A program made the position numbers and the translations under genes. From Heteronotia binoei (taxonomy: Eukaryota): a DNA stretch of 64,000 nt. A model generated the notes under the pieces. The model was given only the letters and a program-made list of their open reading frames with translations. It did not search any database and was not told where the DNA came from. Numbering within the stretch: the stretch's first letter is position 1; every line of letters starts with the position of its first letter. Shown piece by piece: positions 1-64,000 of this stretch. Location: NCBI RefSeq assembly GCF_032191835.1, contig NC_083224.1, forward strand, positions 113,150,001 through 113,214,000. Reading direction: 5' to 3'.

Positions 1-1885
1 AAATTTCAGCCAAGGCTTCACTTAATATTTTCTGCAAATCTTCAGTTTTCTCTTCTGGTATGTTTTGAAACCTCAGCATATAGGCAGCTCTATCTACTTC
101 CAACCGCAAGAGTCTAGATTCATGTATGTTCTAGTCTTTTTCCAGTTGTTCCACCTTTTGTGTATTCTCTGTCACCTGGCCATCTAATACTTTTAAGGCT
201 TTATTAGTCTCTGCTGTCTGTCTGCTATTCTCCAAAAGCTCTTGTTTAATCTCTGTCATCTGTTCACCAATGTTATCTACTTTACTAGTCAGCTGTGCTA
301 TGACAGTCATTAAGGTGTTTTGCATCTCTTTCATGTCTCCCTGCATGGTCGTAAATTTCACTTGCCCAGATGGAGCACTGGGTGAAGGTATTGATGGTTT
401 TCCTTCTCGATTTTCTTTTTTTAACCGCTTCTTTAAAACCAATAACAGCTTTATTTTCCATTCCAAGTCTATATGCTGCCTCTTCAGAATTTATTTTGGA
501 ACTCTGTCTTCCTGTTTATAACAGATAAGCTAATCTCCACCAGGCAATGCTGTTATTATGGAATGATTTTAAAAGGAAAACAGCCTTCTAGCTGCTATCA
601 ACAATTTGTCATACCCAAAACAATAGTAAGACTAATAATAAACAAACATGCTTAATAGTACATAGCCAAAACAATTCAATTCACTGCAACAAAAACGAAT
701 TCATTATAGCAAGTCCTCTACCAATGATAGTTCAATTGAAATCCAAGTCACTACGGGATCTTCCAACTGCTTCAAGGTATAAATTTGTAATCCAGGGCTG
801 AATGCCCTATTTATAATCCAGGAATGAGATAAAAAAAATAAAAAATAAGCAAATAATCCAGGAGGAAAATAAAACCAGGCACTCCTAAAGAAAAAAGCAA
901 AAAATAATAAAAATAAGGAAAACTCCAAATTTGATAAGCAAAGAAAGGAAGGGTGAAAAGATACATCCAAAGCCAAAAATATTCAAACTATATATAAGAA
1001 AATTCAAACCATGAGTAGAAAGGGGGAAAAAAGGTAAGAGCAAAATTAAAAGGTTATATCCATAACATCCAACGTCAAGGAATTATAATCCACTTTAAAA
1101 ACTGGCACAAATATTCTTCTTTCAACCAAGGATCCTATTATTTTTTATGGGTCAATATATAATGCCCACTAGAATTTAAAAGTCAAGTTGGAGCTCATAT
1201 AAATTCATTCAGAGCACTTCCATTTAAGCTTCAAATTGCTCTTTAAACCAGCTGTCCTTCACATCCATATATGCTTACAAACAACTTTCCCAAAGTCAAA
1301 ACTTTTTTCCCAGAAGGGAGTTTAAAACAAATCAATTAAATTCAGCCATCAAGTCTCTTCTACATTTAAAGATGGGTGTGATTCTCCTCACGCAGGTATT
1401 ATAGGTTTCACCAAGATAGGCAGAAACTTTTAGAAGCCTTGAAGGAGAAGGAGAGAGAGTCCCCCCCCCCTTCTCAGTCTTTTGCCTCCACTTGAATTCT
1501 GCTTCAGCCCCGGTTCTCCATTTCCCTGCTTGTCAAGAGCAATGCCTTAAAAGTCAGCAATAAAAGAATGAACACTTACAGACATAATAGTAGAGATGCA
1601 GGTTGTCTTGCTATTGCAGAGTTGCTTAGATCAGAAAAAGGGTAAGGAATAAGTCGGCAGTCGACCCTCGAGCCAGCGGGATCAGGGGCAGCTGCCTCCA
1701 CTGTCACCCCCGTTCAACCACTCGAGCTCCCTGCCTTCTAGGACCCTTCCTGGGTCCCAGAGTCAAGTCACCCTTCGTGGGGGACCCCTCGAACAGTCCA
1801 ATTTAGAAGCGGCTCTGGAGGCACCGGTCCGAGCCGCTCATAAAGACGCGTCGCCGAAACCGGAAGACCAGCCCTACTCTCTCTC
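1..1885 (-). mobile_element. L1-clade LINE 5' end (GC-rich start, long 5'UTR, ORF1 N-terminal part) in the last DIO1 intron, antisense to DIO1
   Basis: ORF 131..466 is coiled-coil-like; past an in-frame TAG (133-131) the frame continues NIHESRLLRLEVDRAAYMLRFQNIPEEKTEDLQKILSEALAEI, an L1 ORF1 RRM-start motif; CpG-rich 5' end at about 1660-1880. Confidence 0.82.
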
Positions 1886-1904
1886 ATGGCAAATTCATGC
1901 AAAT

Positions 1905-2110
1905 TTATTTTATTTTTATGTATTTGATTTATACCCCGCCCTCCCCACCGAAGCAGGCTCAGGGCGGCTTACAGCATAAAATTCCAGAAACAATAAAATT
2001 GATAAGTTTTAAAATACATATTCGGTAATAAATAACAATGATTAAAACAATTAAAACAGAAAAACAGACTATTAAATTGGTGATGGCCACAATAAAAACA
2101 AAAACAACAA
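1905..2110 (-). mobile_element. L2-type 3' terminal fragment
   Basis: tttataccccgccc...cagggcggcttaca motif; the same motif is joined to L2 ORF2 coding sequence at 34340-34815. Confidence 0.65.
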
Positions 2111-3023
2111 CAACTTCAGGAGGCTGCAGTTTTTACCTGGAAGAGAGGGATGCTTCCCCCACCTGCAATATTTCAGCTATTGGTCATTAACCCATTCACT
2201 TTCACCACCTCTAGGATTCCAGATGCATTAGGAAGATTAAACATGTACATGGAATCCTGCAGTGCAGAAGCTTGGAGCAAATCCAGAACAGATAAATGGC
2301 TGACAGAGAAGGCATTAAGCTCTATTGCTTCTCTATTCAGTACTGTAGCTTTCAAAAGCTGCTCTTCTTTTAAAAAAATCCACTAGAACATAATAGTTTG
2401 CATGAAACATGCATTTACATAGTCCTTTAGCCTCCAGAAATCTAGAAGGAAGACAAGGGTTAGATCCACTGATCCATCCACAGAAAGCCAACCATTTCCA
2501 ACCCCAAGGAAAGTGATTCCTAGAGTCATAGGACCAATGTGGTATCATTAGCCATACAAGTTGGTGAACTGCAGTGAAAAGGGAAAAAGAGGTGAAATTA
2601 TCCTTCCTTCCTTTTTGGTTAGTGGAGCTGCTTCTTCCGTCAGCAGAGCTCCACTGATAGACAAGGCAGAAGGAAGTGATTTCTTCCTCTGTCCCCTCAC
2701 TGCAGCCCACATGGCTATTACACCATGTGAGTTCGGTAACACCAAGAATTCATTTTCCAGTGGACTGCTGGTGGAAGGGGAAGCAAACTTTGTGGGAGCA
2801 GAGTGCTGGACTGATTGGAAATTTTTGTAATAGTTAACCAATTTGATTTCTAATTGAGATATTATTAAACAACTGTTGCACGCCATGTTTTATCATGCAA
2901 GAAGTTTTCAAAAAGATTACAGATACCCTAGAAATGTCTCTTGTCAGTCTTTTCTGTACCATCCCACTTCACAATAATTATTCAGATTGAAACCAATGGT
3001 AAACTTTTTATTTTATTTTACAG

Positions 3024-3089
3024 GGTGGAGTGGGACCTTGGAATTATAGCCCTCAAGAAGTACGTGAAGTTTTGGAACAACTACTCTAA
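3024..3089 (+). CDS. DIO1: Type I iodothyronine deiodinase, last coding exon (GGVGPWNYSPQEVREVLEQLL*); upstream exons lie left of the window
   Basis: Polypyrimidine tract and CAG acceptor at 3021-3023; translation matches the DIO1 C-terminus as recalled ([20 protein letters not shown]); DIO1-type SECIS downstream; synteny with IFT25/LRRC42. Confidence 0.93.
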   Translation, partial: GGVGPWNYSPQEVREVLEQLL

Positions 3090-3659
3090 TTGAATAAAAC
3101 AAACCTACTAGTGGCCCCCTAAAGTAATTAACATAATTACTCCATAATCTGCTGCTTCTTTTTTAAAAAGGATTAATATTGATTTAGAAAATATTGTATA
3201 TATTAAGTAAATCCCATCCATATGAGGAAAATGGGCACTGTACATTGTGCACCTATCATTACCCCCACATAGGTCAACCATACACAATAGATTCATAATG
3301 TGGTAACTGCAGTAATCCCTTGCTTGTATGTAATTGAAAGCTTAAATCAGTATGGCCTAAACATACATGCAAATAAGGGTTAGTAGCCACTTGAAAACCA
3401 ACTTATAGAAGTGGCTTCATACAGCAAGCTTTTCACACGAAGCAATCTGTCAATCACTTCTATTTGGAATTCATCAACAGCTTGTGGTAGAGTGATGTAA
3501 ACTGTCAGAACTGCACAGCAAGAAGTTTCACGAGAACTGCTTGTCTTGCAGAGTAGTCACCACATAGCTGAACAATGTAAATAATAACCCTCCTCCTTGG
3601 TTGCCAAGTGACAATAAGATTTTCCAACATGGACCACAGCCTAACTATTGGAACTGCCA

Positions 3660-4053
3660 GAACAAAATTTGAGTCCAGTGGCATCTTTAAGACCAACAAC
3701 TTTTTTAAAGGTGCAGGGCTTTTTTTGGTAGCAGGAACTCCTTTGCATATTAGGCCACACACCCCTGATGTAGCCAATCCTCCAAGAGTTTACAGGTCTC
3801 TTCTTACAGGGGCTACTGAAATCTCCAGGAGGATCGGCTACATCAGGGTGCGTGTCCTAATATGCAAAGGAGTTCCTGCTACCAAAAAAAGCCCTGGGTA
3901 TAAGCTTTTGTATGCATGCACACTTCTGATATCTGAAGAAGTATGTATGCACATGAAAGCTTATACTTTGAATAACACTTCATTGTTTTCAAGGTGCCAC
4001 TGGACTCAAACTTTGTTCTGGTGCTTCAGACCAACACAGCTACCCACCTGAAT
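3660..4053. mobile_element. Penelope-type inverted terminal-repeat insertion with 15-bp TSD, in the DIO1 3'UTR
   Basis: TSD CTATTGGAACTGCCA at 3645-3659 and 4054-4068; inverted arms (gagtccagtggcatctttaagacc / ggtgccactggactc); hammerhead relic CTGAAGA..GAAA at 3933-3958. Confidence 0.75.
3714..3896. mobile_element. Palindromic MITE (CAGGGCTTTTT TIR family) nested in the Penelope-type insert
   Basis: About 70-bp inverted arms cagggctttttttggtagcaggaactcctttgcatattagg...; no clean TSD. Confidence 0.8.
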
Positions 4054-4358
4054 CTATTGGAACTGCCACACTGTGACAACTTTAAATGTGAGAAGTCTTT
4101 GTTTTGAGGAACCCAGACTATTGCATGCTTGGATAATGGATGCTTGGGTAAAAGATGCTCACATATTATGACAAACTGTACATTGCATGTCTGTGCAGGC
4201 ATACTCTTCCCATGAGCTGGATCAAGCAAACATACACAGCCTCAGCACTTCCCCCTCAGTACACAATGGACAGTGTTGGGATCATGCCTAAAGCTTCTAA
4301 TAAGCAAGAGACTTAACAGCTTTCTGAACTGTTGTAATAGTTTGCTGTTGTTTTTATT

Positions 4359-4423
4359 TATATTTGTTTATGATAGCCACAGCTTAAAACTTGGGCAGTT
4401 GTGACTTGATTTAGGAAAAATAT
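4359..4423 (+). promoter_or_regulatory. DIO1: SECIS element in the DIO1 3'UTR
   Basis: ATGA at 4370-4373, helix TAGCCACAGCT/AGTTGTGACTT, unpaired AAAA at 4386-4389, TGAT at 4407-4410; closely resembles the mammalian DIO1 SECIS as recalled. ATTAAA at 4453-4458 is a plausible polyA signal. Confidence 0.92.
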
Positions 4424-5699
4424 CTATAGAAACAGGATGCTAAACTATGCATATTAAACTGTGTCTCACAATCTTACTAGGCTTTAACTTGTTCTTTTAA
4501 ACTATAATTTCCCAATATTTTTATTGTTGTATGAACAGAAGAGTTATCACAAACTAGGATGCTGGGTGGTAGCATCCTTTCTTGCAATTTACCGTAATTA
4601 GCTTCCCTTTCTTTTAACTTGGGGGACTTGGAAGAAACAATATAATATTGTTTGCATATGTCCATTTCTTACTATTCCCTTTCAGAAGACCATTTCTTGA
4701 ATATTCTAGTTCATGATACCTATTAATGGATTAGTCTTTGTATGAAGAGTAAATGACATTAAACAGGATTCACTTAAAGCATGGTCAAATGTTTGTATGA
4801 ACCTAGTGTGATATATTTTGGTTTAAAAAACAGATTTGCCATGTGACATGAAATGCTGCACTTTGAGAAAGCACAGGAAACCCCTGTGTGGAATCAGTCA
4901 AATGGTTCTGAATGTGTACATATCAGTTTGCATACAAAGTTGCTTGAATTTCACACACTCAGTGACAGGGGCATTAAAGTACTCCCAAAACATTAAAAAC
5001 TTAGTCATTCCCATGATATAGTTCACCACACTCTGGATTTCTGAAAACATGACATGTTCACACTCCTCACTTCAAACAGAATAAGCCAAAATTCAGCAGA
5101 CAGAACACTGGGTTTCAACAGTTCACACTTGAAATAGCCAAAGGTTAGGAATTCAAACTCAAAGTTGGCATCAGTGTTGGACCTACCCTGTGTAGTTCCA
5201 CAGAGTGCAATTCTATCCCCCTTGCTTTTTCAATCTTTTCAAACTACCCACAAGCTATATGTAGCACTGCTAACTGTACCCCATTTCATTGTCTGATGAA
5301 GTGTCCTGCAGACAGTTCACTGACTGCCCATCAGTTACTGGGTTCAATTTAAAATACTAGCTATCCCATGTGAAATCCTTCATGGCCTTGGTCCCTCATA
5401 TTTGCAAAACTGCCTTTCTCCTTACCTTCCGCCATGACAGCTTTGCTCATTGGAGCAGGATCTTCTGCAGGTGCCAATTTGTTAATGGACAAAAACAACA
5501 ACTGCCCATACATGTGCCTTCTTCATTGTGGGCCCCACCTTATGGAATGGCTTGCCTGAGGTCAGGAAGGCTCCTGCTCTCATGGCTTTCCTTAGCTTGT
5601 TATACCTGTTTGCATCTGTTAAAACATTGTTTCATTATGTTGTATGCTAATTTGCTGTGCAACCTCTGCCTTATGTATGAACTAGTAAATTATCCATTT

Positions 5700-5810
5700 C
5701 ATTGTATCTGAGGAAATGTGTGTGCACACGAAAGTTCGTACCTTGAATAAAACCTTGAATGCATACCTTGAATTGATCTTAAAGGTACCACTGGACACAA
5801 ACTTTGTTTT
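5700..5810 (+). mobile_element. Penelope-type terminal repeat fragment with hammerhead-like core
   Basis: gtat-CTGAGGA-a-(stem)-GAAA-g-TTC-gtac, then ccttgaataaaac...aaggtaccactggac; same family as 3660-4053. Confidence 0.6.
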
Positions 5811-6312
5811 ATGCCAAACTAATTATTCAAGGGGGCTTTTCTATTCAGGCAATAGAGTTGCACTGTACTAAGTGATTCACAAAGTTACTTAGAGAAATTA
5901 TTAAGTACTACACTACTTGTTGAAACTAGGATCCTGCCTTGGAACTTTCCCATCATTTAGTGTGTATATTAATACTTCTGCTTTGCTTCCATTTTTAGAC
6001 TTCTGGTTGTTTTTCAACCCAAATCCTATTGCATTGTTTACTGAATGTCCCATCCATCAATTTTATTGACTCATTCTGTGTGATCCCATCCTAAGTCCAA
6101 GTGAGAAAGGCAAACTATGAATAATGTAAATAAACAATGTACGTCAATAAATAAAAGTAACTGGGGCAAGCCTTGAATGCAGACTTCTACATTCATGTTT
6201 CAAGAATTTCTGCATTAGGACTGGGAACTTAGAATAATAGAATCATAGAGTTGGAAGGTACCTCCAGGGTCATCTAGTCCAACCCCCTGCACAATGCAGG
6301 AAACTCACAAAT

Positions 6313-7125
6313 CTCTCGGCTTGACTTCGTGAACGAAGATTTAAAAAAGGTGCAGTAGTCCACGTCTGCTGCAGGCTCGCTGGTGGCTGACAAGACCAAT
6401 GAGGGACAGGCAGGTCCGGCCACAGTGGCTGCAGGGAAAAGTCTGATTTGGAGTTGGTGCTGTAGCAGTACGATTCTTCCTCAATCTCCTTTTGTCCTCA
6501 AGACCAGATATGTGTGCGTTCTCAAAGGAAGAGACAGCCTGGTGGATGGTGTGCCTCCATGCTTTGCGATCTGAGGCTAGGTCAGACCACTGGTGATGGT
6601 TAATGCAACAGGTACCAAGGGATTTCTTCAAGGAGTCCTTGTACCTCTTCTTTGGTGCCCCTCTATTTCAATGGCCGGTGGAAAGTTCGCCATACAGGGC
6701 AATCTTGGGAAGGCGGTGGTTTTCCATCCTGGAGATATGCCCTGCCCAGCGCAGCTGCGTCTTCAACAGCAATGCCTCGATGCTTGTAAGCTCCGCCCGC
6801 TTGAGGACTTCAGTGTTGGTCACAAAGTCACTCCAGTGGATGTTGAGGATGGTGCGAAGGCAGCACTGATGAAAGCGCTCAAGGAGTCGCAGGTGATGAC
6901 GGTATAAAACCCACGATTCGGAGCCGTAGATGAGGGTTGTCATCACAACCGCTTTGTAAACATTGATCTTTGTGCCTTTTTTCAGATGCTTGTTGCTCCA
7001 CACTCTTTTATGCAGTCGGCCAAATGCACGGTTTGCCTTTGCCAGTCTATTGTCAATCTCCTTGTCGATCTTGGCGTCTGAGGAGATGATGCACCCCAGG
7101 TAGCTGAACTGCTGGACTGTCTGTG
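6313..7125 (-). mobile_element. 5'-truncated RTE-clade LINE
   Basis: FSYLGCIISSDAKIDKEIDNRLAKANRAFGRL...QLRWAGHISRM...LPKIALYGEL, then C-terminal FPCSHCGRTC...GLVSHQRAC zinc-knuckle; one frameshift near 6668. Confidence 0.9.
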
Positions 7126-7346
7126 TTGCAATAAATAAATAGATCCTGTTTGGTTTGTTAAACACTCAGCATAAGAAACATTCAAAATTCACAGGATCTT
7201 CATTGTTGTGAGAGGGCCATCTAGCCTCTGTTTAGAAACCTCCAAGGAAGGAGAGCCCACCACCTCCTGAGAAAGCCTGTTCCACTTCCTTCTTAATGTT
7301 GAGCCAAAACACTTTTGATTTAATTTCAACCCATTCATTTCAACTT

Positions 7347-7560
7347 GGGGAGAGATGGTGGCTCAGTGGTAGAGCATCTGCTTGGTAAGCAGAAGGTCCC
7401 AGATTCAAGCCCTGGCATCTCCAAATAAAAAGGGTCCAGGCAAATAGGTGTGAAAAACCTCAGCTTTAGACCATAGAGAGCTGCTGCCGGGCTGAGTAGA
7501 CAATACTGACTTTGATGGACCGAGGGTCTGATTCAGTATAAGGCAGTTTCATATGTTCAT
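7347..7560 (+). mobile_element. tRNA-derived SINE inserted in the CR1
   Basis: A-box tggctcagtgg, B-box-like gattcaagccc, body shared with the copy at 25690-25895. Confidence 0.8.
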
Positions 7561-9599
7561 AGGTTCTGGTCCTACCCTCTGGGGCCACAGAAAACAATTC
7601 CACACTATCTTCTATATGAGTACTTGAAGATGGTGATCATATCACCACTCAGCTGCCTTCTCTCCAAGCTAAACATGCTCAGCTCCTTCTTTCTTCATAG
7701 GACTTGGTCTCCAGACCCCTCACTATCTTCGTCACCCTCCTCTGGATCCATTCCAGCTTGTCTATATCCTTTTTAAAAAGTGGTACCCAAAACTGAACAC
7801 AATACTCCAGGGGAAGACTTACCAGAGCAAAGTAACACCATCACTTCACGTGATATGGACACTATACTTCTGTTGATACAGCCCAAAATTGCATTTGCCT
7901 TTTTAGCCACCACATCACACTGTTGACTCATATTCAGTGTATGGTCCACTAAGACCCCTAGATCCTTTTCACACATACTACTGCTAAGACAAGTCTCCCC
8001 CATCCTATAGCCATGCATTGGATTTTTCCTACCTAAATGCAGAACTTTACATTTATCCCTGTTAAAATTCATTTTATTGGTTTTAGCCCAGTTTTCTAGC
8101 CTGTCAAGATCATCCTGTATCCTGTTTCTGTCTTCTACTGTGTTTGCAACCCCTCCCAATTTAGTATAATCTGCAGATTTAATAAGCATTCCCTCTACTC
8201 CTTCATCCAAATCATTGATAAAGATGTTGAACAAAACAGGTCCCAGGACAGATCCTTATCACTCCTCTCAAAGAGGATGAGGAACCATTCACAAGCACTC
8301 TTTGGGTGTGATCTGTCAACCAGTTACAGATCCACCTAATGGTAACAGGATCCAAACCACATTCTACCAACTTGTCAACAAGGACAGTATGTGGAACCTT
8401 ATCAAAAGCCTTACTGAAATCAAGATAAACTATGTCTACAGCATTTCCCTAATTCAGCAAGGTAGTCACTTTCTCAAAAAAAGAGATCAGGTTTGTCTGA
8501 CATGACTTGTTCTTGAGAAAACCATGCTGGCTCTTAGTAATCACAGACATCCTTTCTAAATGTTCCAGGACTGTTTGATGATTTGTTCTAAAACTTTTCC
8601 AAGTATAGATGTCAAGCTGGCAGGTCAGTAGTTACCCGCATCCTCCTTTTTCCCCTTCTTGAAGATGGGGACAGCATTCACACATCTCCAATTTTTCAGC
8701 ACCTCTCCTGTTCTCCAAGAATTCTCAAAAATAATAGCCAGAGGCTCAGAAATTACATCCGCAAGCTCTTTTAGAACCGTTGGATGCAGTTCATCTGGCC
8801 CTGAGGACTTTGTTTCTTTTAAAGAAACTAGGTGTTTATATACTACCTCTATGCTGATCCTAGGTTGGAACTTCATACCCTCACTATATGTTCTGTTTTT
8901 GCCATGTTGAACACCATTTCCCTCAGAAGAGAAGACTGAGGAAAAGTAGGAATTGAGCAGTTTGGCCCTCTCTTCATTACCTGTTACAATTTCACTTTCC
9001 TGCCCTTGCAATGTGCCTACTGTATCCTTGCTCTTTTTCTTACTCTGAATGTAAGAAAAGAACCCTTTTTTGTTGTTTTTAGCATCTTAGGCCAGCCTAA
9101 GCTCATACTGAGCTTTAGCTTTCCTAACTTTTTCTCTACAAGCACTGGTGATTTGTTTATATTCATCCTTGGTTATAAGGCGTTCCTGCCAATTCCTAAA
9201 GGAGTCTTTTTAATTTCTCAAGTCCTTAGAGAGCTGTTTATGGAGCCATCTTGGCTTCTTCCAATTTTTCTTCTCATAGGAATTGTCTGTGATTGTGCTT
9301 TCAGTATTTCACTTTTAAGAAACTCCCACCCTCTTGAACTCCCTTCTTCCTAAGCATTTCTGAGTTCCAATGGCAATGGTGAAAAAAATGCTTGCAGCTG
9401 TACTTACTCATATAAGCATGTTTTGTGTCAGAACTTTCTGGTTGAGGAAACAATTCTACAGCAAAATCATACAGAAGATTCATTTTGCTAAACATTATTT
9501 AATGGAATGAATGTATTAAATAATCAGAAAATCAGACAAGAAACAGGAAAAAATCAATACCATATTACTACTTTGATTTACAGCACTTCAACCTTGGTT

Positions 9600-9707
9600 T
9601 TAAATATCTTGTGCTATTCCTTCTGCTATTACCCTATGAACTGACACGAAAGTATCAAAGGCAGATAAAATGATGAATCTCAGGTGGGTAGCCTGGAACT
9701 CAGGAAA
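9600..9707 (-). CDS. IFT25: IFT25 coding exon 5 (last)
   Basis: [35 protein letters not shown]; cag acceptor; ATTAAA on the minus strand at 9503-9498. Confidence 0.93.
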   Translation of the reverse strand, partial: FPEFQATHLRFIILSAFDTFVSVHRVIAEGIAQDI

Positions 9708-12700
9708 CTGTCAAAAAAAGAGAAAAATATTAATAGCCATAGAAATAAAAAGAAGAAATCAATCTAACCCAAACAAGGCATTTAAAATCTCAAATAATTT
9801 TAATAGGACACATTTTATCATGTGCTTAACACTTGGACAGAAATGAATGGGACTTTTGGCCAGATCCTGTTTAGTTTGTGTTAAACACTCAGCATAAGAA
9901 ACATTCAACTGCAGCCCCCCACCCCAGGAATGCTACCCCCTGAGTAGTCTTGCACATGTCAATAGAGCGCCCTGCTCTTTCTGTTCATCTCTGTGTTTAT
10001 CTTCAATATTTTTAACATTCAGCCATGATATCCATTTAGCCATATAAGCGCATGCTAAAAATGGAAAGGTGTGTGTGTGGGTGCTGTGATGCCACCAATG
10101 ATACCACCAATAACAGCACCTTCTCGTCAAAATCCTGATTATTTAAGACACACGTGGAAGGAAATAAACTGACTCCACAACTGTGAAAATGCAGAGGGAA
10201 GATGTATGGAAGAATTGTGCCCAAACCAATTCCAAAGCTTGACTGACTACCAAGGAAATCAAAAGCAAGTTGAGTATGCAGAAAAGCCACGGTCAAGAAA
10301 CACATATTTTACAAATAAATGTCAAAAATGTTGAGATTGTCAACAATCATGAATGAATGTACAAAATGCATAAAAGATCAGTGAGTGGGGACAATCCTCT
10401 AGCAGTCATTGATAACATTTACCACAATAACTTAATAATTTAAGTCCCATAGGGTGGTTTTGGACACTGACTATATAATATTAGATGTATACAGGGCTTT
10501 TTTGTGCAAAAAGCACAGCAAGAGCTCATTTGCATATTAGGCCACACACCCCTGCTATCACCAGAAGTGATGTCACCCATTCAGAAGGTTACTTTCAGCA
10601 TATTGACACAGAACACTACAGTGCCATTAGCTGCATTTCATGGATGTGTGTTCTCACACAGACCAATAAGAGACCTTGTCTCCCCCCCACAAACATGGCC
10701 AGAGAGAGAGAGAGCCACGTGTGGCGGAATGGGCAGTGGCAGGCCCACCTTCTCCCAGGAGGGGGTGCTCATGGGCAACTCTACTGCTCTCTCTTTGCAA
10801 GCCCTTTGGAGGCTGAAGGTGGCAGAGAGGACAGAACATACAATCTGGGAGTACGTGGCTGCCTAGTGCCTTCCTGCTGCCAGAGACCCTTTTTTTTTGA
10901 GCTGGAGGCCTGGCAAAACCAGCCAGAACTGCGTTCCTGCTAAAAAAAAGCTCTGGATGTATATAATATTCATGATCTCTTCAAGTTTTATTGTGGATGT
11001 TTCCAAACCTCTTTCAGACATTTTAACTGGGCTAATTCAAGGTGTTTTTCAAAGTCATCTGTTCTTGTATATGTCACAGTAACACTAATGATATGCACTC
11101 ACAGAAAATTCTTCTGTTTGAAGCTCCCCTTCTTTATATTCCAGGTCTAAACATTTAAAATTCCACAAATTAATATGCATTATGTTGTAAAAAGATCTCA
11201 CCAAATTAAATTTACAGATTACAGAAACAAATTAGATTTACAGCCTAGATTGTCATCTGTAAGAAGCCAAAACCTAAGTGGAGCAAGTACAGGAGAGGTG
11301 CAGTAAAAAAGCAGGCTCATAAATACAGCTCCTTTCGCGACTCTACTTATAATTTGTCTTGTATCCCAGTCAGAAAGGCAGATTACAAATAATAAATCTT
11401 AGCACCATGACTGGTTGGCCAGGCAAATCAGAAGAAGGCAGATTTTCTGGCTCCTGTGTACAGGAAACTTGATGCCTCTGGTTGATATCTGCACAGACCG
11501 GAAGGAAGATTGTTGGTTTATACCTTGAGATTTGGATTTTTGGATGCCTGAGGGAGCCTGCAAATTTGTGGTGACCACTTGTTTTCTGCTCTTTCTGTAT
11601 AGCAATGATAACCATGGGCTTACATCTGAACATTTATTGTTACTTTTTGTTGCTTACCCAGCAATTACGTGGACTGTGAGAATTTAGGAAAACATGAAAT
11701 GGTTGGTCATTGCAAGCTTCTCTCCTTGCCCTCAGATCTACTACAGCTCTTCAGTGTAATATCCCCCTTTGGCTGTGAGCATCAGTTCTAAGCTCCATTC
11801 AGCAGAGACATGCTGGCTCAAAGCATCAACACTTTATTTGCAATGTCACACAAATCCAGCAAGGAACAGCTTCTAAATGGCCATATAAATGTTGAAAAGT
11901 GAAACTGAGTTCCACTCCATTAAAATACATTGCAGCACAAAGCTGCAAGGAAAACATAGAATGGATTTTCTGTTAAGGTCTCTGGGCCCAGATAGACTAC
12001 TTCCAGAGTAGTCTATCTAGGCACAGAGACCTTAATAGAAAGTCCATTCTGCATTTTCTTTGCAGCTTTGTAAGCCCAGAATTGCTTCCTGCTTCAGCCT
12101 GCAAAAACAAGGAAGAAGGAGCTGGGAATTTCAGCAGCCTTCAAGCTTCAAAGAGTGAAGACAGGAGGAAGAAAGGGAAGAAAAGAGCCAAGCAGGCCTG
12201 ATTAAAGACCTGGAAAGGCTGGATCTGACCCACTGGCCAAACATTTGTCACCCCTGCTTTAGATCTGGCTCTTCAAAGGAATGAAGCCCACTCTGAGTCT
12301 AATACTACAGTTTTACAGTCCAGTCCTATGTACACTTGCATAGAAGTCCTACTGAGTTGTGTGACTGACTTCCACATAAATGTACCAAGGATTGATTTGT
12401 ACGTCAGATTGCAATAATCCAACCACAGCTACTTTTACCAAGAATGCTCACCTTTTTCAATGCAGTGTTCAAACTCTACTGGATCTTTAGATGTGCTTTT
12501 TTCAATCCGTACCGTTTGCACTAAACAATATTTAAAAAAAAATCATGTATCAATCTCATTTCAAATTCTCCTAATCTCACAATAAACTTTTTAAAAAATC
12601 TGTAACCTAAGATAACGTAGCTTGTATTCACTTGTAAGAGACAACTGTCAGAGTTCATGGAAGGTAAAATAAGTATCGGATTAGAGAGCTTTAAAAGGAA

Positions 12701-14767
12701 GACCCCTAGGTAGCTTCATCTAAACTTTCTGACCAGTGGATCCCCCACTCATTTAAAAATCATATTTTTGCATTTTGGTTTTCACATCCCTCCCCCCAAC
12801 TCTGGAGGTTCAACCCCCCCACACACATTTGAATATAAATAGTGCAGCCAGCTCTAATGAAACTAGTAACTTTTGAGTTACAAGTGTCTGAATTCAAGGG
12901 CTCTCTGAATTTAGTGGATCAAGGGTATGCTGTTGATACTGGGTGTTTTTACACTGACAGTTTGTGACTCTCTGTCACCACATTGGAAACTCACCTTTTA
13001 CTTTACCTAACGTTCTCACAACTGTTTTGCATCATTGCTGCCTGAAGCATCTACATTTGTTTAGGTGAGATGAGTTCTGGCACTGCTGCAGCAACCTTTT
13101 TCTCGAAACTAGTTTTGATCTGGTCATTTCTCTACAGGCATTTCAAACTTGTATTGTAGAAGTTTTCATGCGTTTTAAAAGACTCTTCCAAAAGCCACAA
13201 GGTGCAGTAATTTGCATAAGAACTGACAGCACTTGAAATTGTTACATATCATTGCTTGCCTCATCTTGTAATTTAAATTTGTATTGTTTTTGCAGTGTTG
13301 ACACCATTTCCAAGCAATTGTATACATTCAACTAAGCACTGGTATTCCGTCTGCCCTCAGTGTGGACTGAGATTTTCAATCGTTCTTTGTCACAATCTAT
13401 TGTTCCCACTTGTTTGAAGGCTTCTCTTATTGTCCCAATACCAAAGAGGATGCCAGCAAAAGTTTTAAATGACTATAGGCCAGTGGCCTTGACTTCTGTG
13501 ATAATGAAGTGTTTTGAGCAATTAGTTCGAAAATATATTATTTCCTGCCTTCCTGTTACTTTTGACGAACATCAGTTTGCTTACAGGAAAAATAGATCTA
13601 CTGAGGATGCTGTTAATACTGTCCTTTATACTGCCTTATCGCATTTGGATAAAAGGGGGACGTATGTTAGAATGTTGTTTGTGGATTTCAGCTCTGCTTT
13701 TAATACAATATCACCCCATAGATTGTTGTTTAAGCTTAAGGATTTGAAGCTGTCGGACTCTATATGTGAGTGGATTTTGAACTTTTTATCAGGTCGTTCG
13801 CAAAGGGTTAAAATGGACGGATATACTTCTTCCGTGAAGATCTTAAATACTGGCACTCCTCAGGGATGTGTCTTGAGTCCACTTCTTTTCACTATTTACA
13901 CGTCTGATTGTGTTTCTAGTAGTCTGAGTAACAAAATCATTAAGTATGCAGATGATACAACGTTAGTGGGGCTCATCTCTGAGAATGATGAGTCTGCGTA
14001 TAGCAGGGAAGTTCATCAGTTGTCCCTCCGGAGTAAAGTAAATAATCTTATTTTTAATGTAAATAAGACGAAGGAAATTATAGTGGATTATAGGAAGAGT
14101 AGTCTGGACATTCAGCCGTTGTTTATTGATGGTGTTATGGTAGAACAGGTGACAGAATGGAAGTTTTTGGGAATTACTATGAAACAGGATCTAACATGGG
14201 GGGCAAATACTTTAGCTCTAGAGAAAAAGGCCCAGCAACGACTATACTATTTAAGACTCTTAAGATCACAACAACTGTCAGGGAGTCTGCTGGTTGCCTT
14301 TTATCGTAGTTCCATTGAGAGCATTTTATCTTATTGCCTCTGCGTGTGGTTTGGGAGCTGCACGGAAGCAGAGAGAAGGGTGCTCCAAAGAGTGATGGTA
14401 AGAGCACAGAAGATTTGTGGATGTTCCCTCCCCTTATTGGTGGATCTGTATAATATGGGATGTAAAAGGAAGATACAAATGATCTTAAGGGACCCTTCAC
14501 ATCTGGGCCACTTGCTATTTGAGATCTTACCGTCAGGTAGGCGATATAGAGTGTTGAAGGCTAAGACAAATAGATTCAAGGGCAGCTTCTATCCAAGTGC
14601 CGTGGTTAGGCTAAATGCAGGGTTATGAATGGTTATTTGTTTTTAGATGCATTTAAATGGTCTATGTATATGTCCTTTTTTTGGGGTGTTGATGTGTTGG
14701 CATGTTTGTGGAAGAGCACCTCATTTCGTTGCTCTCATTTTCTTTTTTGAGAACAATGACAATAAAT

Positions 14768-14820
<53 letters not shown>

Positions 14821-17800
14821 AGAGACCCCCCCCCCCAATTGAAATGCTTTCAGCAGGAAATATAGAAGTTTGGTACGCAAGATAAGCGCAGCAAATCTAC
14901 AAACGTAAAAGGAAAATAATTAAAGCGGAACAGTGGCAGGCGATTTGAAGACTCTAAAACTCTGGATCAAACTGAATGTAAAAACACCCATCGTTTACCT
15001 AGATTTCAGTAAAGTTTTTGACACAGTTCCCCATGATGTTCTGATGGGTAAACTAGAGGATTGTAGACTGGACTCTAGGATAGTTAGGCGGATAGGGAAC
15101 TGGTTGGAGAACTGCACTCAAAGTGTAGTTGTCAATGGCATTTCATCTGAATGGAGGGAGGTGTCCAGTGGGGTGATACAGGGTTTGGTTTTGGGCCCGG
15201 TATTTTTCAAGATTTTAATCAAATTATCTGGATGAGGGTGTTAGAGGGGCTACTCATTAAATTTGCAGATAACACCAAATTGGAAGAAGCAGTGAACACA
15301 ACAGAAGACAAAGATAGAGACAGAATTCAATGAGATCTCAACAAGTGGGTGGAAAAATGGGTGGAAGTGAACAAGATGCAATTAACAAGAATAAGTGCAG
15401 AGTTTCACATCTGGGTAACAAAAATGACTGATACATACTGACGTTACATTGGCGCTCATAAGGGGATTTTATCTTTAGGACCTAAACTAAGGCCAGATAC
15501 ATTTGTGGTCTTCCAAAAATTGTGTCATTCATTTCCATATTGGAACATTTCATTTTGGGTCTTACATTAATTTTTTTATTGATTTATAAGCATAACTGGA
15601 ACTTTGTTGTATTTTGACCTCTGAACAAGGCCTCTGCAGGCCAAAACGCATCAGGTCATGTATGTATCTTTCACATGCATTTGTCACTTTGATGTTTTTA
15701 TGAGGCTTCATTTGGGCCCCTACAAGGTTTTTATGTTTTTGTAATAAACATGTAAACTTCTGATATCTTTAACCTTTGGTCCTTTAATATTCTAAACTTC
15801 AAAGAATTCAGGTTTTCACGGCTGGTAACATCATTAGGGTTTGTAGAATCTTTCGGGATCAAGTGCCGTGTTCTACTGGAGAAAGTTTTCCTTCCAGACG
15901 TTTCGTTCTCAGCTGCGGAGAACATCCTCAGTGGCGTTGCAGCCGGAGCAGGCGCTCAGACCTTCTTGGCTGCACAGCACAGCAGCCAAGAAGGTCTCAG
16001 CGCCTGCTCCGGCTGCAACGCCACTGAGGATGTTCTCCGCAGCTGAGAACGAAACGTCTGGAAGGAAAACTTTCTCCAGTAGAACACGGCACTTGATCCC
16101 GAAAGATTCTACAAACCCTAATTCTAAACTTCCTTTGGGGGTTTTAACAAAAATGAAGAACACACATACTGGATGAGGGATGCTATAATGATGTAAATGT
16201 ATTTAAAGGGCTGTAGCCAGGATTTCATGTTTGGTGGGGCCCATAGCAGGATGTTTTTGATTTGGGGGGGCCAGAGGGACACCCAGTTTGGCAGCCCAGG
16301 GCTCTCGGCACTGTAAGCTGCCTTGAGTTCCACAAACTAACCCCGCTCGCCTGGGCAGTCACAGCAGCTGTTCTCCTCCCACCCCTTTCTTATGTGTCCA
16401 TCTATCAGAGAGACAGAGACCTCTTGACTCTCCCCCCACCTTTGCTCTGCAAGGTGTGTTAGGGAAGGGGAGAGAAAAAAAGTGAAAAGACCAACAGCAA
16501 TGCTACTTGTTGAAAGTGGCGGGCAGCAAAGGGGACAAATTGGGGGCGCTCCAATGGAGGGGCCATACAGTTGGAAGGGGGGGATTTGAAAGGATGGGCC
16601 TGGCCCATCCTTTTATATTTTAAAATATAAAAGTCTCATCCTCAGGGCCACACTGTCCAACAAAGAAGCCTTAGACTGAGCTTGGGCACAATCAGTGGGG
16701 AATGTTAACTGAAGTGTTTGGAATAAAATGCCCTTCTGGGTAGCAGTGTGTATGAACAAGATCTTGGGGTATAGGTGGACTATAAGTTAAATGTAAGCAG
16801 TTAGCGTGATGCAATGACAAAAATGGCTAATGAGATTTTGGGGTGTTATCAGCAGAGGCATAACATCCAAATTGTAAGATGTCATAGTTCTGCTTTACAC
16901 TGTATTGGTCAGGCTGCACCTGGAGTATTGTGTGTTCTGGAGGCCTCACTTCAAGAAAGATGTGGACAGAATGGAGCAGGTGCAGAGGAGAGCAACAAGG
17001 ATAATCTGGGGCTTGGAGACCAAGCCCTATGAGGAAAGACTGAAGGACTTGGGAATGTTCAGTCTGAGGGGGGGGACATGATTGCTCTCTCTAAGTATTT
17101 GAAGGGTTGTCACTTAGAGGAGGGCAAGGAGCTGTTCCTGTTGGCAGCGGAGGAGAGGATTTGCAATAATGGGTTTAAATTAAGGGTGGGAAGGTACCCG
17201 CTGAATATTAGGAAAAACTTTTTTACAGTAAGAGTTGTTCAACAGTGGAATCAGCTACTGAGGGAGGAGGTGAATTTCCCCTCTATGGCAGTCTTTAAGC
17301 AACAGCTGAATCAACACTTGTCACGGATGCTCTAGGCTGATCCTGCACTGAGCATGGGGTTGGACTAGATGGCCTGTGTGGCCCCTTCCAACTCTATGTT
17401 TCTAGTGTGCTGTACATATAATGTCAGAATCTGGATACAAGTATCTTCTCTTCCTTAATCCCAAGAATCCCTTTGGTTTACAGTGCAGTAGCCTCTGTCT
17501 AAATAAATATTACTCCAGATTGGGCTGACTCTAGATAATTCTAGTTACTTAGAACCAGTGCGACCATTTTGGTTGCTAGGCCCAAAGATACAGTGAGCTC
17601 AGTTCAACTCTGAGCAGCCTGAAGTTACCAAGACGTCCTAAGATACAGAGTTGCTGCTTTCTACTCCGGAGAAAGAATATACCACTGTGTCGTGAACGTT
17701 ACAGAGGCTCAAAACTATGCATCAAGTTGCAAATATTTATTTTAATGCTTCTTTTTCTCTGGAGCCTTAGAGAACAAGAAGCATTAAAATAAATATTTGG

Positions 17801-20124
17801 AACTTGATGCATAGTTTTGAGAATCTCAGTGTAAAAGCTTAAGTTTGCTTATATGTGCATCTCTTGATAAAGATATTTATCAAAACAGGAAGTATAATTA
17901 TCAAAATTCTATTGAGAACCTACTTTATCCACATTTGGAGAATTCATACTAGTCCTGAGTGTTGAATATTCTTTACACATTCCTTGGAAGCGTGGAATTT
18001 TATTGGAACTTGATGGTTTGGTTTATGTATTTTGACCATTGTCTTAATTGGCAACAGTGTGTGTGTTACAACTAGTGTTTTGTGTAGCTTTCAAAACCAA
18101 AAGCATATTTCAAAAGTTCCTATCTGCTACCTCTAGGCTCATTGTTCTTTTTAAAATGTAGGTATATTTTCACAGATGGAAATTTACCACAGTGTACAAG
18201 AAATGAACTTCACACCATGAAGTTAAAAAAAACCCCAAGAGATATATGCTGATAAAAATTAATCTTTCATGAGTGTATACAACAGCTCAGAAAAGATTAC
18301 AAGTGTTATCAGTCAGATCTAAATTAACTGCTAGCTAAAAATCTGGAAATAAAAGCCTACTTTATATATATATATATATATGAGATATATGTATTCTCAT
18401 GAAACAGTTTTTCATCTCTGAATATTAAAATATATATTATTACAGAACATTTTATTCATATAAAAAAGTGGTTGTCAACCTTTGCAGTTCCTGAACCTAC
18501 AAAGCATCGAACACACTGGCTTAAATACACCAGAAAGATTTCAGTACACAGAGTGGGATTTCTGGCCTCCCCTCCCACTGTATCCTAAAATGGCCCCTGA
18601 AATGGAGTTCCTGGGGGTCTGTCCCCTACCCTTAATAGCATGTAAGAAAATTCAATGGCCTGCTGGTAGAAGATTAGGAAAACCGAGGTAACATAAACCA
18701 AGTACCAGGAAATGTACCATAATGAGAAACAAACACAAATCAGAGGTATGGAGGAATATGACTGAGAGTGCCCTCAACTTCTTGTCCTACTGCTCTTTTC
18801 CACGTGCACACAAAGAGAATCAGGAGGTATGGCTTGTTCTTAACACAAGCTCACTGGTTCAGTAAGGAAACATATATCCAGTCAAATGCTGAACAATAGG
18901 GACATACATATCCAATCAAATGGGCACCAGAGAGTCCCAATTCATGGGTTGAAAACCACCAATGTGAACTATGTAACATTTAGACTATATTGTTCATAAA
19001 TTAAAAAAATAAAACTTGACTATCTAGTACACCTTACCTAAATAACACTGGATTGTAAGCTTGCTTATAATGATACATTTATGAAAATAAATAATAAACT
19101 CCTGTGGAAACATCCCAGTTGTTGTCCAAAATGTTTCAGACTGTCTATTTAAGAGAGAGAAAAGGACAGGTTCTAATACACATGCATATATTTGTAACAT
19201 GAACATTTCAGAATTCAAATTCATCCATAAAAAACTTAGATCTATTTGATAATGTATTTGAAAGAATTCAAACTATAACTGATTCTGCCTGTTATCCACT
19301 ACATGAGTAAAAATTCTGCACAAGCAGCATTCTCACTGAAGGTTTTAGACAACCCGCTATTATTTCAGCCTTAGTGACCGTCATCTCATCCCTTACTTGG
19401 GAATAATAATAATAGCAGCCTATCACAGGGCTGTTGCAAGCATTACTGATAGTACATGAACTCTTGAAACACATGAAGAAGCAGCAGGACTGCTGTTAAA
19501 ATTATTCTTCAATGAGTCTTATTTTCAAAGTCATAGCAATTTTTAAAATTAGTACTAACACTTAGATTTTAGTATTTTCCCCCAAAATACTTCACTAACA
19601 TTTGCAATAAGATAATGACAACAATTATGATGTAACCCATCCTTATTGTTCCACTATTACAGATTCAGGGATGGAGCCAAGGAAATTAAAGTTGCCCCTT
19701 GTGAGTTCATAGTAGTCTGCCATACAATAAATAATCACAGTAGAGGTAACACTTGAACTAGGGACTTCCTCAACCACAGCTCATTCTCTCTGACATTATG
19801 TTGTAAGAGCTACAATTCTAATTATTGTTGAATTTTGCAAGAAATTTATGGTTTTACAGAGGTTAAGAACTGTTAAGTTTGGAAGACATCCTACATATAA
19901 CATGTTATCAAACATAAGTTGATGTGAAAACAAACACTTCTATGTTCCACTCGTGGGAAGGGCGGGATACAAATCCCAAATAAATAAATAAATAAATAAA
20001 TAAAATAATTCAGGATCCATACTTACCCATCAATGATATTTTCTGGAGGGTATTTTTCATCACTTGATGTTGCTAGAATAACATCTGTTCCTTCAGTGCT
20101 AAGACAAAAGTTTGTTGATTTCAT
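9600..20124 (-). CDS. IFT25: Intraflagellar transport protein 25 (HSPB11), 141 aa: join(20124-20027,19144-19038,12520-12452,11146-11103,9707-9600)
   Basis: Five GT-AG exons totalling 426 nt in consistent phase; [33 protein letters not shown]...[16 protein letters not shown]...[25 protein letters not shown] matches IFT25 as recalled. Confidence 0.95.
10492..10955. mobile_element. hAT-type MITE, 8-bp TSD GATGTATA
   Basis: TIR cagggctttttt / aaaaaaagctctg; exact TSD at 10484-10491 and 10956-10963. Confidence 0.85.
11103..11146 (-). CDS. IFT25: IFT25 coding exon 4
   Basis: [15 protein letters not shown]; tag acceptor, gtgagt donor. Confidence 0.9.
11937..12071. repeat. Imperfect inverted repeat, about 65-bp arms with a 5-nt loop (probable MITE)
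   Basis: acaaagctgcaagg...agatagactact / agtagtctatct...tttgcagctttgt. Confidence 0.75.
12452..12520 (-). CDS. IFT25: IFT25 coding exon 3
   Basis: [23 protein letters not shown]; tag acceptor, gtgagc donor. Confidence 0.93.
13355..14820 (+). mobile_element. 5'-truncated Rex1/Babar-type LINE with uninterrupted RT/C-terminal ORF and (TATC)n tail
   Basis: ORF 13360..14628 (422 aa): [67 protein letters not shown]; AATAAA at 14761 followed by a TATC tail at 14769-14820. Confidence 0.85.
15615..15658 (+). ncRNA. Degenerate minimal type I hammerhead ribozyme (Penelope-type)
   Basis: Stem I TGACCT/AGGTCA, core CTGAACA (G8 mutated), stem II GGCC/GGCC, AAAA in place of GAAA, triplet ATC. Confidence 0.55.
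15894..15934 (-). ncRNA. Mirror copy of the hammerhead core (sense to IFT25 pre-mRNA)
   Basis: Exact reverse complement of 16021-16061. Confidence 0.75.
16021..16061 (+). ncRNA. Minimal type I hammerhead ribozyme core, intact
   Basis: CCA-CTGAGGA-T-GTTCTC-loop-GAGAAC-GAAA-C-GTC-TGG. Confidence 0.75.
17708..17821. repeat. AT-rich inverted repeat, about 53-bp arms
   Basis: ctcaaaactatgcatcaagttgcaaatatttattttaatgcttct / agaagcattaaaataaatatttggaacttgatgcatagttttgag. Confidence 0.75.
19038..19144 (-). CDS. IFT25: IFT25 coding exon 2
   Basis: tag|A CAG TCT GAA ACA TTT TGG ([16 protein letters not shown]); donor gtaagg. Confidence 0.93.
20027..20124 (-). CDS. IFT25: IFT25 coding exon 1
   Basis: ATG at 20124; ends GATGG|gtaagt. 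Confidence 0.93.
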
Positions 20125-20454
20125 TTTCTTCTCAGTCCTTTATCAAGAGTCGCCACACCATTTACTGAGAATGTTGTTTAGTTGCTTAGCAAAGATGAAA
20201 AGACAAATGGTGCAAATGAAAGAATCTTTAATGATTGTATAACCTTCTCGCACTTCGCATGCAGCTTTATCAGGTGGAATCTATCAGAGTCTTTAAGTTC
20301 TGTTCCCAATATACACTATAGCTAAGTTTTCTCTCATGTAGTTGCTTAGCAGCCAATTCCACCTCTAAAGGAAAAGCCAGACACTGAGCGTAATTAAGGA
20401 AAAATTCGTTCACCAACAGCTGTTTCCTAAATTACAGCCAAACAACCCAAGAAT

Positions 20455-21760
20455 AGATAAGAGAAGTCATGTTGGATCACGTCAATGGCCCATCCAGTCC
20501 AACACTATGGTCAAACAGTGGCCAAAAAACCCAGCAGCCATCAGTGCGGCCACGACACTAGAAGCTCTCCCACTGTGCCCCCCCAAGCACCAAGAATACA
20601 GAGCATCACTGCCCCAGACAGAGAGTTCCAACAATATGCTGTAGCTAATAGCCACTGATGGACCTCTGCTCCATATGTTTATCCTATCTCCTCTTGAAGC
20701 TGTCTATGCTTGCAGCCCTTTGGGTGAAGAAGTACTTTCTTTTATTTGTTCTAGCCTGACTGCTCAGCAATTTCATTGAATGTCCACAAATTCTCGTATT
20801 GCGAGAAAGGGAGAAAAGTACTTCTTTCTCTACTTTCTCTATCCCATGCATAATCTTGTAAACCTTGATCATATCACCCCTCAGTTGACATTTCTCCAAG
20901 TTAAAGAGCCCCAATCGTTTTCACCATTCTTTGTAGGGAAAGTGTTCCAACCATTTAATCATTCTAGTTGCCCTTTTCTGCACTTTTTCCAATGCTATAA
21001 TATCTTTTTTTGAGGTGTGGTGACCAGAATTGTACACAGTATTCCAAATGAGGCCACACCATTGATTTATACAGGGCATTATGATACTGGCTGATTTGTT
21101 TTCAGTTCCCTTCCTACTAATTCCCAGCATGCCATTGGTCTTTTTTTTACTGCAGTTGCACACTGTCTCAACATTTTCAACGAGTTATCTACCACGACCC
21201 CAAGATCTCTCTCTTGGTCAGTCTCTGCCAGTTCACATCTCATCAACTTGTATTTATAGTTAGGATTTTTGGCCCCAATGTGCATTACTTTGCACTTGGT
21301 CATTTGCCATGCTGATGCCCACTTGCCCAGCCTCGACAGATCCCTTTAGAATGCCTCACAATCCTCTCTGGTTCTCACCACCCTGAACAATTGTCATCTG
21401 CAAACTTAGCCACTTCACTGCTTACTCCCAACTCCAAATCATTAATGAACAAGTTTAAAAGCATCAGGCCCAGCATTGAGCCCTGCAGCACCCCACTGCT
21501 TACCACCCTCCACTGCGAAAATTGCCAATTTATACTCACTCTCTATTTCTTATTAATTAGCCAGTTTTTGATCTACAAGAGGACTTGTCCTTTTACACCA
21601 GGACTCTTGAGCTTACTAAGGAGCCTTTGATGAGGAACTTTATCAAAAGTTTTCTGGAAGTCAAGGTAAACAACATCTATTGGGTCCCCTTTGTCCACGT
21701 TTGTTCACCCCCTCAAAGAACTTTAACAGGTCCTTAAAGAACCCATGCTGAGTCTTTCTC
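20455..21760 (-). mobile_element. 5'-truncated CR1 LINE in the IFT25 5' intron
   Basis: ORF2 fragments 20684..21303 (CKVMHIGAKNPNY, ERDLGVVVDNSLK, KVQKRATRMIK); same family as 45119-46189. Confidence 0.88.
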
Positions 21761-22199
21761 AAAAACTTTTGTTATACACATCGATTTCCAGTTTTAAACA
21801 AAACTGGGGAGCTTTGAGAAATTCATTTTAAAAATATTTATTGTCTGTCTATACTAGTAATTGTATTTCAGAAACGATTATGAAAAATGTATAGTGTGAT
21901 AGTCCAGCAATTTGAACTGATATACACAATAATACTTTAAAATGAATTTTGCAATGAACACTCGTTGTTACATCATGCTCCCTATCCCTGTTTGTTTTTT
22001 TTCCGGCAGGACGCCCCTACGCGAAACTGCTATGTGACAAGCAGACACTCAATAGCTGAACAAAAATTAAGCACCATTTATATTTACTACAAAGAAAAGC
22101 ATCACAGTACCAGAAACACACAAACCTACAAGTATATGCTTGATGTGTTGTTTTAAACAATACGGTGCTATAAACGGGGTGCTGTGCTTCATATGCAGT

Positions 22200-22800
22200 T
22201 CTTATTGTATCCGTCCGTCCGTCCGTCCCTTTCGGAAAAGCTCAGGCCTGCTGATTTGCGCTCAACCGTGCAGCTGTTAAAAGATTGATAATCTTATTAC
22301 TAATCTCGCTTCAAACCGTTTTGGGAATGCTTTCTGAATGGCTCAAACTGTTTCCATACCAACCCTGTCTTGCGTTGAAAGGGAAAAAATCGTTCCTTCC
22401 CACCGAGCACTTCGGGTTTCGCGTCAGTTACTATAGCTGCGCAGTCGCCGCTCTATAGCCAATCGTGCGCTTGACACCATCGAGTTACATTAGGCTAGAG
22501 GTCTCCCTCCTTTATAGTCCTTGTCAGCACTTCCGGTCTCGAATAGAACTCGCTTTCCATCAGATTTAGATTATGAAGTATTATAGGAATTCTACATAGA
22601 GATGTTAAAGGACAGCGTGATTCGCCCACAGAGAACCAAGGCCATGAGCAGTTTTCGGTTTTGGCTGGAAGACTAGGCTGAGTGTCTTCCCACATACTTG
22701 GGAGAAGAGGGAGGCTCAAGAGGTCCCCAAGGTGCAAGTCCCATGCTAACTGGCAGGACTTGAGGGATCAGCGCCGCCTCGAGCCCCGCTTCATTCTGCC
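22200..22800. promoter_or_regulatory. CpG-enriched probable bidirectional promoter for IFT25(-) and LRRC42(+)
   Basis: CpG-rich stretch between two head-to-head genes; CCAAT at 22459-22463; ETS-type CTTCCGG at 22530-22536. Transcription start sites were not resolved. Confidence 0.7.
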
Positions 22801-23375
22801 TTTTGTCTAACAGGTTGGTCCCTTCTTGCCTTTACGGAGACTCCAATCTTTTTTATTCAATGTACAGAATGAAGGAGTAGACGGAAGTGGTCTATTGTAA
22901 AGATTATACACTTAAGACTGCATATGTTATATTCTGGATACCCTCTCACCCGCATTAGAGAGACCTCAGATTTCCGCAAAAAATGTGTTAAGGAGACTTG
23001 TCCCTAAAGGGTTTGTTTGCTACAGTTAAAGCATTTTTTTAATAATAAAAAAAATCAGGACCTTTCCCACCCCGGATGAAATTTATGGTATAGAATGGCT
23101 CTCGGTGCTGTTAGTTATGGAGCCTACTCTGCTGCGTGGCTCTACGTTTGAATGTATTTGCTGTGTTAGATTACGGACATTTATCTTTCCAACCAGAATA
23201 TAAAAGGGGACATTCCCTCTTCACCTGTTTCAGGGAATTCAAATATATCATACTTTGTAATGAAAGATAATAATTGAGGAGTTGAAGAACAAGCCTAAGT
23301 ATCTGTTTTATATATTTTTGTAATGGCAATGACGTTTATTGAAGAGGCTTTCCAATGCTCCTCTTTAGTCTACAG

Positions 23376-23611
23376 CAGGGGTGGCCAAACTTGCCTAACA
23401 TAAGAGCCGCATAGAATAAATGTCAGATGTTTGAGAGCTGCAAGACAGGAGGGAGGGAGGGAAATAGATGGGGGAGGGAGAGGAGAAAAGAAAGCATTAA
23501 CTTTAAAAGCATTCTCCAAGCTGCTTGACAGGGCAGTGGGGGCTTTGAGAGCCACACAATATGTGTGAAAGAGCCACATGTGGCTCCCGAGCTGCATTTT
23601 GGCAACCCCTG
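23376..23611. mobile_element. hAT-type MITE (CAGGGGTGGCCAAAC TIR)
   Basis: TIRs caggggtggccaaa / tttggcaacccctg; degenerate TSD gtctacag/gtcaatag. Confidence 0.75.
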
Positions 23612-23806
23612 GTCAATAGGATGTCTCTTCATACCTTTTTGCATTTTTGTAGGATACATAAAGCCTGGAGCACCGAAAGCTGCAAACACTTTTGTATTTC
23701 CTAAATTACATCCCCATTTGATTTGTTTTGTGTTTTTGTATTGTTTTTTCTCCCACAGAAACCTTGAAAAATCTCATGCTGTCTCCATGCAGAAAACAAT
23801 TCAGAT

Positions 23807-24234
23807 ATGGAATCTGTGTATATCCAGGAAAATGGGCAGCTGTATAGATTAAATCAGGCTTCAGGTGGAGTAAACAACCATGCTTTGAAACCAAAGCCTT
23901 CAAGACTGTTTTCCAAAGGATTTTCTGTTGAGCTCTGTATGAACAGGGAAAATGATAATGGCAGGACAGATCACTTCATCTTCACTTACACAAAGGAGGG
24001 AAATCTTCGCTATTCTGCTAAATCTCTCTTCAGCCTAATCTTAAATTACATTGCAGACAACATTCATCATGTTGATTCACTGATTGGCTTTCCAGAGCAG
24101 ATTGGAGAAAAGCTTTTCTATGCTGCTGATGCAAGACAAAAGTTTACAGATCCAAGAACAGGACTCAGAGCTTTGCAAAAATTTACTGATGCTTATGGAA
24201 GTTTAGTACTTCAGATACTGTGTTTGAAAAATAG
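23807..24234 (+). CDS. LRRC42: LRRC42 first coding exon (acceptor at 23758/23759)
   Basis: ORF 23807..24238; donor AG|gtaggt. Confidence 0.92.
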
Positions 24235-25548
24235 GTAGGTACTCAAGCAAAAAACCCTCAAGGACTTGCAGAGGGCATCTTATTTTCCCCTCTCCTACTA
24301 TTTCATCTTTTCCTTCCCTGAAGTTAACCTAGCTTCTCTCCTTTGTTGTGCTTCCTTCCCTCTTTCCCACCCACTAGCCAACCCATTTTCCCCTCTGTCT
24401 TCAATTTTCCCTCCTTCTCTCCTCTGGCACACTCTCCCTGGAAAAACTGTGGCCAATTTGTGCAGTGCCATCCAGGGCCAGTTACATGGTGGGGAACTGG
24501 AAAGACATGTAGGTGGCACCTCACTCCTTCCCACACTATTTACTCTTTGCTCATACCCTCACCTTTCCTTTCCCCTCCCCTCTCATTCCACCCATCAAGC
24601 AACCAATCTTTTATCTGCCCCCCCCCATCTTCAGCTATATACTATTATTTATTTACTTCATTTATAATCCTTCCTTTCTTCATATCTCCTTGCTTCCATT
24701 TTATCTTCTTTCCTTTCTGTCAAGCAAGCAATGCTAGAGAGCCAGTGTTAAGAGCAGCGGACTCTAATCTGGAAAATTTGGTTTGTTTCCCTACACCTCC
24801 ACATGATTCCTGCCGGGTGACCTTGGGCCTGTCACAGTTCTCTCAGAACTCTCTCAGCCCCACCTACCTTGCAAGGTTGTGGGGAGAGAAAGGGAAAGTA
24901 TTTGTAAGCTGCTTTGGACTCCTTAAGGTAGAGAAAAGTGGGGTATAAAAGCCAACTCTTCATCATCATCCTCACAACAACCCTATAAGGCAGGTTAGGC
25001 TGAGAGTGTGTGACTGATTCATGGTCACCAAGTAAGTTCCATGGCAGAGTGGTGATTCTAACCTGGGTCCAGTATCCTAGTTTGAAACTGTAACCACTAT
25101 ATAACACTGGCTTTCATGGGGTGGCTGCTGTTGAACAGCAGCAAGCAGCCCGCCCTTGGTGAGTCATGCAAATCATATGTAGCAAGTCACTGCTGCTGGC
25201 AGGCCTGGACTATGAATCCTCCCTTAAATGCCAAAGCACCCCTGGAAAGGGCGCTACCCCCTCGCCATGTTTTGTATTACATAAACCAAGGCTTGAAGGC
25301 TGAAAATACTATTGTGGTTGCCTAGCAGTTCCCACAGCTACAGGTACAGTCTCTGTTATTTTAAGGAATTTTTTTTTCAGATTTTTCTGAAAACCTGGGG
25401 CTTTTCTCAGGTTTGTAGAAAGATCTGTTTCTCTGTTTATAGTCCCAGTCTCCAAATGTAAGTATCCAGAAATAGGATCACATTGAGATTTCTTGTTTCA
25501 TGTTGTACAAACTGTTCTCAAGTGAAGCTTGCCATACTTCATTACAGT

Positions 25549-25595
<47 letters not shown>

Positions 25596-28500
25596 AAAAT
25601 ATATATATATAAATATATATATATATAAATATATATATATATAAAAGCTCAGGCTGACCCAGGCTCATCAGATCTTGGAAACTAAGCAGGGTCAGCTGTG
25701 GCTCAGTGGTAGAGCATCTGCTTAGCATGCAGTAGGTCCCATACTCAGTCCCTGGCATCTCCTGCTTAAAAGATGAAGTAGGTGATGTGAAAGACCTTTG
25801 CTAGAAATCCTGGACAGCTACTGATAGTCTGAGTAAACAATACAGGCCTTGATGGACCAAGAGTCTGATTCAATATAAGGCAGCTTCATGTGTTAATTTG
25901 TCCCTGATTTCTATTGACCACCAAGGAAGTCCAGAGTCATGATGCAGAGGAAGGCAATAGCAAACCACCTCTGAAGTCTCTTCCCCTGAAAACCCTACGG
26001 AGTTGCCATAAGTTGTCTGTAACTTGACAACACTTTCCACCATTGCATTCCTTTGATTGCAAGTTCCTCAGGATTTTTCTCTCTTTTTTGCTTATGCTCC
26101 TTAATGCAGGTGCCATATTTTAAAAGAGTTTGCTCAGTTTTAGGACATGTTTTCATTATTAATGTACTCTTGGAACAGGCAGTTCATGTGATCTAGAATC
26201 TCTTTAGGATTGCAGTGTATCCTATAGCACTCTTCTCAGTTGTTCAGTATACTTACATGGCTAAGGTATCTTATCAGATAACAGCAGACATTCAAGGCTA
26301 TGTACCACCCTTTAAAAATCAAGGGTAGTTATTTCCAAGCAAATGAATTTAGAACTGAAGCACAAGTCAGACACCTTACAATTTTAAAAGAAATTTAGGA
26401 ACTGATCCCAACTTTCTTCTTGCACTATTTCATATTTCATCCAGATTTGTTTATCTTGGAAGATATGCAGGACATTGCTTAATTAACAAGAAAACATGGC
26501 TTAATTAACAAAGCACAGTTAATCATCTGAATGCATAACATTATACTATTGTTAGTTACTACCTGTTAAACTTATTTATTAGGTATTTTCACTCTGCTTT
26601 TATCTCAGTGGGAATTAAAAGCAGATTCCTTCATTTTCTCTTAACTCAGCTTTTCAAGTTTTTGATGAGGTCTGAAGTCTTTCACAACTGTGGTTTACCA
26701 GTGGGTCCCAACCTTTTTGGCACCAGGGAACGGTTTTGTGGGAGACAGTTTTTCCACAGACCGAGTGAGTGTGTCAGCACTGGGTTTTTTGCTGCTCCAG
26801 ACTGCCCCTCCACTCATGCGGCCCATCTCTGTCCCTCATGGGGGTCTTTAAATGGGGGGGAGACTGGGGCCGTTTCTGCCACCTCCCCACTAGGTGGCCA
26901 GGCAGCAAAAGTGGCCAATCTGCCTCCCCCTCCCATTTAAAGACCCCTGACAATCATTTGATCCCTGGGGGTCTATAAATGAGGGGTAGGAAGGTTGCAG
27001 CAGCACTTCTTCTTTTGCCCACCTGGGCCCCTGGCAGGCAGAAGGGGTGGTGGGGATGCTCTGCCTCGAAGCAAGACTGTGCTGCCTCTTTTGTCCACCT
27101 GGGTCCTGGGTGGGCGAAAGGGGTGGTGCAGTGCCTCTGTCTCGCTGCCAGTTGCTAACAGGCCACGGACCAGACCGGGGGGTTGGGGACCCCTGGTTTA
27201 GACAGTCCTTCCCCTTACCAAGACTATTTTTTCTGTATCTGGCTTTTCATCCATTACGTTACAGATTTGCACTACTGACTGTGCAAAAGAATAGAGCAAA
27301 ATCAGAAACAGAATCTTGAGCCAGGGCATAAACATCACATCCAGAGGAGTCCTCAAGACAGACTAAACTTCTTAGAATGTTTCCTGCCTATAACACTGAC
27401 AGCCATAGGAATGGAAGATAGTGAACAGGTTGTAGATTCTTACCTTTGTTTTTTGTACTCTTTTATAGATATCTGGTTATTTCTGAAAAACTTGAAGAAA
27501 TTAAATCTTTTCGGAATTTGACATGTTTGGATTTGTCATGTTGTAAACTTGGAGATGACCATGAGCTGCTAGAACATATTACCAAGGAGACGCTATCTAG
27601 GTACAAGTTCACTGTGGGAAAAATCAATACACTACTGTTTTGTTTCCTGGTGACTAAAAAGAACTGGGAGAGTTTGAAATTATTATTTTAGTATAGCCAG
27701 AGCTTCTTTTGCAGAAAAAGCTCAGAAGGAACTCATTTGAATATTAGGCCACACCCTGACATTACCATTGTTTTGCATTGGGCTTTTTTTGTAGAAAAAG
27801 CCCAGCAGGACCTCATTTGCATATTAGGCCACACCCCTGACACCAAGCTGGCTGGAACTGCATTCCTGTGCATTCCTGCCCCCCAAAAGTCATGAGTATA
27901 GCAAGTCTGGAAAAAAAACTTCAAAGCTCTCCTGTGTTGGCTTTACAAAGTTCCCTTTTCAGATTGACCCTTATTCTTAGAATTAATGTTGCAAGTTGGT
28001 GTTTATTTATTTATTTATTTATTACTTTACATTTATATCCCGCCCTCTCCGCAAGCGGACTCAGGGCGGCTTACAGTATCATAAAAACAATCGATTCCAT
28101 AAAACATATAAAACCATAATACATTTATCAGTTTAAAACTATTACGCTATCTCAATCCAGTGTCAAACGATATGCCTTATGCAAATATATGCTACAGAAA
28201 CCCAATGGCCATATTTGTTTTAATTGCCATTGCATAAGGGCAGGACTTTTTTTCTGGGGGAGCGCGGTGGAATGGAGTTCTGGAACATTTTTGTTGAAAC
28301 AAAATTCTCAAAAAATGTTTAAAAGTTTCTGAGGGATACCCATGTGTTTCTCCTTAATTTCCCTCTTGAGAGTTCTGGCACCTCTTTTTCCAGGAAAAAA
28401 CACCCGCATAAGGCATATGGAAAGGTCAGTATTTCACTTCGTTCTTGGCTTTAGAAGACATTCAGAAGCTAGGATTGCAACCTCCTGAAGAAAAAAATGT

Positions 28501-31500
28501 CCTGTCCCTTTTAACAGAGATTTAATAGGATTTAATAGATGTTATTTACTAGGTGGTCTTATTTACCTCCATGCAATGAAAAATTTAAGCTGTCCATTTC
28601 CACCCATCAAGTTTGTATTACAATCCTTTTCCTCAGGCCTGTTGGCAACCATATCATTAGCAGCAAGAAGCTCACTTGCTGCTTCTGCGTAACTCCAAAG
28701 TATAAAAGGAAAGACTGATCCAGTGTATCTCCTAAATCCACTGCATGTGTACATGGTGATGTGAAAGACAGTAATATTTGGGGTGTTTTGTGTTTGGATG
28801 TTTATATATTTATGCCTTTTTAAGACATAACCATGGTGCACTCTGCAAGAAGGGGAAGAAGCAGACTGGAGAACTGAAGTATTTTGGTTCTGAAGGTGTT
28901 GTAGGTGTGTTTTTTAAAAATCAAAAGTTGATATTTACAGCATTTCCTGCCTCTTTTCCTGATTGGAGTGTAACAATGACCTATGTCAAAAGAACAAAGT
29001 TTGAGTCCAGTGCCATCTTTAAGACCAACATAGTTTTATTCAAAGTATAAGCTTCTTGTGCATGCGAACTTCTTCAAATGTTAAATAACGTTATTGGACC
29101 TTTGCTTAGGATTAGCGGTTAATACAAGTGCAGAGATAATAGCCCAGTGTTCAATGTTAGGGATTGGCATGAACCTAACCCCCCCTGAACTGAGTCAAAA
29201 GGGCCCCACCCAAACCAACCTGACCTGGTGAGTTCAGTTCCTTCTTTCTCCTGGCTGCAGCTCACTGTGGCTGGGGGATGGGGGGTGGGGGTGAAATCAC
29301 CTAAGAAGGGTTAAATGGCTGGCTTGGAGGGGGGAACTGACAGGTTTAATGGCTGGCAGCGATTTTAACGTAACAGTGAGGATAGGTGTGCCTATCAGCT
29401 GTTAGGTTGAAATGGCTGTAGTTATTTCACCAGTCCATTTCAGTTCCCCCTGCTTCGAAGCTGGGGAGAAGTGAAACCAACCAATGAAATGGCTTGCAGC
29501 TATTTTAACCTAACAGCAGGCTATGTGTGTTTGGACCAGTGAAATGACTCACAGCCATTTAAACCTAATAGCTCACCTATGGACCCCATACTGCTCAGCT
29601 GTTAAGTTTAAATGGCCCTGAACAGCTGAACCAAACCAGACAAAAGCCCAGTAAACATTCAGGGAAGGCGCCTTTCCCAAACAATGGTTCAGGAGCTCCA
29701 AACTGGCCCAAGTTTATGCCAGATTTTGGCTCACGAGCTAGTTTGTACTCATCCCTATTCAATATACAGAACAGCATATTTTGTACTTTATACTGATGGC
29801 ATATGATTTTCACCAAATAAAAGATTTTTACTTTTTTATTATTTAGTAAGGAGTTTTTCATAATTATAAATCTACACTATGTCTCAGCTATGTATTTTCA
29901 CCTGGTATTCTGGCTTTTTTATGGTACCCCGGTTAGCCAGCATGGTGTAGTGGTTAGGAGTGGTGGGCTCTGATCTGGAGAACTGGGTTTGATTCCCCAC
30001 ATCTCCACGTGAAGCCACCTGGGTGACCTTGGGCCAGTCAGTTCCCTCAGAGCTCTCTCAGCTCCTCCTACCTCACAGGATGTCTGTTGTTGGGAGAGGA
30101 ATGGAAGGCAATTGTAAGCTGCACTGAGAATCCTTCAGGTAGTGAAGAGCAAGGTATAACAACCAACTCTTCTTATCAGACAACACAGATATAAAATTCT
30201 AAATTGTTATGATGCTTTTATCATACACGTTAGTGTCGGTAATAAAACATATACCACTTTCAGTCAGGTGAATTATAAAGTGCTGCTGTATATTTTACTG
30301 ATATTAATTTCCACCTTACTCTCATTTAAGCATTCTTAGAACTAGTGTATTTGGGTTTACTTTTGTATTACCAGGCTGCTTTCAAAACTGGAAATGGGGA
30401 GAGTGAAACGGTCTTAACAATTTACATGAAGATCTGGGTTATTTTGAAAACTGACTTTTGCATTTATCCTAGTCTAATTCAGCTTCTTCTGAAAGATAAT
30501 TGCTTATCAGATGCTGGTCTTCGCAAAATGACAGCACCTGTTCGAGTGATGAAACGGGGCCTTGAAAATCTTTCAGTATTAGATTTGTCTTGTGAGTATG
30601 ATTCAGATTAGAATGTATGCATTTGTCTCATAACCCAACATTAATCCTAGTCAATATCAGAAAAGATAATTAATCAAAACTTGATAGTACTGTCTTCCTG
30701 CTAGTAGAAAAAATGGGAGAATTATGACAAACCAATGTATTTGACTGAAATCTCACGTTGTCTGTTTAAGCTAAGAGGTCAGTCAAACGTTACATATTGT
30801 GCAACAGAACTAGGCCATGTTTTGTTGATCTGTATAGAAAGATATTATAATAGCCATTGCGTTTTTTAAAAGTCTTGATTTTTTAAGGCTGTAGTCCTGT
30901 GCACACTTACTGTATGCCTTTTTGAATATAGCAGAACTTACTTTCCAGTTAACAAGCAAGATAGGACTGTAAATGCAAACCTTATTATACATAATATGGA
31001 TCTTTATCTACCATGTAGTTTATGAGGCTGGACATACATGCATTGCCCTGATACTGCACAATCAGTATTTCAACCAAATGGTCATAACCCAAAGGTTCTT
31101 CATGAATTAAATTAAATCCAAGATTATATTTTAAAATTCAGAGAGTTGTGTTCTTCCATTGCCCTGGATGGGGAAAATTGCTTTTGATGAATCAGTCAAG
31201 GAGTCATGCTGGTTGGGGGAAACTCTTCTACTTTCCATTCCTCACTGCAGGCCCCCCCTACTTGTGATGTGTTTTGTTCAGGAAGTTTCTTCAGCCCTCA
31301 GAGTGGAATTTTGAAATAAACAGCACACTGCTGGGCGAAAGGGAAGTAGGGAAAGATCAGCTCCACCCATTTCTCCTGTGGTCTTTGCTGCTGATTCTAA
31401 CCATATCACTCAGCTTCCTCCCCAACATGATAGGACACATCTCATTCATTTTTCTCTGTTAACATGTTTTATAGTCTTCATATTGTCTTTGTTACAGCTT

Positions 31501-33245
31501 AATGTTTAATGTAATATTCTTGACTTGATGTAGGTAATTCAGGAATCACGAATAAAGGAGTTGGGTTCCTTCTTTCCTTCAAAAAGCTAAATTATTTGGA
31601 TCTTTCTGAAACTGGCATTGAGGTAAAAAAAACTTCTGTCCTACTAGACATGTAATATAACATTTGGAGAGGGAAACAAAATTCAATGAATAAACTCCTT
31701 ATTTATAGGAATTTCAAGGAAAAGAAGAAATATATTGTTTTTCTGCATGGTCAAATTCTGTTTGATCATGACTCTTACATTTTCTTTTTTCATTAGGACT
31801 TGATGGTAGCAATTCAGCGGATCCAGAATCAGATAGGTCTAGTTTATTCAGAAGTGCCTCTGAAAGAATTTGAACATAACTGCAAAACAGAGGGATGGGC
31901 AGAGCATGTATGTAAAAATTTACTCCATTAAAACCCATTTCTTGCATTTTTCCATGTGGTAAAAAGTACTGATTTTAAGTAAGGTGTTTGCATCTAAGGA
32001 GATTTTATAAATGTATCAGAAATTCAAGGGATAAAGGTGAATAATCCAGTAATAAATTTGTTTACATTCTTTAACAAAATGTTACATTTCATTAGAAGTA
32101 AGTAAAATAAGAATTATCACCAGAGAGACTTCCACTGTCAAATGGTTATGTCAGTACCTAAACTCAACTGTATATCAGTTTCAACTGCTGTGCTACAGCT
32201 GTTTATTTCTTTTGAGGATCTTGTTTGGCTGTGTAAAGTATAACTGTGATATATTAAAATATGGAACTTAAATCCAGTGTACTTTCACACTGGATATCTA
32301 ACAAGGAATAATGTCCTTAGCTGTTTTTCTTATTATCTTATTGATGACTGATTCTCTTTTTAGACAGTTTTGCAATGGCAGCACATTATCCAAGAAGGAA
32401 TTAAACCACAAAGAAGCTTGAAATCTAGAGCAGCAGCTCAGTATTTCTGTATGTACCTTTATAAGGATTTGTTTGAATGCCAAGGCCACTTTACTGATTT
32501 CTGAAGATGGGGATGTATATTGTTCACTGGTTTACCAGTCCTGTGAAACAGCCACTAACAATTAGAGAAAGGCTTCAGACTTTTTTGAGTGGAGTGACAG
32601 GATACAGACCACTGGAACTACACTTCAAAGAATCTACTTAGACTTAATTTTGAACAAATTATTTGATTCTCCCCTCCCCCACCAAGTTGAAGAGGCAGTC
32701 TGCTTTTGAAAATGAATAATAGCTTGAGGTCGCACTCCTCAGAACACTTTCTTGGCACTAAGCCTCATTGAACAGCATGGGACTTAGTTCAGGTTTGTGC
32801 CCTGTGTCCTTCACAGTAGTCTGGAAAACTGAAAGAAAGCCATGACTCTGCATGCAATTGGTTCCCCAGGTGCTCTGAAATAGCTTCATTAGATCTTGGT
32901 CTGAGATATGAAGCCCTTAATATTGTATATAGGACACAACAGGGCTGAAAACATATAGACAAGTTACAGTAATTCATGGCATCTTTTTTTGCAGATGGAA
33001 AAAGAGCCAGGACCGAAGAACCTTGTGAGTCCCCTCTAGGAGGACAGCATAGAAAGACTTGTGAGAATTTACAGTTTTACAAAACAGCAGAAGCATGCAG
33101 TTTGCCTTTAGTAAAAAAGAAGACTGAATGTAATGAAGAATTACAGAATAAAAGGACTCATTCAGCTGAACCCAAAGAGAAGAGCTTAAAAGCAAAGCAT
33201 CTGGGCCTCTTGATGGAAGACTGGGACTTATTAAATTCTTATTGA
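23807..33245 (+). CDS. LRRC42: Leucine-rich repeat protein 42, 404 aa from ATG 23807 (416 aa if the ancestral position 23771 is used): join(23807-24234,27469-27600,30473-30591,31534-31622,31797-31907,32364-32448,32995-33245)
   Basis: Seven GT-AG exons totalling 1215 nt in phase; FSKGFSVELCMNRE, DHFIFTYTKEGNLRYSAKSLFSL, KDNCLSDAGLRKMTAPVRVMKRGLENL and EDWDLLNSY* match LRRC42 as recalled; AATAAA at 33765-33770. Confidence 0.95.
24735..24965 (+). mobile_element. tRNA/CORE-type SINE
   Basis: Shared body (gggtgaccttgggc..gtcacagttctctcagaactctctcagcccc) with the copy at 29935-30175. Confidence 0.75.
24965..25115 (-). mobile_element. MIR-like CORE SINE fragment
   Basis: atcctcacaacaaccctataagg...gtaaccactat, the typical reverse-complement CORE-SINE pattern. 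Confidence 0.6.
25560..25643. repeat. (TA)n-rich microsatellite
   Basis: Direct inspection. Confidence 0.95.
25645..26042 (+). mobile_element. 5S-rRNA-headed Sauria-type SINE with a nested tRNA SINE (25690-25895)
   Basis: catcagatcttggaaactaagcagggtc (5S-like head), accaccaaggaagtcc, tail aaaccacctctgaa...gaaaaccctacggagttgccataag. Confidence 0.65.
26699..27195. mobile_element. hAT-type non-autonomous DNA transposon
   Basis: TIRs cagtgggtcccaacc / ggttggggacccctg. Confidence 0.7.
27469..27600 (+). CDS. LRRC42: LRRC42 coding exon 2
   Basis: YLVISEKLEEIKSFRNLTCLDLSCCKLGDDHELLEH; tag acceptor, gtacaa donor. Confidence 0.93.
27698..27894. mobile_element. hAT-type MITE, 8-bp TSD AGTATAGC
   Basis: Exact TSD at 27690-27697 and 27895-27902; internal duplicated ctcatttg(c/a)atattaggccacac; family of 10492-10955. 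Confidence 0.8.
28010..28140 (-). mobile_element. L2-type 3' terminal fragment
   Basis: atatcccgccctctcc...cagggcggcttaca with (TTTA)n tail. Confidence 0.65.
28241..28406. mobile_element. hAT-type MITE, TSD cataaggg/cataaggc
   Basis: TIR caggacttttttt / aaaaaacacccg; 7/8 TSD match. Confidence 0.65.
28980..29072 (-). mobile_element. Penelope-type terminal repeat fragment
   Basis: gagtccagtgccatctttaagaccaac...gtataagcttc; family of 3660-4053. Confidence 0.6.
29158..29757. mobile_element. hAT-type non-autonomous element (TAGGGATG-type TIR), TSD ttcaatgt/ttcaatat
   Basis: Termini tagggattggca / gtactcatcccta; 7/8 TSD match. Confidence 0.7.
29935..30175 (+). mobile_element. tRNA/CORE-type SINE
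   Basis: A-box tggtgtagtgg, B-box ggtttgattcc; family of 24735-24965. Confidence 0.78.
30473..30591 (+). CDS. LRRC42: LRRC42 coding exon 3
   Basis: [39 protein letters not shown]; gtgagt donor. Confidence 0.93.
31534..31622 (+). CDS. LRRC42: LRRC42 coding exon 4
   Basis: CNSGITNKGVGFLLSFKKLNYLDLSETGIE; gtaaaa donor. Confidence 0.9.
31797..31907 (+). CDS. LRRC42: LRRC42 coding exon 5
   Basis: DLMVAIQRIQNQIGLVYSEVPLKEFEHNCKTEGWAEH; gtatgt donor. Confidence 0.92.
32364..32448 (+). CDS. LRRC42: LRRC42 coding exon 6
   Basis: TVLQWQHIIQEGIKPQRSLKSRAAAQYF; gtatgt donor. Confidence 0.9.
32995..33245 (+). CDS. LRRC42: LRRC42 coding exon 7 (last)
   Basis: YGKRARTEEP...LQFYK...EDWDLLNSY*. Confidence 0.93.
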
Positions 33246-34339
33246 TTCTGATGGCAAAATTACAAGATCCAAATATTAAACCATTTTTAAAAACAAATGT
33301 ATAGGGCTGAGCTATCTATCCTAATAATATGACAAATTGTTTCTACCATTGGTGTAAAAGAACAAGATCCTCAGACAAGTGGTGAGTTCATTCCACTTTT
33401 GAAATGAGCCCTAATTTTTTCAATGAACAGTCACTTTTTGACTAATATGAAATAGGTTCCGTTCATGCTCTGAACATACTCTTATTTTAAAGGGCTAATT
33501 CACACAACTGTACATCACCAACTTACAGCTGAAACAAGGTTCTCTGTTGTGAAACAGTTCTTGAGGTATTAAATATGAAAGTCTTGATGCTTGTAATGGA
33601 ACATTCATGGCTATTTTTAGAGATTCAAGCAATCATTTGGTGCTTGTGTCAGCTATTGGTGAACCACTGTGTCTTAATTTGCCTTAATGAAGCCATAGTG
33701 GCAGAAAAGGACTGTTTGCTTAGCATGGTTTGCCTTGTTTTTGCTAACATTTCTAAGATACAGCAATAAAATTCTGGAACTGAGAAGCTACACTGGTATC
33801 ATTAATATATTTGTTGTGTGTTCCTGTAAATATGAGCATTTATAAAACATTTACCTATAATGTAATTGATTTCCTATAAACCACATTCAGATGTAACTAA
33901 ATAAGCTAGAATGGATTTATATTGGAACAGACTATCTTCTTCTGTTCATCTAGTAGTGTGAAGGTGAGCAAGTGGCATAAGTTTGGTGAAGAGAACCTGT
34001 GAATTTATTTCATAGCAATGTAAAGTACAGAGAAATACTCTTGCCCATGGGAGGGAAGATCTAATTTTCCTTAGTATTATATGTAGCTCCTACATAAATA
34101 AAAGGTTGATCAGGCTTCAAAAAATGAAGGGATATATCAAATATAAGATTTGAAGAATGAACACTTACTGCTAAATGTGATTTCTCTCACACACTTTTAA
34201 TGAGGTGCATACATGAAACAGGTAGTTTTCTAAGTCCATTTAAGTAAATGGGCTTAAAAAGGCATAACTGTTTAGGATTGCACTGCTAAAGGTCTGCAAA
34301 TGTTCGTTATTAGCTAATCTTAAAATATTTCTTTCTTTC

Positions 34340-34815
34340 TTTATTTATTTATTTATATTAAGATTTATACCCCGCCCTTCTCACCTAAGTGTCTCAGGGC
34401 GGCTTACAACATGATAAATTAGACAACTTCAGATTGAAACATTTAAAATACAATTAAACTATAGGTTAATAAAAAGCAGGATAAAATAGGATAATTAAAA
34501 CCGGCGGCCTATAAATACATTTTGTTCCATCCAGGATGTTTTCATTGTCAGTTAATGTCATAGGCCTGCCGGAAGAGGACTGTCTTACAGGCCCTGCGGA
34601 ATTGCCCTAGATCCCGCAGGGCCCGTACCTCTTCCGGCAGCTGGTTCCACCAGTAAGGTGCCGTTGTTGAGAAGGCCCGGTCCCTGGTGGATTTTAGACG
34701 GGCCTCCTTTGGCCCGGGGACTACCAACAGGTTTTGTGAGCCTGAGCGTAGTACTCTCTGGGGAACGTGTGGGGAGAGACGGTCCCTAAGGTAGGCAGGT
34801 CCTAGGCCATATAGG
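34340..34815 (-). mobile_element. L2 LINE 3' end
   Basis: ORF 34548..34856 YLRDRLSPHVPQRVLRS...RAFSTTAPYWWNQLP...FRRACKTVLF, plus 3' tail. Confidence 0.85.
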
Positions 34816-34887
34816 AAAATGTATGGGGTGAGAAAATGTATGGGGTGAGAAATCAAAACATTAGTTTTGATGAGAAATCAGTGTTAT

Positions 34888-35380
34888 TAGGGTTTGTAGA
34901 ATCTTTCGGGCTCAAGTGCCGTGTTCTACTGGAGAAAGATTTCCTTCCAGACGTTTCGTTCTCCGCTGCGCAGAACATCCTCAGTGGCGTTGCAGCCGGA
35001 GCAGGCGCTCTGACCTTCTTGGCTGCTGTGCATTGAGCGCACAGCAGCCAAGAAGGTCAGAGCGCCTGCTCCGGCTGCAACGCCACTGAGGATGTTCTCC
35101 GTAGCTGAACATATTATATTTATGAATCACCCAATCCCTGCTACTGCAGGGCTCTAGGCAATGCACACACAGTTCCACAGGGCCTGCTGTGCGCTCAATG
35201 CACAGCAGCCAAGAAGGTCAGAGCGCCTGCTCCGGCTGCAACGCCACTGAGGATGTTCTGCACAGCGGAGAACGAAACGTCTGGAAGGAAAACTTTCTCC
35301 AGTAGAACACGGCACTTGAGCTCGAAAGATTCTACAAACCCTAATGATGTTACCAGCCGTGAAAACCTGAAATCTTTGAT
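34888..35380. mobile_element. Penelope-type inverted pLTR insertion with three pLTR segments, a captured 81-bp genomic fragment and a 12-bp TSD
   Basis: TSD AATCAGTGTTAT at 34876-34887 and 35381-35392; same family as 15801-16120; hammerhead cores at 34947-34987(-) and 35244-35284(+). Confidence 0.85.
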
Positions 35381-36399
35381 AATCAGTGTTATGACTATTC
35401 ATATAACACTGATTCATTGGCTAGTTGTTAACATCCTCCTCCCCTTAAAGTAACAGATAGGTCACCTGAGATCTATAACAAAAGCCCACCAGTTGAGGAC
35501 CCCTGAGGAATCACAGGAGAGGAGGGACAATCTGGAAGTCCTCCTTCATTCAGGCTCCTCTAATCTCTAGGAGGAGAGATAAGGCTCCCACCCCCCTTAC
35601 CTGATAACTGACTGTAACATTCTGTTGGAACATATTATATTTATGAATCACCCAATCCCTGCTACTGCAGGGCTCTAGGCAATGCACACACAGTTCCACA
35701 GGGCCTGCAAAACGGCACTTTTCCACCACGCTTTTTCATAATGACATCTACAGCAATGAATTGGGCCCAGAAACACCACCAGTGGCTTGTCTGGAACCTC
35801 CAGAAGTTTAAAAATTGACCAGTCTGATTACCACCACTAATATCTTGTTGTTTGGATACATCAAATTAGCACCAGATGTTTTAAATGTTTTAATGTTTTT
35901 ATATTTAATATTGTTTATATTTACTGTTAAATGGTTGGGCATGCTATTGCTGACCCTCATATTGTTAGCCGCCCTGAGCCTGCCATGGCGGGGAGGGTGG
36001 GATATAAATTAAATAAATAAATATGTAAAACCACAGCAAAACATATTAGAAGCAAGTTTCAGGACATAGTAATCCAATGGCGAATAATAAATAACTCCAA
36101 TCCTGACTGCCAACTACATTCACAGGCAGGGAGGAAGAGGACAAAAAAGTGGAAAAAATAAAGAATCTTCAAGAGGTTATTAAAATCTGAAAGTCATATC
36201 TGAGAATTTTTAAAGTATACATTTTATTTCAAACATTTTTAATGTGGCCTTTCCATCCAATCAGGATCCACAAGGTGGCAAACATTAGACACATTAACAT
36301 TTAAACAATAAAAATATTTTTAAAATTGTAAAATGCAGTTAAAAACATACAAACAGTACTAGGAGGATCAATAATCATAATTGGGTGTATGCCAGACAA

Positions 36400-37040
36400 A
36401 CAAAACTGCACCTGCTGGTGAAAGACAATGACAGAGCGAGACAGATGAATCTCTCTAGGGAGAGAGTCCCAACATTTCTGAAGTTGCCATCTGCTTAGCT
36501 TCAGGGCCTCTGAAGATGACCGGAGTGTATGGTGAAGGTGGTCCTATTGGTCCCAGGCTGTACAGGGCTTTAAACAGCAGTAATCTAATCTAGATTTTAT
36601 CAGGACCAGCACCACAGTGGCAATTTTTATGTTCTTATGTTATGTTCACCCGGTTTTTTGGCCACTGTGTGACACAGTGTTGGATTGGATGGGCCATTGG
36701 CCTGATCCAAAATGGCTTCTCTTATGTTATGTTCACCCAGTTTTTTTGGCCACTGTGTGACACAGAGTGTTGGACTGGATGGGCCATTGGCCTGATCCAA
36801 CATGGCTTCTCTTATGTTCTTACCAGCATCCTGAATTGAGCCTGGACGCAAATTGGAAGCCACTATAGATGGCACAATCCTGAAGTGATATAGTTTCTAT
36901 GACTTAGTCCAGTCAAAACTCTGGCTGCAGCATTCTGCACCAATTGTAACTTCCTAACTGTCTTCAAGGGCAGCCGCATGTAAAGTGTATTGCAGTAATC
37001 TAATCTAGATGTTATCAGGACCAGCACCACAGTGGCAATT
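36400..37040 (-). mobile_element. Old L2 fragment interrupted by tandem CR1 3' ends
   Basis: gcagcattctgcaccaattg...gtcttcaagggcag...tgcagtaatctaatctagatg, reverse-complement L2 ORF2 sequence. Confidence 0.6.
36629..36820 (+). mobile_element. Two tandem CR1 3' termini
   Basis: (tttttggccactgtgtgacacag..tggactggatgggccattggcctgatcca..atggcttctcttatgtt) x2; same terminus as 46090-46189. Confidence 0.85.
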
Positions 37041-39030
37041 TTTTTTTTGCCCAGACCTTGTGTGTGGGAGGTTCAGGTTTGCCACTTTTCATTATCCACA
37101 TGGACTCTAATATTTACTGTGAGATACAGCAATCAAAACATAGACTTTATCTTTCCTTGTATTACACAAGTACTTTGATGAGCCACTAGTATTGGGTAAT
37201 TCTATCATCACCTTTCTCTCTTCAGCAATAACCTTGCAAACACATTTTAGCCTTTCCTCTGGCAATATAAACGACAGAATCCAAGATGCAGCTTATAAAC
37301 AAAGTCATATTAAATGGTGAAGCCTTCCATTTTAGGTTGGCATAACTGGGGATTATCTTATTTATCAACTTCATGGAGTATGTTACGCCAAGATCCACAT
37401 CATGAGCTTCAGAGCTGAGTTGGGGCTCTAACCATATTTTCTCACACCCTACTTTTATTCATTTCCCCCATTCTATAGACCTGCAAAAAGTGCACTTGTA
37501 ATAGTTAAGCAGGTCACTTGATGAGGATCTGTACAGAAATACAGATTTGGCTATTTTATGTTGCACAGCGTTGATGTATAACTTGGTTTAAATGTATTGG
37601 TATAGGATTTTTTTTCCTTTTGGTTGCAGCATTAACTTTCTCCAAATGTACTATTTGGTATTCTGCCAAGGAGACACATGTTGATAGGATATACAAAAAT
37701 CATACTAAACAACTTCAGTCACAATAAGAGTTCAATGGTATCTTAAAAATTAATGGAATTTGTTGTGGCATAACATTCCTTGGTCCAGAGACAAAGTAGG
37801 CTGTGGCTCAAGAAACTTATGCCAGAAGAGGTTTGTTTGTCTTAAAGTCACGATGTTTGGGTTACTTAAACAATGATGTACTTAATAACTAGTAAGCACA
37901 ATGTCTTCTATCTGCCCTCCAAGAGCATTTAATACTTCCGTAGTCTGATGTGCTGCAAAGTAACAAGTATTTGCTTATGCAATTAATTAATAGCTTGTAA
38001 ATGTTTACTTATTGCACCATCAATATTGCCTGACTACAAGCAAATCCATTTTTGTCTGATAGGCTATGGTGGGAACAATCTGGTTATTGGATACATACAA
38101 TACTTGTTCCATTACATAAGACCAAGTTTACAGTCCTTCTCTAGATACAAGTATGAGTCACACAAAACTTTTAAAACAGCTGTATCCTAGCTACAAATAC
38201 CAACAAAATGTGTCAGTTTACATAACAGATGCAACTACTAATTTAGGGTCAAATTACTTGCATAAGGACAAGAATTTCAAATACAACAATCTTTTTGTTT
38301 GCCATGCAAAGCAAAACGTTAATAAGATGGGTACAAGGACTATTGCTTGAATTCAGCATCATGAAATGAATGGAGGTGTCCCAGTGTATCAAATACCAAA
38401 GAAACTGTCATCACACATTGACCGTGAAAGGACTGCTATAATTGCACTTAAAAAACTGATCCCAAGCACCCAAGAATCCACAGACAATTGTGGGAAAGGG
38501 CAGTGAGTAGGAAGCATAACCAGCAAAGTATAATCAATCACAGTTGATTGTCACTGATCTCATAATGCCAGAAATAAGATGTTGACTAGTATGCTGCGAG
38601 TACTGGTGCAGCAGGCACTCATAGAATCAGGTTATGACTGCAAGAATGGATGTTGCTCGATATATTATCCTTCCTAATAATCTTTTTTCCCCCCGTTCCT
38701 GTCATTAAGATTTTAAGAATCAAGATTTTGCAGGGTCCACATTACAAACCAGCAACTGATCCAACTCTGTGAGATTCATAAAGCCATATTCCTTCTCCCT
38801 TGACATCAAGCCCATGTAGTGTTCCCAGGAGCCAATAAAGTTTATAAGTAGTACCTCTTACACTCACTCACACAAAGCAGTTCAAATAATCATGGTAGCA
38901 CAAGGAGCAGTGTTCCGCTTTCCCCATAAAAATCTGGCCCAACCCCTTCTGAAATTAATGGAGGTTGCACAGCAGTCGTATTTGATGGATTATTCCCATT
39001 CTCTTCTGAGAATTTCCAGTCCCGGGCTGC

Positions 39031-39179
39031 TTACCTCAAGCAGACATATTCATCAGACCAGTCCAAACAGTGCTGTACTCCATCTCTGCAAAGACTCCTG
39101 GGAATGCAGGCACAGTATTCATGGAAGACTGCCATGGTGCATCTCCACCACTGAGGGCCACAAGGAGGACAACTGGCCC
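39031..39179 (-). CDS. LDLRAD1: LDLRAD1 coding exon 6 (last)
   Basis: ASCPPCGPQWWRC...CIPRSLCRDGVQHCLDWSDEYVCLR*. Confidence 0.93.
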
Positions 39180-42100
39180 CTGACATGAAAAAAAAAGTAA
39201 CCAATGTACTGTTTCCCTCCCTAAAGTTACCCTGCAGCCTTATATTGGCCAAAAATGACCATCTTGCAAAACAGTCCTAAACCTCCATTATTTCTCAGAA
39301 GGCCATTTTAATTGGCTACTACAACTACTATTTAATATGAAATAAAATCTGGAGTGTACTGGTGTTAACACAGACTACAAAAAGTACATCAGAGCAGCAG
39401 CAAGCCAATTTGATTTCTATGGGGGAAAGAAATTAGGCACTGAACATGAAACAATATTTCACCAAATTCTCATGAAGACATTGAACCAAGGTTACTGTAT
39501 TCTGCTGAAGTTATCCTTTCATTCTTTCAACAGCCTCCTCTCAAATTCTGCCTCCAGAGATCACTTTTAAACATTTCTTAGCAACTAGATATTATTGGAA
39601 AACTCTCAGTCTGCATACAGAATAAGGGAAGCAGAACACGTTGTTATAATACCAAGAGCTGCTACAGGTAGTGGAAGGAAATGCCAGGTAGCAGTTCCTT
39701 TTGTGTGCCTTCAGCAGTGAGAAAGTGGTACAGAGCACCTAGAGCTTGTTGCAGTCCTTGAAAGAGGCAGGTCCTTCCCTATTCATTAAACATGAAAATG
39801 CAGAATATAAATGAAAATATTCTCTGTAAGTTAAGAAAGTAGGCAAGAAATGAACACCACCCTACCAGACCATCTGCCCAGCACATCTCATGTATCACTG
39901 CCTTGAGCCTGCTTCGGCTGGGAGGGCAGGATATAAGCCAAATAAATAAATAACATAAAACAGTTTGCATGCCTTATAAAGAAGGAACTTACAGGTCCCT
40001 GTTTCATCAGAGCAATCTCCACAGTCATTCATCCTATCACATCTTTTGTCAGCATAGATCCAAAACCTGGGGTTGCCACAATAAAATATGAGGTGTCCTG
40101 GAAGGCTGTTGGGCAAATCACCTACAAGAAGAGAAACCTAAGTATATTAAGCCATCCTAGCATGGTGTTTAATATGCAGTAGGACAAAATATCAGTAATT
40201 TAAAATGTACTAATTATTCATCAGTCTTATTAGTAATAATTTATGTGGATTCTTATCATAAAACAGCTTAAATTTGTTCACCTGTTTTAAAAGCAAGTTT
40301 ATAAATGTTTTGGTTATCTGAAGGGAATTATTCCTATCATTTTGTAAGTGGTAAATGACAGGCAGCCAGTGATGATGTAACTCACACTATTTTGTTATGT
40401 CAACTTAATCTCTCCACAGTGCAGTCTTTTGCTTTAAAAGAGCTTTGCCATGTTTTATTTTAATTACAAGGATGATGCTATGAGACCTGCAAAGGTAGGC
40501 AGATGTTGAAGTATTTAAGTTCTGTGAAAACAGGAGCTGAAGTAGTTCACATCCTAATGGGAAAAAAGTCTTATGGTTATGTTGATCTCTTAACAGATAA
40601 TACTGCTTCATTCTATAACTGTCACTGAGGTTGGAATTATCAGCTGATGAGGAATTCATTTTCTTGCTTGCTGTCTTCACTACTCACATACAAGAGCTGC
40701 AGCAATTAACCGCTTACACTTGACAAAAGCAGAAGACCCTCAAGTTTTCTATTTTTCTCTCTGAGTGCCTTTGCTATGGTGTGACACCTTATAAAACTTC
40801 TGAGAAATATTGGGGAGCAAATGGGCAAGTGACATGGGCCAGCTATGAGAAGACAGAGTGAAGTATGAGTCTTACTGCATAATGACTCTTGCTCATCCTC
40901 CCCATTTGCACAGTTTCTTCGGTGATCACAGACCTGGCTGGCAGGAATGCAGGCCTCTCTGTCATCACATAAAAAGCCCGTCTGATTAATGGTGGTAACA
41001 CACAAGCGATTCACTGAGGAGAGATTTTGAAAAAAAATTGATACAAATAGACATTTTGCAGATCTCATCAATCAACTCGCCACCAACCCTTGTAACAAAT
41101 CCTACAGATGTAGCCAAAAAATAGGATAATGTAACACCTTAAAGTCTTAACAAATTTAGTGTGACATAAGCATTAATGGAGCACAAGGTTTAATGGAACT
41201 CACTTCATCAGGAGCACGAAGTGTTACCTGGCAATAGGTGACAAACTTCTATATATTGCGTTTTAACCCCACCCCTCCTCTAGAGAGCTCAAAGTGGCTC
41301 ACCTTGTTCTTCTTTTCTGCATTTTATCCTCACAGTTTCCTTGTGATACAGGCTAGGCAGAAAGGCCATGTCCAAGGCCATGAAGGTATGTAATAGCCAA
41401 AACCTTAATCTGAGCCTAGTTAACTGATGGGCAATCAGCTGAGTGACAACAGAATGGGAGTAATACATGTGGCTCTGTCTGTCTAGATTTTGATAATAGC
41501 TGCAGCATTCTGCACCAACTGGAGCTTCCAAACGGATTTTGAAGGGAGATAAATGTGCAGTGCATTATAGTAGTCTGCACTTGATGTTGCTGTGGCATAG
41601 ATCCAGGATCAAAGTTGAGGGCCATTTTTGGGGCTAGCCTGGTAAAAAGTGCTTTTTGCTGCTATGTTAACTTGCTTCTCCAGTAATAAAGTTGGATCCA
41701 GTATATCCTCAAAGCTCTTAAGTAGGTCAGCTGAACTTCATCAAAAGTGAGGAGCATAAAAGGTCCTTCAAGATCTCCACCTAGAAGGTACTTTCATTCA
41801 CTGCTGGTGGTCCTGCCCAGTTGTGAAATCTTTTTGGACTGTGATTTTGACAAAAATCAAAACTATCACGGGTTATGACTTACCTTCAAAACTGGGACTT
41901 ATTTTACTGGATTGCTTGACTGGCTTTTCAATCACTGCACTGAGCAAATCTTTGATATCTTCACTACTTGCTGCTGCCAAAATGGTTCTAGCCCAGTTTT
42001 GGAGATCTCCAAATTCCCCATCCTTAAAACTTTGGTTTGCAAAAATCTGGGAGGTATATGCTATGGATAAGACTGAAGATAGTTTGAAACCTATAATGGA

Positions 42101-45100
42101 CTCAGATAGTGACAGCTCCCCAATCTACAAATGGTTGCCTTTTTCTAGAATGTTCCTTTTGCAAAAATCTGGGAGGTATATGCTATGGATAAGACTGAAG
42201 ATAGTTTGAAACCTATAACAGACTCAGATAGTGACAACTCCCCAATCTACAAATGGTTGCCTTTTTCTAGAATTTTCTTTTGCCCATTCAGATTCCTTAA
42301 AGTCGAATATTCCCTGCAGATATTATGATATTATTAATCTAATGTAAGAGAAGTTGTTTTGACATTGGCTTTGTATTAACTTGATAATCTCGCTGCCAGT
42401 TGAGTTTATGTTTTGTTTTTGTTTATTAGATTGTTTGTCTTTCTTGACTTTCTATGAATTGTCTCTGACTATATGGTCATTGATTATTCTGAAACTGCTT
42501 TTATTGGTTTTAATAAAATGTTAAATTAAAAAAAAAAAGATCTCCACCTTCTCAACCAGCATTACCTCTGCCTTTTCAGGGTTTAATTTCAGCTTGTTCA
42601 CTCTTAGTCAATTTACCATAATAGCCAGAACCACGTAGAATAAATTTCAGACTTTGAAAGCTACAAAACATGATCAAATATTACACACATATCTTTATTA
42701 AAACTCTTAATACTTCCTTTGCACAGAAAGATAAAATGCATATGTAAGCACTTTAAAATGCTAGACCAGGGGTGGCCAACGGTAGCTCTCCAGATGTTTT
42801 TTGCCTACAACTCCCATCAGCCACAGCCATTGGCCATGCTGGCTGGGGCTGATGGGAGTTGTAGGCAAAAAAACATCTGGAGAGCTACTGTTGGCCACCC
42901 CTGCGCTAGACCATACACTTGACCATGCTAGAAGGAGACTTTAAAAAAAAACAGAAGATGGGAATAACAGTCCCCATAAGATTAGCATAGGGAAATCACT
43001 AACTACTGTTTGCATTATTATGCATCTCTCTTTGCCTTGACACCAAGGTTAGTAAATACAGTTCCTACAAGAGCTTTGAAACTAAGGGGGAATCTTGCAC
43101 TTCCTCTTTAATTCCGCCCCTCCTTCCAGTGGCTCCCTCTGCTCTTGTGCTCTCTCTTTCCCTGCTCTAGGTCTCTGAGTGACCTCTGTGGTGGAGAAGA
43201 GCTTGCAAAGATGCCTATTTTCCCCTCCTTCTCCACTTCACACATGGCAGAAATAGTCACCTACCTATGGGTCAGCACCCAGAAGCTGACTGAGGTCCCA
43301 CACTTACTTGAGGGTAAGCCTGTATTTAATTCCTCCTCAAACTCTGGGAGCCACAAAATATGTGTGAAAGAGCTGCATCTGGCTCCTGAGCCACAGTTTG
43401 GCCAGCCCTGAGCTGTACCAACTGAGGGCAGCACTTCATGCATCTGATGAAATGGACTCAAGTCAACAAAATCTTATACCATAAGAAATCTGTCAGTCTT
43501 TTATTGTACATCTCCTAGAGTGCAGCATTAGCTGGGATATGGAATAATAATAATAATAGCAGTACTACAGGACTCCTTTTGGTTTATGTAGACTGTACAA
43601 GACAGTGTTTTTTGCAAGTAATCCAGATTTAATATAAAATACTACTTGACACATCTAATATTTATCAACCTAGAATATCTTATGTTCTTTTGTCTCTTTG
43701 TTAAAGAATGAAAACTGTTTAATATGAACAATAAAAAGGTGTGTTGAAAGGACAACACATCCTACAATACATTTTTACTTCCCAGAAGGTACCAATATGA
43801 CAGCAGAAATTCTACATTGGGACAGATCAGTCCACTTCTCCCGTTTCACATGCTTTCAAACTGTCCATGCAGACTGTCCATATGAAGATAACTGCCTGGA
43901 TACAGTAAGCCAGTGATCACACTGAGACTTCCTGCTGGTGACTTGCATGAGTCCATTTTCTTAAGCTGCTATGCTCACATGATTTGCAGCAGAGATGCAG
44001 TACTGCATTAGACTTTCTCTTGTGGCTACATCCATGGCAATGCTCTACTTAGAGAATGCTGGAACTCTGAACCAGCCCTTGTGCACACTATGAAATATGC
44101 AATGGAACTATGGTAAAATGCAGTCATATACAAGTTTCACTAGGTTATAGATATTTTTCAGGGAGCAGAACATAACATAAAATGGAATGGTAACAGAATG
44201 ATGCCACAAATGTTGTAGGTGTTTCACTGTGCAATAACACTAAAACATCAGAACCCACACTTTATGAACTGTTCACTGCCAGACCTCTTGAAAAAGGCTT
44301 CTTGCCTGCCCTTCATTTGTCCTCCTAATTTGTCCCCCCAATCAAAAACTAGACACCGAACATTTGACATGTTGAATGTGTTGCTGCAATTATTCCTTGC
44401 AAATGGCTTAATGATAATAATTTTTCAAAAGCTAGCATTGACTGACCTGGTGTAGATGGAGGGATTCCAATAGTAGCAATCAATACAATGATAACAGTTA
44501 TGATGCCAACTATAAGCAGAGCGACAGCAGAGATACAGATGCATCGTCGGGTACAAGGGATGCACATGGAGTCATCCTTGCAGCAGCCTGGTAGATCACA
44601 AGTAAAGTATCTGTTACAAAGAGAAGACTTTAGACCAGGGGTGTCAAACATGTGGTCTGAGGGCTGGATCAGGCCCCTGGAAGGGTCCTATCAGGCCTGC
44701 AAGCAACTGGCTGTCACCTGCTTCCTTCTCCCTCTCTCTTGCTTCCTTCTGCATCACAGCTTGCTTTGCCAGGCTTCCTCAATCACACAGGAGCTATGGA
44801 GCAAAGCCTCTATTTTCTCTATTGGGTGAGGCTCCTCCCTTGGGGAGGAAGGGGGGGGAGGGATAGCTTGCTTTCTCAGTAGTGCTACCTGTTCCATGTG
44901 CAGGGCTGGAGAGACAAGCACAAATTAAAAGTCTCAATGTGTGGATGAGATGATGGTGTACGGAGGAAAGGTTTAAGTTTGTTAGACACTGGGATGTTTT
45001 CTGGAACAAGCGGGAGATGTACAAAGGAGACGGTCTCCACTTGCCCCCAGATGGAACCAGGCTGCTGGCGCTTAAAATCAAAAAGGTGGCAGAGCAGTTT

Positions 45101-48100
45101 TTAAACTAAATCTTGGGCAGTCTTCACAGTGGAGGACGGTAATCAGTGGAGTGCCGCAGAGCTCAGTACTGGGTCCCATGCTCTTTAACTTGTTCATAAA
45201 TGATTTGGAGTTGAGAGTAAGCAGTGAAGTGGCCAAGTTTGCAGATGACACTAAATTGTTCAGGGTGGTGAGAACCAGAGAGGATTGTGAGGAACTCCAA
45301 AAGGATCTGTTGAGGCTGGGTGAGTGGGCGTCAACGTGGCAGATGAGGTTCAATGTGGCCAAGTGCAAAGTAATGCACATTGGGGCCAAGAATCCCAGCT
45401 ACAAATACAAGTTGATGGGGTGTGAACTGGCAGAGACTGACCAAGAGAGAGATCTTGGGGTCGTGGTAGATAACTCACTGAAAATGTCAAGACAGTGTGC
45501 GGTTGCAATAAAAAAGGCCAATGCCATGCTGGGAATTATTAGGAAGGGAATTGAAAACAAATCAGCCAGTATCATAATGCCCCTGTATAAATCGATGGTG
45601 CGGTCTCATTTGGAATACTGTGTGCAATTCTGGTTACCGCACCTCAAAAAGGATAGCATTGGGAAAAGTGCAGAAAAGGGCAACTAGAATGATTAAAGGT
45701 TTGGAACACTTAGCCTAAGAAGAAAGGTTAAAATGCTTGGGGCTCTTTAGCTTGGAGAAACGTTGACTGCAGGGTGACATGATAGAGGTTTACAAGATTA
45801 TGCATGGGATGGAGAAGGTAGAGAAAGAAGTACTTTTCTCTCTTTCTCACAATACATGAACTCATGGGCATTCCATGAAATTGCTGAACAGTTGGGTTAG
45901 AATGGATAAAAGGAGGTACTTCTTCACCCAAAGGGTGATTAACATGTGGAATTTACTGCCATAGGAGGTGGTAGCAGCTACAAGCATAGCCAGCTTCAAG
46001 AGGGTGTTAGATAAAAATATGGAGCAGAGGTCCATCATTGGCTATTAGCCACAGTATGTGTGTGTGTGTATTTATTGTGTGTGTGTATATATTTATTATA
46101 AATAAATAAAATTTTTGGCCACTGTGTGACACAGAGTGTTGGACTGGATGGGCCATTGGCCTGATCCAACATGGCTTCTCTTATGTTCTTTGCCAGGCTC
46201 TCTCAATCGCACAGCAGAGCCAACTGAGCTAAGCCTCTCTTTCTTCTATTGGCCAAGGTTCCTCAGAGTAAGAGTTGTCAGAGACTGTTAAATAAACAAA
46301 ATATTGTAAGAGTGGTAATGTTTTAAGCATGTTTTATATTAAGCTTTTTAAAAAAAAATTGTGTTTGCCTGTGTCCTTTATAAAGTTTATATTTCAACTA
46401 CCTGGCATTACAGTTTATGACACACAAAGTCCCATTTATGTCAGATCCAGCCCTTGTGACAAATGAGTTTGACACCCCTGCTTTAGACCAACTTCAAGTA
46501 AAACCTCACATGGATTTTGAAGGAAAAATTCACAATCAAGATGTTTCCTTCTTCTAATTCCTCTTACTATTCCTTCAGGGAAAATCACATAACATCACCC
46601 CATATAACTACTACCTGTGCCTAGCAAAGATTAGAAAATTCACTTTAACCTGACCCAGAAATACCTATTTTCTACAATATATACTACCCCCTGGATCATG
46701 GTCCGCCAATCTTTTTGAGCCTGCAGTCACGCTTGGAATTCAGACACTGGATGGTGGGTGAAACTTCAAAATGGCTACCATAAGAGGCAGAGTCAACCAC
46801 AAAATTTCATTGAGTGAGGTCATGCTTAACTCTAATATTTACTCTTCAATATTTCAGGCAGAAGCTCGAACAGAATAGCTTATAAAAATAACATTGTTTA
46901 AAAATATTTTCATGCATACATTTTCAGTCATATAGTGAAAATCCTTGTGCTGTGATGTCAGCTGCTGCTGCTGAAGCAACTTCTTAAAAATCAACACAGC
47001 CAATCAGAAGCCATGCTGGGCAAAAGTCCCACCTGGCCCTGCTCATTTTCTAAAAATACTTGGCAAGTGCCAGGAAAGGTGTCTGTGGGCACCGCAGCAC
47101 CCACAGAAATCAAGTTGGGGATAGGGCATGCAGCGCAGGACTCTGCCACGGAGGTCCCTGCAATGTGGACTTATGGCTGTGTTAGTTCCAGCAGGCGAGG
47201 TTATGCGGCGGTACTCAGGATTGGGCTGCCCAAGGCTTAGCGTGGCACTTACAGACTTGTTTTCCTTATCTCTGAACAACAATATTGGGTGGGGAGCAGT
47301 ACTAGATATATGGGTTATGATCTGAGGCATCTAATATTCTGAGGGCATGATTTCCTAAATCTTTTTATTTTAGAAAGTATTATCTGTGGAAGTCAAACCG
47401 TGCAAACATCTCCCCCTTGCCTTTCAACCCTCCAGTAGAAATCCATCACTATCATCCACACACAGCCAAGATATATCATTAGTCCATTTTGTGAAGCTGC
47501 CACGGAGGGAGGATTAGATCTTAGCAGCTGTTTTTTACCCTTCACCAATCCCTCTCCCCTCTCTCCCACAAGAGCTCATATTTGCCTTTAGAGTCTCAAA
47601 AACCATCACTGCCATCCTTTTACGAGATATTTAAGAATTAGTTCTATCAAGAAATACCACAGTCTTTTTTTCTAAAATCTTTCTACTAGAAAATGTCTAC
47701 TGTGAAAAGTTGTAGACAGAAATGAACAAATTGATCTGAAACAGTGAAGTAAACACTCCTGCTAAGTTCCACACTATTGTCATACACACAGACCCTGCTC
47801 TATAATTTAAATGGAGGTGGTAAATCCTTGACAAATACTGCAACTAAAGTATAACGATTAAATTAAGGTACATTTCATGATGTTTCTGGACGGTTCTGGA
47901 TCTCCTGCACAGAGAATGCTACTTTTCAGTGAATGAAAGGCATTCTGTTTATTTTTTCCATATTTATCCATAATTAGCCAATTTTTAGACCAAACTATAA
48001 AAACACAAGATGGTAATTTATATGTATATTACATTCTTAAAATATTTCCATTATTTTGTATTTTTTGAACATGCCTTTGTGTCCATTATTTATATATTAC

Positions 48101-48558
48101 AGAAATATTTTGAAGGAATACTTGTCCCACAATTACCTCTTGTAGCAGTGAAGATCGATTTTCTTGAGCCCAGTGAAGCTGCATCAATATTCTGTACTTA
48201 ACAAAAAATAAAATTCAAAACTTAGGGTACAGAAAAAAATCCGTAAGACAACACACAAATATATGCTGCCTCTTAACTTACACACAAGTTAAATTTACCG
48301 CATCCTATCTGATTGCAGAAGGAATGTCACCACACAGTGAAATTTTAAATATTTTAATTCCACCCCTCCCCCCCATTTTGGTGAAACATACAGATAATAT
48401 TCTTCCATTTGAGATCTGTGTTTCTCTTGTTATTTGTAGCAACCAACTGAAGCCAGCATTTTAAGAACTCAGTGGCTAATCATATTAAAAGCAATAATCA
48501 CAAATCACTCCTCAAAGGTGACGAATGATATTATTACCTGGGGATGAGTTCTATTCAT
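39031..48558 (-). CDS. LDLRAD1: LDL receptor class A domain-containing protein 1, 210 aa type II membrane protein: join(48558-48538,48191-48137,44587-44447,41013-40876,40121-39993,39179-39031)
   Basis: Six GT-AG exons totalling 633 nt in phase; MNRTHPQ start, hydrophobic TM (ISAVALLIVGIITVIIVLIATIGI), three LDLa-like repeats (CDHRRNCANGEDE, CDRMNDCGDCSDE, CRDGVQHCLDWSDE); synteny. Confidence 0.93.
39993..40121 (-). CDS. LDLRAD1: LDLRAD1 coding exon 5 (LDLa 2)
   Basis: DLPNSLPGHLIFYCGNPRFWIYADKRCDRMNDCGDCSDETGT; gtaagt donor. Confidence 0.93.
40876..41013 (-). CDS. LDLRAD1: LDLRAD1 coding exon 4 (LDLa 1)
   Basis: NRLCVTTINQTGFLCDDREACIPASQVCDHRRNCANGEDEQESLC; gtaaga donor. Confidence 0.93.
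41783..42536 (+). mobile_element. 5'-truncated L1-clade 3' end with A-rich tail, 13-bp TSD and an internal 122-bp tandem duplication; nested in an L2 fragment (about 41400-42620)
   Basis: ORF 41823..42209 (FW..I...I..ITG, LLAAAKMVLAQFW...P.L..W) is an L1 ORF2 C-terminus; TSD AAGATCTCCACCT at 41770-41782 and 42537-42549. Confidence 0.8.
42767..42903. mobile_element. Palindromic hAT MITE, TSD tgctagac/cgctagac
   Basis: Long inverted arms caggggtggccaac...ctacaactcccatcagcc; family of 49810-49944. Confidence 0.85.
44447..44587 (-). CDS. LDLRAD1: LDLRAD1 coding exon 3 (transmembrane)
   Basis: GCCKDDSMCIPCTRRCICISAVALLIVGIITVIIVLIATIGIPPSTP; gtcagt donor. Confidence 0.9.
44636..46480. mobile_element. 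hAT non-autonomous element (CAGGGGTGTCAAAC TIR), 8-bp TSD CTTTAGAC, carrying a nested CR1
   Basis: Exact TSD at 44628-44635 and 46481-46488; body homologous to 61749-62330. Confidence 0.85.
44871..46189 (+). mobile_element. Internally deleted CR1: ORF1 esterase-domain end fused to the ORF2 RT 3' part
   Basis: LNVWM..WC....FKFVRHWDVFW.K...Y..DGLHL...GTRLL...I (SGNH esterase C-terminus) to about 45110, then VPQSSVLGPMLFNLFINDL...KFADDTKL; CR1 3' tail. Confidence 0.85.
48137..48191 (-). CDS. LDLRAD1: LDLRAD1 coding exon 2
   Basis: NIDAASLGSRKSIFTATR; cag acceptor, gtaatt donor; phase fits both neighbours. Confidence 0.75.
48538..48558 (-). CDS. LDLRAD1: LDLRAD1 coding exon 1 (MNRTHPQ)
   Basis: aaaATG...CAG|gtaata; resembles mammalian MNKVFPQ as recalled. 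Confidence 0.8.
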
Positions 48559-49809
48559 TTTTCTTCTACTCACTGCAAAGTAATAAAGATAACTGTTGTG
48601 ACAAGTCTTCCATCAGTGTTCAAACTTTGCTGCAAGGTATAGCAAGAGCTCCTTTGAAACTGCCTTGGTTTATTAGAAGACCAAACTACTAAATGCATTC
48701 CTGAGGTGGGGTTACCTGGTTACTAAGGAGAAACAGACAAGAGTCATTCTAATCTCAGTCATTACTATGATAAAGGAAGTCAATGTGAACACACATGAAA
48801 CCACATCAAATGTCCCTATGCTTAAGGACACAAATGATGGAGGAATAAGTAATCACATCCTGACTTCAATAGAAGTGAAACAGATATACTACTGATGAAT
48901 ACTTTCAGATTTATAGGAAAGTGATTGGACATTTCATGTTATTCTTTAATTTTCTGGTATAAATACTTCTCCCTTGAGTTTGTTTTCACTAACCTGAATT
49001 AGAAACGATTGGGCTTTAAAAGAGATTAGCACAATGATTAAAAATTGATTTCTGCCTTCTGTTCATGTCTATTTATTATAGGAGGAACAGCACAGCACAC
49101 ACAAGACTTGTGGCATCAGAATGCTACAAGTTAAGGGCCCATAAAGAATGCTACAAGTTAAGGGCTCATGGGAGCTAGCAAAAGCAATTGAGAAATTTGC
49201 CCATAGTACAACTGTGAAAATAATGAGCTTCCTTCAAATTTAACTCAGCACTGGATTGCAATTGTCCTACAGCACTGGTTGCTGAACAGCAAGTTGCTTA
49301 CTACTCTCTATCCCCAGAGCTGCAGGATATTCTTCTCTTCACCACGCTATGTGAGGAGGGAAAATTAGGTTTGGGCACACCTCCTTGCATTGCATTTATC
49401 TCTTGCTGATGCCAGGATACCTTTGCATCATTGTGATCTGATCCCCTTCATCACTAATTGTTCAAACAAGGATAGGGGGAGAAGAGGAACATGTGAGACT
49501 GGAGGAAATACTCCTCCGCCCCCCCAGCAGTTACCTCTCCCACAGACACTTACCTTCAGAGCTCTTTAAAGCTTATATTATCTGGACAGAGAAGGGGGAG
49601 ATGCATGCCTCACAGCATTTGTCCACTAGTAATTTCTCTTCCTCCAGTACACTAGTGCGGGTCAGGCCTCAACAAGTTCAGTTCTTACACTCATTTCCAT
49701 TGAAGTGCCCTCAATATTTTGTGGCTTTTGGACACACTGAGCATGTTCTCTTCTAATTAGGTCATGTTGTGAATTTCAAATTACTGACATATCTAGGAAG
49801 GCTCTAGAG

Positions 49810-49944
49810 CAGGGGTGGCCAATGGTAACTCTCCAGATGTTTTTGCCTACAACTCCCATCAGCCCCAGCCATTGGCCATGCTGGCTGGGGCTGATGGGAG
49901 TTGTAGGTAAAAAACATCTGGAGGGCTACCATTGGCCATCCCTG
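49810..49944. mobile_element. Palindromic hAT MITE, exact TSD CTCTAGAG
   Basis: TSD at 49802-49809 and 49945-49952. Confidence 0.88.
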
Positions 49945-50537
49945 CTCTAGAGTATGCAAGCTTCTATTGTGCTTATGGGTGACCCCACTTCACTGTGTTA
50001 CAGATAGACATGGCATAACCTGCTAGGACTAATATGAGCAATAATATTGATCTGGGTGCTATATACTCGTTACACATTTCTTTTAGTTGAGGCAGTGAGT
50101 GAGCAAAGTCCTATAACTCTTGGTCTCCCCTACCTGTCATCAGCACCGCTCAGAATCTGTCCATCACAGCATTCTCCATGTTGGTACCCGTTACTTTTGT
50201 GATTTTTAAATTTCTGCATTTGTATCGATGTGACATTGTTTTATTGTCATGACTATGTGACACTGAAACTTGCCCTGAGTCCACTTGTGGGAAGGGTGAG
50301 ATATAAATCAAATCAAATCAAAATACATAGGTAGTCTGATTGTTAAACAGGAATACAACTTGGCTAACCAGATTACACACCGGAGCCAAAATATTAAGTC
50401 TCGTTTAAAAAAAACCCACACTCTGTGATTGGGTTACACCCATTACACAGACACAACATAGCTGGCTGATTAAACTTCAGGGGCTGTAAAGAGCAGTTTG
50501 AGATAGGTTTGTGGTTTTATATCAGAAGTGAGAGCTA

Positions 50538-52110
50538 CAGTATGTCACAGAAGTGAGTACTCCCCCTCACCTTTTGTAAATATTTAAGTATATCTTTCCA
50601 TGTGACAACATCGAAGAAATGACACTTGGCTACAACGTAAAGTAGTGAGTCTACAGCTTGTATAACAGTGTAAATGTGCTGTCCCCTCAAAATTACGCAA
50701 CACCTAGCCATTAATGTCTAAACTGCTGGCAACAAAAGTGAGTACACCCCTAAGTGATAATATCCAAATCGGGCCCCAAGTGTCAATATTTTGTGTGGCC
50801 ACCATTATTTTCCAGCACTGCCTTAACCCTCTTGGGCACAGAGTTCACCGGAACTTCACAGGTTGCCACTGTAGTCTTCTTCCACTCATCCATGACGTCA
50901 CGTAGCTGGTGGATGTTAGAGACTTTGGGCACCTCCACCTTGTTTCAGGATGCCCCACATATGCTCAATAGGGTTTAGGTCTGGAGACATGCAGCCCAGT
51001 CTCCGAAGAAAGGGGATTATGCTCTGCTTCGGTATGTCACAGTACATGTTGGCATTCATGGTTCCTTCAATGAACTGCAGCTCCCCAGTGCCGGCAGCAC
51101 TCATGCAGCCCTGAACCTTGACATTCCCACCACGCTTGCCTGTAGGCAAAACACACTTGTCTTTATACTCCTCACTTGGTTGCCACCACACATGGTTGAC
51201 ACCATCTGAACCAAGTTTATCTTGGTCTCATTGAACTACAGGACATGGTTGCAGAAATCCATGTCCTTAGTCTGCTTGTCTGCAGCAAACTGTTTGCAGG
51301 CTTTCTTGTGCATCATCTTTAGAAGAGGCTTCCTTCTGGGATGCAGACCAATTTGATGCAGCGTGCAGTGTATGGTCTGAGCACTGACAGGCTGACCCCC
51401 CACCCCTTCACCCTCTGTAGCAATGTCATGGTCTGGGGCTGCATGAGTGCTGCCGGCACTGGGGAGCTATAGTTCATTGAGAGATCCATGAATGTCAACA
51501 TGTGCTGTGACATACTGAAGCAGAGCATGATCCCCTCCCTTCGGAGACTGGGCTGCAGCAGCGTATTCCAACATAATGACCTCAAACAGACCTCCAAAAT
51601 GACCACTGCCTTGCTAAAGAAGCTGAGGGTAAAGGTGATGGACTGGCCAAGCTTGTCTCCAGACCTAAACCCTATTGAGCATCTGTGGGGCATCCTGAAA
51701 TGAAAGGTGGAGGTGCACAAGGTCTCTAACATCCACCAGCTATGTGATGTCGTCATGGAGGCGTGGAAGAGGACTCCAGTGGCAATCTGTGAAGCTCTGG
51801 TGAACTCTATGCCCAAGAGGGTTAAGGCAGTGCTGGAAAATAATGGTGGCCACACAAAATATTGACACTTTGGGCCCCATTTGGACATTATCACTTAGGG
51901 GTGTACTCACTTTTGTTGCCAGCAGTCTAGACATTAATGGCTGTGTGTTGCGTAATTTTGAGGGGACAGCACATTTACACTGTTATATAAGCTGTAGACT
52001 CATTACTTTACATTGTAGCCAAGTGTCACTTCTTCGATGTTGTCACATGGAAAGATATACTTAAATATTTACAAAATGTGAGGGGGAGTACTCACTTCTG
52101 TGACATACTG
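50538..52110. mobile_element. Tc1-family (DD34E) foldback derivative with TA TSD; transposase decayed
   Basis: ta|cagtatgtcacagaagtgagtactcccc ... ggggagtactcacttctgtgacatactg|ta; VMVWGCMSAAGTG, VFQH.ND.K, WPSLSPDLNPIEHLW motifs appear in both orientations. Confidence 0.9.
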
Positions 52111-54309
52111 TATCTTGTAACATTGCTTTTAAGATTAAAATATCCCATAACTTCTAAACACTTACTGTTATTTCCTATGATTGCACAGGACAGCACCCTG
52201 TTCCATTTTACTGTATAAATCTCTAATATAACAATCTGAACATTGGTATGCCATACATATGTAAAAGTGTTTTTCACCTGGTTGTTCTGTGTCCCAGCAA
52301 AGGAGTTTTCAGAACTGTTTCCAAGATCATTCACAATGGAATATGATGGTCTCAAAGACATACTACACAGATCATGGCAGTTTCTCCATATAAAGTCTTT
52401 ATGTTATAAAACTGAGCAGCTAGTTCTTGGAGGCATGGATTTATTGAACAATGTTAAATAGGTTCTTATTCAAGTTTGCCATATAGAGCTACAAGTCTAG
52501 AAACAAGCCCCACAATAATGAGCCCCTGTATTTTAACAAACAGTCAAAGTAACGTAACCTCATGCTGTTGATAAGACATTTTAATTTCAGTCCATTTCAC
52601 TTTCTGTGCACTTATATTTAAGAATTTTTCACAATAAAGCCGATATAGCACACAAAATTAAAACCAGAAATTAAATTAATCCTAATATAACATATAATTT
52701 AAAGTAAATATGACTGAAATAACCATTGCATAGTATCTTTCACCCCTGCATGTTAAAAAACCCCAAGACCACAGACATTGTGAAAATTACCATGTAACAG
52801 TGAAACACAATTGACTGCAGAAGTTGCTTTAGAGTAGCTATTTCACAGGTTGAATCAGTGTTGCCTGTTCCTTGCTATATGAAACAGGAATCTCAGACTT
52901 TAGAAAACATAATGTAGAGACCAGGTAAGAGATCAGCAACAATTTGTTTATAGGTTCTCTTTAAACATTAGGCCCTCATTACAGATCTTGTTGAGTACTA
53001 ATTTAAATAGAAAAGTCCACTTTCAACATTAAATTATAATTAGAGATTCTTCTAATGTAACAATTAACAGAGAATTCCATCATTTTTATTTTAGAAGTTT
53101 GCATCTAGAGCATCATAAATTCTCCAGAGAGTTACAATTGCTTACCTCTTTTTTTATTCATCTGACTTCAGAAGAGTAACAGGGCTACCCTAAGCAGTGT
53201 TAGTCCTTTCTAAGCCTCCTGAAGTCAATGTGCTTAGACTAACTCTGCTTTCAATGCCAGTGTTAATTACACAATCTTTCCTGATACAATTTTATTCCTT
53301 GCCAAAGAACAAATTAACATTTTAGAAGCACATGTGCATAATGCTGGGCACAAATTCTCTATGATTTCCATTAAGAACTATGTTTAAAAAAGAAACCAAG
53401 CTAACAGGAACATGGAAGCTCTCATGGAAAGTTCTGATTAACAGAATTGTATTCAATAAAACATTTGCTCACTTATGAAACTAAAGAGGTAATCCAGTTA
53501 AGTTGTAAAAAGAACATGTGACCTCAGTTTCAAGAAATGCTGGTGAAGATAGCATCACACACACTAAACACATTGTGGTCAATTAACTACTAGAACAGAG
53601 AAGTGACCAGTACTCTGTTTGCTTACAGATTTGCTTCCACTTAGGAGCATGAAGTGGAGTAATCATATTAAGATTATAAAGCCAGCAAATATAAAGCAGT
53701 GAGAAATTATGAATTGCTTAATTTTAAATAACCATTTTGGGAGTTTGCAAATACAGTACAGAACTGCTATCTGGACTTATTTGGAATTTTATTAAAACTT
53801 ACTTCTGACCTATCGTACTGGTAGGTAACAAAGCACAGAAAGAAATAAGGTTGTTGTCCATGGAACACAGGCTGTACCAGGCAGTAAGGTTTTTACAAGC
53901 AGCTCTACATGTTAGGTTTTATCCACAGCTGAGAAGTCAACTTCAAGGCATCTTTGACCATTGAAGAGTCCTTATATTTTTTGAAATGGATTCCAAATAC
54001 ACATTCTGAAACACTAACAGATGGCCATCATATGCAAATACCAAAACCTAAATGTACAGACAATATTTGTGATTTTTTTGTAAGAAAAAAAGCTGCAAAC
54101 AAGTGTGCATACACCACAAACCTATATCCACCATCTGATTTGTTTTTTCATTAGTGGAAAAATACATGGACAATAGAGCCTTCACTGATTTGGTAATTCT
54201 AATTTGCATCTGAAAGCTGAGCTCCCCACCCTGGCCCTTATTTGGAAAAAGTCACCAGAGTTGACAGACGTTGTAGAGTCAGACAACTGAATTACTTTTG
54301 AAAACCTAT

Positions 54310-54462
54310 TTATATTGCTGAGTGAGCCAGGTTAACTTTTGCTGGCAGGGGTCCTGCTTCCTGTTCATCAATTTTTCCTTTAACCACCACAAGAGCAGAA
54401 GTTGGATATCGATGCAGCTTCTGTTCGTTCATGTATTCCAAGTCTCCATAGATACTCAGCTT
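54310..54462 (-). CDS. TMEM59: TMEM59 coding exon 8 (last)
   Basis: KLSIYGDLEYMNEQKLHRYP...EAGPLPAKVNLAHSAI*. Confidence 0.94.
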   Translation of the reverse strand, partial: KLSIYGDLEYMNEQKLHRYPTSALVVVKGKIDEQEAGPLPAKVNLAHSAI

Positions 54463-57400
54463 CTAGAAGAACCAAACATTAGAGTGTAGGGCATTTCAGA
54501 TAAAATACAATCATTTAGCTCATCAACCAGAATTCTTTTCTTTGTGCCCAAAACAAGTATTTAGGGAGTGAAAAAGTCAATTATTCTTAAGGGACTTTAA
54601 AATCATATTTAAGTTGCGCATCACTAGGCAATAGTGAGAAAGCTGATGTAAAAAACATTCAACAAGACACTAAACACTATTGCTTTTTGAAGGGTCATAT
54701 ATTGCTCCCCTGACATGGATGCCCAAGGCTAGCCTGATCTCATCAGATTTTGGAAGCTAAGTAAGGCTGGCTCTGTACAGTACTTGGATGGGAGGTCACC
54801 AAGGAAGCCCAGAGGCAAGCAACGACAAACCACTTCTGAATGTAACAACAGCACTTTTCACCACCATGGTACCAGGATGCTCAGTCTAAATTTAATATGG
54901 TAATTCTTGCATTACACAACCAGAATAGAAAGTTAGGTATGTTCTGCTGTACTATTTTATCCATGTTTCCTGGAATGACTGAATCATAGCTTTAAGATCA
55001 ATGCTGAATGTTTAACTACTATGTTCATAGAACAATACCTAGCATATTTAAAGAAGAACCCTTTAGCAAGCAGAAGCTAGTGTACCAGGTGTGTTTCTTC
55101 TTTCTGCTGTTAGAATTCACCCCCATGACATCCTGGTTACCTATTTTTCTGGCACAATAACCCGTAAAATTGTCACACTGTTAACAGACCTCATCGCAAA
55201 TTTGCCCCCAGAAATCGTATCAGCTAATGAGACGGTTAATGGTTCCTCTAGAACTCTACTACAGAACAAGTGATACCACTCTGATTAAACACCAATAGGT
55301 CAGTTAAAAATAGCAAACTGCTGCTTATATGAACTAACAAGAAAATTGCTAGATGCACCTCACTGCTATCAAAGTACTACCCTTGTTTCCCTCCAAACAC
55401 CTTGTTTCCAGGTATTAATGAGCATAATGCACCAGAATGCTGGAAGTTCAAAGTTAAAGTTACCTCAGATGGAACATATTGCTCCACAGCAGTAGTAACA
55501 GTCGCACAACAAATCCAGAGCAACACCAGTATAGAAAGGATAAGTGTAGTAGTTAATATCCAACCAGAATTTCTGAAATGTAAGAAAGAAGGATATCCAA
55601 AGTCAAGCTTATGGCATATTTCCTTTCATCCCAATGTCTGAAGCTGATCTACCCACATATTACACCCTGAGAAATCTTAGATGTCACTCACAGTAAGCTT
55701 ACTCCTAAAAGCAAATAAACCTATGATCGGGACCAGTTTATTTATTGCCCCCCTCACTTTTACCTAAAATGAAGCACTCACTATTACATTGTGAATACAT
55801 TAGGATAACACCAAAACAGTAAACAGTCTCTGTAAGTTAGCAATGAGAACAAAACACATTAGGACTGACTGGCTGAGCAGCAAAACCACTTTAGCATTTT
55901 TTTCATACTCAAACCAATACCAGTCTCTTCAACTGAAAAATAGTTTTGCTCAAATATGGTTCCCAAGCACTGCAATATTACAGCACATTTTGGGCTCGGA
56001 AACAATGTTTAGCTTCAAGAGTGCAAGCGATTATCAGTTTTAAAAGGACGTGGGTGGAGCACTATAGTGAATTCTTCAATTCTTGAAGGAAATCAGAAGC
56101 AACGTAATCAGAAACTTAACTTTAACAAGTTCTCTATACAGCTGCTATTAAACACAGGCTAGGATAGTCTCACAGTAGTCACTGACTGAATTATAGGTGG
56201 TAAAGCATTAGGGCAGAATCTCTGCCTTTGAAGTCATTGCTTTGCATGCTCAAGATACATACACTGAAATACATTTGAAGAAACTATCACTTTCATCTTC
56301 TTCAAAAAATTCTGAATGTATCTGTGGCCCTCTTGGTTGTAGATCTGCTGAAAAGTTATAATACAGTTTCACTGAACACATCATAAAACCAGAGGTGTAC
56401 ATGTATATTCAAATAAGCATGTCAGCCAACACCTACTGTGGTCACTATTGTCTAGCCAGCTACTTTTCTTCCATAGCTCCTTCTGTTGAACACCACAAGC
56501 TGACAATGCCAAGTTTAAGAAGTGGCTTGTGGTTCAGTGGGAGACACTACTGGAGAAAAGCAGCAGCACAATCACCACTTTTTCAAAATTGTAAGGACAC
56601 ATAGTGCCTTGCTGGGTTGGGGTTACAAGGGACAACTATGCACATCAGCTGACAAGGGTTAAGTATCAGTCACAAAGGAAGGGATTTGGGACAGACTGAA
56701 AGCTAAATTGACATGGTTTCCACATTTAACTAACTGACCTATCCAATTGTACTCCAGACAAAGCCAGGTTAGCTGGAACCCTTATAGAAAGTTTCCAATC
56801 ATGGGTACTTATGGATGCACAGTCACAAACAAGAAATGCCAGCTTCTGGCAAAACAATTTTCCTTTGCATACAAAGACTGATTTTCTGCTAACAAATGAT
56901 GATTAGTAGGCAGAGGTGGCCCACTAGATGTACCTAGGGGACTATCTAGGGACACGGAGGAACCAAGAGAGGCTTGCCAGTGGCAAGCAACAGCCTTGAG
57001 TGGTGTTGCTAGAACCAGCACCCCCACCCTGGCTTGATTTCCCTTGCCTCTCTCTGGCTGCACGAAGGAGAGAGGAAGAGCAGCTCCACCACATCAGGCT
57101 CTGCTCTCTCTGGCTTTGCTGTGAGCTCAGCAGTTGGCTCAGCCTGCCTTCCCTAGTGAAGAAGAGAGGAGCAGAAGGCTGGCAGCTCTGCCACAACCAG
57201 GCTTTACTCCCTCCCCTTTCGCAGTGGCTCAGGGAGTGCTGTGCTGGCAACAGCTGCCCCAGTTAGTAGGATCTGATTCCCTACAGTTCCCTCAAATAAC
57301 TTACAAGATGCTTTGCTTTGAGTTGATTCTTTTAGATCCATGGCTTCCTGATGAGGTTTCTGAACATACTGAACTTCTGGCTTTGACTGAAATTACAAGA

Positions 57401-60400
57401 CAACTTCCAAAGTACATATGCAGTCCTAAAATATACCATAAACAAATCAACAAGCACTAACAAGAGACACAAGCATTATACCTAACAATTTATAAATGCC
57501 CTAAAAATCCCAGTAATCTTAACAGAAAATTACCAGATTATATTAGCTAATTTCCTGATTTATAGCTGAACTATAAACACCAATATATCCAGGTTCCTTT
57601 AAACTCATACAGCAGAACAAGCTAAGAAGTACCTGGAATATCACTATTTTGCCATCATCAGCTTGAAGGTAGAAAGTCCATGAGGAAGTAATGAAGCTGT
57701 GGGCTGTTTCCATCATATCACTCCAAAACGATCTTACAAATGTAAGGGGAAATAGAAGATGGATCCTTGGCATCAGGGACATAAGCTGCAAATAAACAGC
57801 TCGTTAGTTTTTAAACTGTTTTACATGTTATTGAAGCAACAAAATTAATTGAATTAATCTTAAAGAAGCTCTTTTCTCCACCTTGTACTTTGTACAGCTG
57901 AAGAATGGAAATGCAAATACCAAAACTATTCACTGATTTTTTTTAATTACAAAAGTTAAATACTCACTTGCTCTTGTCTCAGTTCAGCATATGGCAACTG
58001 ATTCTGACATCCCAGATGGCAAGCATATTGTTCATCAGACTGGGAATACGCCTCGGTACATGCTGCAAATTAAGATTCATACTCTCAGTACTAAAGGTCA
58101 CACCTTCCAGCTCACAAACTGAAGCAAGTTTGGATGCAAGATAAACTAATATACCATTCCATGCTGCTGATGGACCCCCATTTCCTGATATTCCTTACCC
58201 CAAAGGAATATGTCAGAGGTGAGGCAGCTGTGCCAAACTAAAGGGAGAGTTATATTTCAGAATTCAAGAATGATGTAAAAAGAGAACTCACACACAAAAA
58301 AGAGGTATTGGACAAAATGCTTTCTGCTTCACTTTTTATAGGACCTTGGACTACACATACCTGTTTCAGTTTTGGTATAGGATACTGCATATTTTGGCAG
58401 TTCCAAAATTTTAAGCCAAAGAATACTATCATGGAGCAAAAAAAGAAAACTTCCCAAATCTTGTAGAAATGTATATGAACACCTGGGAAAAACAAAAAGA
58501 AAAATCAGGGGGACTCAGGACTAAACAAAAATTGGAAAGTTTTGGGGACTATTAAAAAAAATCCCGTTTTTTTTCTTTTGAAATGAGTTAGATGTTTTTT
58601 AAGGCAAGTTTTACTCACTCAAGATGTACAGCTGAAAAATCCAAAGAATCCCCCCATTTTTTTTCAATGAGAACATTAGGAAATATTGGGGAGCACTTAA
58701 AAAAAAACCTCCTTGCTGAAAATGTTCTCTAGTTTCAACTTTTATTTTTTCCTATTTCCCATTGCAAAAAAGATACATATGCTCACAACACTATATGCAG
58801 CAGTTTTCATGTGTCTCTCAAGTACTGAATATATTTGCAATTTTGTTTGTAGAAAACAAAGGCATTTATACTTTAAATTCTATAAATATGTTAGTTAATT
58901 TTACCTGTTACATTTATATTAAAGCAGAAAAATACATTTAGGATTGATTAAAAAAAAGTGTTGCAAGCATTTCAATTTTTCTCAGAGTATCTGGTTTCCC
59001 CCCTAAAACAGATCCCCCCCCCCCAAATCTGGCTTCAAAATTTCTGGATAATTTAAGTACCCAGTGAACTGTTGCCCTAGATTATGAGTTTAAACAGTTC
59101 AGAAAAATATATTGCTTTTCCCTCCTCTCCGCAACTGGGCCATTTCCAGAAAGGTAATTTTGGATAGCGTTGGGAAGGGTTCTCCCCCCCCCCCACTCAC
59201 CTCCTCACAGCATTGTGACGCTTTTGTGCACAACCCAAGATTTCCATGACTTTTCTGCTATCTCTCCCAAACTGCCTTCTCTCCAATGATGTGGGAAAGA
59301 TCACAGCGCTACTAGTACTTCAGAAAATTGCACAAAAGCATACTGTATGAGAAATAGTTTACTCAAATGGGTTGCTACAGCCATTGGTCAGATCTCATAA
59401 AACTTGCTTAGAAACACTGTATTCCATGCCCAGTTCTGCTTGTACACAGCACTACCTTCATGACAAAAGCAAACAACTTCAACATGGCATAAAAACAGTC
59501 ATGTCCCAACAAACAAAATAGAAAATGGCTTTGTGACTGTCAATTTCCTAGTTATGTTTGCCTTATGATTTATTTGGGGAGGTGGGGCAGGAAGTAGAAC
59601 AGTACTTAGTCTTGTACCATTGTGAAACAGATAATGAAAACATATTAACGCATTTTAAGCTATAATTCTAATATATTTTTAATAAATTTCCAGCCACAAA
59701 TATTTTATGTTTAACTTATTTGTTAACCACAGAATCCCTTGATAAAGGAACATTTGTGGCAGAAATATATTGGGCCTTCAGAGAGGAACTTTTTTTAAAC
59801 GTTAGAATAAATCTGTTCTTACTTCTTTAGGTGGACTATTTTCTGTGCTGTGCTCCTGTACTAACTATAAAGCTGTGACTGCATCTTTGGTCAAATGTAT
59901 ATCTACTTCAAAATATTTCCCCAAAAAGATGCCAAATGTCTTACCAGAATCACACTCCAGTTTGGTCTGATTCAAATCAACACCATCATCTACAAACTGG
60001 CAAATGGAGAAAAGTCTGCAGCCACGCTGACATGCATAAAGCTCTTCTTCCTAGTTATTAAATACCGATAAGTCAAACTCACTCTTTTCATAATTCTAGC
60101 ATTTTCAAAAATGTGTTACATCAATGTACCACAGCACACATAATGTACTATACTTGTCATTTTATCTAATTATGCTGCTCTAACAAGAACCAGGAGACTG
60201 AGTCAGGTTTTTAATTGTGCAGACTACTAACAGTTTATCAATTTTGATTCTACCATTCTGCTGATGCAAGAGCAAACACCTCACTATATACCCACACCAC
60301 TCCACATTGCTGTTTTCCATGTAGGTCTCCTAATCCAAACACAGTTTTTCCAAGGGTGAAAAGGGCTGCTGGGGGAAGGGTAAAGTAGGGATAGATCTGC

Positions 60401-62706
60401 TTCTGTTAGCAATAAGCAGGTGAAATCAGATTCTTGAGTCTGTACGGCTTCATAGCAGTAAAAATATAAACTGGATTTAAAGCTAACATTACATAAAACA
60501 TTTGAAAAAAGTCTGGAAACAAACAATTTCAGCAGACAATATTTTGTACTGACTTTAGTATAAGTGGTGTGGGGGCAAAAGATCTAATCAGCGGGGGGGG
60601 GGGGGCTCACTGTTCCTTGCACTGAATAAGGTATAAAACAATGGACAGTCCAGACAAGATATGACAAGTCTAGGTCTGTTTAGTTGATATGCATTTGTTT
60701 GACATCTGTTGGTCTGCTTAATAGACCATTAGAAGCAGCCACAGGAGAAATAGCCAAATAAAGACAGTGTAATGATAACATAAAAACTTCTAAATAACCA
60801 ACGATGTTTTCTAGAATGCTGAAACCTCAAATGTAGAGAAAGAAAAATTCTGGGCTAGAAAATAAATATCATGTATTTAATTTATTAATTTATATAATTT
60901 ACACAATATAAAGCATAATTTATTTAAAATACTGCTCCTAAACATTATGCTGCATCTGCATTGTGCAAGTTTCCTAGATGTGCATTCTTAGATGTGTAGC
61001 ACCATGTTCTAATTTTTAAAATGTTTTTCCATCTCATAATATGCTAATATGCTTCTGTACCCAATACACTTTTTGCATATACTGAATCACAAATAAATTT
61101 AAAATTTAAAGTTTAAAATGTAAAAGTTGTGTTCCCTGGTTCTAATCATCAGGCCAATTCCATTTCTGCATGCAGTCACTGATCCTCCTTCCCATAATAC
61201 CCACAGAACAGGGTTACTTCGAATTTATATTCCACCCTCCCCAAGTGGGCTCAGGTGACAGATAAGAATGATAGGCTTATCAAGAGAGAAATCTGTCTTA
61301 AAGCTTCTTGCTCCTGTTATACTTACCATTACATGGCTGCCATGTACATGTCTCTTGAGCCATTCTAGTGCATACAAAATTATCCTTACACAAAAATTTT
61401 CACCACTGAATGTTAATCATATTTCTCAATACATTTCTTTCTCTAAAAGTGCAGTAACGAAGGCTCCATATAGCACAGGAGAAAAAAAATCCAGTTTATC
61501 ACCTTACATTAAGTGGTAGAACAGCAAAGAATTACCAGTGTCTAAGGATACAAATACACAACCAGTTAACTATAACATATGAATGGAGCAATTTTGAAAC
61601 AGCCCTTTACAGTGTTTTGAGAGAACTAGACTAGTGCATCACAGTGCAAAGATCTTGGTGCAACCACCAGAATGTACTTGAGAATGCTATTACTGAAGAA
61701 GCAGTCAGCATTTTGCTAGGTAACATGAACTATACAAATACCTTAAGGCAGGGGTGTCAAACATGCGGCCTGGGGGCTGAATCAGGCCCGAGCAACTAGC
61801 TGTCACCTTCTTCTTTCTCCCTCTCTCTTGCTTCCTTCTGCATCACAGCTTATTTTGCCAGGCTTGCTCAATTGCACAGGAGCTACAGAGCAAAGCCTCT
61901 ATTTTCTCCACTGGCTGAGGTTCCTCCTTTGGGAAGGAAGGGGGGAAGCAGATCTTGCTTTGCCAGGCTCTCTCAATTGCACAGCAGAGCTACTGAGCCA
62001 AGCTTCTCTTCCTTCTATTGGCTGAGGCTCCTCTCCCTCCTGATCTCCTGAGGAAGGAAGGAAAGAGCCAGAGCTTCCTTTGCCCAGTTCCCTGGATCCC
62101 ACAGGAGAGATACAAAGAAAGCACCTTTAAGACCAATGAGTGCTAATGTTTTAAGCATGTTTTAATTTAATTTTTTTTAAAAAATCTTTAACTGTGTTAG
62201 TCTGTATTCTTTATAGAATTTACCTCTCTGCTACCTAATCTTAAATAGGTACACACATGGCCTGGCATGACATGGCCCAGCCCAACCTGGTCTCATGTAT
62301 GTCAGATCCGGCATGTATGTCAGAATCACACGCTGGCCCCACCCTGCATCTTTGAAGCCAGCTACTGGCAACTGCATGTACTAGCAGGTGGGGCGAGGGA
62401 CTGCCCTTTGGAGTGAGTGTGCTAAGAGACCCCTTTTGAAGATGTAAAAATAGTGGGCTGAAGAGCACAGCTTATTGGAATGAGAGCAACCTCAGGGTCT
62501 TTCCCTATTACCTTAGGGTAAGTATGCAGCGGGTAGGTGCTCTGGCAGGTCCGCTGGCACGGAGCGGTACTTCCTAGCGCCGGCTCAAAACCCTCGGAAA
62601 GTGAGGAAGGAACAGGTTCGTCAGCAGCCCACGCTCCCTCGCGACCAAAGGAAAGTAAAAGGAAAAAAGTGCTTAGCACCAAGCGGCCCTGCCGCGTCAC
62701 CGCCAT
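54310..62706 (-). CDS. TMEM59: Transmembrane protein 59, 324/325 aa: join(62706-62512,60050-59945,58062-57968,57785-57633,57386-57305,56344(or 56347)-56263,55572-55464,54462-54310)
   Basis: Eight GT-AG exons totalling 975 nt in phase; signal peptide; CQSTYPLHTYPKEEELYACQRGCRLFSICQFVDDG; TM GWILTTTLILSILVLLWICCA; ATG16L1-binding pattern Y-x3-E-x4-Y-x2-L (YVPSEKLSIYGDL) retained. Confidence 0.96.
54715..54845 (+). mobile_element. 5S-headed SINE fragment
   Basis: gatctcatcagattttggaagctaag...agtacttggatgggag..caccaaggaa. Confidence 0.6.
55464..55572 (-). CDS. TMEM59: TMEM59 coding exon 7 (transmembrane)
   Basis: NSGWILTTTLILSILVLLWICCATVTTAVEQYVPSE; gtaact donor. Confidence 0.94.
56263..56347 (-). 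CDS. TMEM59: TMEM59 coding exon 6 (tandem CAGCAG acceptor: start 56347 or 56344)
   Basis: LQPRGPQIHSEFFEEDESDSFFKCIS; gtatgt donor. Confidence 0.9.
57305..57386 (-). CDS. TMEM59: TMEM59 coding exon 5
   Basis: SKPEVQYVQKPHQEAMDLKESTQSKAS; gtaagt donor. Confidence 0.9.
57633..57785 (-). CDS. TMEM59: TMEM59 coding exon 4
   Basis: LMSLMPRIHLLFPLTFVRSFWSDMM...WTFYLQADDGKIVIFQ. Confidence 0.94.
57968..58062 (-). CDS. TMEM59: TMEM59 coding exon 3
   Basis: ACTEAYSQSDEQYACHLGCQNQLPYAELRQEQ; gtgagt donor. Confidence 0.94.
59945..60050 (-). CDS. TMEM59: TMEM59 coding exon 2
   Basis: EEELYACQRGCRLFSICQFVDDGVDLNQTKLECDS; gtaaga donor. Confidence 0.94.
61749..62330. mobile_element. hAT non-autonomous element (family of 44636-46480) in TMEM59 intron 1
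   Basis: caggggtgtcaaacatg start and shared internal repeats. Confidence 0.75.
62512..62706 (-). CDS. TMEM59: TMEM59 coding exon 1
   Basis: aagATGGCG start; ends YPLHTYPK|gtaata. Confidence 0.93.
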
Positions 62707-62911
62707 CTTGCTGTCAATCCAACCAGACACTTACACCGTCGTTTGTTGTTGTATTGCTCCCTTCTTCCACATCCTGTTTCCGGGACCACGGCGGGGGTTA
62801 CAAATATGTCACGAGAGTTCGGTCGTGAGCGCCGCGTGACCTGACGGGAAATGTAGTTTTTTTTGTCCGATGGCGCTGCAGTCGCGGAAGTGAAGGTACG
62901 GTTTCCGAGGT
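62700..62911. promoter_or_regulatory. CpG-island bidirectional promoter for TMEM59(-) and the next gene(+)
   Basis: YY1-type CGCCATCTTG at 62701-62710 overlapping the TMEM59 ATG; ZNF143-associated GGGAAATGTAGT at 62846-62857; ETS CGGAAGTG at 62885-62892; CpG-rich. Confidence 0.8.
62860..62909 (+). other. TCEANC2: Probable non-coding first exon of TCEANC2 (start approximate)
   Basis: Strong donor GAG|gtaagg at 62910 facing away from TMEM59. The gene name comes from synteny only; no coding exon was found in the window. Confidence 0.55.
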
Positions 62912-64000
62912 AAGGGTGTTTTAAATGAAATTGCTCAATTAGACCTTCTCTGCTCTATTCGAAATAAGAAGTTATCATCTGTCCATCCATTTCAGGCAAC
63001 ATCCTCGGTCCAAAATTTATTATTTTCTGCCTCCTTAAAGTATTGATTCCTTCCTACCCGTAGAAGCTATGCTCTTTCAGTTTACCTGTCCCACTCGTCT
63101 CGTTGCCTGAAATCCAATTTTTAGTCCTGGTCAAAGCTTCTGTGTCTCTGTTAGGCTGAGTTTCAGCAGGTGTGGCGTACATCATGGTTCAGTATTCAGT
63201 AATTCTATGAAATTTATTTATTTATTATTTATTACCTTTAATTTATACCCCGCTCTCTTCGCTCTCTTTTTACCAGGCTGTCTCACAGTGGTTAAGGGCA
63301 TGGGACTCTGGAGTCCTGGCAGGAAAAGAAGCTGACAGCCTTAATCTTACCTCCCCCCCCCCCCGCCGCCCCCAAAGAATTTTGTTCTTTAATTCTTGAG
63401 ACATCCTCGTTAGGACCTTGGGTGTAAGTCTGTTTGAAAGCAATGCAGCTATTTAATGGACACCCTTCCTTTCCTCTGAAAAAAAGTTTTGGTTTTTGGT
63501 GGCACATCAAGCCTGTTTTGAATATTAGGCCTCAGCCATATGAAACATTTCTATTGAATATTATTGAACATATTATGTAGCAGTAAAGAAGCAACTGCTT
63601 CTTACCACTGAGTGGTAACAGTGGAATTTTAGAAATCTGCACTTGGAGGAGAATTTCCAAATCAGAGGACATATGAACCTTGGCACTTTGTAGCTAATAT
63701 TAACTACAGGCCACCCCTGCTTTTCTTGGGTTGGGCTGCTTATGGTCTGGAACCCAATTTCCTTGTATGCATAATTTATGTATTTAACTTAAATTCTAGT
63801 TGTCTAGTCCAAATGAGCCTGCAAGCTGGCTGACAAAAAGGATAGAACAGTCATGAGAAATATAATAAAAAAACACTGGTTTAAATTATTTAAAATAGCC
63901 AGTAACAATTGTAATACCACATTTTTTCCGGGCGCACACCTCTCCTACATTCCTAATTGCCCAAACATAGAGCACTAAAACCATCTCTAGTCACCACTCC

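What the first reader, a model, noticed from the sequence alone, without database searches (positions are those of the whole stretch)
23759..23852. Ancestral LRRC42 start codon appears mutated (ATG to ATC), with two overlapping upstream ORFs
Seen: in frame with the ORF, 23771-23806 reads I-S-C-C-L-H-A-E-N-N-S-D before ATG 23807. This aligns without gaps to the mammalian N-terminus as I recall it (M-S-Y-Y-L-S-S-E-N-H-L-D-P-G-P-I-Y-M-R-E-N-G-Q-L), with ATC at the Met1 position. An in-frame TGA at 23765-23767 excludes any start further upstream. ATG 23807 has a strong context (G-3, G+4). Out-of-frame weak-context ATGs at 23776 (stop 23847) and 23787 (stop 23852) overlap it. Inference: either a 12-aa N-terminal truncation using a new Met, near-cognate ATC initiation, or a sequence error.
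Basis: partly seen in the sequence, partly recalled or inferred. Interest (0 to 1): 0.7.

Follow-up and report, generated by a model that had tools for sequence, protein, structure and literature searches.

The report
Gecko LRRC42 lost its original start codon
In Bynoe's gecko the LRRC42 start codon, kept from sharks to mammals, reads ATC, and the otherwise intact gene most likely starts at an older in-frame Met 12 codons downstream, as RefSeq already models it: a small, ordinary case of start-codon turnover.

Summary
The window is Heteronotia binoei (GCA_032191835.1, CM063326.1:113150001-113214000), and 23759-24234 is the first coding exon of LRRC42.

All 32 other jawed-vertebrate orthologues sampled have Met where this genome has ATC (23771-73). 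The change is a single G>C at 23773. An in-frame TGA (23765-67), also present in a related gecko, rules out any start further upstream in this exon.

Met13 (ATG 23807, G at -3 and +4) already exists in Gekko, Paroedura, Eublepharis and two unnamed geckos that keep Met1. It was a ready spare start.

RefSeq XP_060087835.1 (404 aa) already starts there. All 404 residues map exactly to seven exons with canonical splice sites, and the protein is 90% identical end to end with Gekko residues 13-417. The gene is therefore intact.

The two out-of-frame ATGs are leftovers of the former Ser-Cys and His-Ala codons. Both have weak contexts, and the G>C change itself weakens the first one.

Sequence error and non-fixed polymorphism are therefore argued against, not excluded.

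This is an ordinary start-codon turnover of low interest.

The parts
22000..22900 (.). CpG island between IFT25/HSPB11 (minus strand) and LRRC42 (plus strand). It is the probable shared promoter and the probable site of the non-coding LRRC42 exon 1. This is inferred; the exon was not mapped.
   Evidence: CpG observed/expected is 0.76-1.17 here and 0.1-0.4 around it. An IFT25-like exon lies on the minus strand near 19131.
23759..24234 (+). LRRC42 exon 2, the first coding exon. Acceptor AG at 23757-58, donor GT at 24235-36.
   Evidence: The splice acceptor is in the same place in related contigs.
23765..23767 (+). In-frame TGA two codons before the former start. It blocks any in-frame start from further upstream in this exon.
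   Evidence: The same TGA-AAA-ATG arrangement is seen in gecko contig L007.
23771..23773 (+). Former start codon, now ATC (G>C at 23773).
   Evidence: ATG in L001-L005 and L007. Met in 32 of 32 other orthologues (for L007 read from its DNA).
23774..23806 (+). Relic codons 2-12 (SCCLHAENNSD), now most likely 5' leader. P11S (C>T at 23801) is specific to this lineage and hits a Pro kept in most squamates.
23776..23847 (+). Out-of-frame ORF 1 (23 codons plus stop). It overlaps the main start. The context of its ATG is weak (C at -3, C at +4), and its -3 base is the mutated 23773.
   Evidence: The ATG comes from the codons TCA-TGC and is present in L007 and L001.
23787..23852 (+). Out-of-frame ORF 2 (21 codons plus stop). 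It overlaps the main start. The context of its ATG is weak (T at -3, C at +4).
   Evidence: The ATG comes from the codons CAT-GCA and is present in L007 and L001.
23807..23809 (+). Present start codon (ancestral Met13), with G at -3 and G at +4. It is the start of RefSeq XP_060087835.1.
27469..27600 (+). LRRC42 coding exon 3.
   Evidence: Exact match to P0130 residues 143-186, AG/GT borders.
30473..30591 (+). LRRC42 coding exon 4.
   Evidence: Exact match to P0130 residues 187-227.
31534..31622 (+). LRRC42 coding exon 5.
   Evidence: Exact match to P0130 residues 228-256.
31797..31907 (+). LRRC42 coding exon 6.
   Evidence: Exact match to P0130 residues 257-293.
32364..32448 (+). LRRC42 coding exon 7.
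   Evidence: Exact match to P0130 residues 294-321.
32995..33245 (+). Coding part of the last LRRC42 exon, ending in stop TGA at 33243-45.
   Evidence: Exact match to P0130 residues 323-404.

Best explanation
This is a real, lineage-specific loss of the ancestral LRRC42 start codon in Heteronotia binoei: a G>C transversion at 23773 turned ATG into ATC.

Scanning ribosomes that enter exon 2 meet no in-frame AUG before 23807. They first pass two out-of-frame AUGs in weak context (23776 and 23787), mostly by leaky scanning. They then start at AUG 23807, which has a strong context. The product is a 404-residue protein that lacks the first 12 residues.

Met13 was already present in the gekkonid ancestor, so a usable start was in place when Met1 was lost. 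The rest of the gene stayed intact and under purifying selection.

The two overlapping ORFs are relics of the former coding sequence. They probably cost some LRRC42 output, because a ribosome that translates either one ends past 23807 and cannot restart there. They are not an evolved control element.

Shown here: the mutation in the assembly, Met1 in all relatives sampled, Met13 in relatives that keep Met1, and the intact gene. Inferred: use of AUG 23807, leaky scanning, and fixation of the change in the species.
For: - Met at the ATC position in 32 of 32 other gnathostome orthologues. ATG in the DNA of L001-L005 and L007.
- Met13 occurs together with Met1 in Gekko japonicus, Paroedura picta, Eublepharis macularius, L007 and L008.
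- The window is 100% identical to GCA_032191835.1 over 15,439 bases.
- RefSeq H. binoei isoforms X1 and X2 both start MESVYIQENG.
- All 404 residues of X1 map exactly to seven exons with AG/GT borders.
- X1 is 90% identical and collinear with Gekko residues 13-417.
- It has LRR_6 above Pfam's cut-off.
- Substitutions specific to this lineage in the rest of exon 2 are 6 synonymous and 4 conservative replacements in 426 bases.
- AUC initiates at no more than 5-10% of a consensus-Kozak AUG in the best context (PMC5778536).
Against: - No read-level check of 23773 was possible. Error and heterozygosity are argued against only by base rates and by the lack of a 'low quality protein' label in the RefSeq name.
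- Exon 1 and the mRNA 5' end were not seen, so further upstream AUGs or alternative acceptors (for example the AGs at 23791-92 and 23803-04) are unknown.
- Nothing here shows which codon is actually used for initiation.
Confidence: 0.78

Rival explanations
1. The C at 23773 is real in the sequenced animal but is a segregating or lineage-restricted allele within the H. binoei complex. Other animals would still carry ATG and make the 416/417-residue protein.
For: - Only one assembly carries the evidence.
- H. binoei is a complex of divergent lineages (my own knowledge).
- A mildly harmful change is more likely to be polymorphic than fixed.
- Only one further lineage-specific change (P11S) lies in the 33 relic bases, so the loss need not be old.
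Against: - RNA runs from another study hold a share of the sampled words (0.57 for X2, organism A; 0.55 for X3, organism B) about equal to the share lying inside exon 2, 0.58. This fits a near-identical exon in independent animals.
- It does not show the base itself, because I do not know which words were sampled.
Confidence: 0.13
2. Assembly or consensus error: the true base is G and the gene has its normal start.
For: No reads could be laid. The finding was picked because it looks odd, which enriches for errors.
Against: - This is a single substitution at a non-repetitive site in a chromosome-level, RefSeq-annotated assembly.
- The RefSeq name carries no 'low quality protein' label.
- By my own rough estimate, real start-codon turnovers in a genome far outnumber consensus errors that fall in start codons.
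Confidence: 0.04
3. Near-cognate initiation at AUC 23771 (A at -3) still yields a substantial amount of full-length protein, with Met-tRNAi decoding AUC. The N-terminus would then be functionally retained.
For: - Codons 2-12 remain open and in frame, with no indel.
- A at -3 is favourable.
- AUC gives detectable initiation (PMC5778536).
Against: - AUC is among the weak near-cognate codons, at 5-10 on a scale where a consensus-Kozak AUG is about 100.
- The +4 base is T.
- P11S replaces a Pro kept in most squamates, which is what relaxed constraint would give.
- One change in 33 bases cannot separate constraint from drift.
Confidence: 0.05

Closest known systems
RefSeq model XP_060087835.1 / XP_060087838.1 (LRRC42 isoforms X1 and X2, Heteronotia binoei)
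   Same: Same locus and the same start at ATG 23807. X1 maps residue for residue to the window.
   Different: The model only picks the first usable ATG. It does not record that the ancestral start 36 bases upstream was lost, or that the leader now holds two overlapping out-of-frame ORFs.
LRRC42 of other geckos (Gekko japonicus XP_015283190.1, Paroedura picta XP_077189781.1, Eublepharis macularius XP_054835667.1; 417 aa)
   Same: 90% identity end to end from residue 13, the same exon 2 architecture, and Met13 present.
   Different: They keep Met1 and the 12-residue N-terminus MSCYL.AEN.PD.
Start-codon turnover with a fall-back to a downstream in-frame AUG, and leaky scanning past weak AUGs (Kozak scanning model; general knowledge)
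   Same: One point mutation removes the AUG, a downstream in-frame AUG in good context takes over, and out-of-frame AUGs in poor context are bypassed.
   Different: Here the lost start is conserved across jawed vertebrates and the spare Met predates the loss. Translation itself was not measured.
Non-AUG (near-cognate) initiated proteins (PMC5778536, PMC3105428)
   Same: An AUC in frame with homologous codons upstream of the first AUG looks formally like a non-AUG N-terminal extension.
   Different: Conserved non-AUG extensions use mostly CUG, GUG or ACG and show long-term conservation of the extension. This AUC is a recent derivative of an AUG in one lineage.

Membership tests
LRRC42 orthologue | Conserved N-terminal domain (FIFTYT..GNLRYSAKSLF..GFPEQI..AYG..LCL) encoded by the first coding exon | tested here: met
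   32 invariant columns are shared with 32 orthologues. E-values reach 7e-82.
LRRC42 orthologue | Leucine-rich repeats after the N-terminal domain | tested here: met
   PF13516 LRR_6 scores 28.6 bits against a cut-off of 23.4. LRR_4 and LRR_8 score below their cut-offs.
LRRC42 orthologue | Full-length collinearity with named LRRC42 proteins, up to the C-terminal EDWDLLNSY | tested here: met
   363/405 identities with Gekko japonicus X1. Exons map exactly.
LRRC42 orthologue | Head-to-head neighbour IFT25/HSPB11 (synteny as in mammals; recalled from memory) | tested here: inconclusive
A minus-strand ORF near 19131 contains [14 protein letters not shown], which resembles IFT25 as I recall it. No database comparison was run.
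Evolutionary start-codon loss with downstream in-frame restart | Orthologous position is ATG in outgroups and not ATG here | tested here: met
Evolutionary start-codon loss with downstream in-frame restart | No alternative in-frame start upstream | tested here: met
   In-frame TGA at 23765-67 inside the exon. An alternative acceptor downstream of the TGA was not tested.
Evolutionary start-codon loss with downstream in-frame restart | The rest of the reading frame is intact and under constraint, so this is not a pseudogene | tested here: met
   In the rest of exon 2 there are 6 synonymous and 4 conservative changes.
Evolutionary start-codon loss with downstream in-frame restart | The change is real in reads and fixed in the species | not tested
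Evolutionary start-codon loss with downstream in-frame restart | Translation actually starts at the downstream AUG | not testable with these tools
   Needs ribosome profiling or N-terminal proteomics.
Regulatory upstream/overlapping ORF (uORF/oORF) | The ORFs are conserved as upstream ORFs, or their peptides are | tested here: not met
   In relatives the same ATGs lie inside the coding sequence, downstream of Met1, as parts of the Ser-Cys and His-Ala codons. In snakes and in L002 they are absent.
Regulatory upstream/overlapping ORF (uORF/oORF) | Present in the mature mRNA and translated | not testable with these tools
   No transcript or ribosome data could be read.
Non-AUG initiated N-terminal extension | Purifying selection on the codons between the near-cognate codon and the first AUG | tested here: inconclusive
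   One lineage-specific change (P11S) in 33 bases. About 0.8 would be expected under constraint and about 1.9 if neutral for the whole branch.

The most novel reading that the evidence does not exclude
The G>C change was favoured rather than merely tolerated. One base removes Met1 and also turns the -3 base of the next AUG (23776) from G to C. The old first 36 coding bases thereby become a leader with two weak overlapping ORFs that tune LRRC42 output down, and perhaps make it responsive to initiation stringency. A low level of AUC initiation might keep a trace of the long form.
Probability: 0.06. Interest if true: 0.4.

Novelty: new member of a known kind. Interest (0 to 1): 0.2.

Why it matters
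It is a clean natural example of how a start codon conserved across jawed vertebrates can be lost without killing the gene: an in-frame Met in good context already sat 12 codons downstream. It suggests that residues 1-12 of LRRC42, a poorly understood nuclear LRR protein, can be dispensed with. It also shows that annotation pipelines absorb such events silently. It opens no long-standing question.

Tried and rejected
- **Exact look-up.** A look-up of the 143-residue genomic ORF in public assemblies found nothing. No transcript-derived Heteronotia proteins appeared in the word searches. Independent contigs of this species could not be obtained that way.
- **P0033.** This protein starts at MESVY and at first looked like a second species with the loss. 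Its contig L007 has ATG at Met1, so the short start is a gene-caller choice.
- **Structure.** An AlphaFold2 model of the N-terminal domain was made from a 33-row alignment, to see whether residues 1-12 are disordered. Mean pLDDT was 44.8, so it is unusable and no fold search was made.
- **Pseudogene reading.** Rejected: all exons are intact and conserved.
- **Literature.** A search for start-codon loss gave nothing specific. Papers on LRRC42 do not treat its N-terminus.
- **Not run.** The big representative protein search was not needed.

Full report
**1. What is in the sequence**

The acceptor AG lies at 23757-58 after a pyrimidine tract, and the exon starts at 23759. In the frame of the long ORF the exon reads K-P-stop(TGA 23765-67)-K-I(ATC 23771-73)-S-C-C-L-H-A-E-N-N-S-D-M(ATG 23807) and then runs open to the donor. 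The donor GT is at 24235-36, so the exon ends at 24234.

ATG 23807 has G at -3 and G at +4. The other two frames hold ATG 23776 (C at -3, C at +4; 23 codons, ends 23847) and ATG 23787 (T at -3, C at +4; 21 codons, ends 23852). Every coordinate in the finding is correct.

**2. Identity of the locus**

A word search with the translated exon (window:23768-24235) returned LRRC42 first-exon products from reptiles, mammals, frogs and fishes. A second search used a profile headed by a 238-residue frog LRRC42, with the window's exons 2, 3 and 4 as separate rows. It returned full-length named LRRC42 proteins of many squamates.

The cluster of the Paroedura protein contains Heteronotia binoei LRRC42 isoform X1 (XP_060087835.1, 404 aa, P0130) and isoform X2 (P0128). 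Both start MESVYIQENG, exactly like the window.

The genomic locus of P0130 is GCA_032191835.1, CM063326.1:113170807-113186245. It is 100% identical to window 20807-36245 over 15,439 bases. The window is therefore H. binoei CM063326.1:113150001-113214000. A preprint confirms that this assembly is chromosome-level and RefSeq-annotated, and places the species in Gekkonidae.

**3. The ancestral start is lost**

The alignment has 33 first-exon products. Every row other than the window's and the truncated P0033 row starts with Met at the column where the window has Ile. They comprise:
- eight gecko rows (six named species or models plus two unnamed contigs);
- lacertid, skink, cordylid, amphisbaenian, iguanian and agamid lizards;
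- two snakes;
- turtles, birds and mammals;
- three frogs, a coelacanth, two sharks and two bony fishes.

The one apparent exception is P0033, whose gene call starts at MESVY. Its contig L007 reads TGA-AAA-ATG-TCA-TGC, so it has the normal start and the short call is a gene-caller choice.

DNA alignments show ATG against ATC in L001, L002, L003, L004, L005 and L007. The change is therefore a G>C transversion at 23773. The in-frame TGA two codons upstream is shared with L007, and L001 has an in-frame TAA in a similar place. Nothing upstream in the exon can serve as a start.

**4. The downstream Met is old, not new**

Met13 is present together with Met1 in Gekko japonicus, Paroedura picta, Eublepharis macularius and the two unnamed gecko contigs L007 and L008. 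It also occurs, independently, in the cordylid Hemicordylus.

The sphaerodactylids Euleptes and Sphaerodactylus, a skink and two unnamed contigs have Val there. Other lizards have Arg, snakes have Gly, and other amniotes have Thr, Ala or Pro.

By parsimony the gekkonid ancestor had both Mets. Heteronotia then lost the first one. In L007 the context of Met13 is the same GAT-ATG-G. A good spare start was therefore in place before the loss. The long and short forms may even have coexisted earlier through leaky scanning, but that is inference.

**5. The gene is not decaying**

All 404 residues of P0130 are found as exact matches in seven exons. Their borders are AG/GT and the stop is TGA at 33243-45 (sequence). 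The coding exons are:
- 23807-24234
- 27469-27600
- 30473-30591
- 31534-31622
- 31797-31907
- 32364-32448
- 32995-33245

P0130 is 363/405 identical to residues 13-417 of Gekko japonicus X1, with one single-residue gap, up to the shared C-terminus EDWDLLNSY. It passes Pfam's LRR_6 cut-off.

I used L007 and L008 to polarise changes. The window's lineage has 12 substitutions in the 462 coding bases of exon 2:
- Two fall in the first 36 bases: M1I, and P11S at a Pro kept in most squamates.
- Ten fall in the other 426 bases: six synonymous and four conservative replacements (V>A, V>I, S>N, E>D).

That is roughly a fifth as many replacements per site as silent changes, so purifying selection continues. 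The counts in the 36 relic bases are too small to tell drift from constraint. About 1.9 changes would be expected if those bases were neutral for the whole branch and about 0.8 if constrained; one was seen besides the start itself. The age of the loss within the Heteronotia branch stays open.

**6. The two overlapping ORFs**

Their ATGs are TC-ATG-C and CC-ATG-C inside the former codons Ser2-Cys3 and His6-Ala7. Both are present in L007 and L001, where they lie downstream of the working start. They are absent in snakes and in L002, which use other codons or residues. They are by-products that became upstream AUGs only when Met1 was lost.

Both have pyrimidines at -3 and C at +4. The -3 base of ATG 23776 is the mutated base itself: G in relatives, C here. 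The same substitution that removed Met1 therefore also weakened the next AUG.

Under the scanning model (established knowledge), most 43S complexes should leak past both AUGs to 23807. Those that do start at either one end at 23847 or 23852, past the main start, and are lost to LRRC42. A modest drop in output is therefore expected. None of this was measured.

**7. Rivals**

*Sequence error.* I could not lay reads. The arguments against error are indirect:
- This is a single substitution at a non-repetitive site in a chromosome-level assembly.
- The RefSeq name carries no 'low quality protein' flag.
- By my own estimate, real start-codon turnovers far outnumber consensus errors that happen to fall in start codons.

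*Polymorphism.* Not excluded. The share of sampled 31-letter words held by RNA runs of another study is 0.57 for X2 (organism A) and 0.55 for X3 (organism B). This about equals the share of words that lie wholly inside exon 2, 0.58. It fits a near-identical exon in independent animals, and even in a second species. I do not know which words were sampled, so it is not proof of the base.

*Near-cognate AUC initiation.* AUC reaches at most 5-10 on a scale where a consensus-Kozak AUG is about 100 (PMC5778536). Here +4 is T. A trace of the long form is possible; a main product is unlikely.

**8. Is the short N-terminus tolerable?**

Residues 2-12 are only loosely conserved (MSxxLxxENxxD in amniotes; different in frogs, sharks and fishes). 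N-terminal length also varies: Ascaphus is five residues shorter, and some teleost gene calls start four to eight residues before the IYVRE motif. Those teleost rows are gene calls on short contigs, so they count for little.

A structure prediction of the domain came out at pLDDT 44.8 and says nothing.

**9. Comparison and novelty**

The mechanism is textbook: point loss of an AUG, fall-back to the next in-frame AUG in good context, and leaky scanning past weak AUGs. RefSeq already models the short protein. What is added here:
- the lost start is conserved across jawed vertebrates;
- the spare Met predates the loss;
- the leader ORFs are coding relics.

I class it as a new member of a known kind, of low interest.

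After, no letters of window 26697-26765 were sent to any search tool. Local scripts did handle the window, or locus L009, as a whole. These were a local tblastn against the window, a local blastn of L009 against the window, local exact matching of P0130 and a local motif scan. None of them queried a public collection.

The spliced protein used is the RefSeq sequence that the tools returned.

No contigs of mammalian hits were fetched. One short hit, P0019, resembles the human sequence as I recall it. It appeared only in a local protein comparison and was not used further.

Noticed in passing
window 19000-19250, minus strand: An exon-like ORF contains [20 protein letters not shown], which resembles IFT25/HSPB11 as I recall it. 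That gene would lie head to head with LRRC42 and share the CpG island at about 22000-22900.
   Followed up: partly
window 22200-22230: A short (TCCG)n-like microsatellite (ccgtccgtccgtccgtcc) lies inside the CpG island between the two genes.
   Followed up: no
window 15799-16122 and 34886-35708: A local comparison showed that the palindromic hammerhead-type repeat at about 15.8-16.1 kb is 92-96% identical to parts of the Penelope-type insertion at about 34.9-35.7 kb downstream of LRRC42, and it recovered the exact 81-base duplicate (35107-35187 = 35628-35708). Both were already noted by the scan.
   Followed up: no
window 45116-45844, minus strand: A stretch of about 730 bases is 86% identical to window 20807-21526. 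It is probably an interspersed repeat copy on the opposite strand.
   Followed up: no
window 23791-23792 and 23803-23804: Two AG dinucleotides lie between the former and the present start. The first follows a pyrimidine-rich run (tgtctccatgcag). If used as an acceptor, either would remove one or both out-of-frame ATGs from the mRNA. This is untested.
   Followed up: no
P0127 (Gekko kuhli KAL8178637.1) and P0033 (contig L007): Two public LRRC42 products of other geckos start at internal Mets (Met57 in P0127, Met13 in P0033). For L007 the contig has ATG at Met1, so the short start is an annotation or gene-caller artefact, not a biological start loss. The DNA of P0127 was not checked.
   Followed up: partly

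Follow-up and report, generated by a model that had tools for sequence, protein, structure and literature searches.

A Poseidon-like insertion in Heteronotia binoei with a copy of its own flank at the inter-arm joint

How Penelope-type elements (PLEs) complete their integration, and what causes their inverted and tandem structures, is stated as an open question in the PLE papers (PMC8557442; PMC11167929). Inserted copies typically adjoin an inverted, 5′-truncated copy and are tailed at just one end (Craig et al. 2021, PMC8557442; PMC11167929). The Poseidon protein of Anolis cleaves and extends both target strands (Frangieh et al. 2024, PMC11167929). Poseidon_Ac has two neighbouring internal start sites of reverse transcription, which flank the tail of 30-40 nt (PMC11167929). 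The Poseidon_Ac ORF begins at stem II of a hammerhead motif, with the cut site 26 bp past the start codon (PMC11167929; PMC8557442).

A related arrangement is known from L1, where twin priming (Ostertag and Kazazian 2001, as cited in PMC11702581) leaves inverted and direct segments of one element inside a single target-site duplication (TSD). In L1, the secondary cDNA has been reported to switch templates, the inversion joint to be closed by end joining, and templated insertions to occur (Mendez-Dorantes et al. 2024 preprint, PMC11702581). The insertion described here likewise holds inverted and direct segments within one TSD and appears to share with L1 the priming of a second cDNA from the reciprocal end, the resolution of the inversion joint by end joining, and occasional template switches and templated insertions. 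In L1 the second cDNA starts at varying sites selected through microhomology, but here it starts at a fixed one, element base 160-168; the arms of an L1 insertion have little or no sequence in common, whereas here they span an identical stretch of 150 nt, making a palindrome, and poly(A) is absent. The mechanism is twin-priming-like without the element being a member of that class, as the fixed start of the inverted arm in all sampled copies fits a specific second start site.

End joining by Pol theta generates templated insertions through snap-back and trans synthesis, and filler DNA occurs at T-DNA junctions too. The fillers reported below resemble such products in their 2-5-nt microhomologies, in being copied from the flank in direct or inverted orientation, and in implying several rounds of synthesis and dissociation. 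As in templated-insertion end joining, the filler of the insertion under study is copied from nearby sequence and bounded by microhomology (GA and CTGC). Typical Pol theta fillers are shorter and come from tens of base pairs away, whereas those found here measure 47-98 nt and stem from 130-360 bp, once from 97 kb. A further difference is that one piece at this locus appears to have been copied from an element template.

Anatomy of the insertion and its family

The window analysed is a stretch of 64,000 nt from Heteronotia binoei (assembly GCF_032191835.1, NC_083224.1, contig 2, positions 113,150,001-113,214,000 of the forward strand). It contains a young Penelope/Poseidon-type insertion, in which five parts lie between the TSDs: an inverted arm, a partial forward copy, an 81-mer, a fold-back stub and a full forward arm (Table 1, where element bases are numbered with window position 35184 as 1). 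The original prediction had described an insert between 12-bp TSDs, and the two are perfect repeats. It had also placed the parts in the order inverted, partial forward, 81-mer and forward. That order stands, except that the full forward arm was thought to follow directly upon the 81-mer; nine nucleotides of fold-back stub intervene.

Table 1. Features of the insertion in the window, and family copies with fillers of unique sequence
Feature	Position	Strand or orientation	Description
Left TSD AATCAGTGTTAT	34876-34887	+	Exact 12-nt repeat of 35381-35392
Inverted arm	34888-35038	-	Antisense of element bases 160 to 10; 98% reverse complement of forward arm
Partial forward copy	35039-35108	+	70 nt, element bases 17-86, repeats forward arm
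Captured 81-mer	35107-35187	+	Exact copy of 35628-35708; overlaps neighbours by GA (left) and CTGC (right)
Fold-back stub CTGCTGTGC	35184-35192	-	9 nt, reverse complement of element bases 17-25
Full forward arm	35193-35380	+	Extra G, then CTCAATG to TCTTTGAT; >650 family candidates, 95-98% identity
Tail	35346-35380	+	35 nt, forward arm only
Right TSD AATCAGTGTTAT	35381-35392	+	Family reads depart at 35381/35382
81-mer source	35628-35708	+	5 unique nt, 56-nt fragment of old repeat A (35633-35688), first 25 nt of repeat B
Filler, window copy	35107-35187	direct	81/81; source 235 nt past right TSD
Filler, L077	C7:56128416	direct	47/47; source 379 bp downstream, start to start
Filler, L076	C15:56245749	direct	50/53; source 235 nt left of insertion
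Filler, L073	C1:5589301	inverted	57/62; source ~360 nt left of insertion, best match genome-wide
Filler, L074	C1:254352967	inverted	98/98; source 96.7 kb away, without element there

The two arms mirror one another closely: the reverse complement of 35184-35345 corresponds to 34886-35047 over 162 nt (98%). Many short reads of the family depart at 34886/34887 into AT-rich sequence outside the consensus. The inverted arm is tail-less and complete to the 5′ end of the RNA, and both arms reach this same end, CTCAATG, with one extra base added. This suggests the joining of two finished cDNA ends rather than of a processed break. A 70-bp hairpin arises where the partial copy pairs with the inverted arm's inner end. 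At 34993-35077, Rfam scans gave only sub-threshold matches to miRNA precursors, such as mir-3179 (57 bits versus a gathering score of 90), and these reflect solely that hairpin. The stub mirrors the hairpin tip (35023-35047): with GGCTGCTGTGC-ATTGAGC-GCACAGCAGCC in the left centre and CTGCTGTGC-GCTCAAT-GCACAGCAGCC at the right stub, the two are one hairpin in opposite orientations. At the position of the stub, other family copies continue into ...CCCTGGCCCCA, into flank or into an inverted arm, and not into CTGCTGTGC.

The target site itself contains a small palindrome at 35381-35414, in which AATCAGTGTTAT is followed by 10 nt and then by ATAACACTGATT. On the bottom strand, the nick follows ATT, a motif for which the endonuclease of Anolis Poseidon is reported to have a preference.

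From its sequence, the element is identified as a Poseidon-like PLE by its CTGAGG-ATG / GAAACGTC layout, its similarity to Poseidon_Ac, the tail on one arm and the inverted arm, which upholds the Penelope-type identity proposed earlier. On the forward arm, the landmarks of the putative hammerhead are CTGAGGA (35247-35253), GAAAC (35274-35278) and GTC (35279-35281), and the ORF starts with the ATG at 35253. The ORF start remains open to the end of the unit, and GAAACGTC ends 29 nt into it. As in Poseidon_Ac of Anolis carolinensis, CTGAGGA overlaps the ATG, and GAAACGTC comes some 26 nt further on. An alignment is also possible around the two RT start sites, where 35319-35380 shares 45 identities in 68 columns with nt 61-121 of Poseidon_Ac, a score reached by none of 2000 shuffles. 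The likeness extends to a 35-nt tail at one end only, an inverted 5′-truncated copy adjoining the forward copy, AT-rich flanks and the apparent use of both strands as primers. Unlike Poseidon_Ac, to which it is only distantly similar in sequence, the Heteronotia family consists mostly of 188-nt units with one fixed 5′ end. The hammerhead boxes, with a stem II of 5-6 bp, were read from the sequence; the Rfam hammerhead models gave no match in the region or in pieces of 150-200 nt at E values up to 10. Minimal PLE hammerheads have a very short stem III. Alignment of the 42-aa ORF start to the N-terminus of Poseidon_Ac by BLASTP returned nothing, and no RT/endonuclease ORF was seen in the fetched copies, the longest of which reach only ~330 nt upstream of the common 5′ end.

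The family is large. Besides the candidates for the forward unit found in the genome search (Table 1), read depth at ~0.7x coverage indicates on the order of a thousand copies within 3% divergence. The short copies (L032-L060 and the window's forward arm at 35193) begin with CTCAATG, usually after one extra base that is often G, while longer copies continue upstream as ...CCCTGGCCCCA-CTCAATG. The extra base could be a copied cap or a non-templated addition. The fixed 5′ end implies that the family has a discrete RNA of 188 nt, which acts in the manner of a non-autonomous unit. An inverted arm adjoins the forward arm in 20 of 29 other sampled copies. In each of these 20, element base 160-168 marks the end of the inverted arm, whereas the forward arm runs to 197, so that the last 35 nt represent a tail on one end only; the tail is indeed confined to one arm in 20/20, and in L074 it sits on the opposite arm. 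TSDs measure 12 bp in the copy under study and 10-11 bp in L073, L074, L076 and a second copy in the window. The joints between the arms of ordinary copies are full of short self-templated duplications.

That second copy, at 15799-16122, consists of a tail-bearing inverted arm and a forward arm joined almost directly. Its TSD is TTCTAAACTTC, its stem II is of the majority type and its arms are 99.3% alike.

Origin of the 81-mer and of the partial copy

The 81-mer matches the downstream flank at all 81 positions, and a search of the whole 2.63-Gb assembly found the full-length sequence at two sites only, 35107 and 35628. The identity claimed originally is thereby confirmed, and so is the distance of 247 bp, provided that it is counted from the end of the element at 35380 to 35628; measured from the right TSD, the source begins 235 nt away. 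Within the 81-mer, bases 6-61 come from a fragmentary old repeat (>400 candidates at 86-96% identity), and a second, SINE-like repeat begins at about base 57 (window 35684) and continues past 35900 (>1000 candidates). The two repeats meet within the 81-mer at a junction specific to this locus, and the segment lies outside the element family. The same point identifies the downstream copy as the source, because repeat B continues unbroken beyond 35708 and the 81-mer spans the locus-specific junction. Derivation of the flank copy from the insert was ruled out by the uninterrupted course of repeat B. An ordinary place for the 81-mer in the family consensus, the condition under which the earlier interpretation was to fall, was likewise ruled out, as the segment is absent from every other copy examined.

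Both junctions of the 81-mer lie on short matches, as had been predicted. On the right, CTGC (35184-35187) is common to the end of the 81-mer and to the segment that follows; on the left, the overlap is GA (35107-35108) and falls inside the 3′ strand of the putative hammerhead stem II. Short reads, drawn from three whole-genome runs and one contig set, cover unique sequence at 0.4-0.7x per run, and reads of the 81-mer fit both places.

The partial forward copy has a history of its own. Two bases of the putative hammerhead stem II set the outer arms apart: G at 35260 and G at 35267, matched by C at 34971 and C at 34964 in the inverted arm. No further instance of the 28-mer bearing both bases turns up in the assembly; the combination is present in none of ~40 other copies, and nearly all family reads show C and T. 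The last 10 nt of the partial copy have these family-majority bases, C at 35099 and T at 35106. With arms that share private bases and a partial copy of the majority type, either a further element template was used or the arms were later homogenised by gene conversion. The private variants of the arms need one RNA source absent from the assembly, or later gene conversion. Other element templates are at hand during retrotransposition, which fits the majority-type partial copy.

Two other origins of the partial copy were considered and rejected. A fold-back of the inverted arm, whether faithful or error-ridden, was set aside, as two of the three differences restore the majority base where the arms are unique; on a rough estimate, the chance of both restorations arising by fold-back error is below 1%. 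The copy at 15799-16122 is of the majority type, yet it lacks the T at the position of 35102 and receives no specific support as the template.

Fillers elsewhere in the family

The original prediction called for the origin of internal non-element segments in other copies to be traced. All five fillers of unique sequence that were tested, including that of the window copy, have their source on the same chromosome, four of them within ~130-360 bp of the insertion and one at 96.7 kb (Table 1). In all four other copies the filler occupies the inter-arm joint, and neither arm has lost its 5′ end, or the extra base, in any of the five filler-bearing copies. The survey comprises five informative fillers, and its search patterns required intact arm ends, so that it is biased toward this feature. 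The joints of the L074 filler carry the microhomologies ATTGA and TCAAT, while those of L076 and L077 show 0-1 nt. Pooled over the five copies, fillers differ from their sources at 8 of 341 positions and arms differ from each other at 21 of 722. The divergence of the fillers is comparable to, and no lower than, that of the arms, which makes the fillers about as old as the insertions.

The pattern search returned 841 loci with 30-330 nt between the inner arm ends, most of which are longer copies that extend upstream. A stricter pattern, which demanded two complete arms and 28 nt or more between them and excluded the long form, returned 13 loci; foreign filler is present in about seven. Of the 49 loci listed for contig 1 with gaps of 30 nt or more, 3 had foreign filler; by rough extrapolation, this suggests some tens of filler copies genome-wide. 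Two further fillers are pieces of abundant repeats (~20,000 and ~200 copies) whose origin is not assignable, and they were left out of the tally. The tally of five also excludes the fillers at C10:97929324 and C1:98480980.

Two side observations concern the C7 copy. The loci C7:56128404-56128480 and C21:21173555-21173631 have the same arms and the same 52-nt filler, and the filler source exists only near the former; the C21 copy therefore arose later, by duplication of the composite or of a portion of the locus. At positions 430-447 of L077 (C7:56128150-56129000), the forward arm breaks off at about element base 120, and a local 9-nt duplication presents AGAACACGG twice. As L077 is without tail and right TSD, a deletion followed or accompanied its insertion.

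Joining of the cDNA ends

A single account, to which a probability of roughly 0.65 is assigned, covers these observations: both nicked strands primed reverse transcription, and the ends of the full-length cDNAs were joined through microhomology-guided template switches, one of them onto the flank. A short, 5′-complete transcript of Poseidon type would have been inserted at a 12-bp staggered cut. On the bottom strand, synthesis from the outer start site would yield the tail and the forward arm; on the top strand, the inner start site, ~35 nt upstream, would yield the tail-less inverted arm. Each cDNA would then extend to the 5′ end of the RNA and add one base. As both cDNA 3′ ends are antisense, they would be unable to pair with one another and could be joined only after template switches. 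One end may first have folded back on itself (GCACAGCAG), then copied 70 nt from another element template of the majority type, and then 81 nt from the sequence 235 nt beyond the right TSD, before a closing anneal through CTGC. The 81-nt template could have been single-stranded resected flank or nascent + strand RNA from LRRC42. Direct fillers may form when a nascent end copies the single-stranded 3′ tail exposed by resection on the opposite side, and inverted fillers when an end folds back on its own side.

A jump onto local DNA and back during the insertion event, as first proposed, is the best-supported reading, and the four other copies with same-chromosome fillers at the inter-arm joint point the same way. 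The path is more complex than the single jump envisaged: the local jump holds, whereas the stub and the partial copy, probably taken from a different element template, call for more switches, and the template could have been nascent + strand RNA. Capture probably took place at the time of insertion. The polymerase would be the reverse transcriptase of the element or a host end-joining enzyme such as Pol theta, and its 81-nt template may have been DNA or RNA.

Jumping from RNA to RNA by the element's reverse transcriptase in one run, from the element to local sequence and on to a second element RNA, is a tentative variant of this reading in which the local template is nascent + strand transcript of the LRRC42 3′ UTR or read-through region; we regard it as rather unlikely. 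LRRC42 does lie on the + strand, with its last coding exon ending at 33242 and the site 1.6-2.5 kb downstream, and when the bottom-strand cDNA is followed, every long template would be sense RNA. L1 forms chimeras with other RNAs. The distances of the sources pull in both directions: a long tethered transcript explains the 96.7-kb filler more easily than end resection, and this source favours RNA or chromatin looping, whereas four of five sources at ~130-360 bp suit resected flank DNA better than a transcript tens of kilobases long. Furthermore, the 9-nt stub would still require a DNA self-template, and no RNA run was listed as containing the flank.

That the 70 and 81 nt were added some time after insertion is unlikely, though several points speak for this alternative. 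A plain palindrome would have broken or stalled replication, and microhomology-mediated template switching (Pol theta end joining, FoSTeS or MMBIR) would have supplied the 70 nt from another family copy and the 81 nt from the flank. Fragility is well known for palindromes whose arms measure 150 bp, the microhomologies at the joints are as short as 2 and 4 nt, and fillers templated by the nearby flank are a hallmark of such repair, expected precisely at the inter-arm joint. An ectopic palindromic copy of the family could also have templated a piece made up of the centre plus the partial forward copy. Two copies have fillers 100% identical to their sources while their arms differ by 2.6-4%, as later addition would predict; over all five copies, the pooled filler divergence given above is comparable to that of the arms instead of falling below it. 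Breaks usually lose bases, and yet the arms are intact to the 5′ end in every filler-bearing copy. The right stub with its complete forward arm resembles an independent cDNA end, with its loop in the orientation opposite to that of the left centre, and the joints of ordinary copies are messy already, a feature that the PLE literature attributes to transposition. An error of assembly or consensus, in which the palindrome misled the assembler or polisher and the nearby 81 bp were pasted in, is highly improbable. It draws on a published warning that complex PLE structures cause assembly problems and on the low short-read coverage (0.4-0.7x per run), which could not verify the joints. Against it, the joints fall on microhomologies, the structure is bounded by perfect TSDs, and its whole length of ~500 bp fits well inside one long read. 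Like fillers occur at four other loci with varied distance, orientation and age, some of them diverged (92-94% identity), and an artefact would not age.

On the favoured reading, this is an event of a known kind, a retroelement insertion with both-strand priming and template switching, and its value is that of a footprint of the PLE joining step. Flank-derived filler at a PLE inter-arm joint was not met in a limited look at the PLE literature. The filler-bearing copies bear on PLE integration in that complete cDNA arms appear to be joined under the guidance of microhomology by a polymerase that can read the target flank up to a few hundred bases away. They offer a countable signature (filler length, distance, side, orientation and microhomology) by which reverse transcriptase can be tested against host end joining, and DNA against RNA template. 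A wider proposition, for which the odds appear even, is that the joining of PLE cDNAs regularly passes through an open intermediate, from which the polymerase reaches single-stranded flank DNA or tethered nascent RNA within a few hundred bases, occasionally ~100 kb away in cis, and that a few per cent of insertions therefore carry a piece of their own neighbourhood. Were this so, the fillers would serve as footprints, left in nature, of the spatial layout of the second half of PLE integration and of the enzymes at work in it.

As for the surroundings, LRRC42-like exons lie on the + strand at 23807-24238, ~27460-27600, ~30500-30600, ~31520-31650, 31797-31928 and 32973-33242. The insertion stands 1.6 kb past the LRRC42 stop codon (33242), possibly in the 3′ UTR or a read-through region, and is probably neutral for the host. 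Shortly upstream of it, at 34815-34848, the 17-mer GAAAATGTATGGGGTGA forms an exact tandem duplication where an abundant repeat ends and family reads depart (34815).
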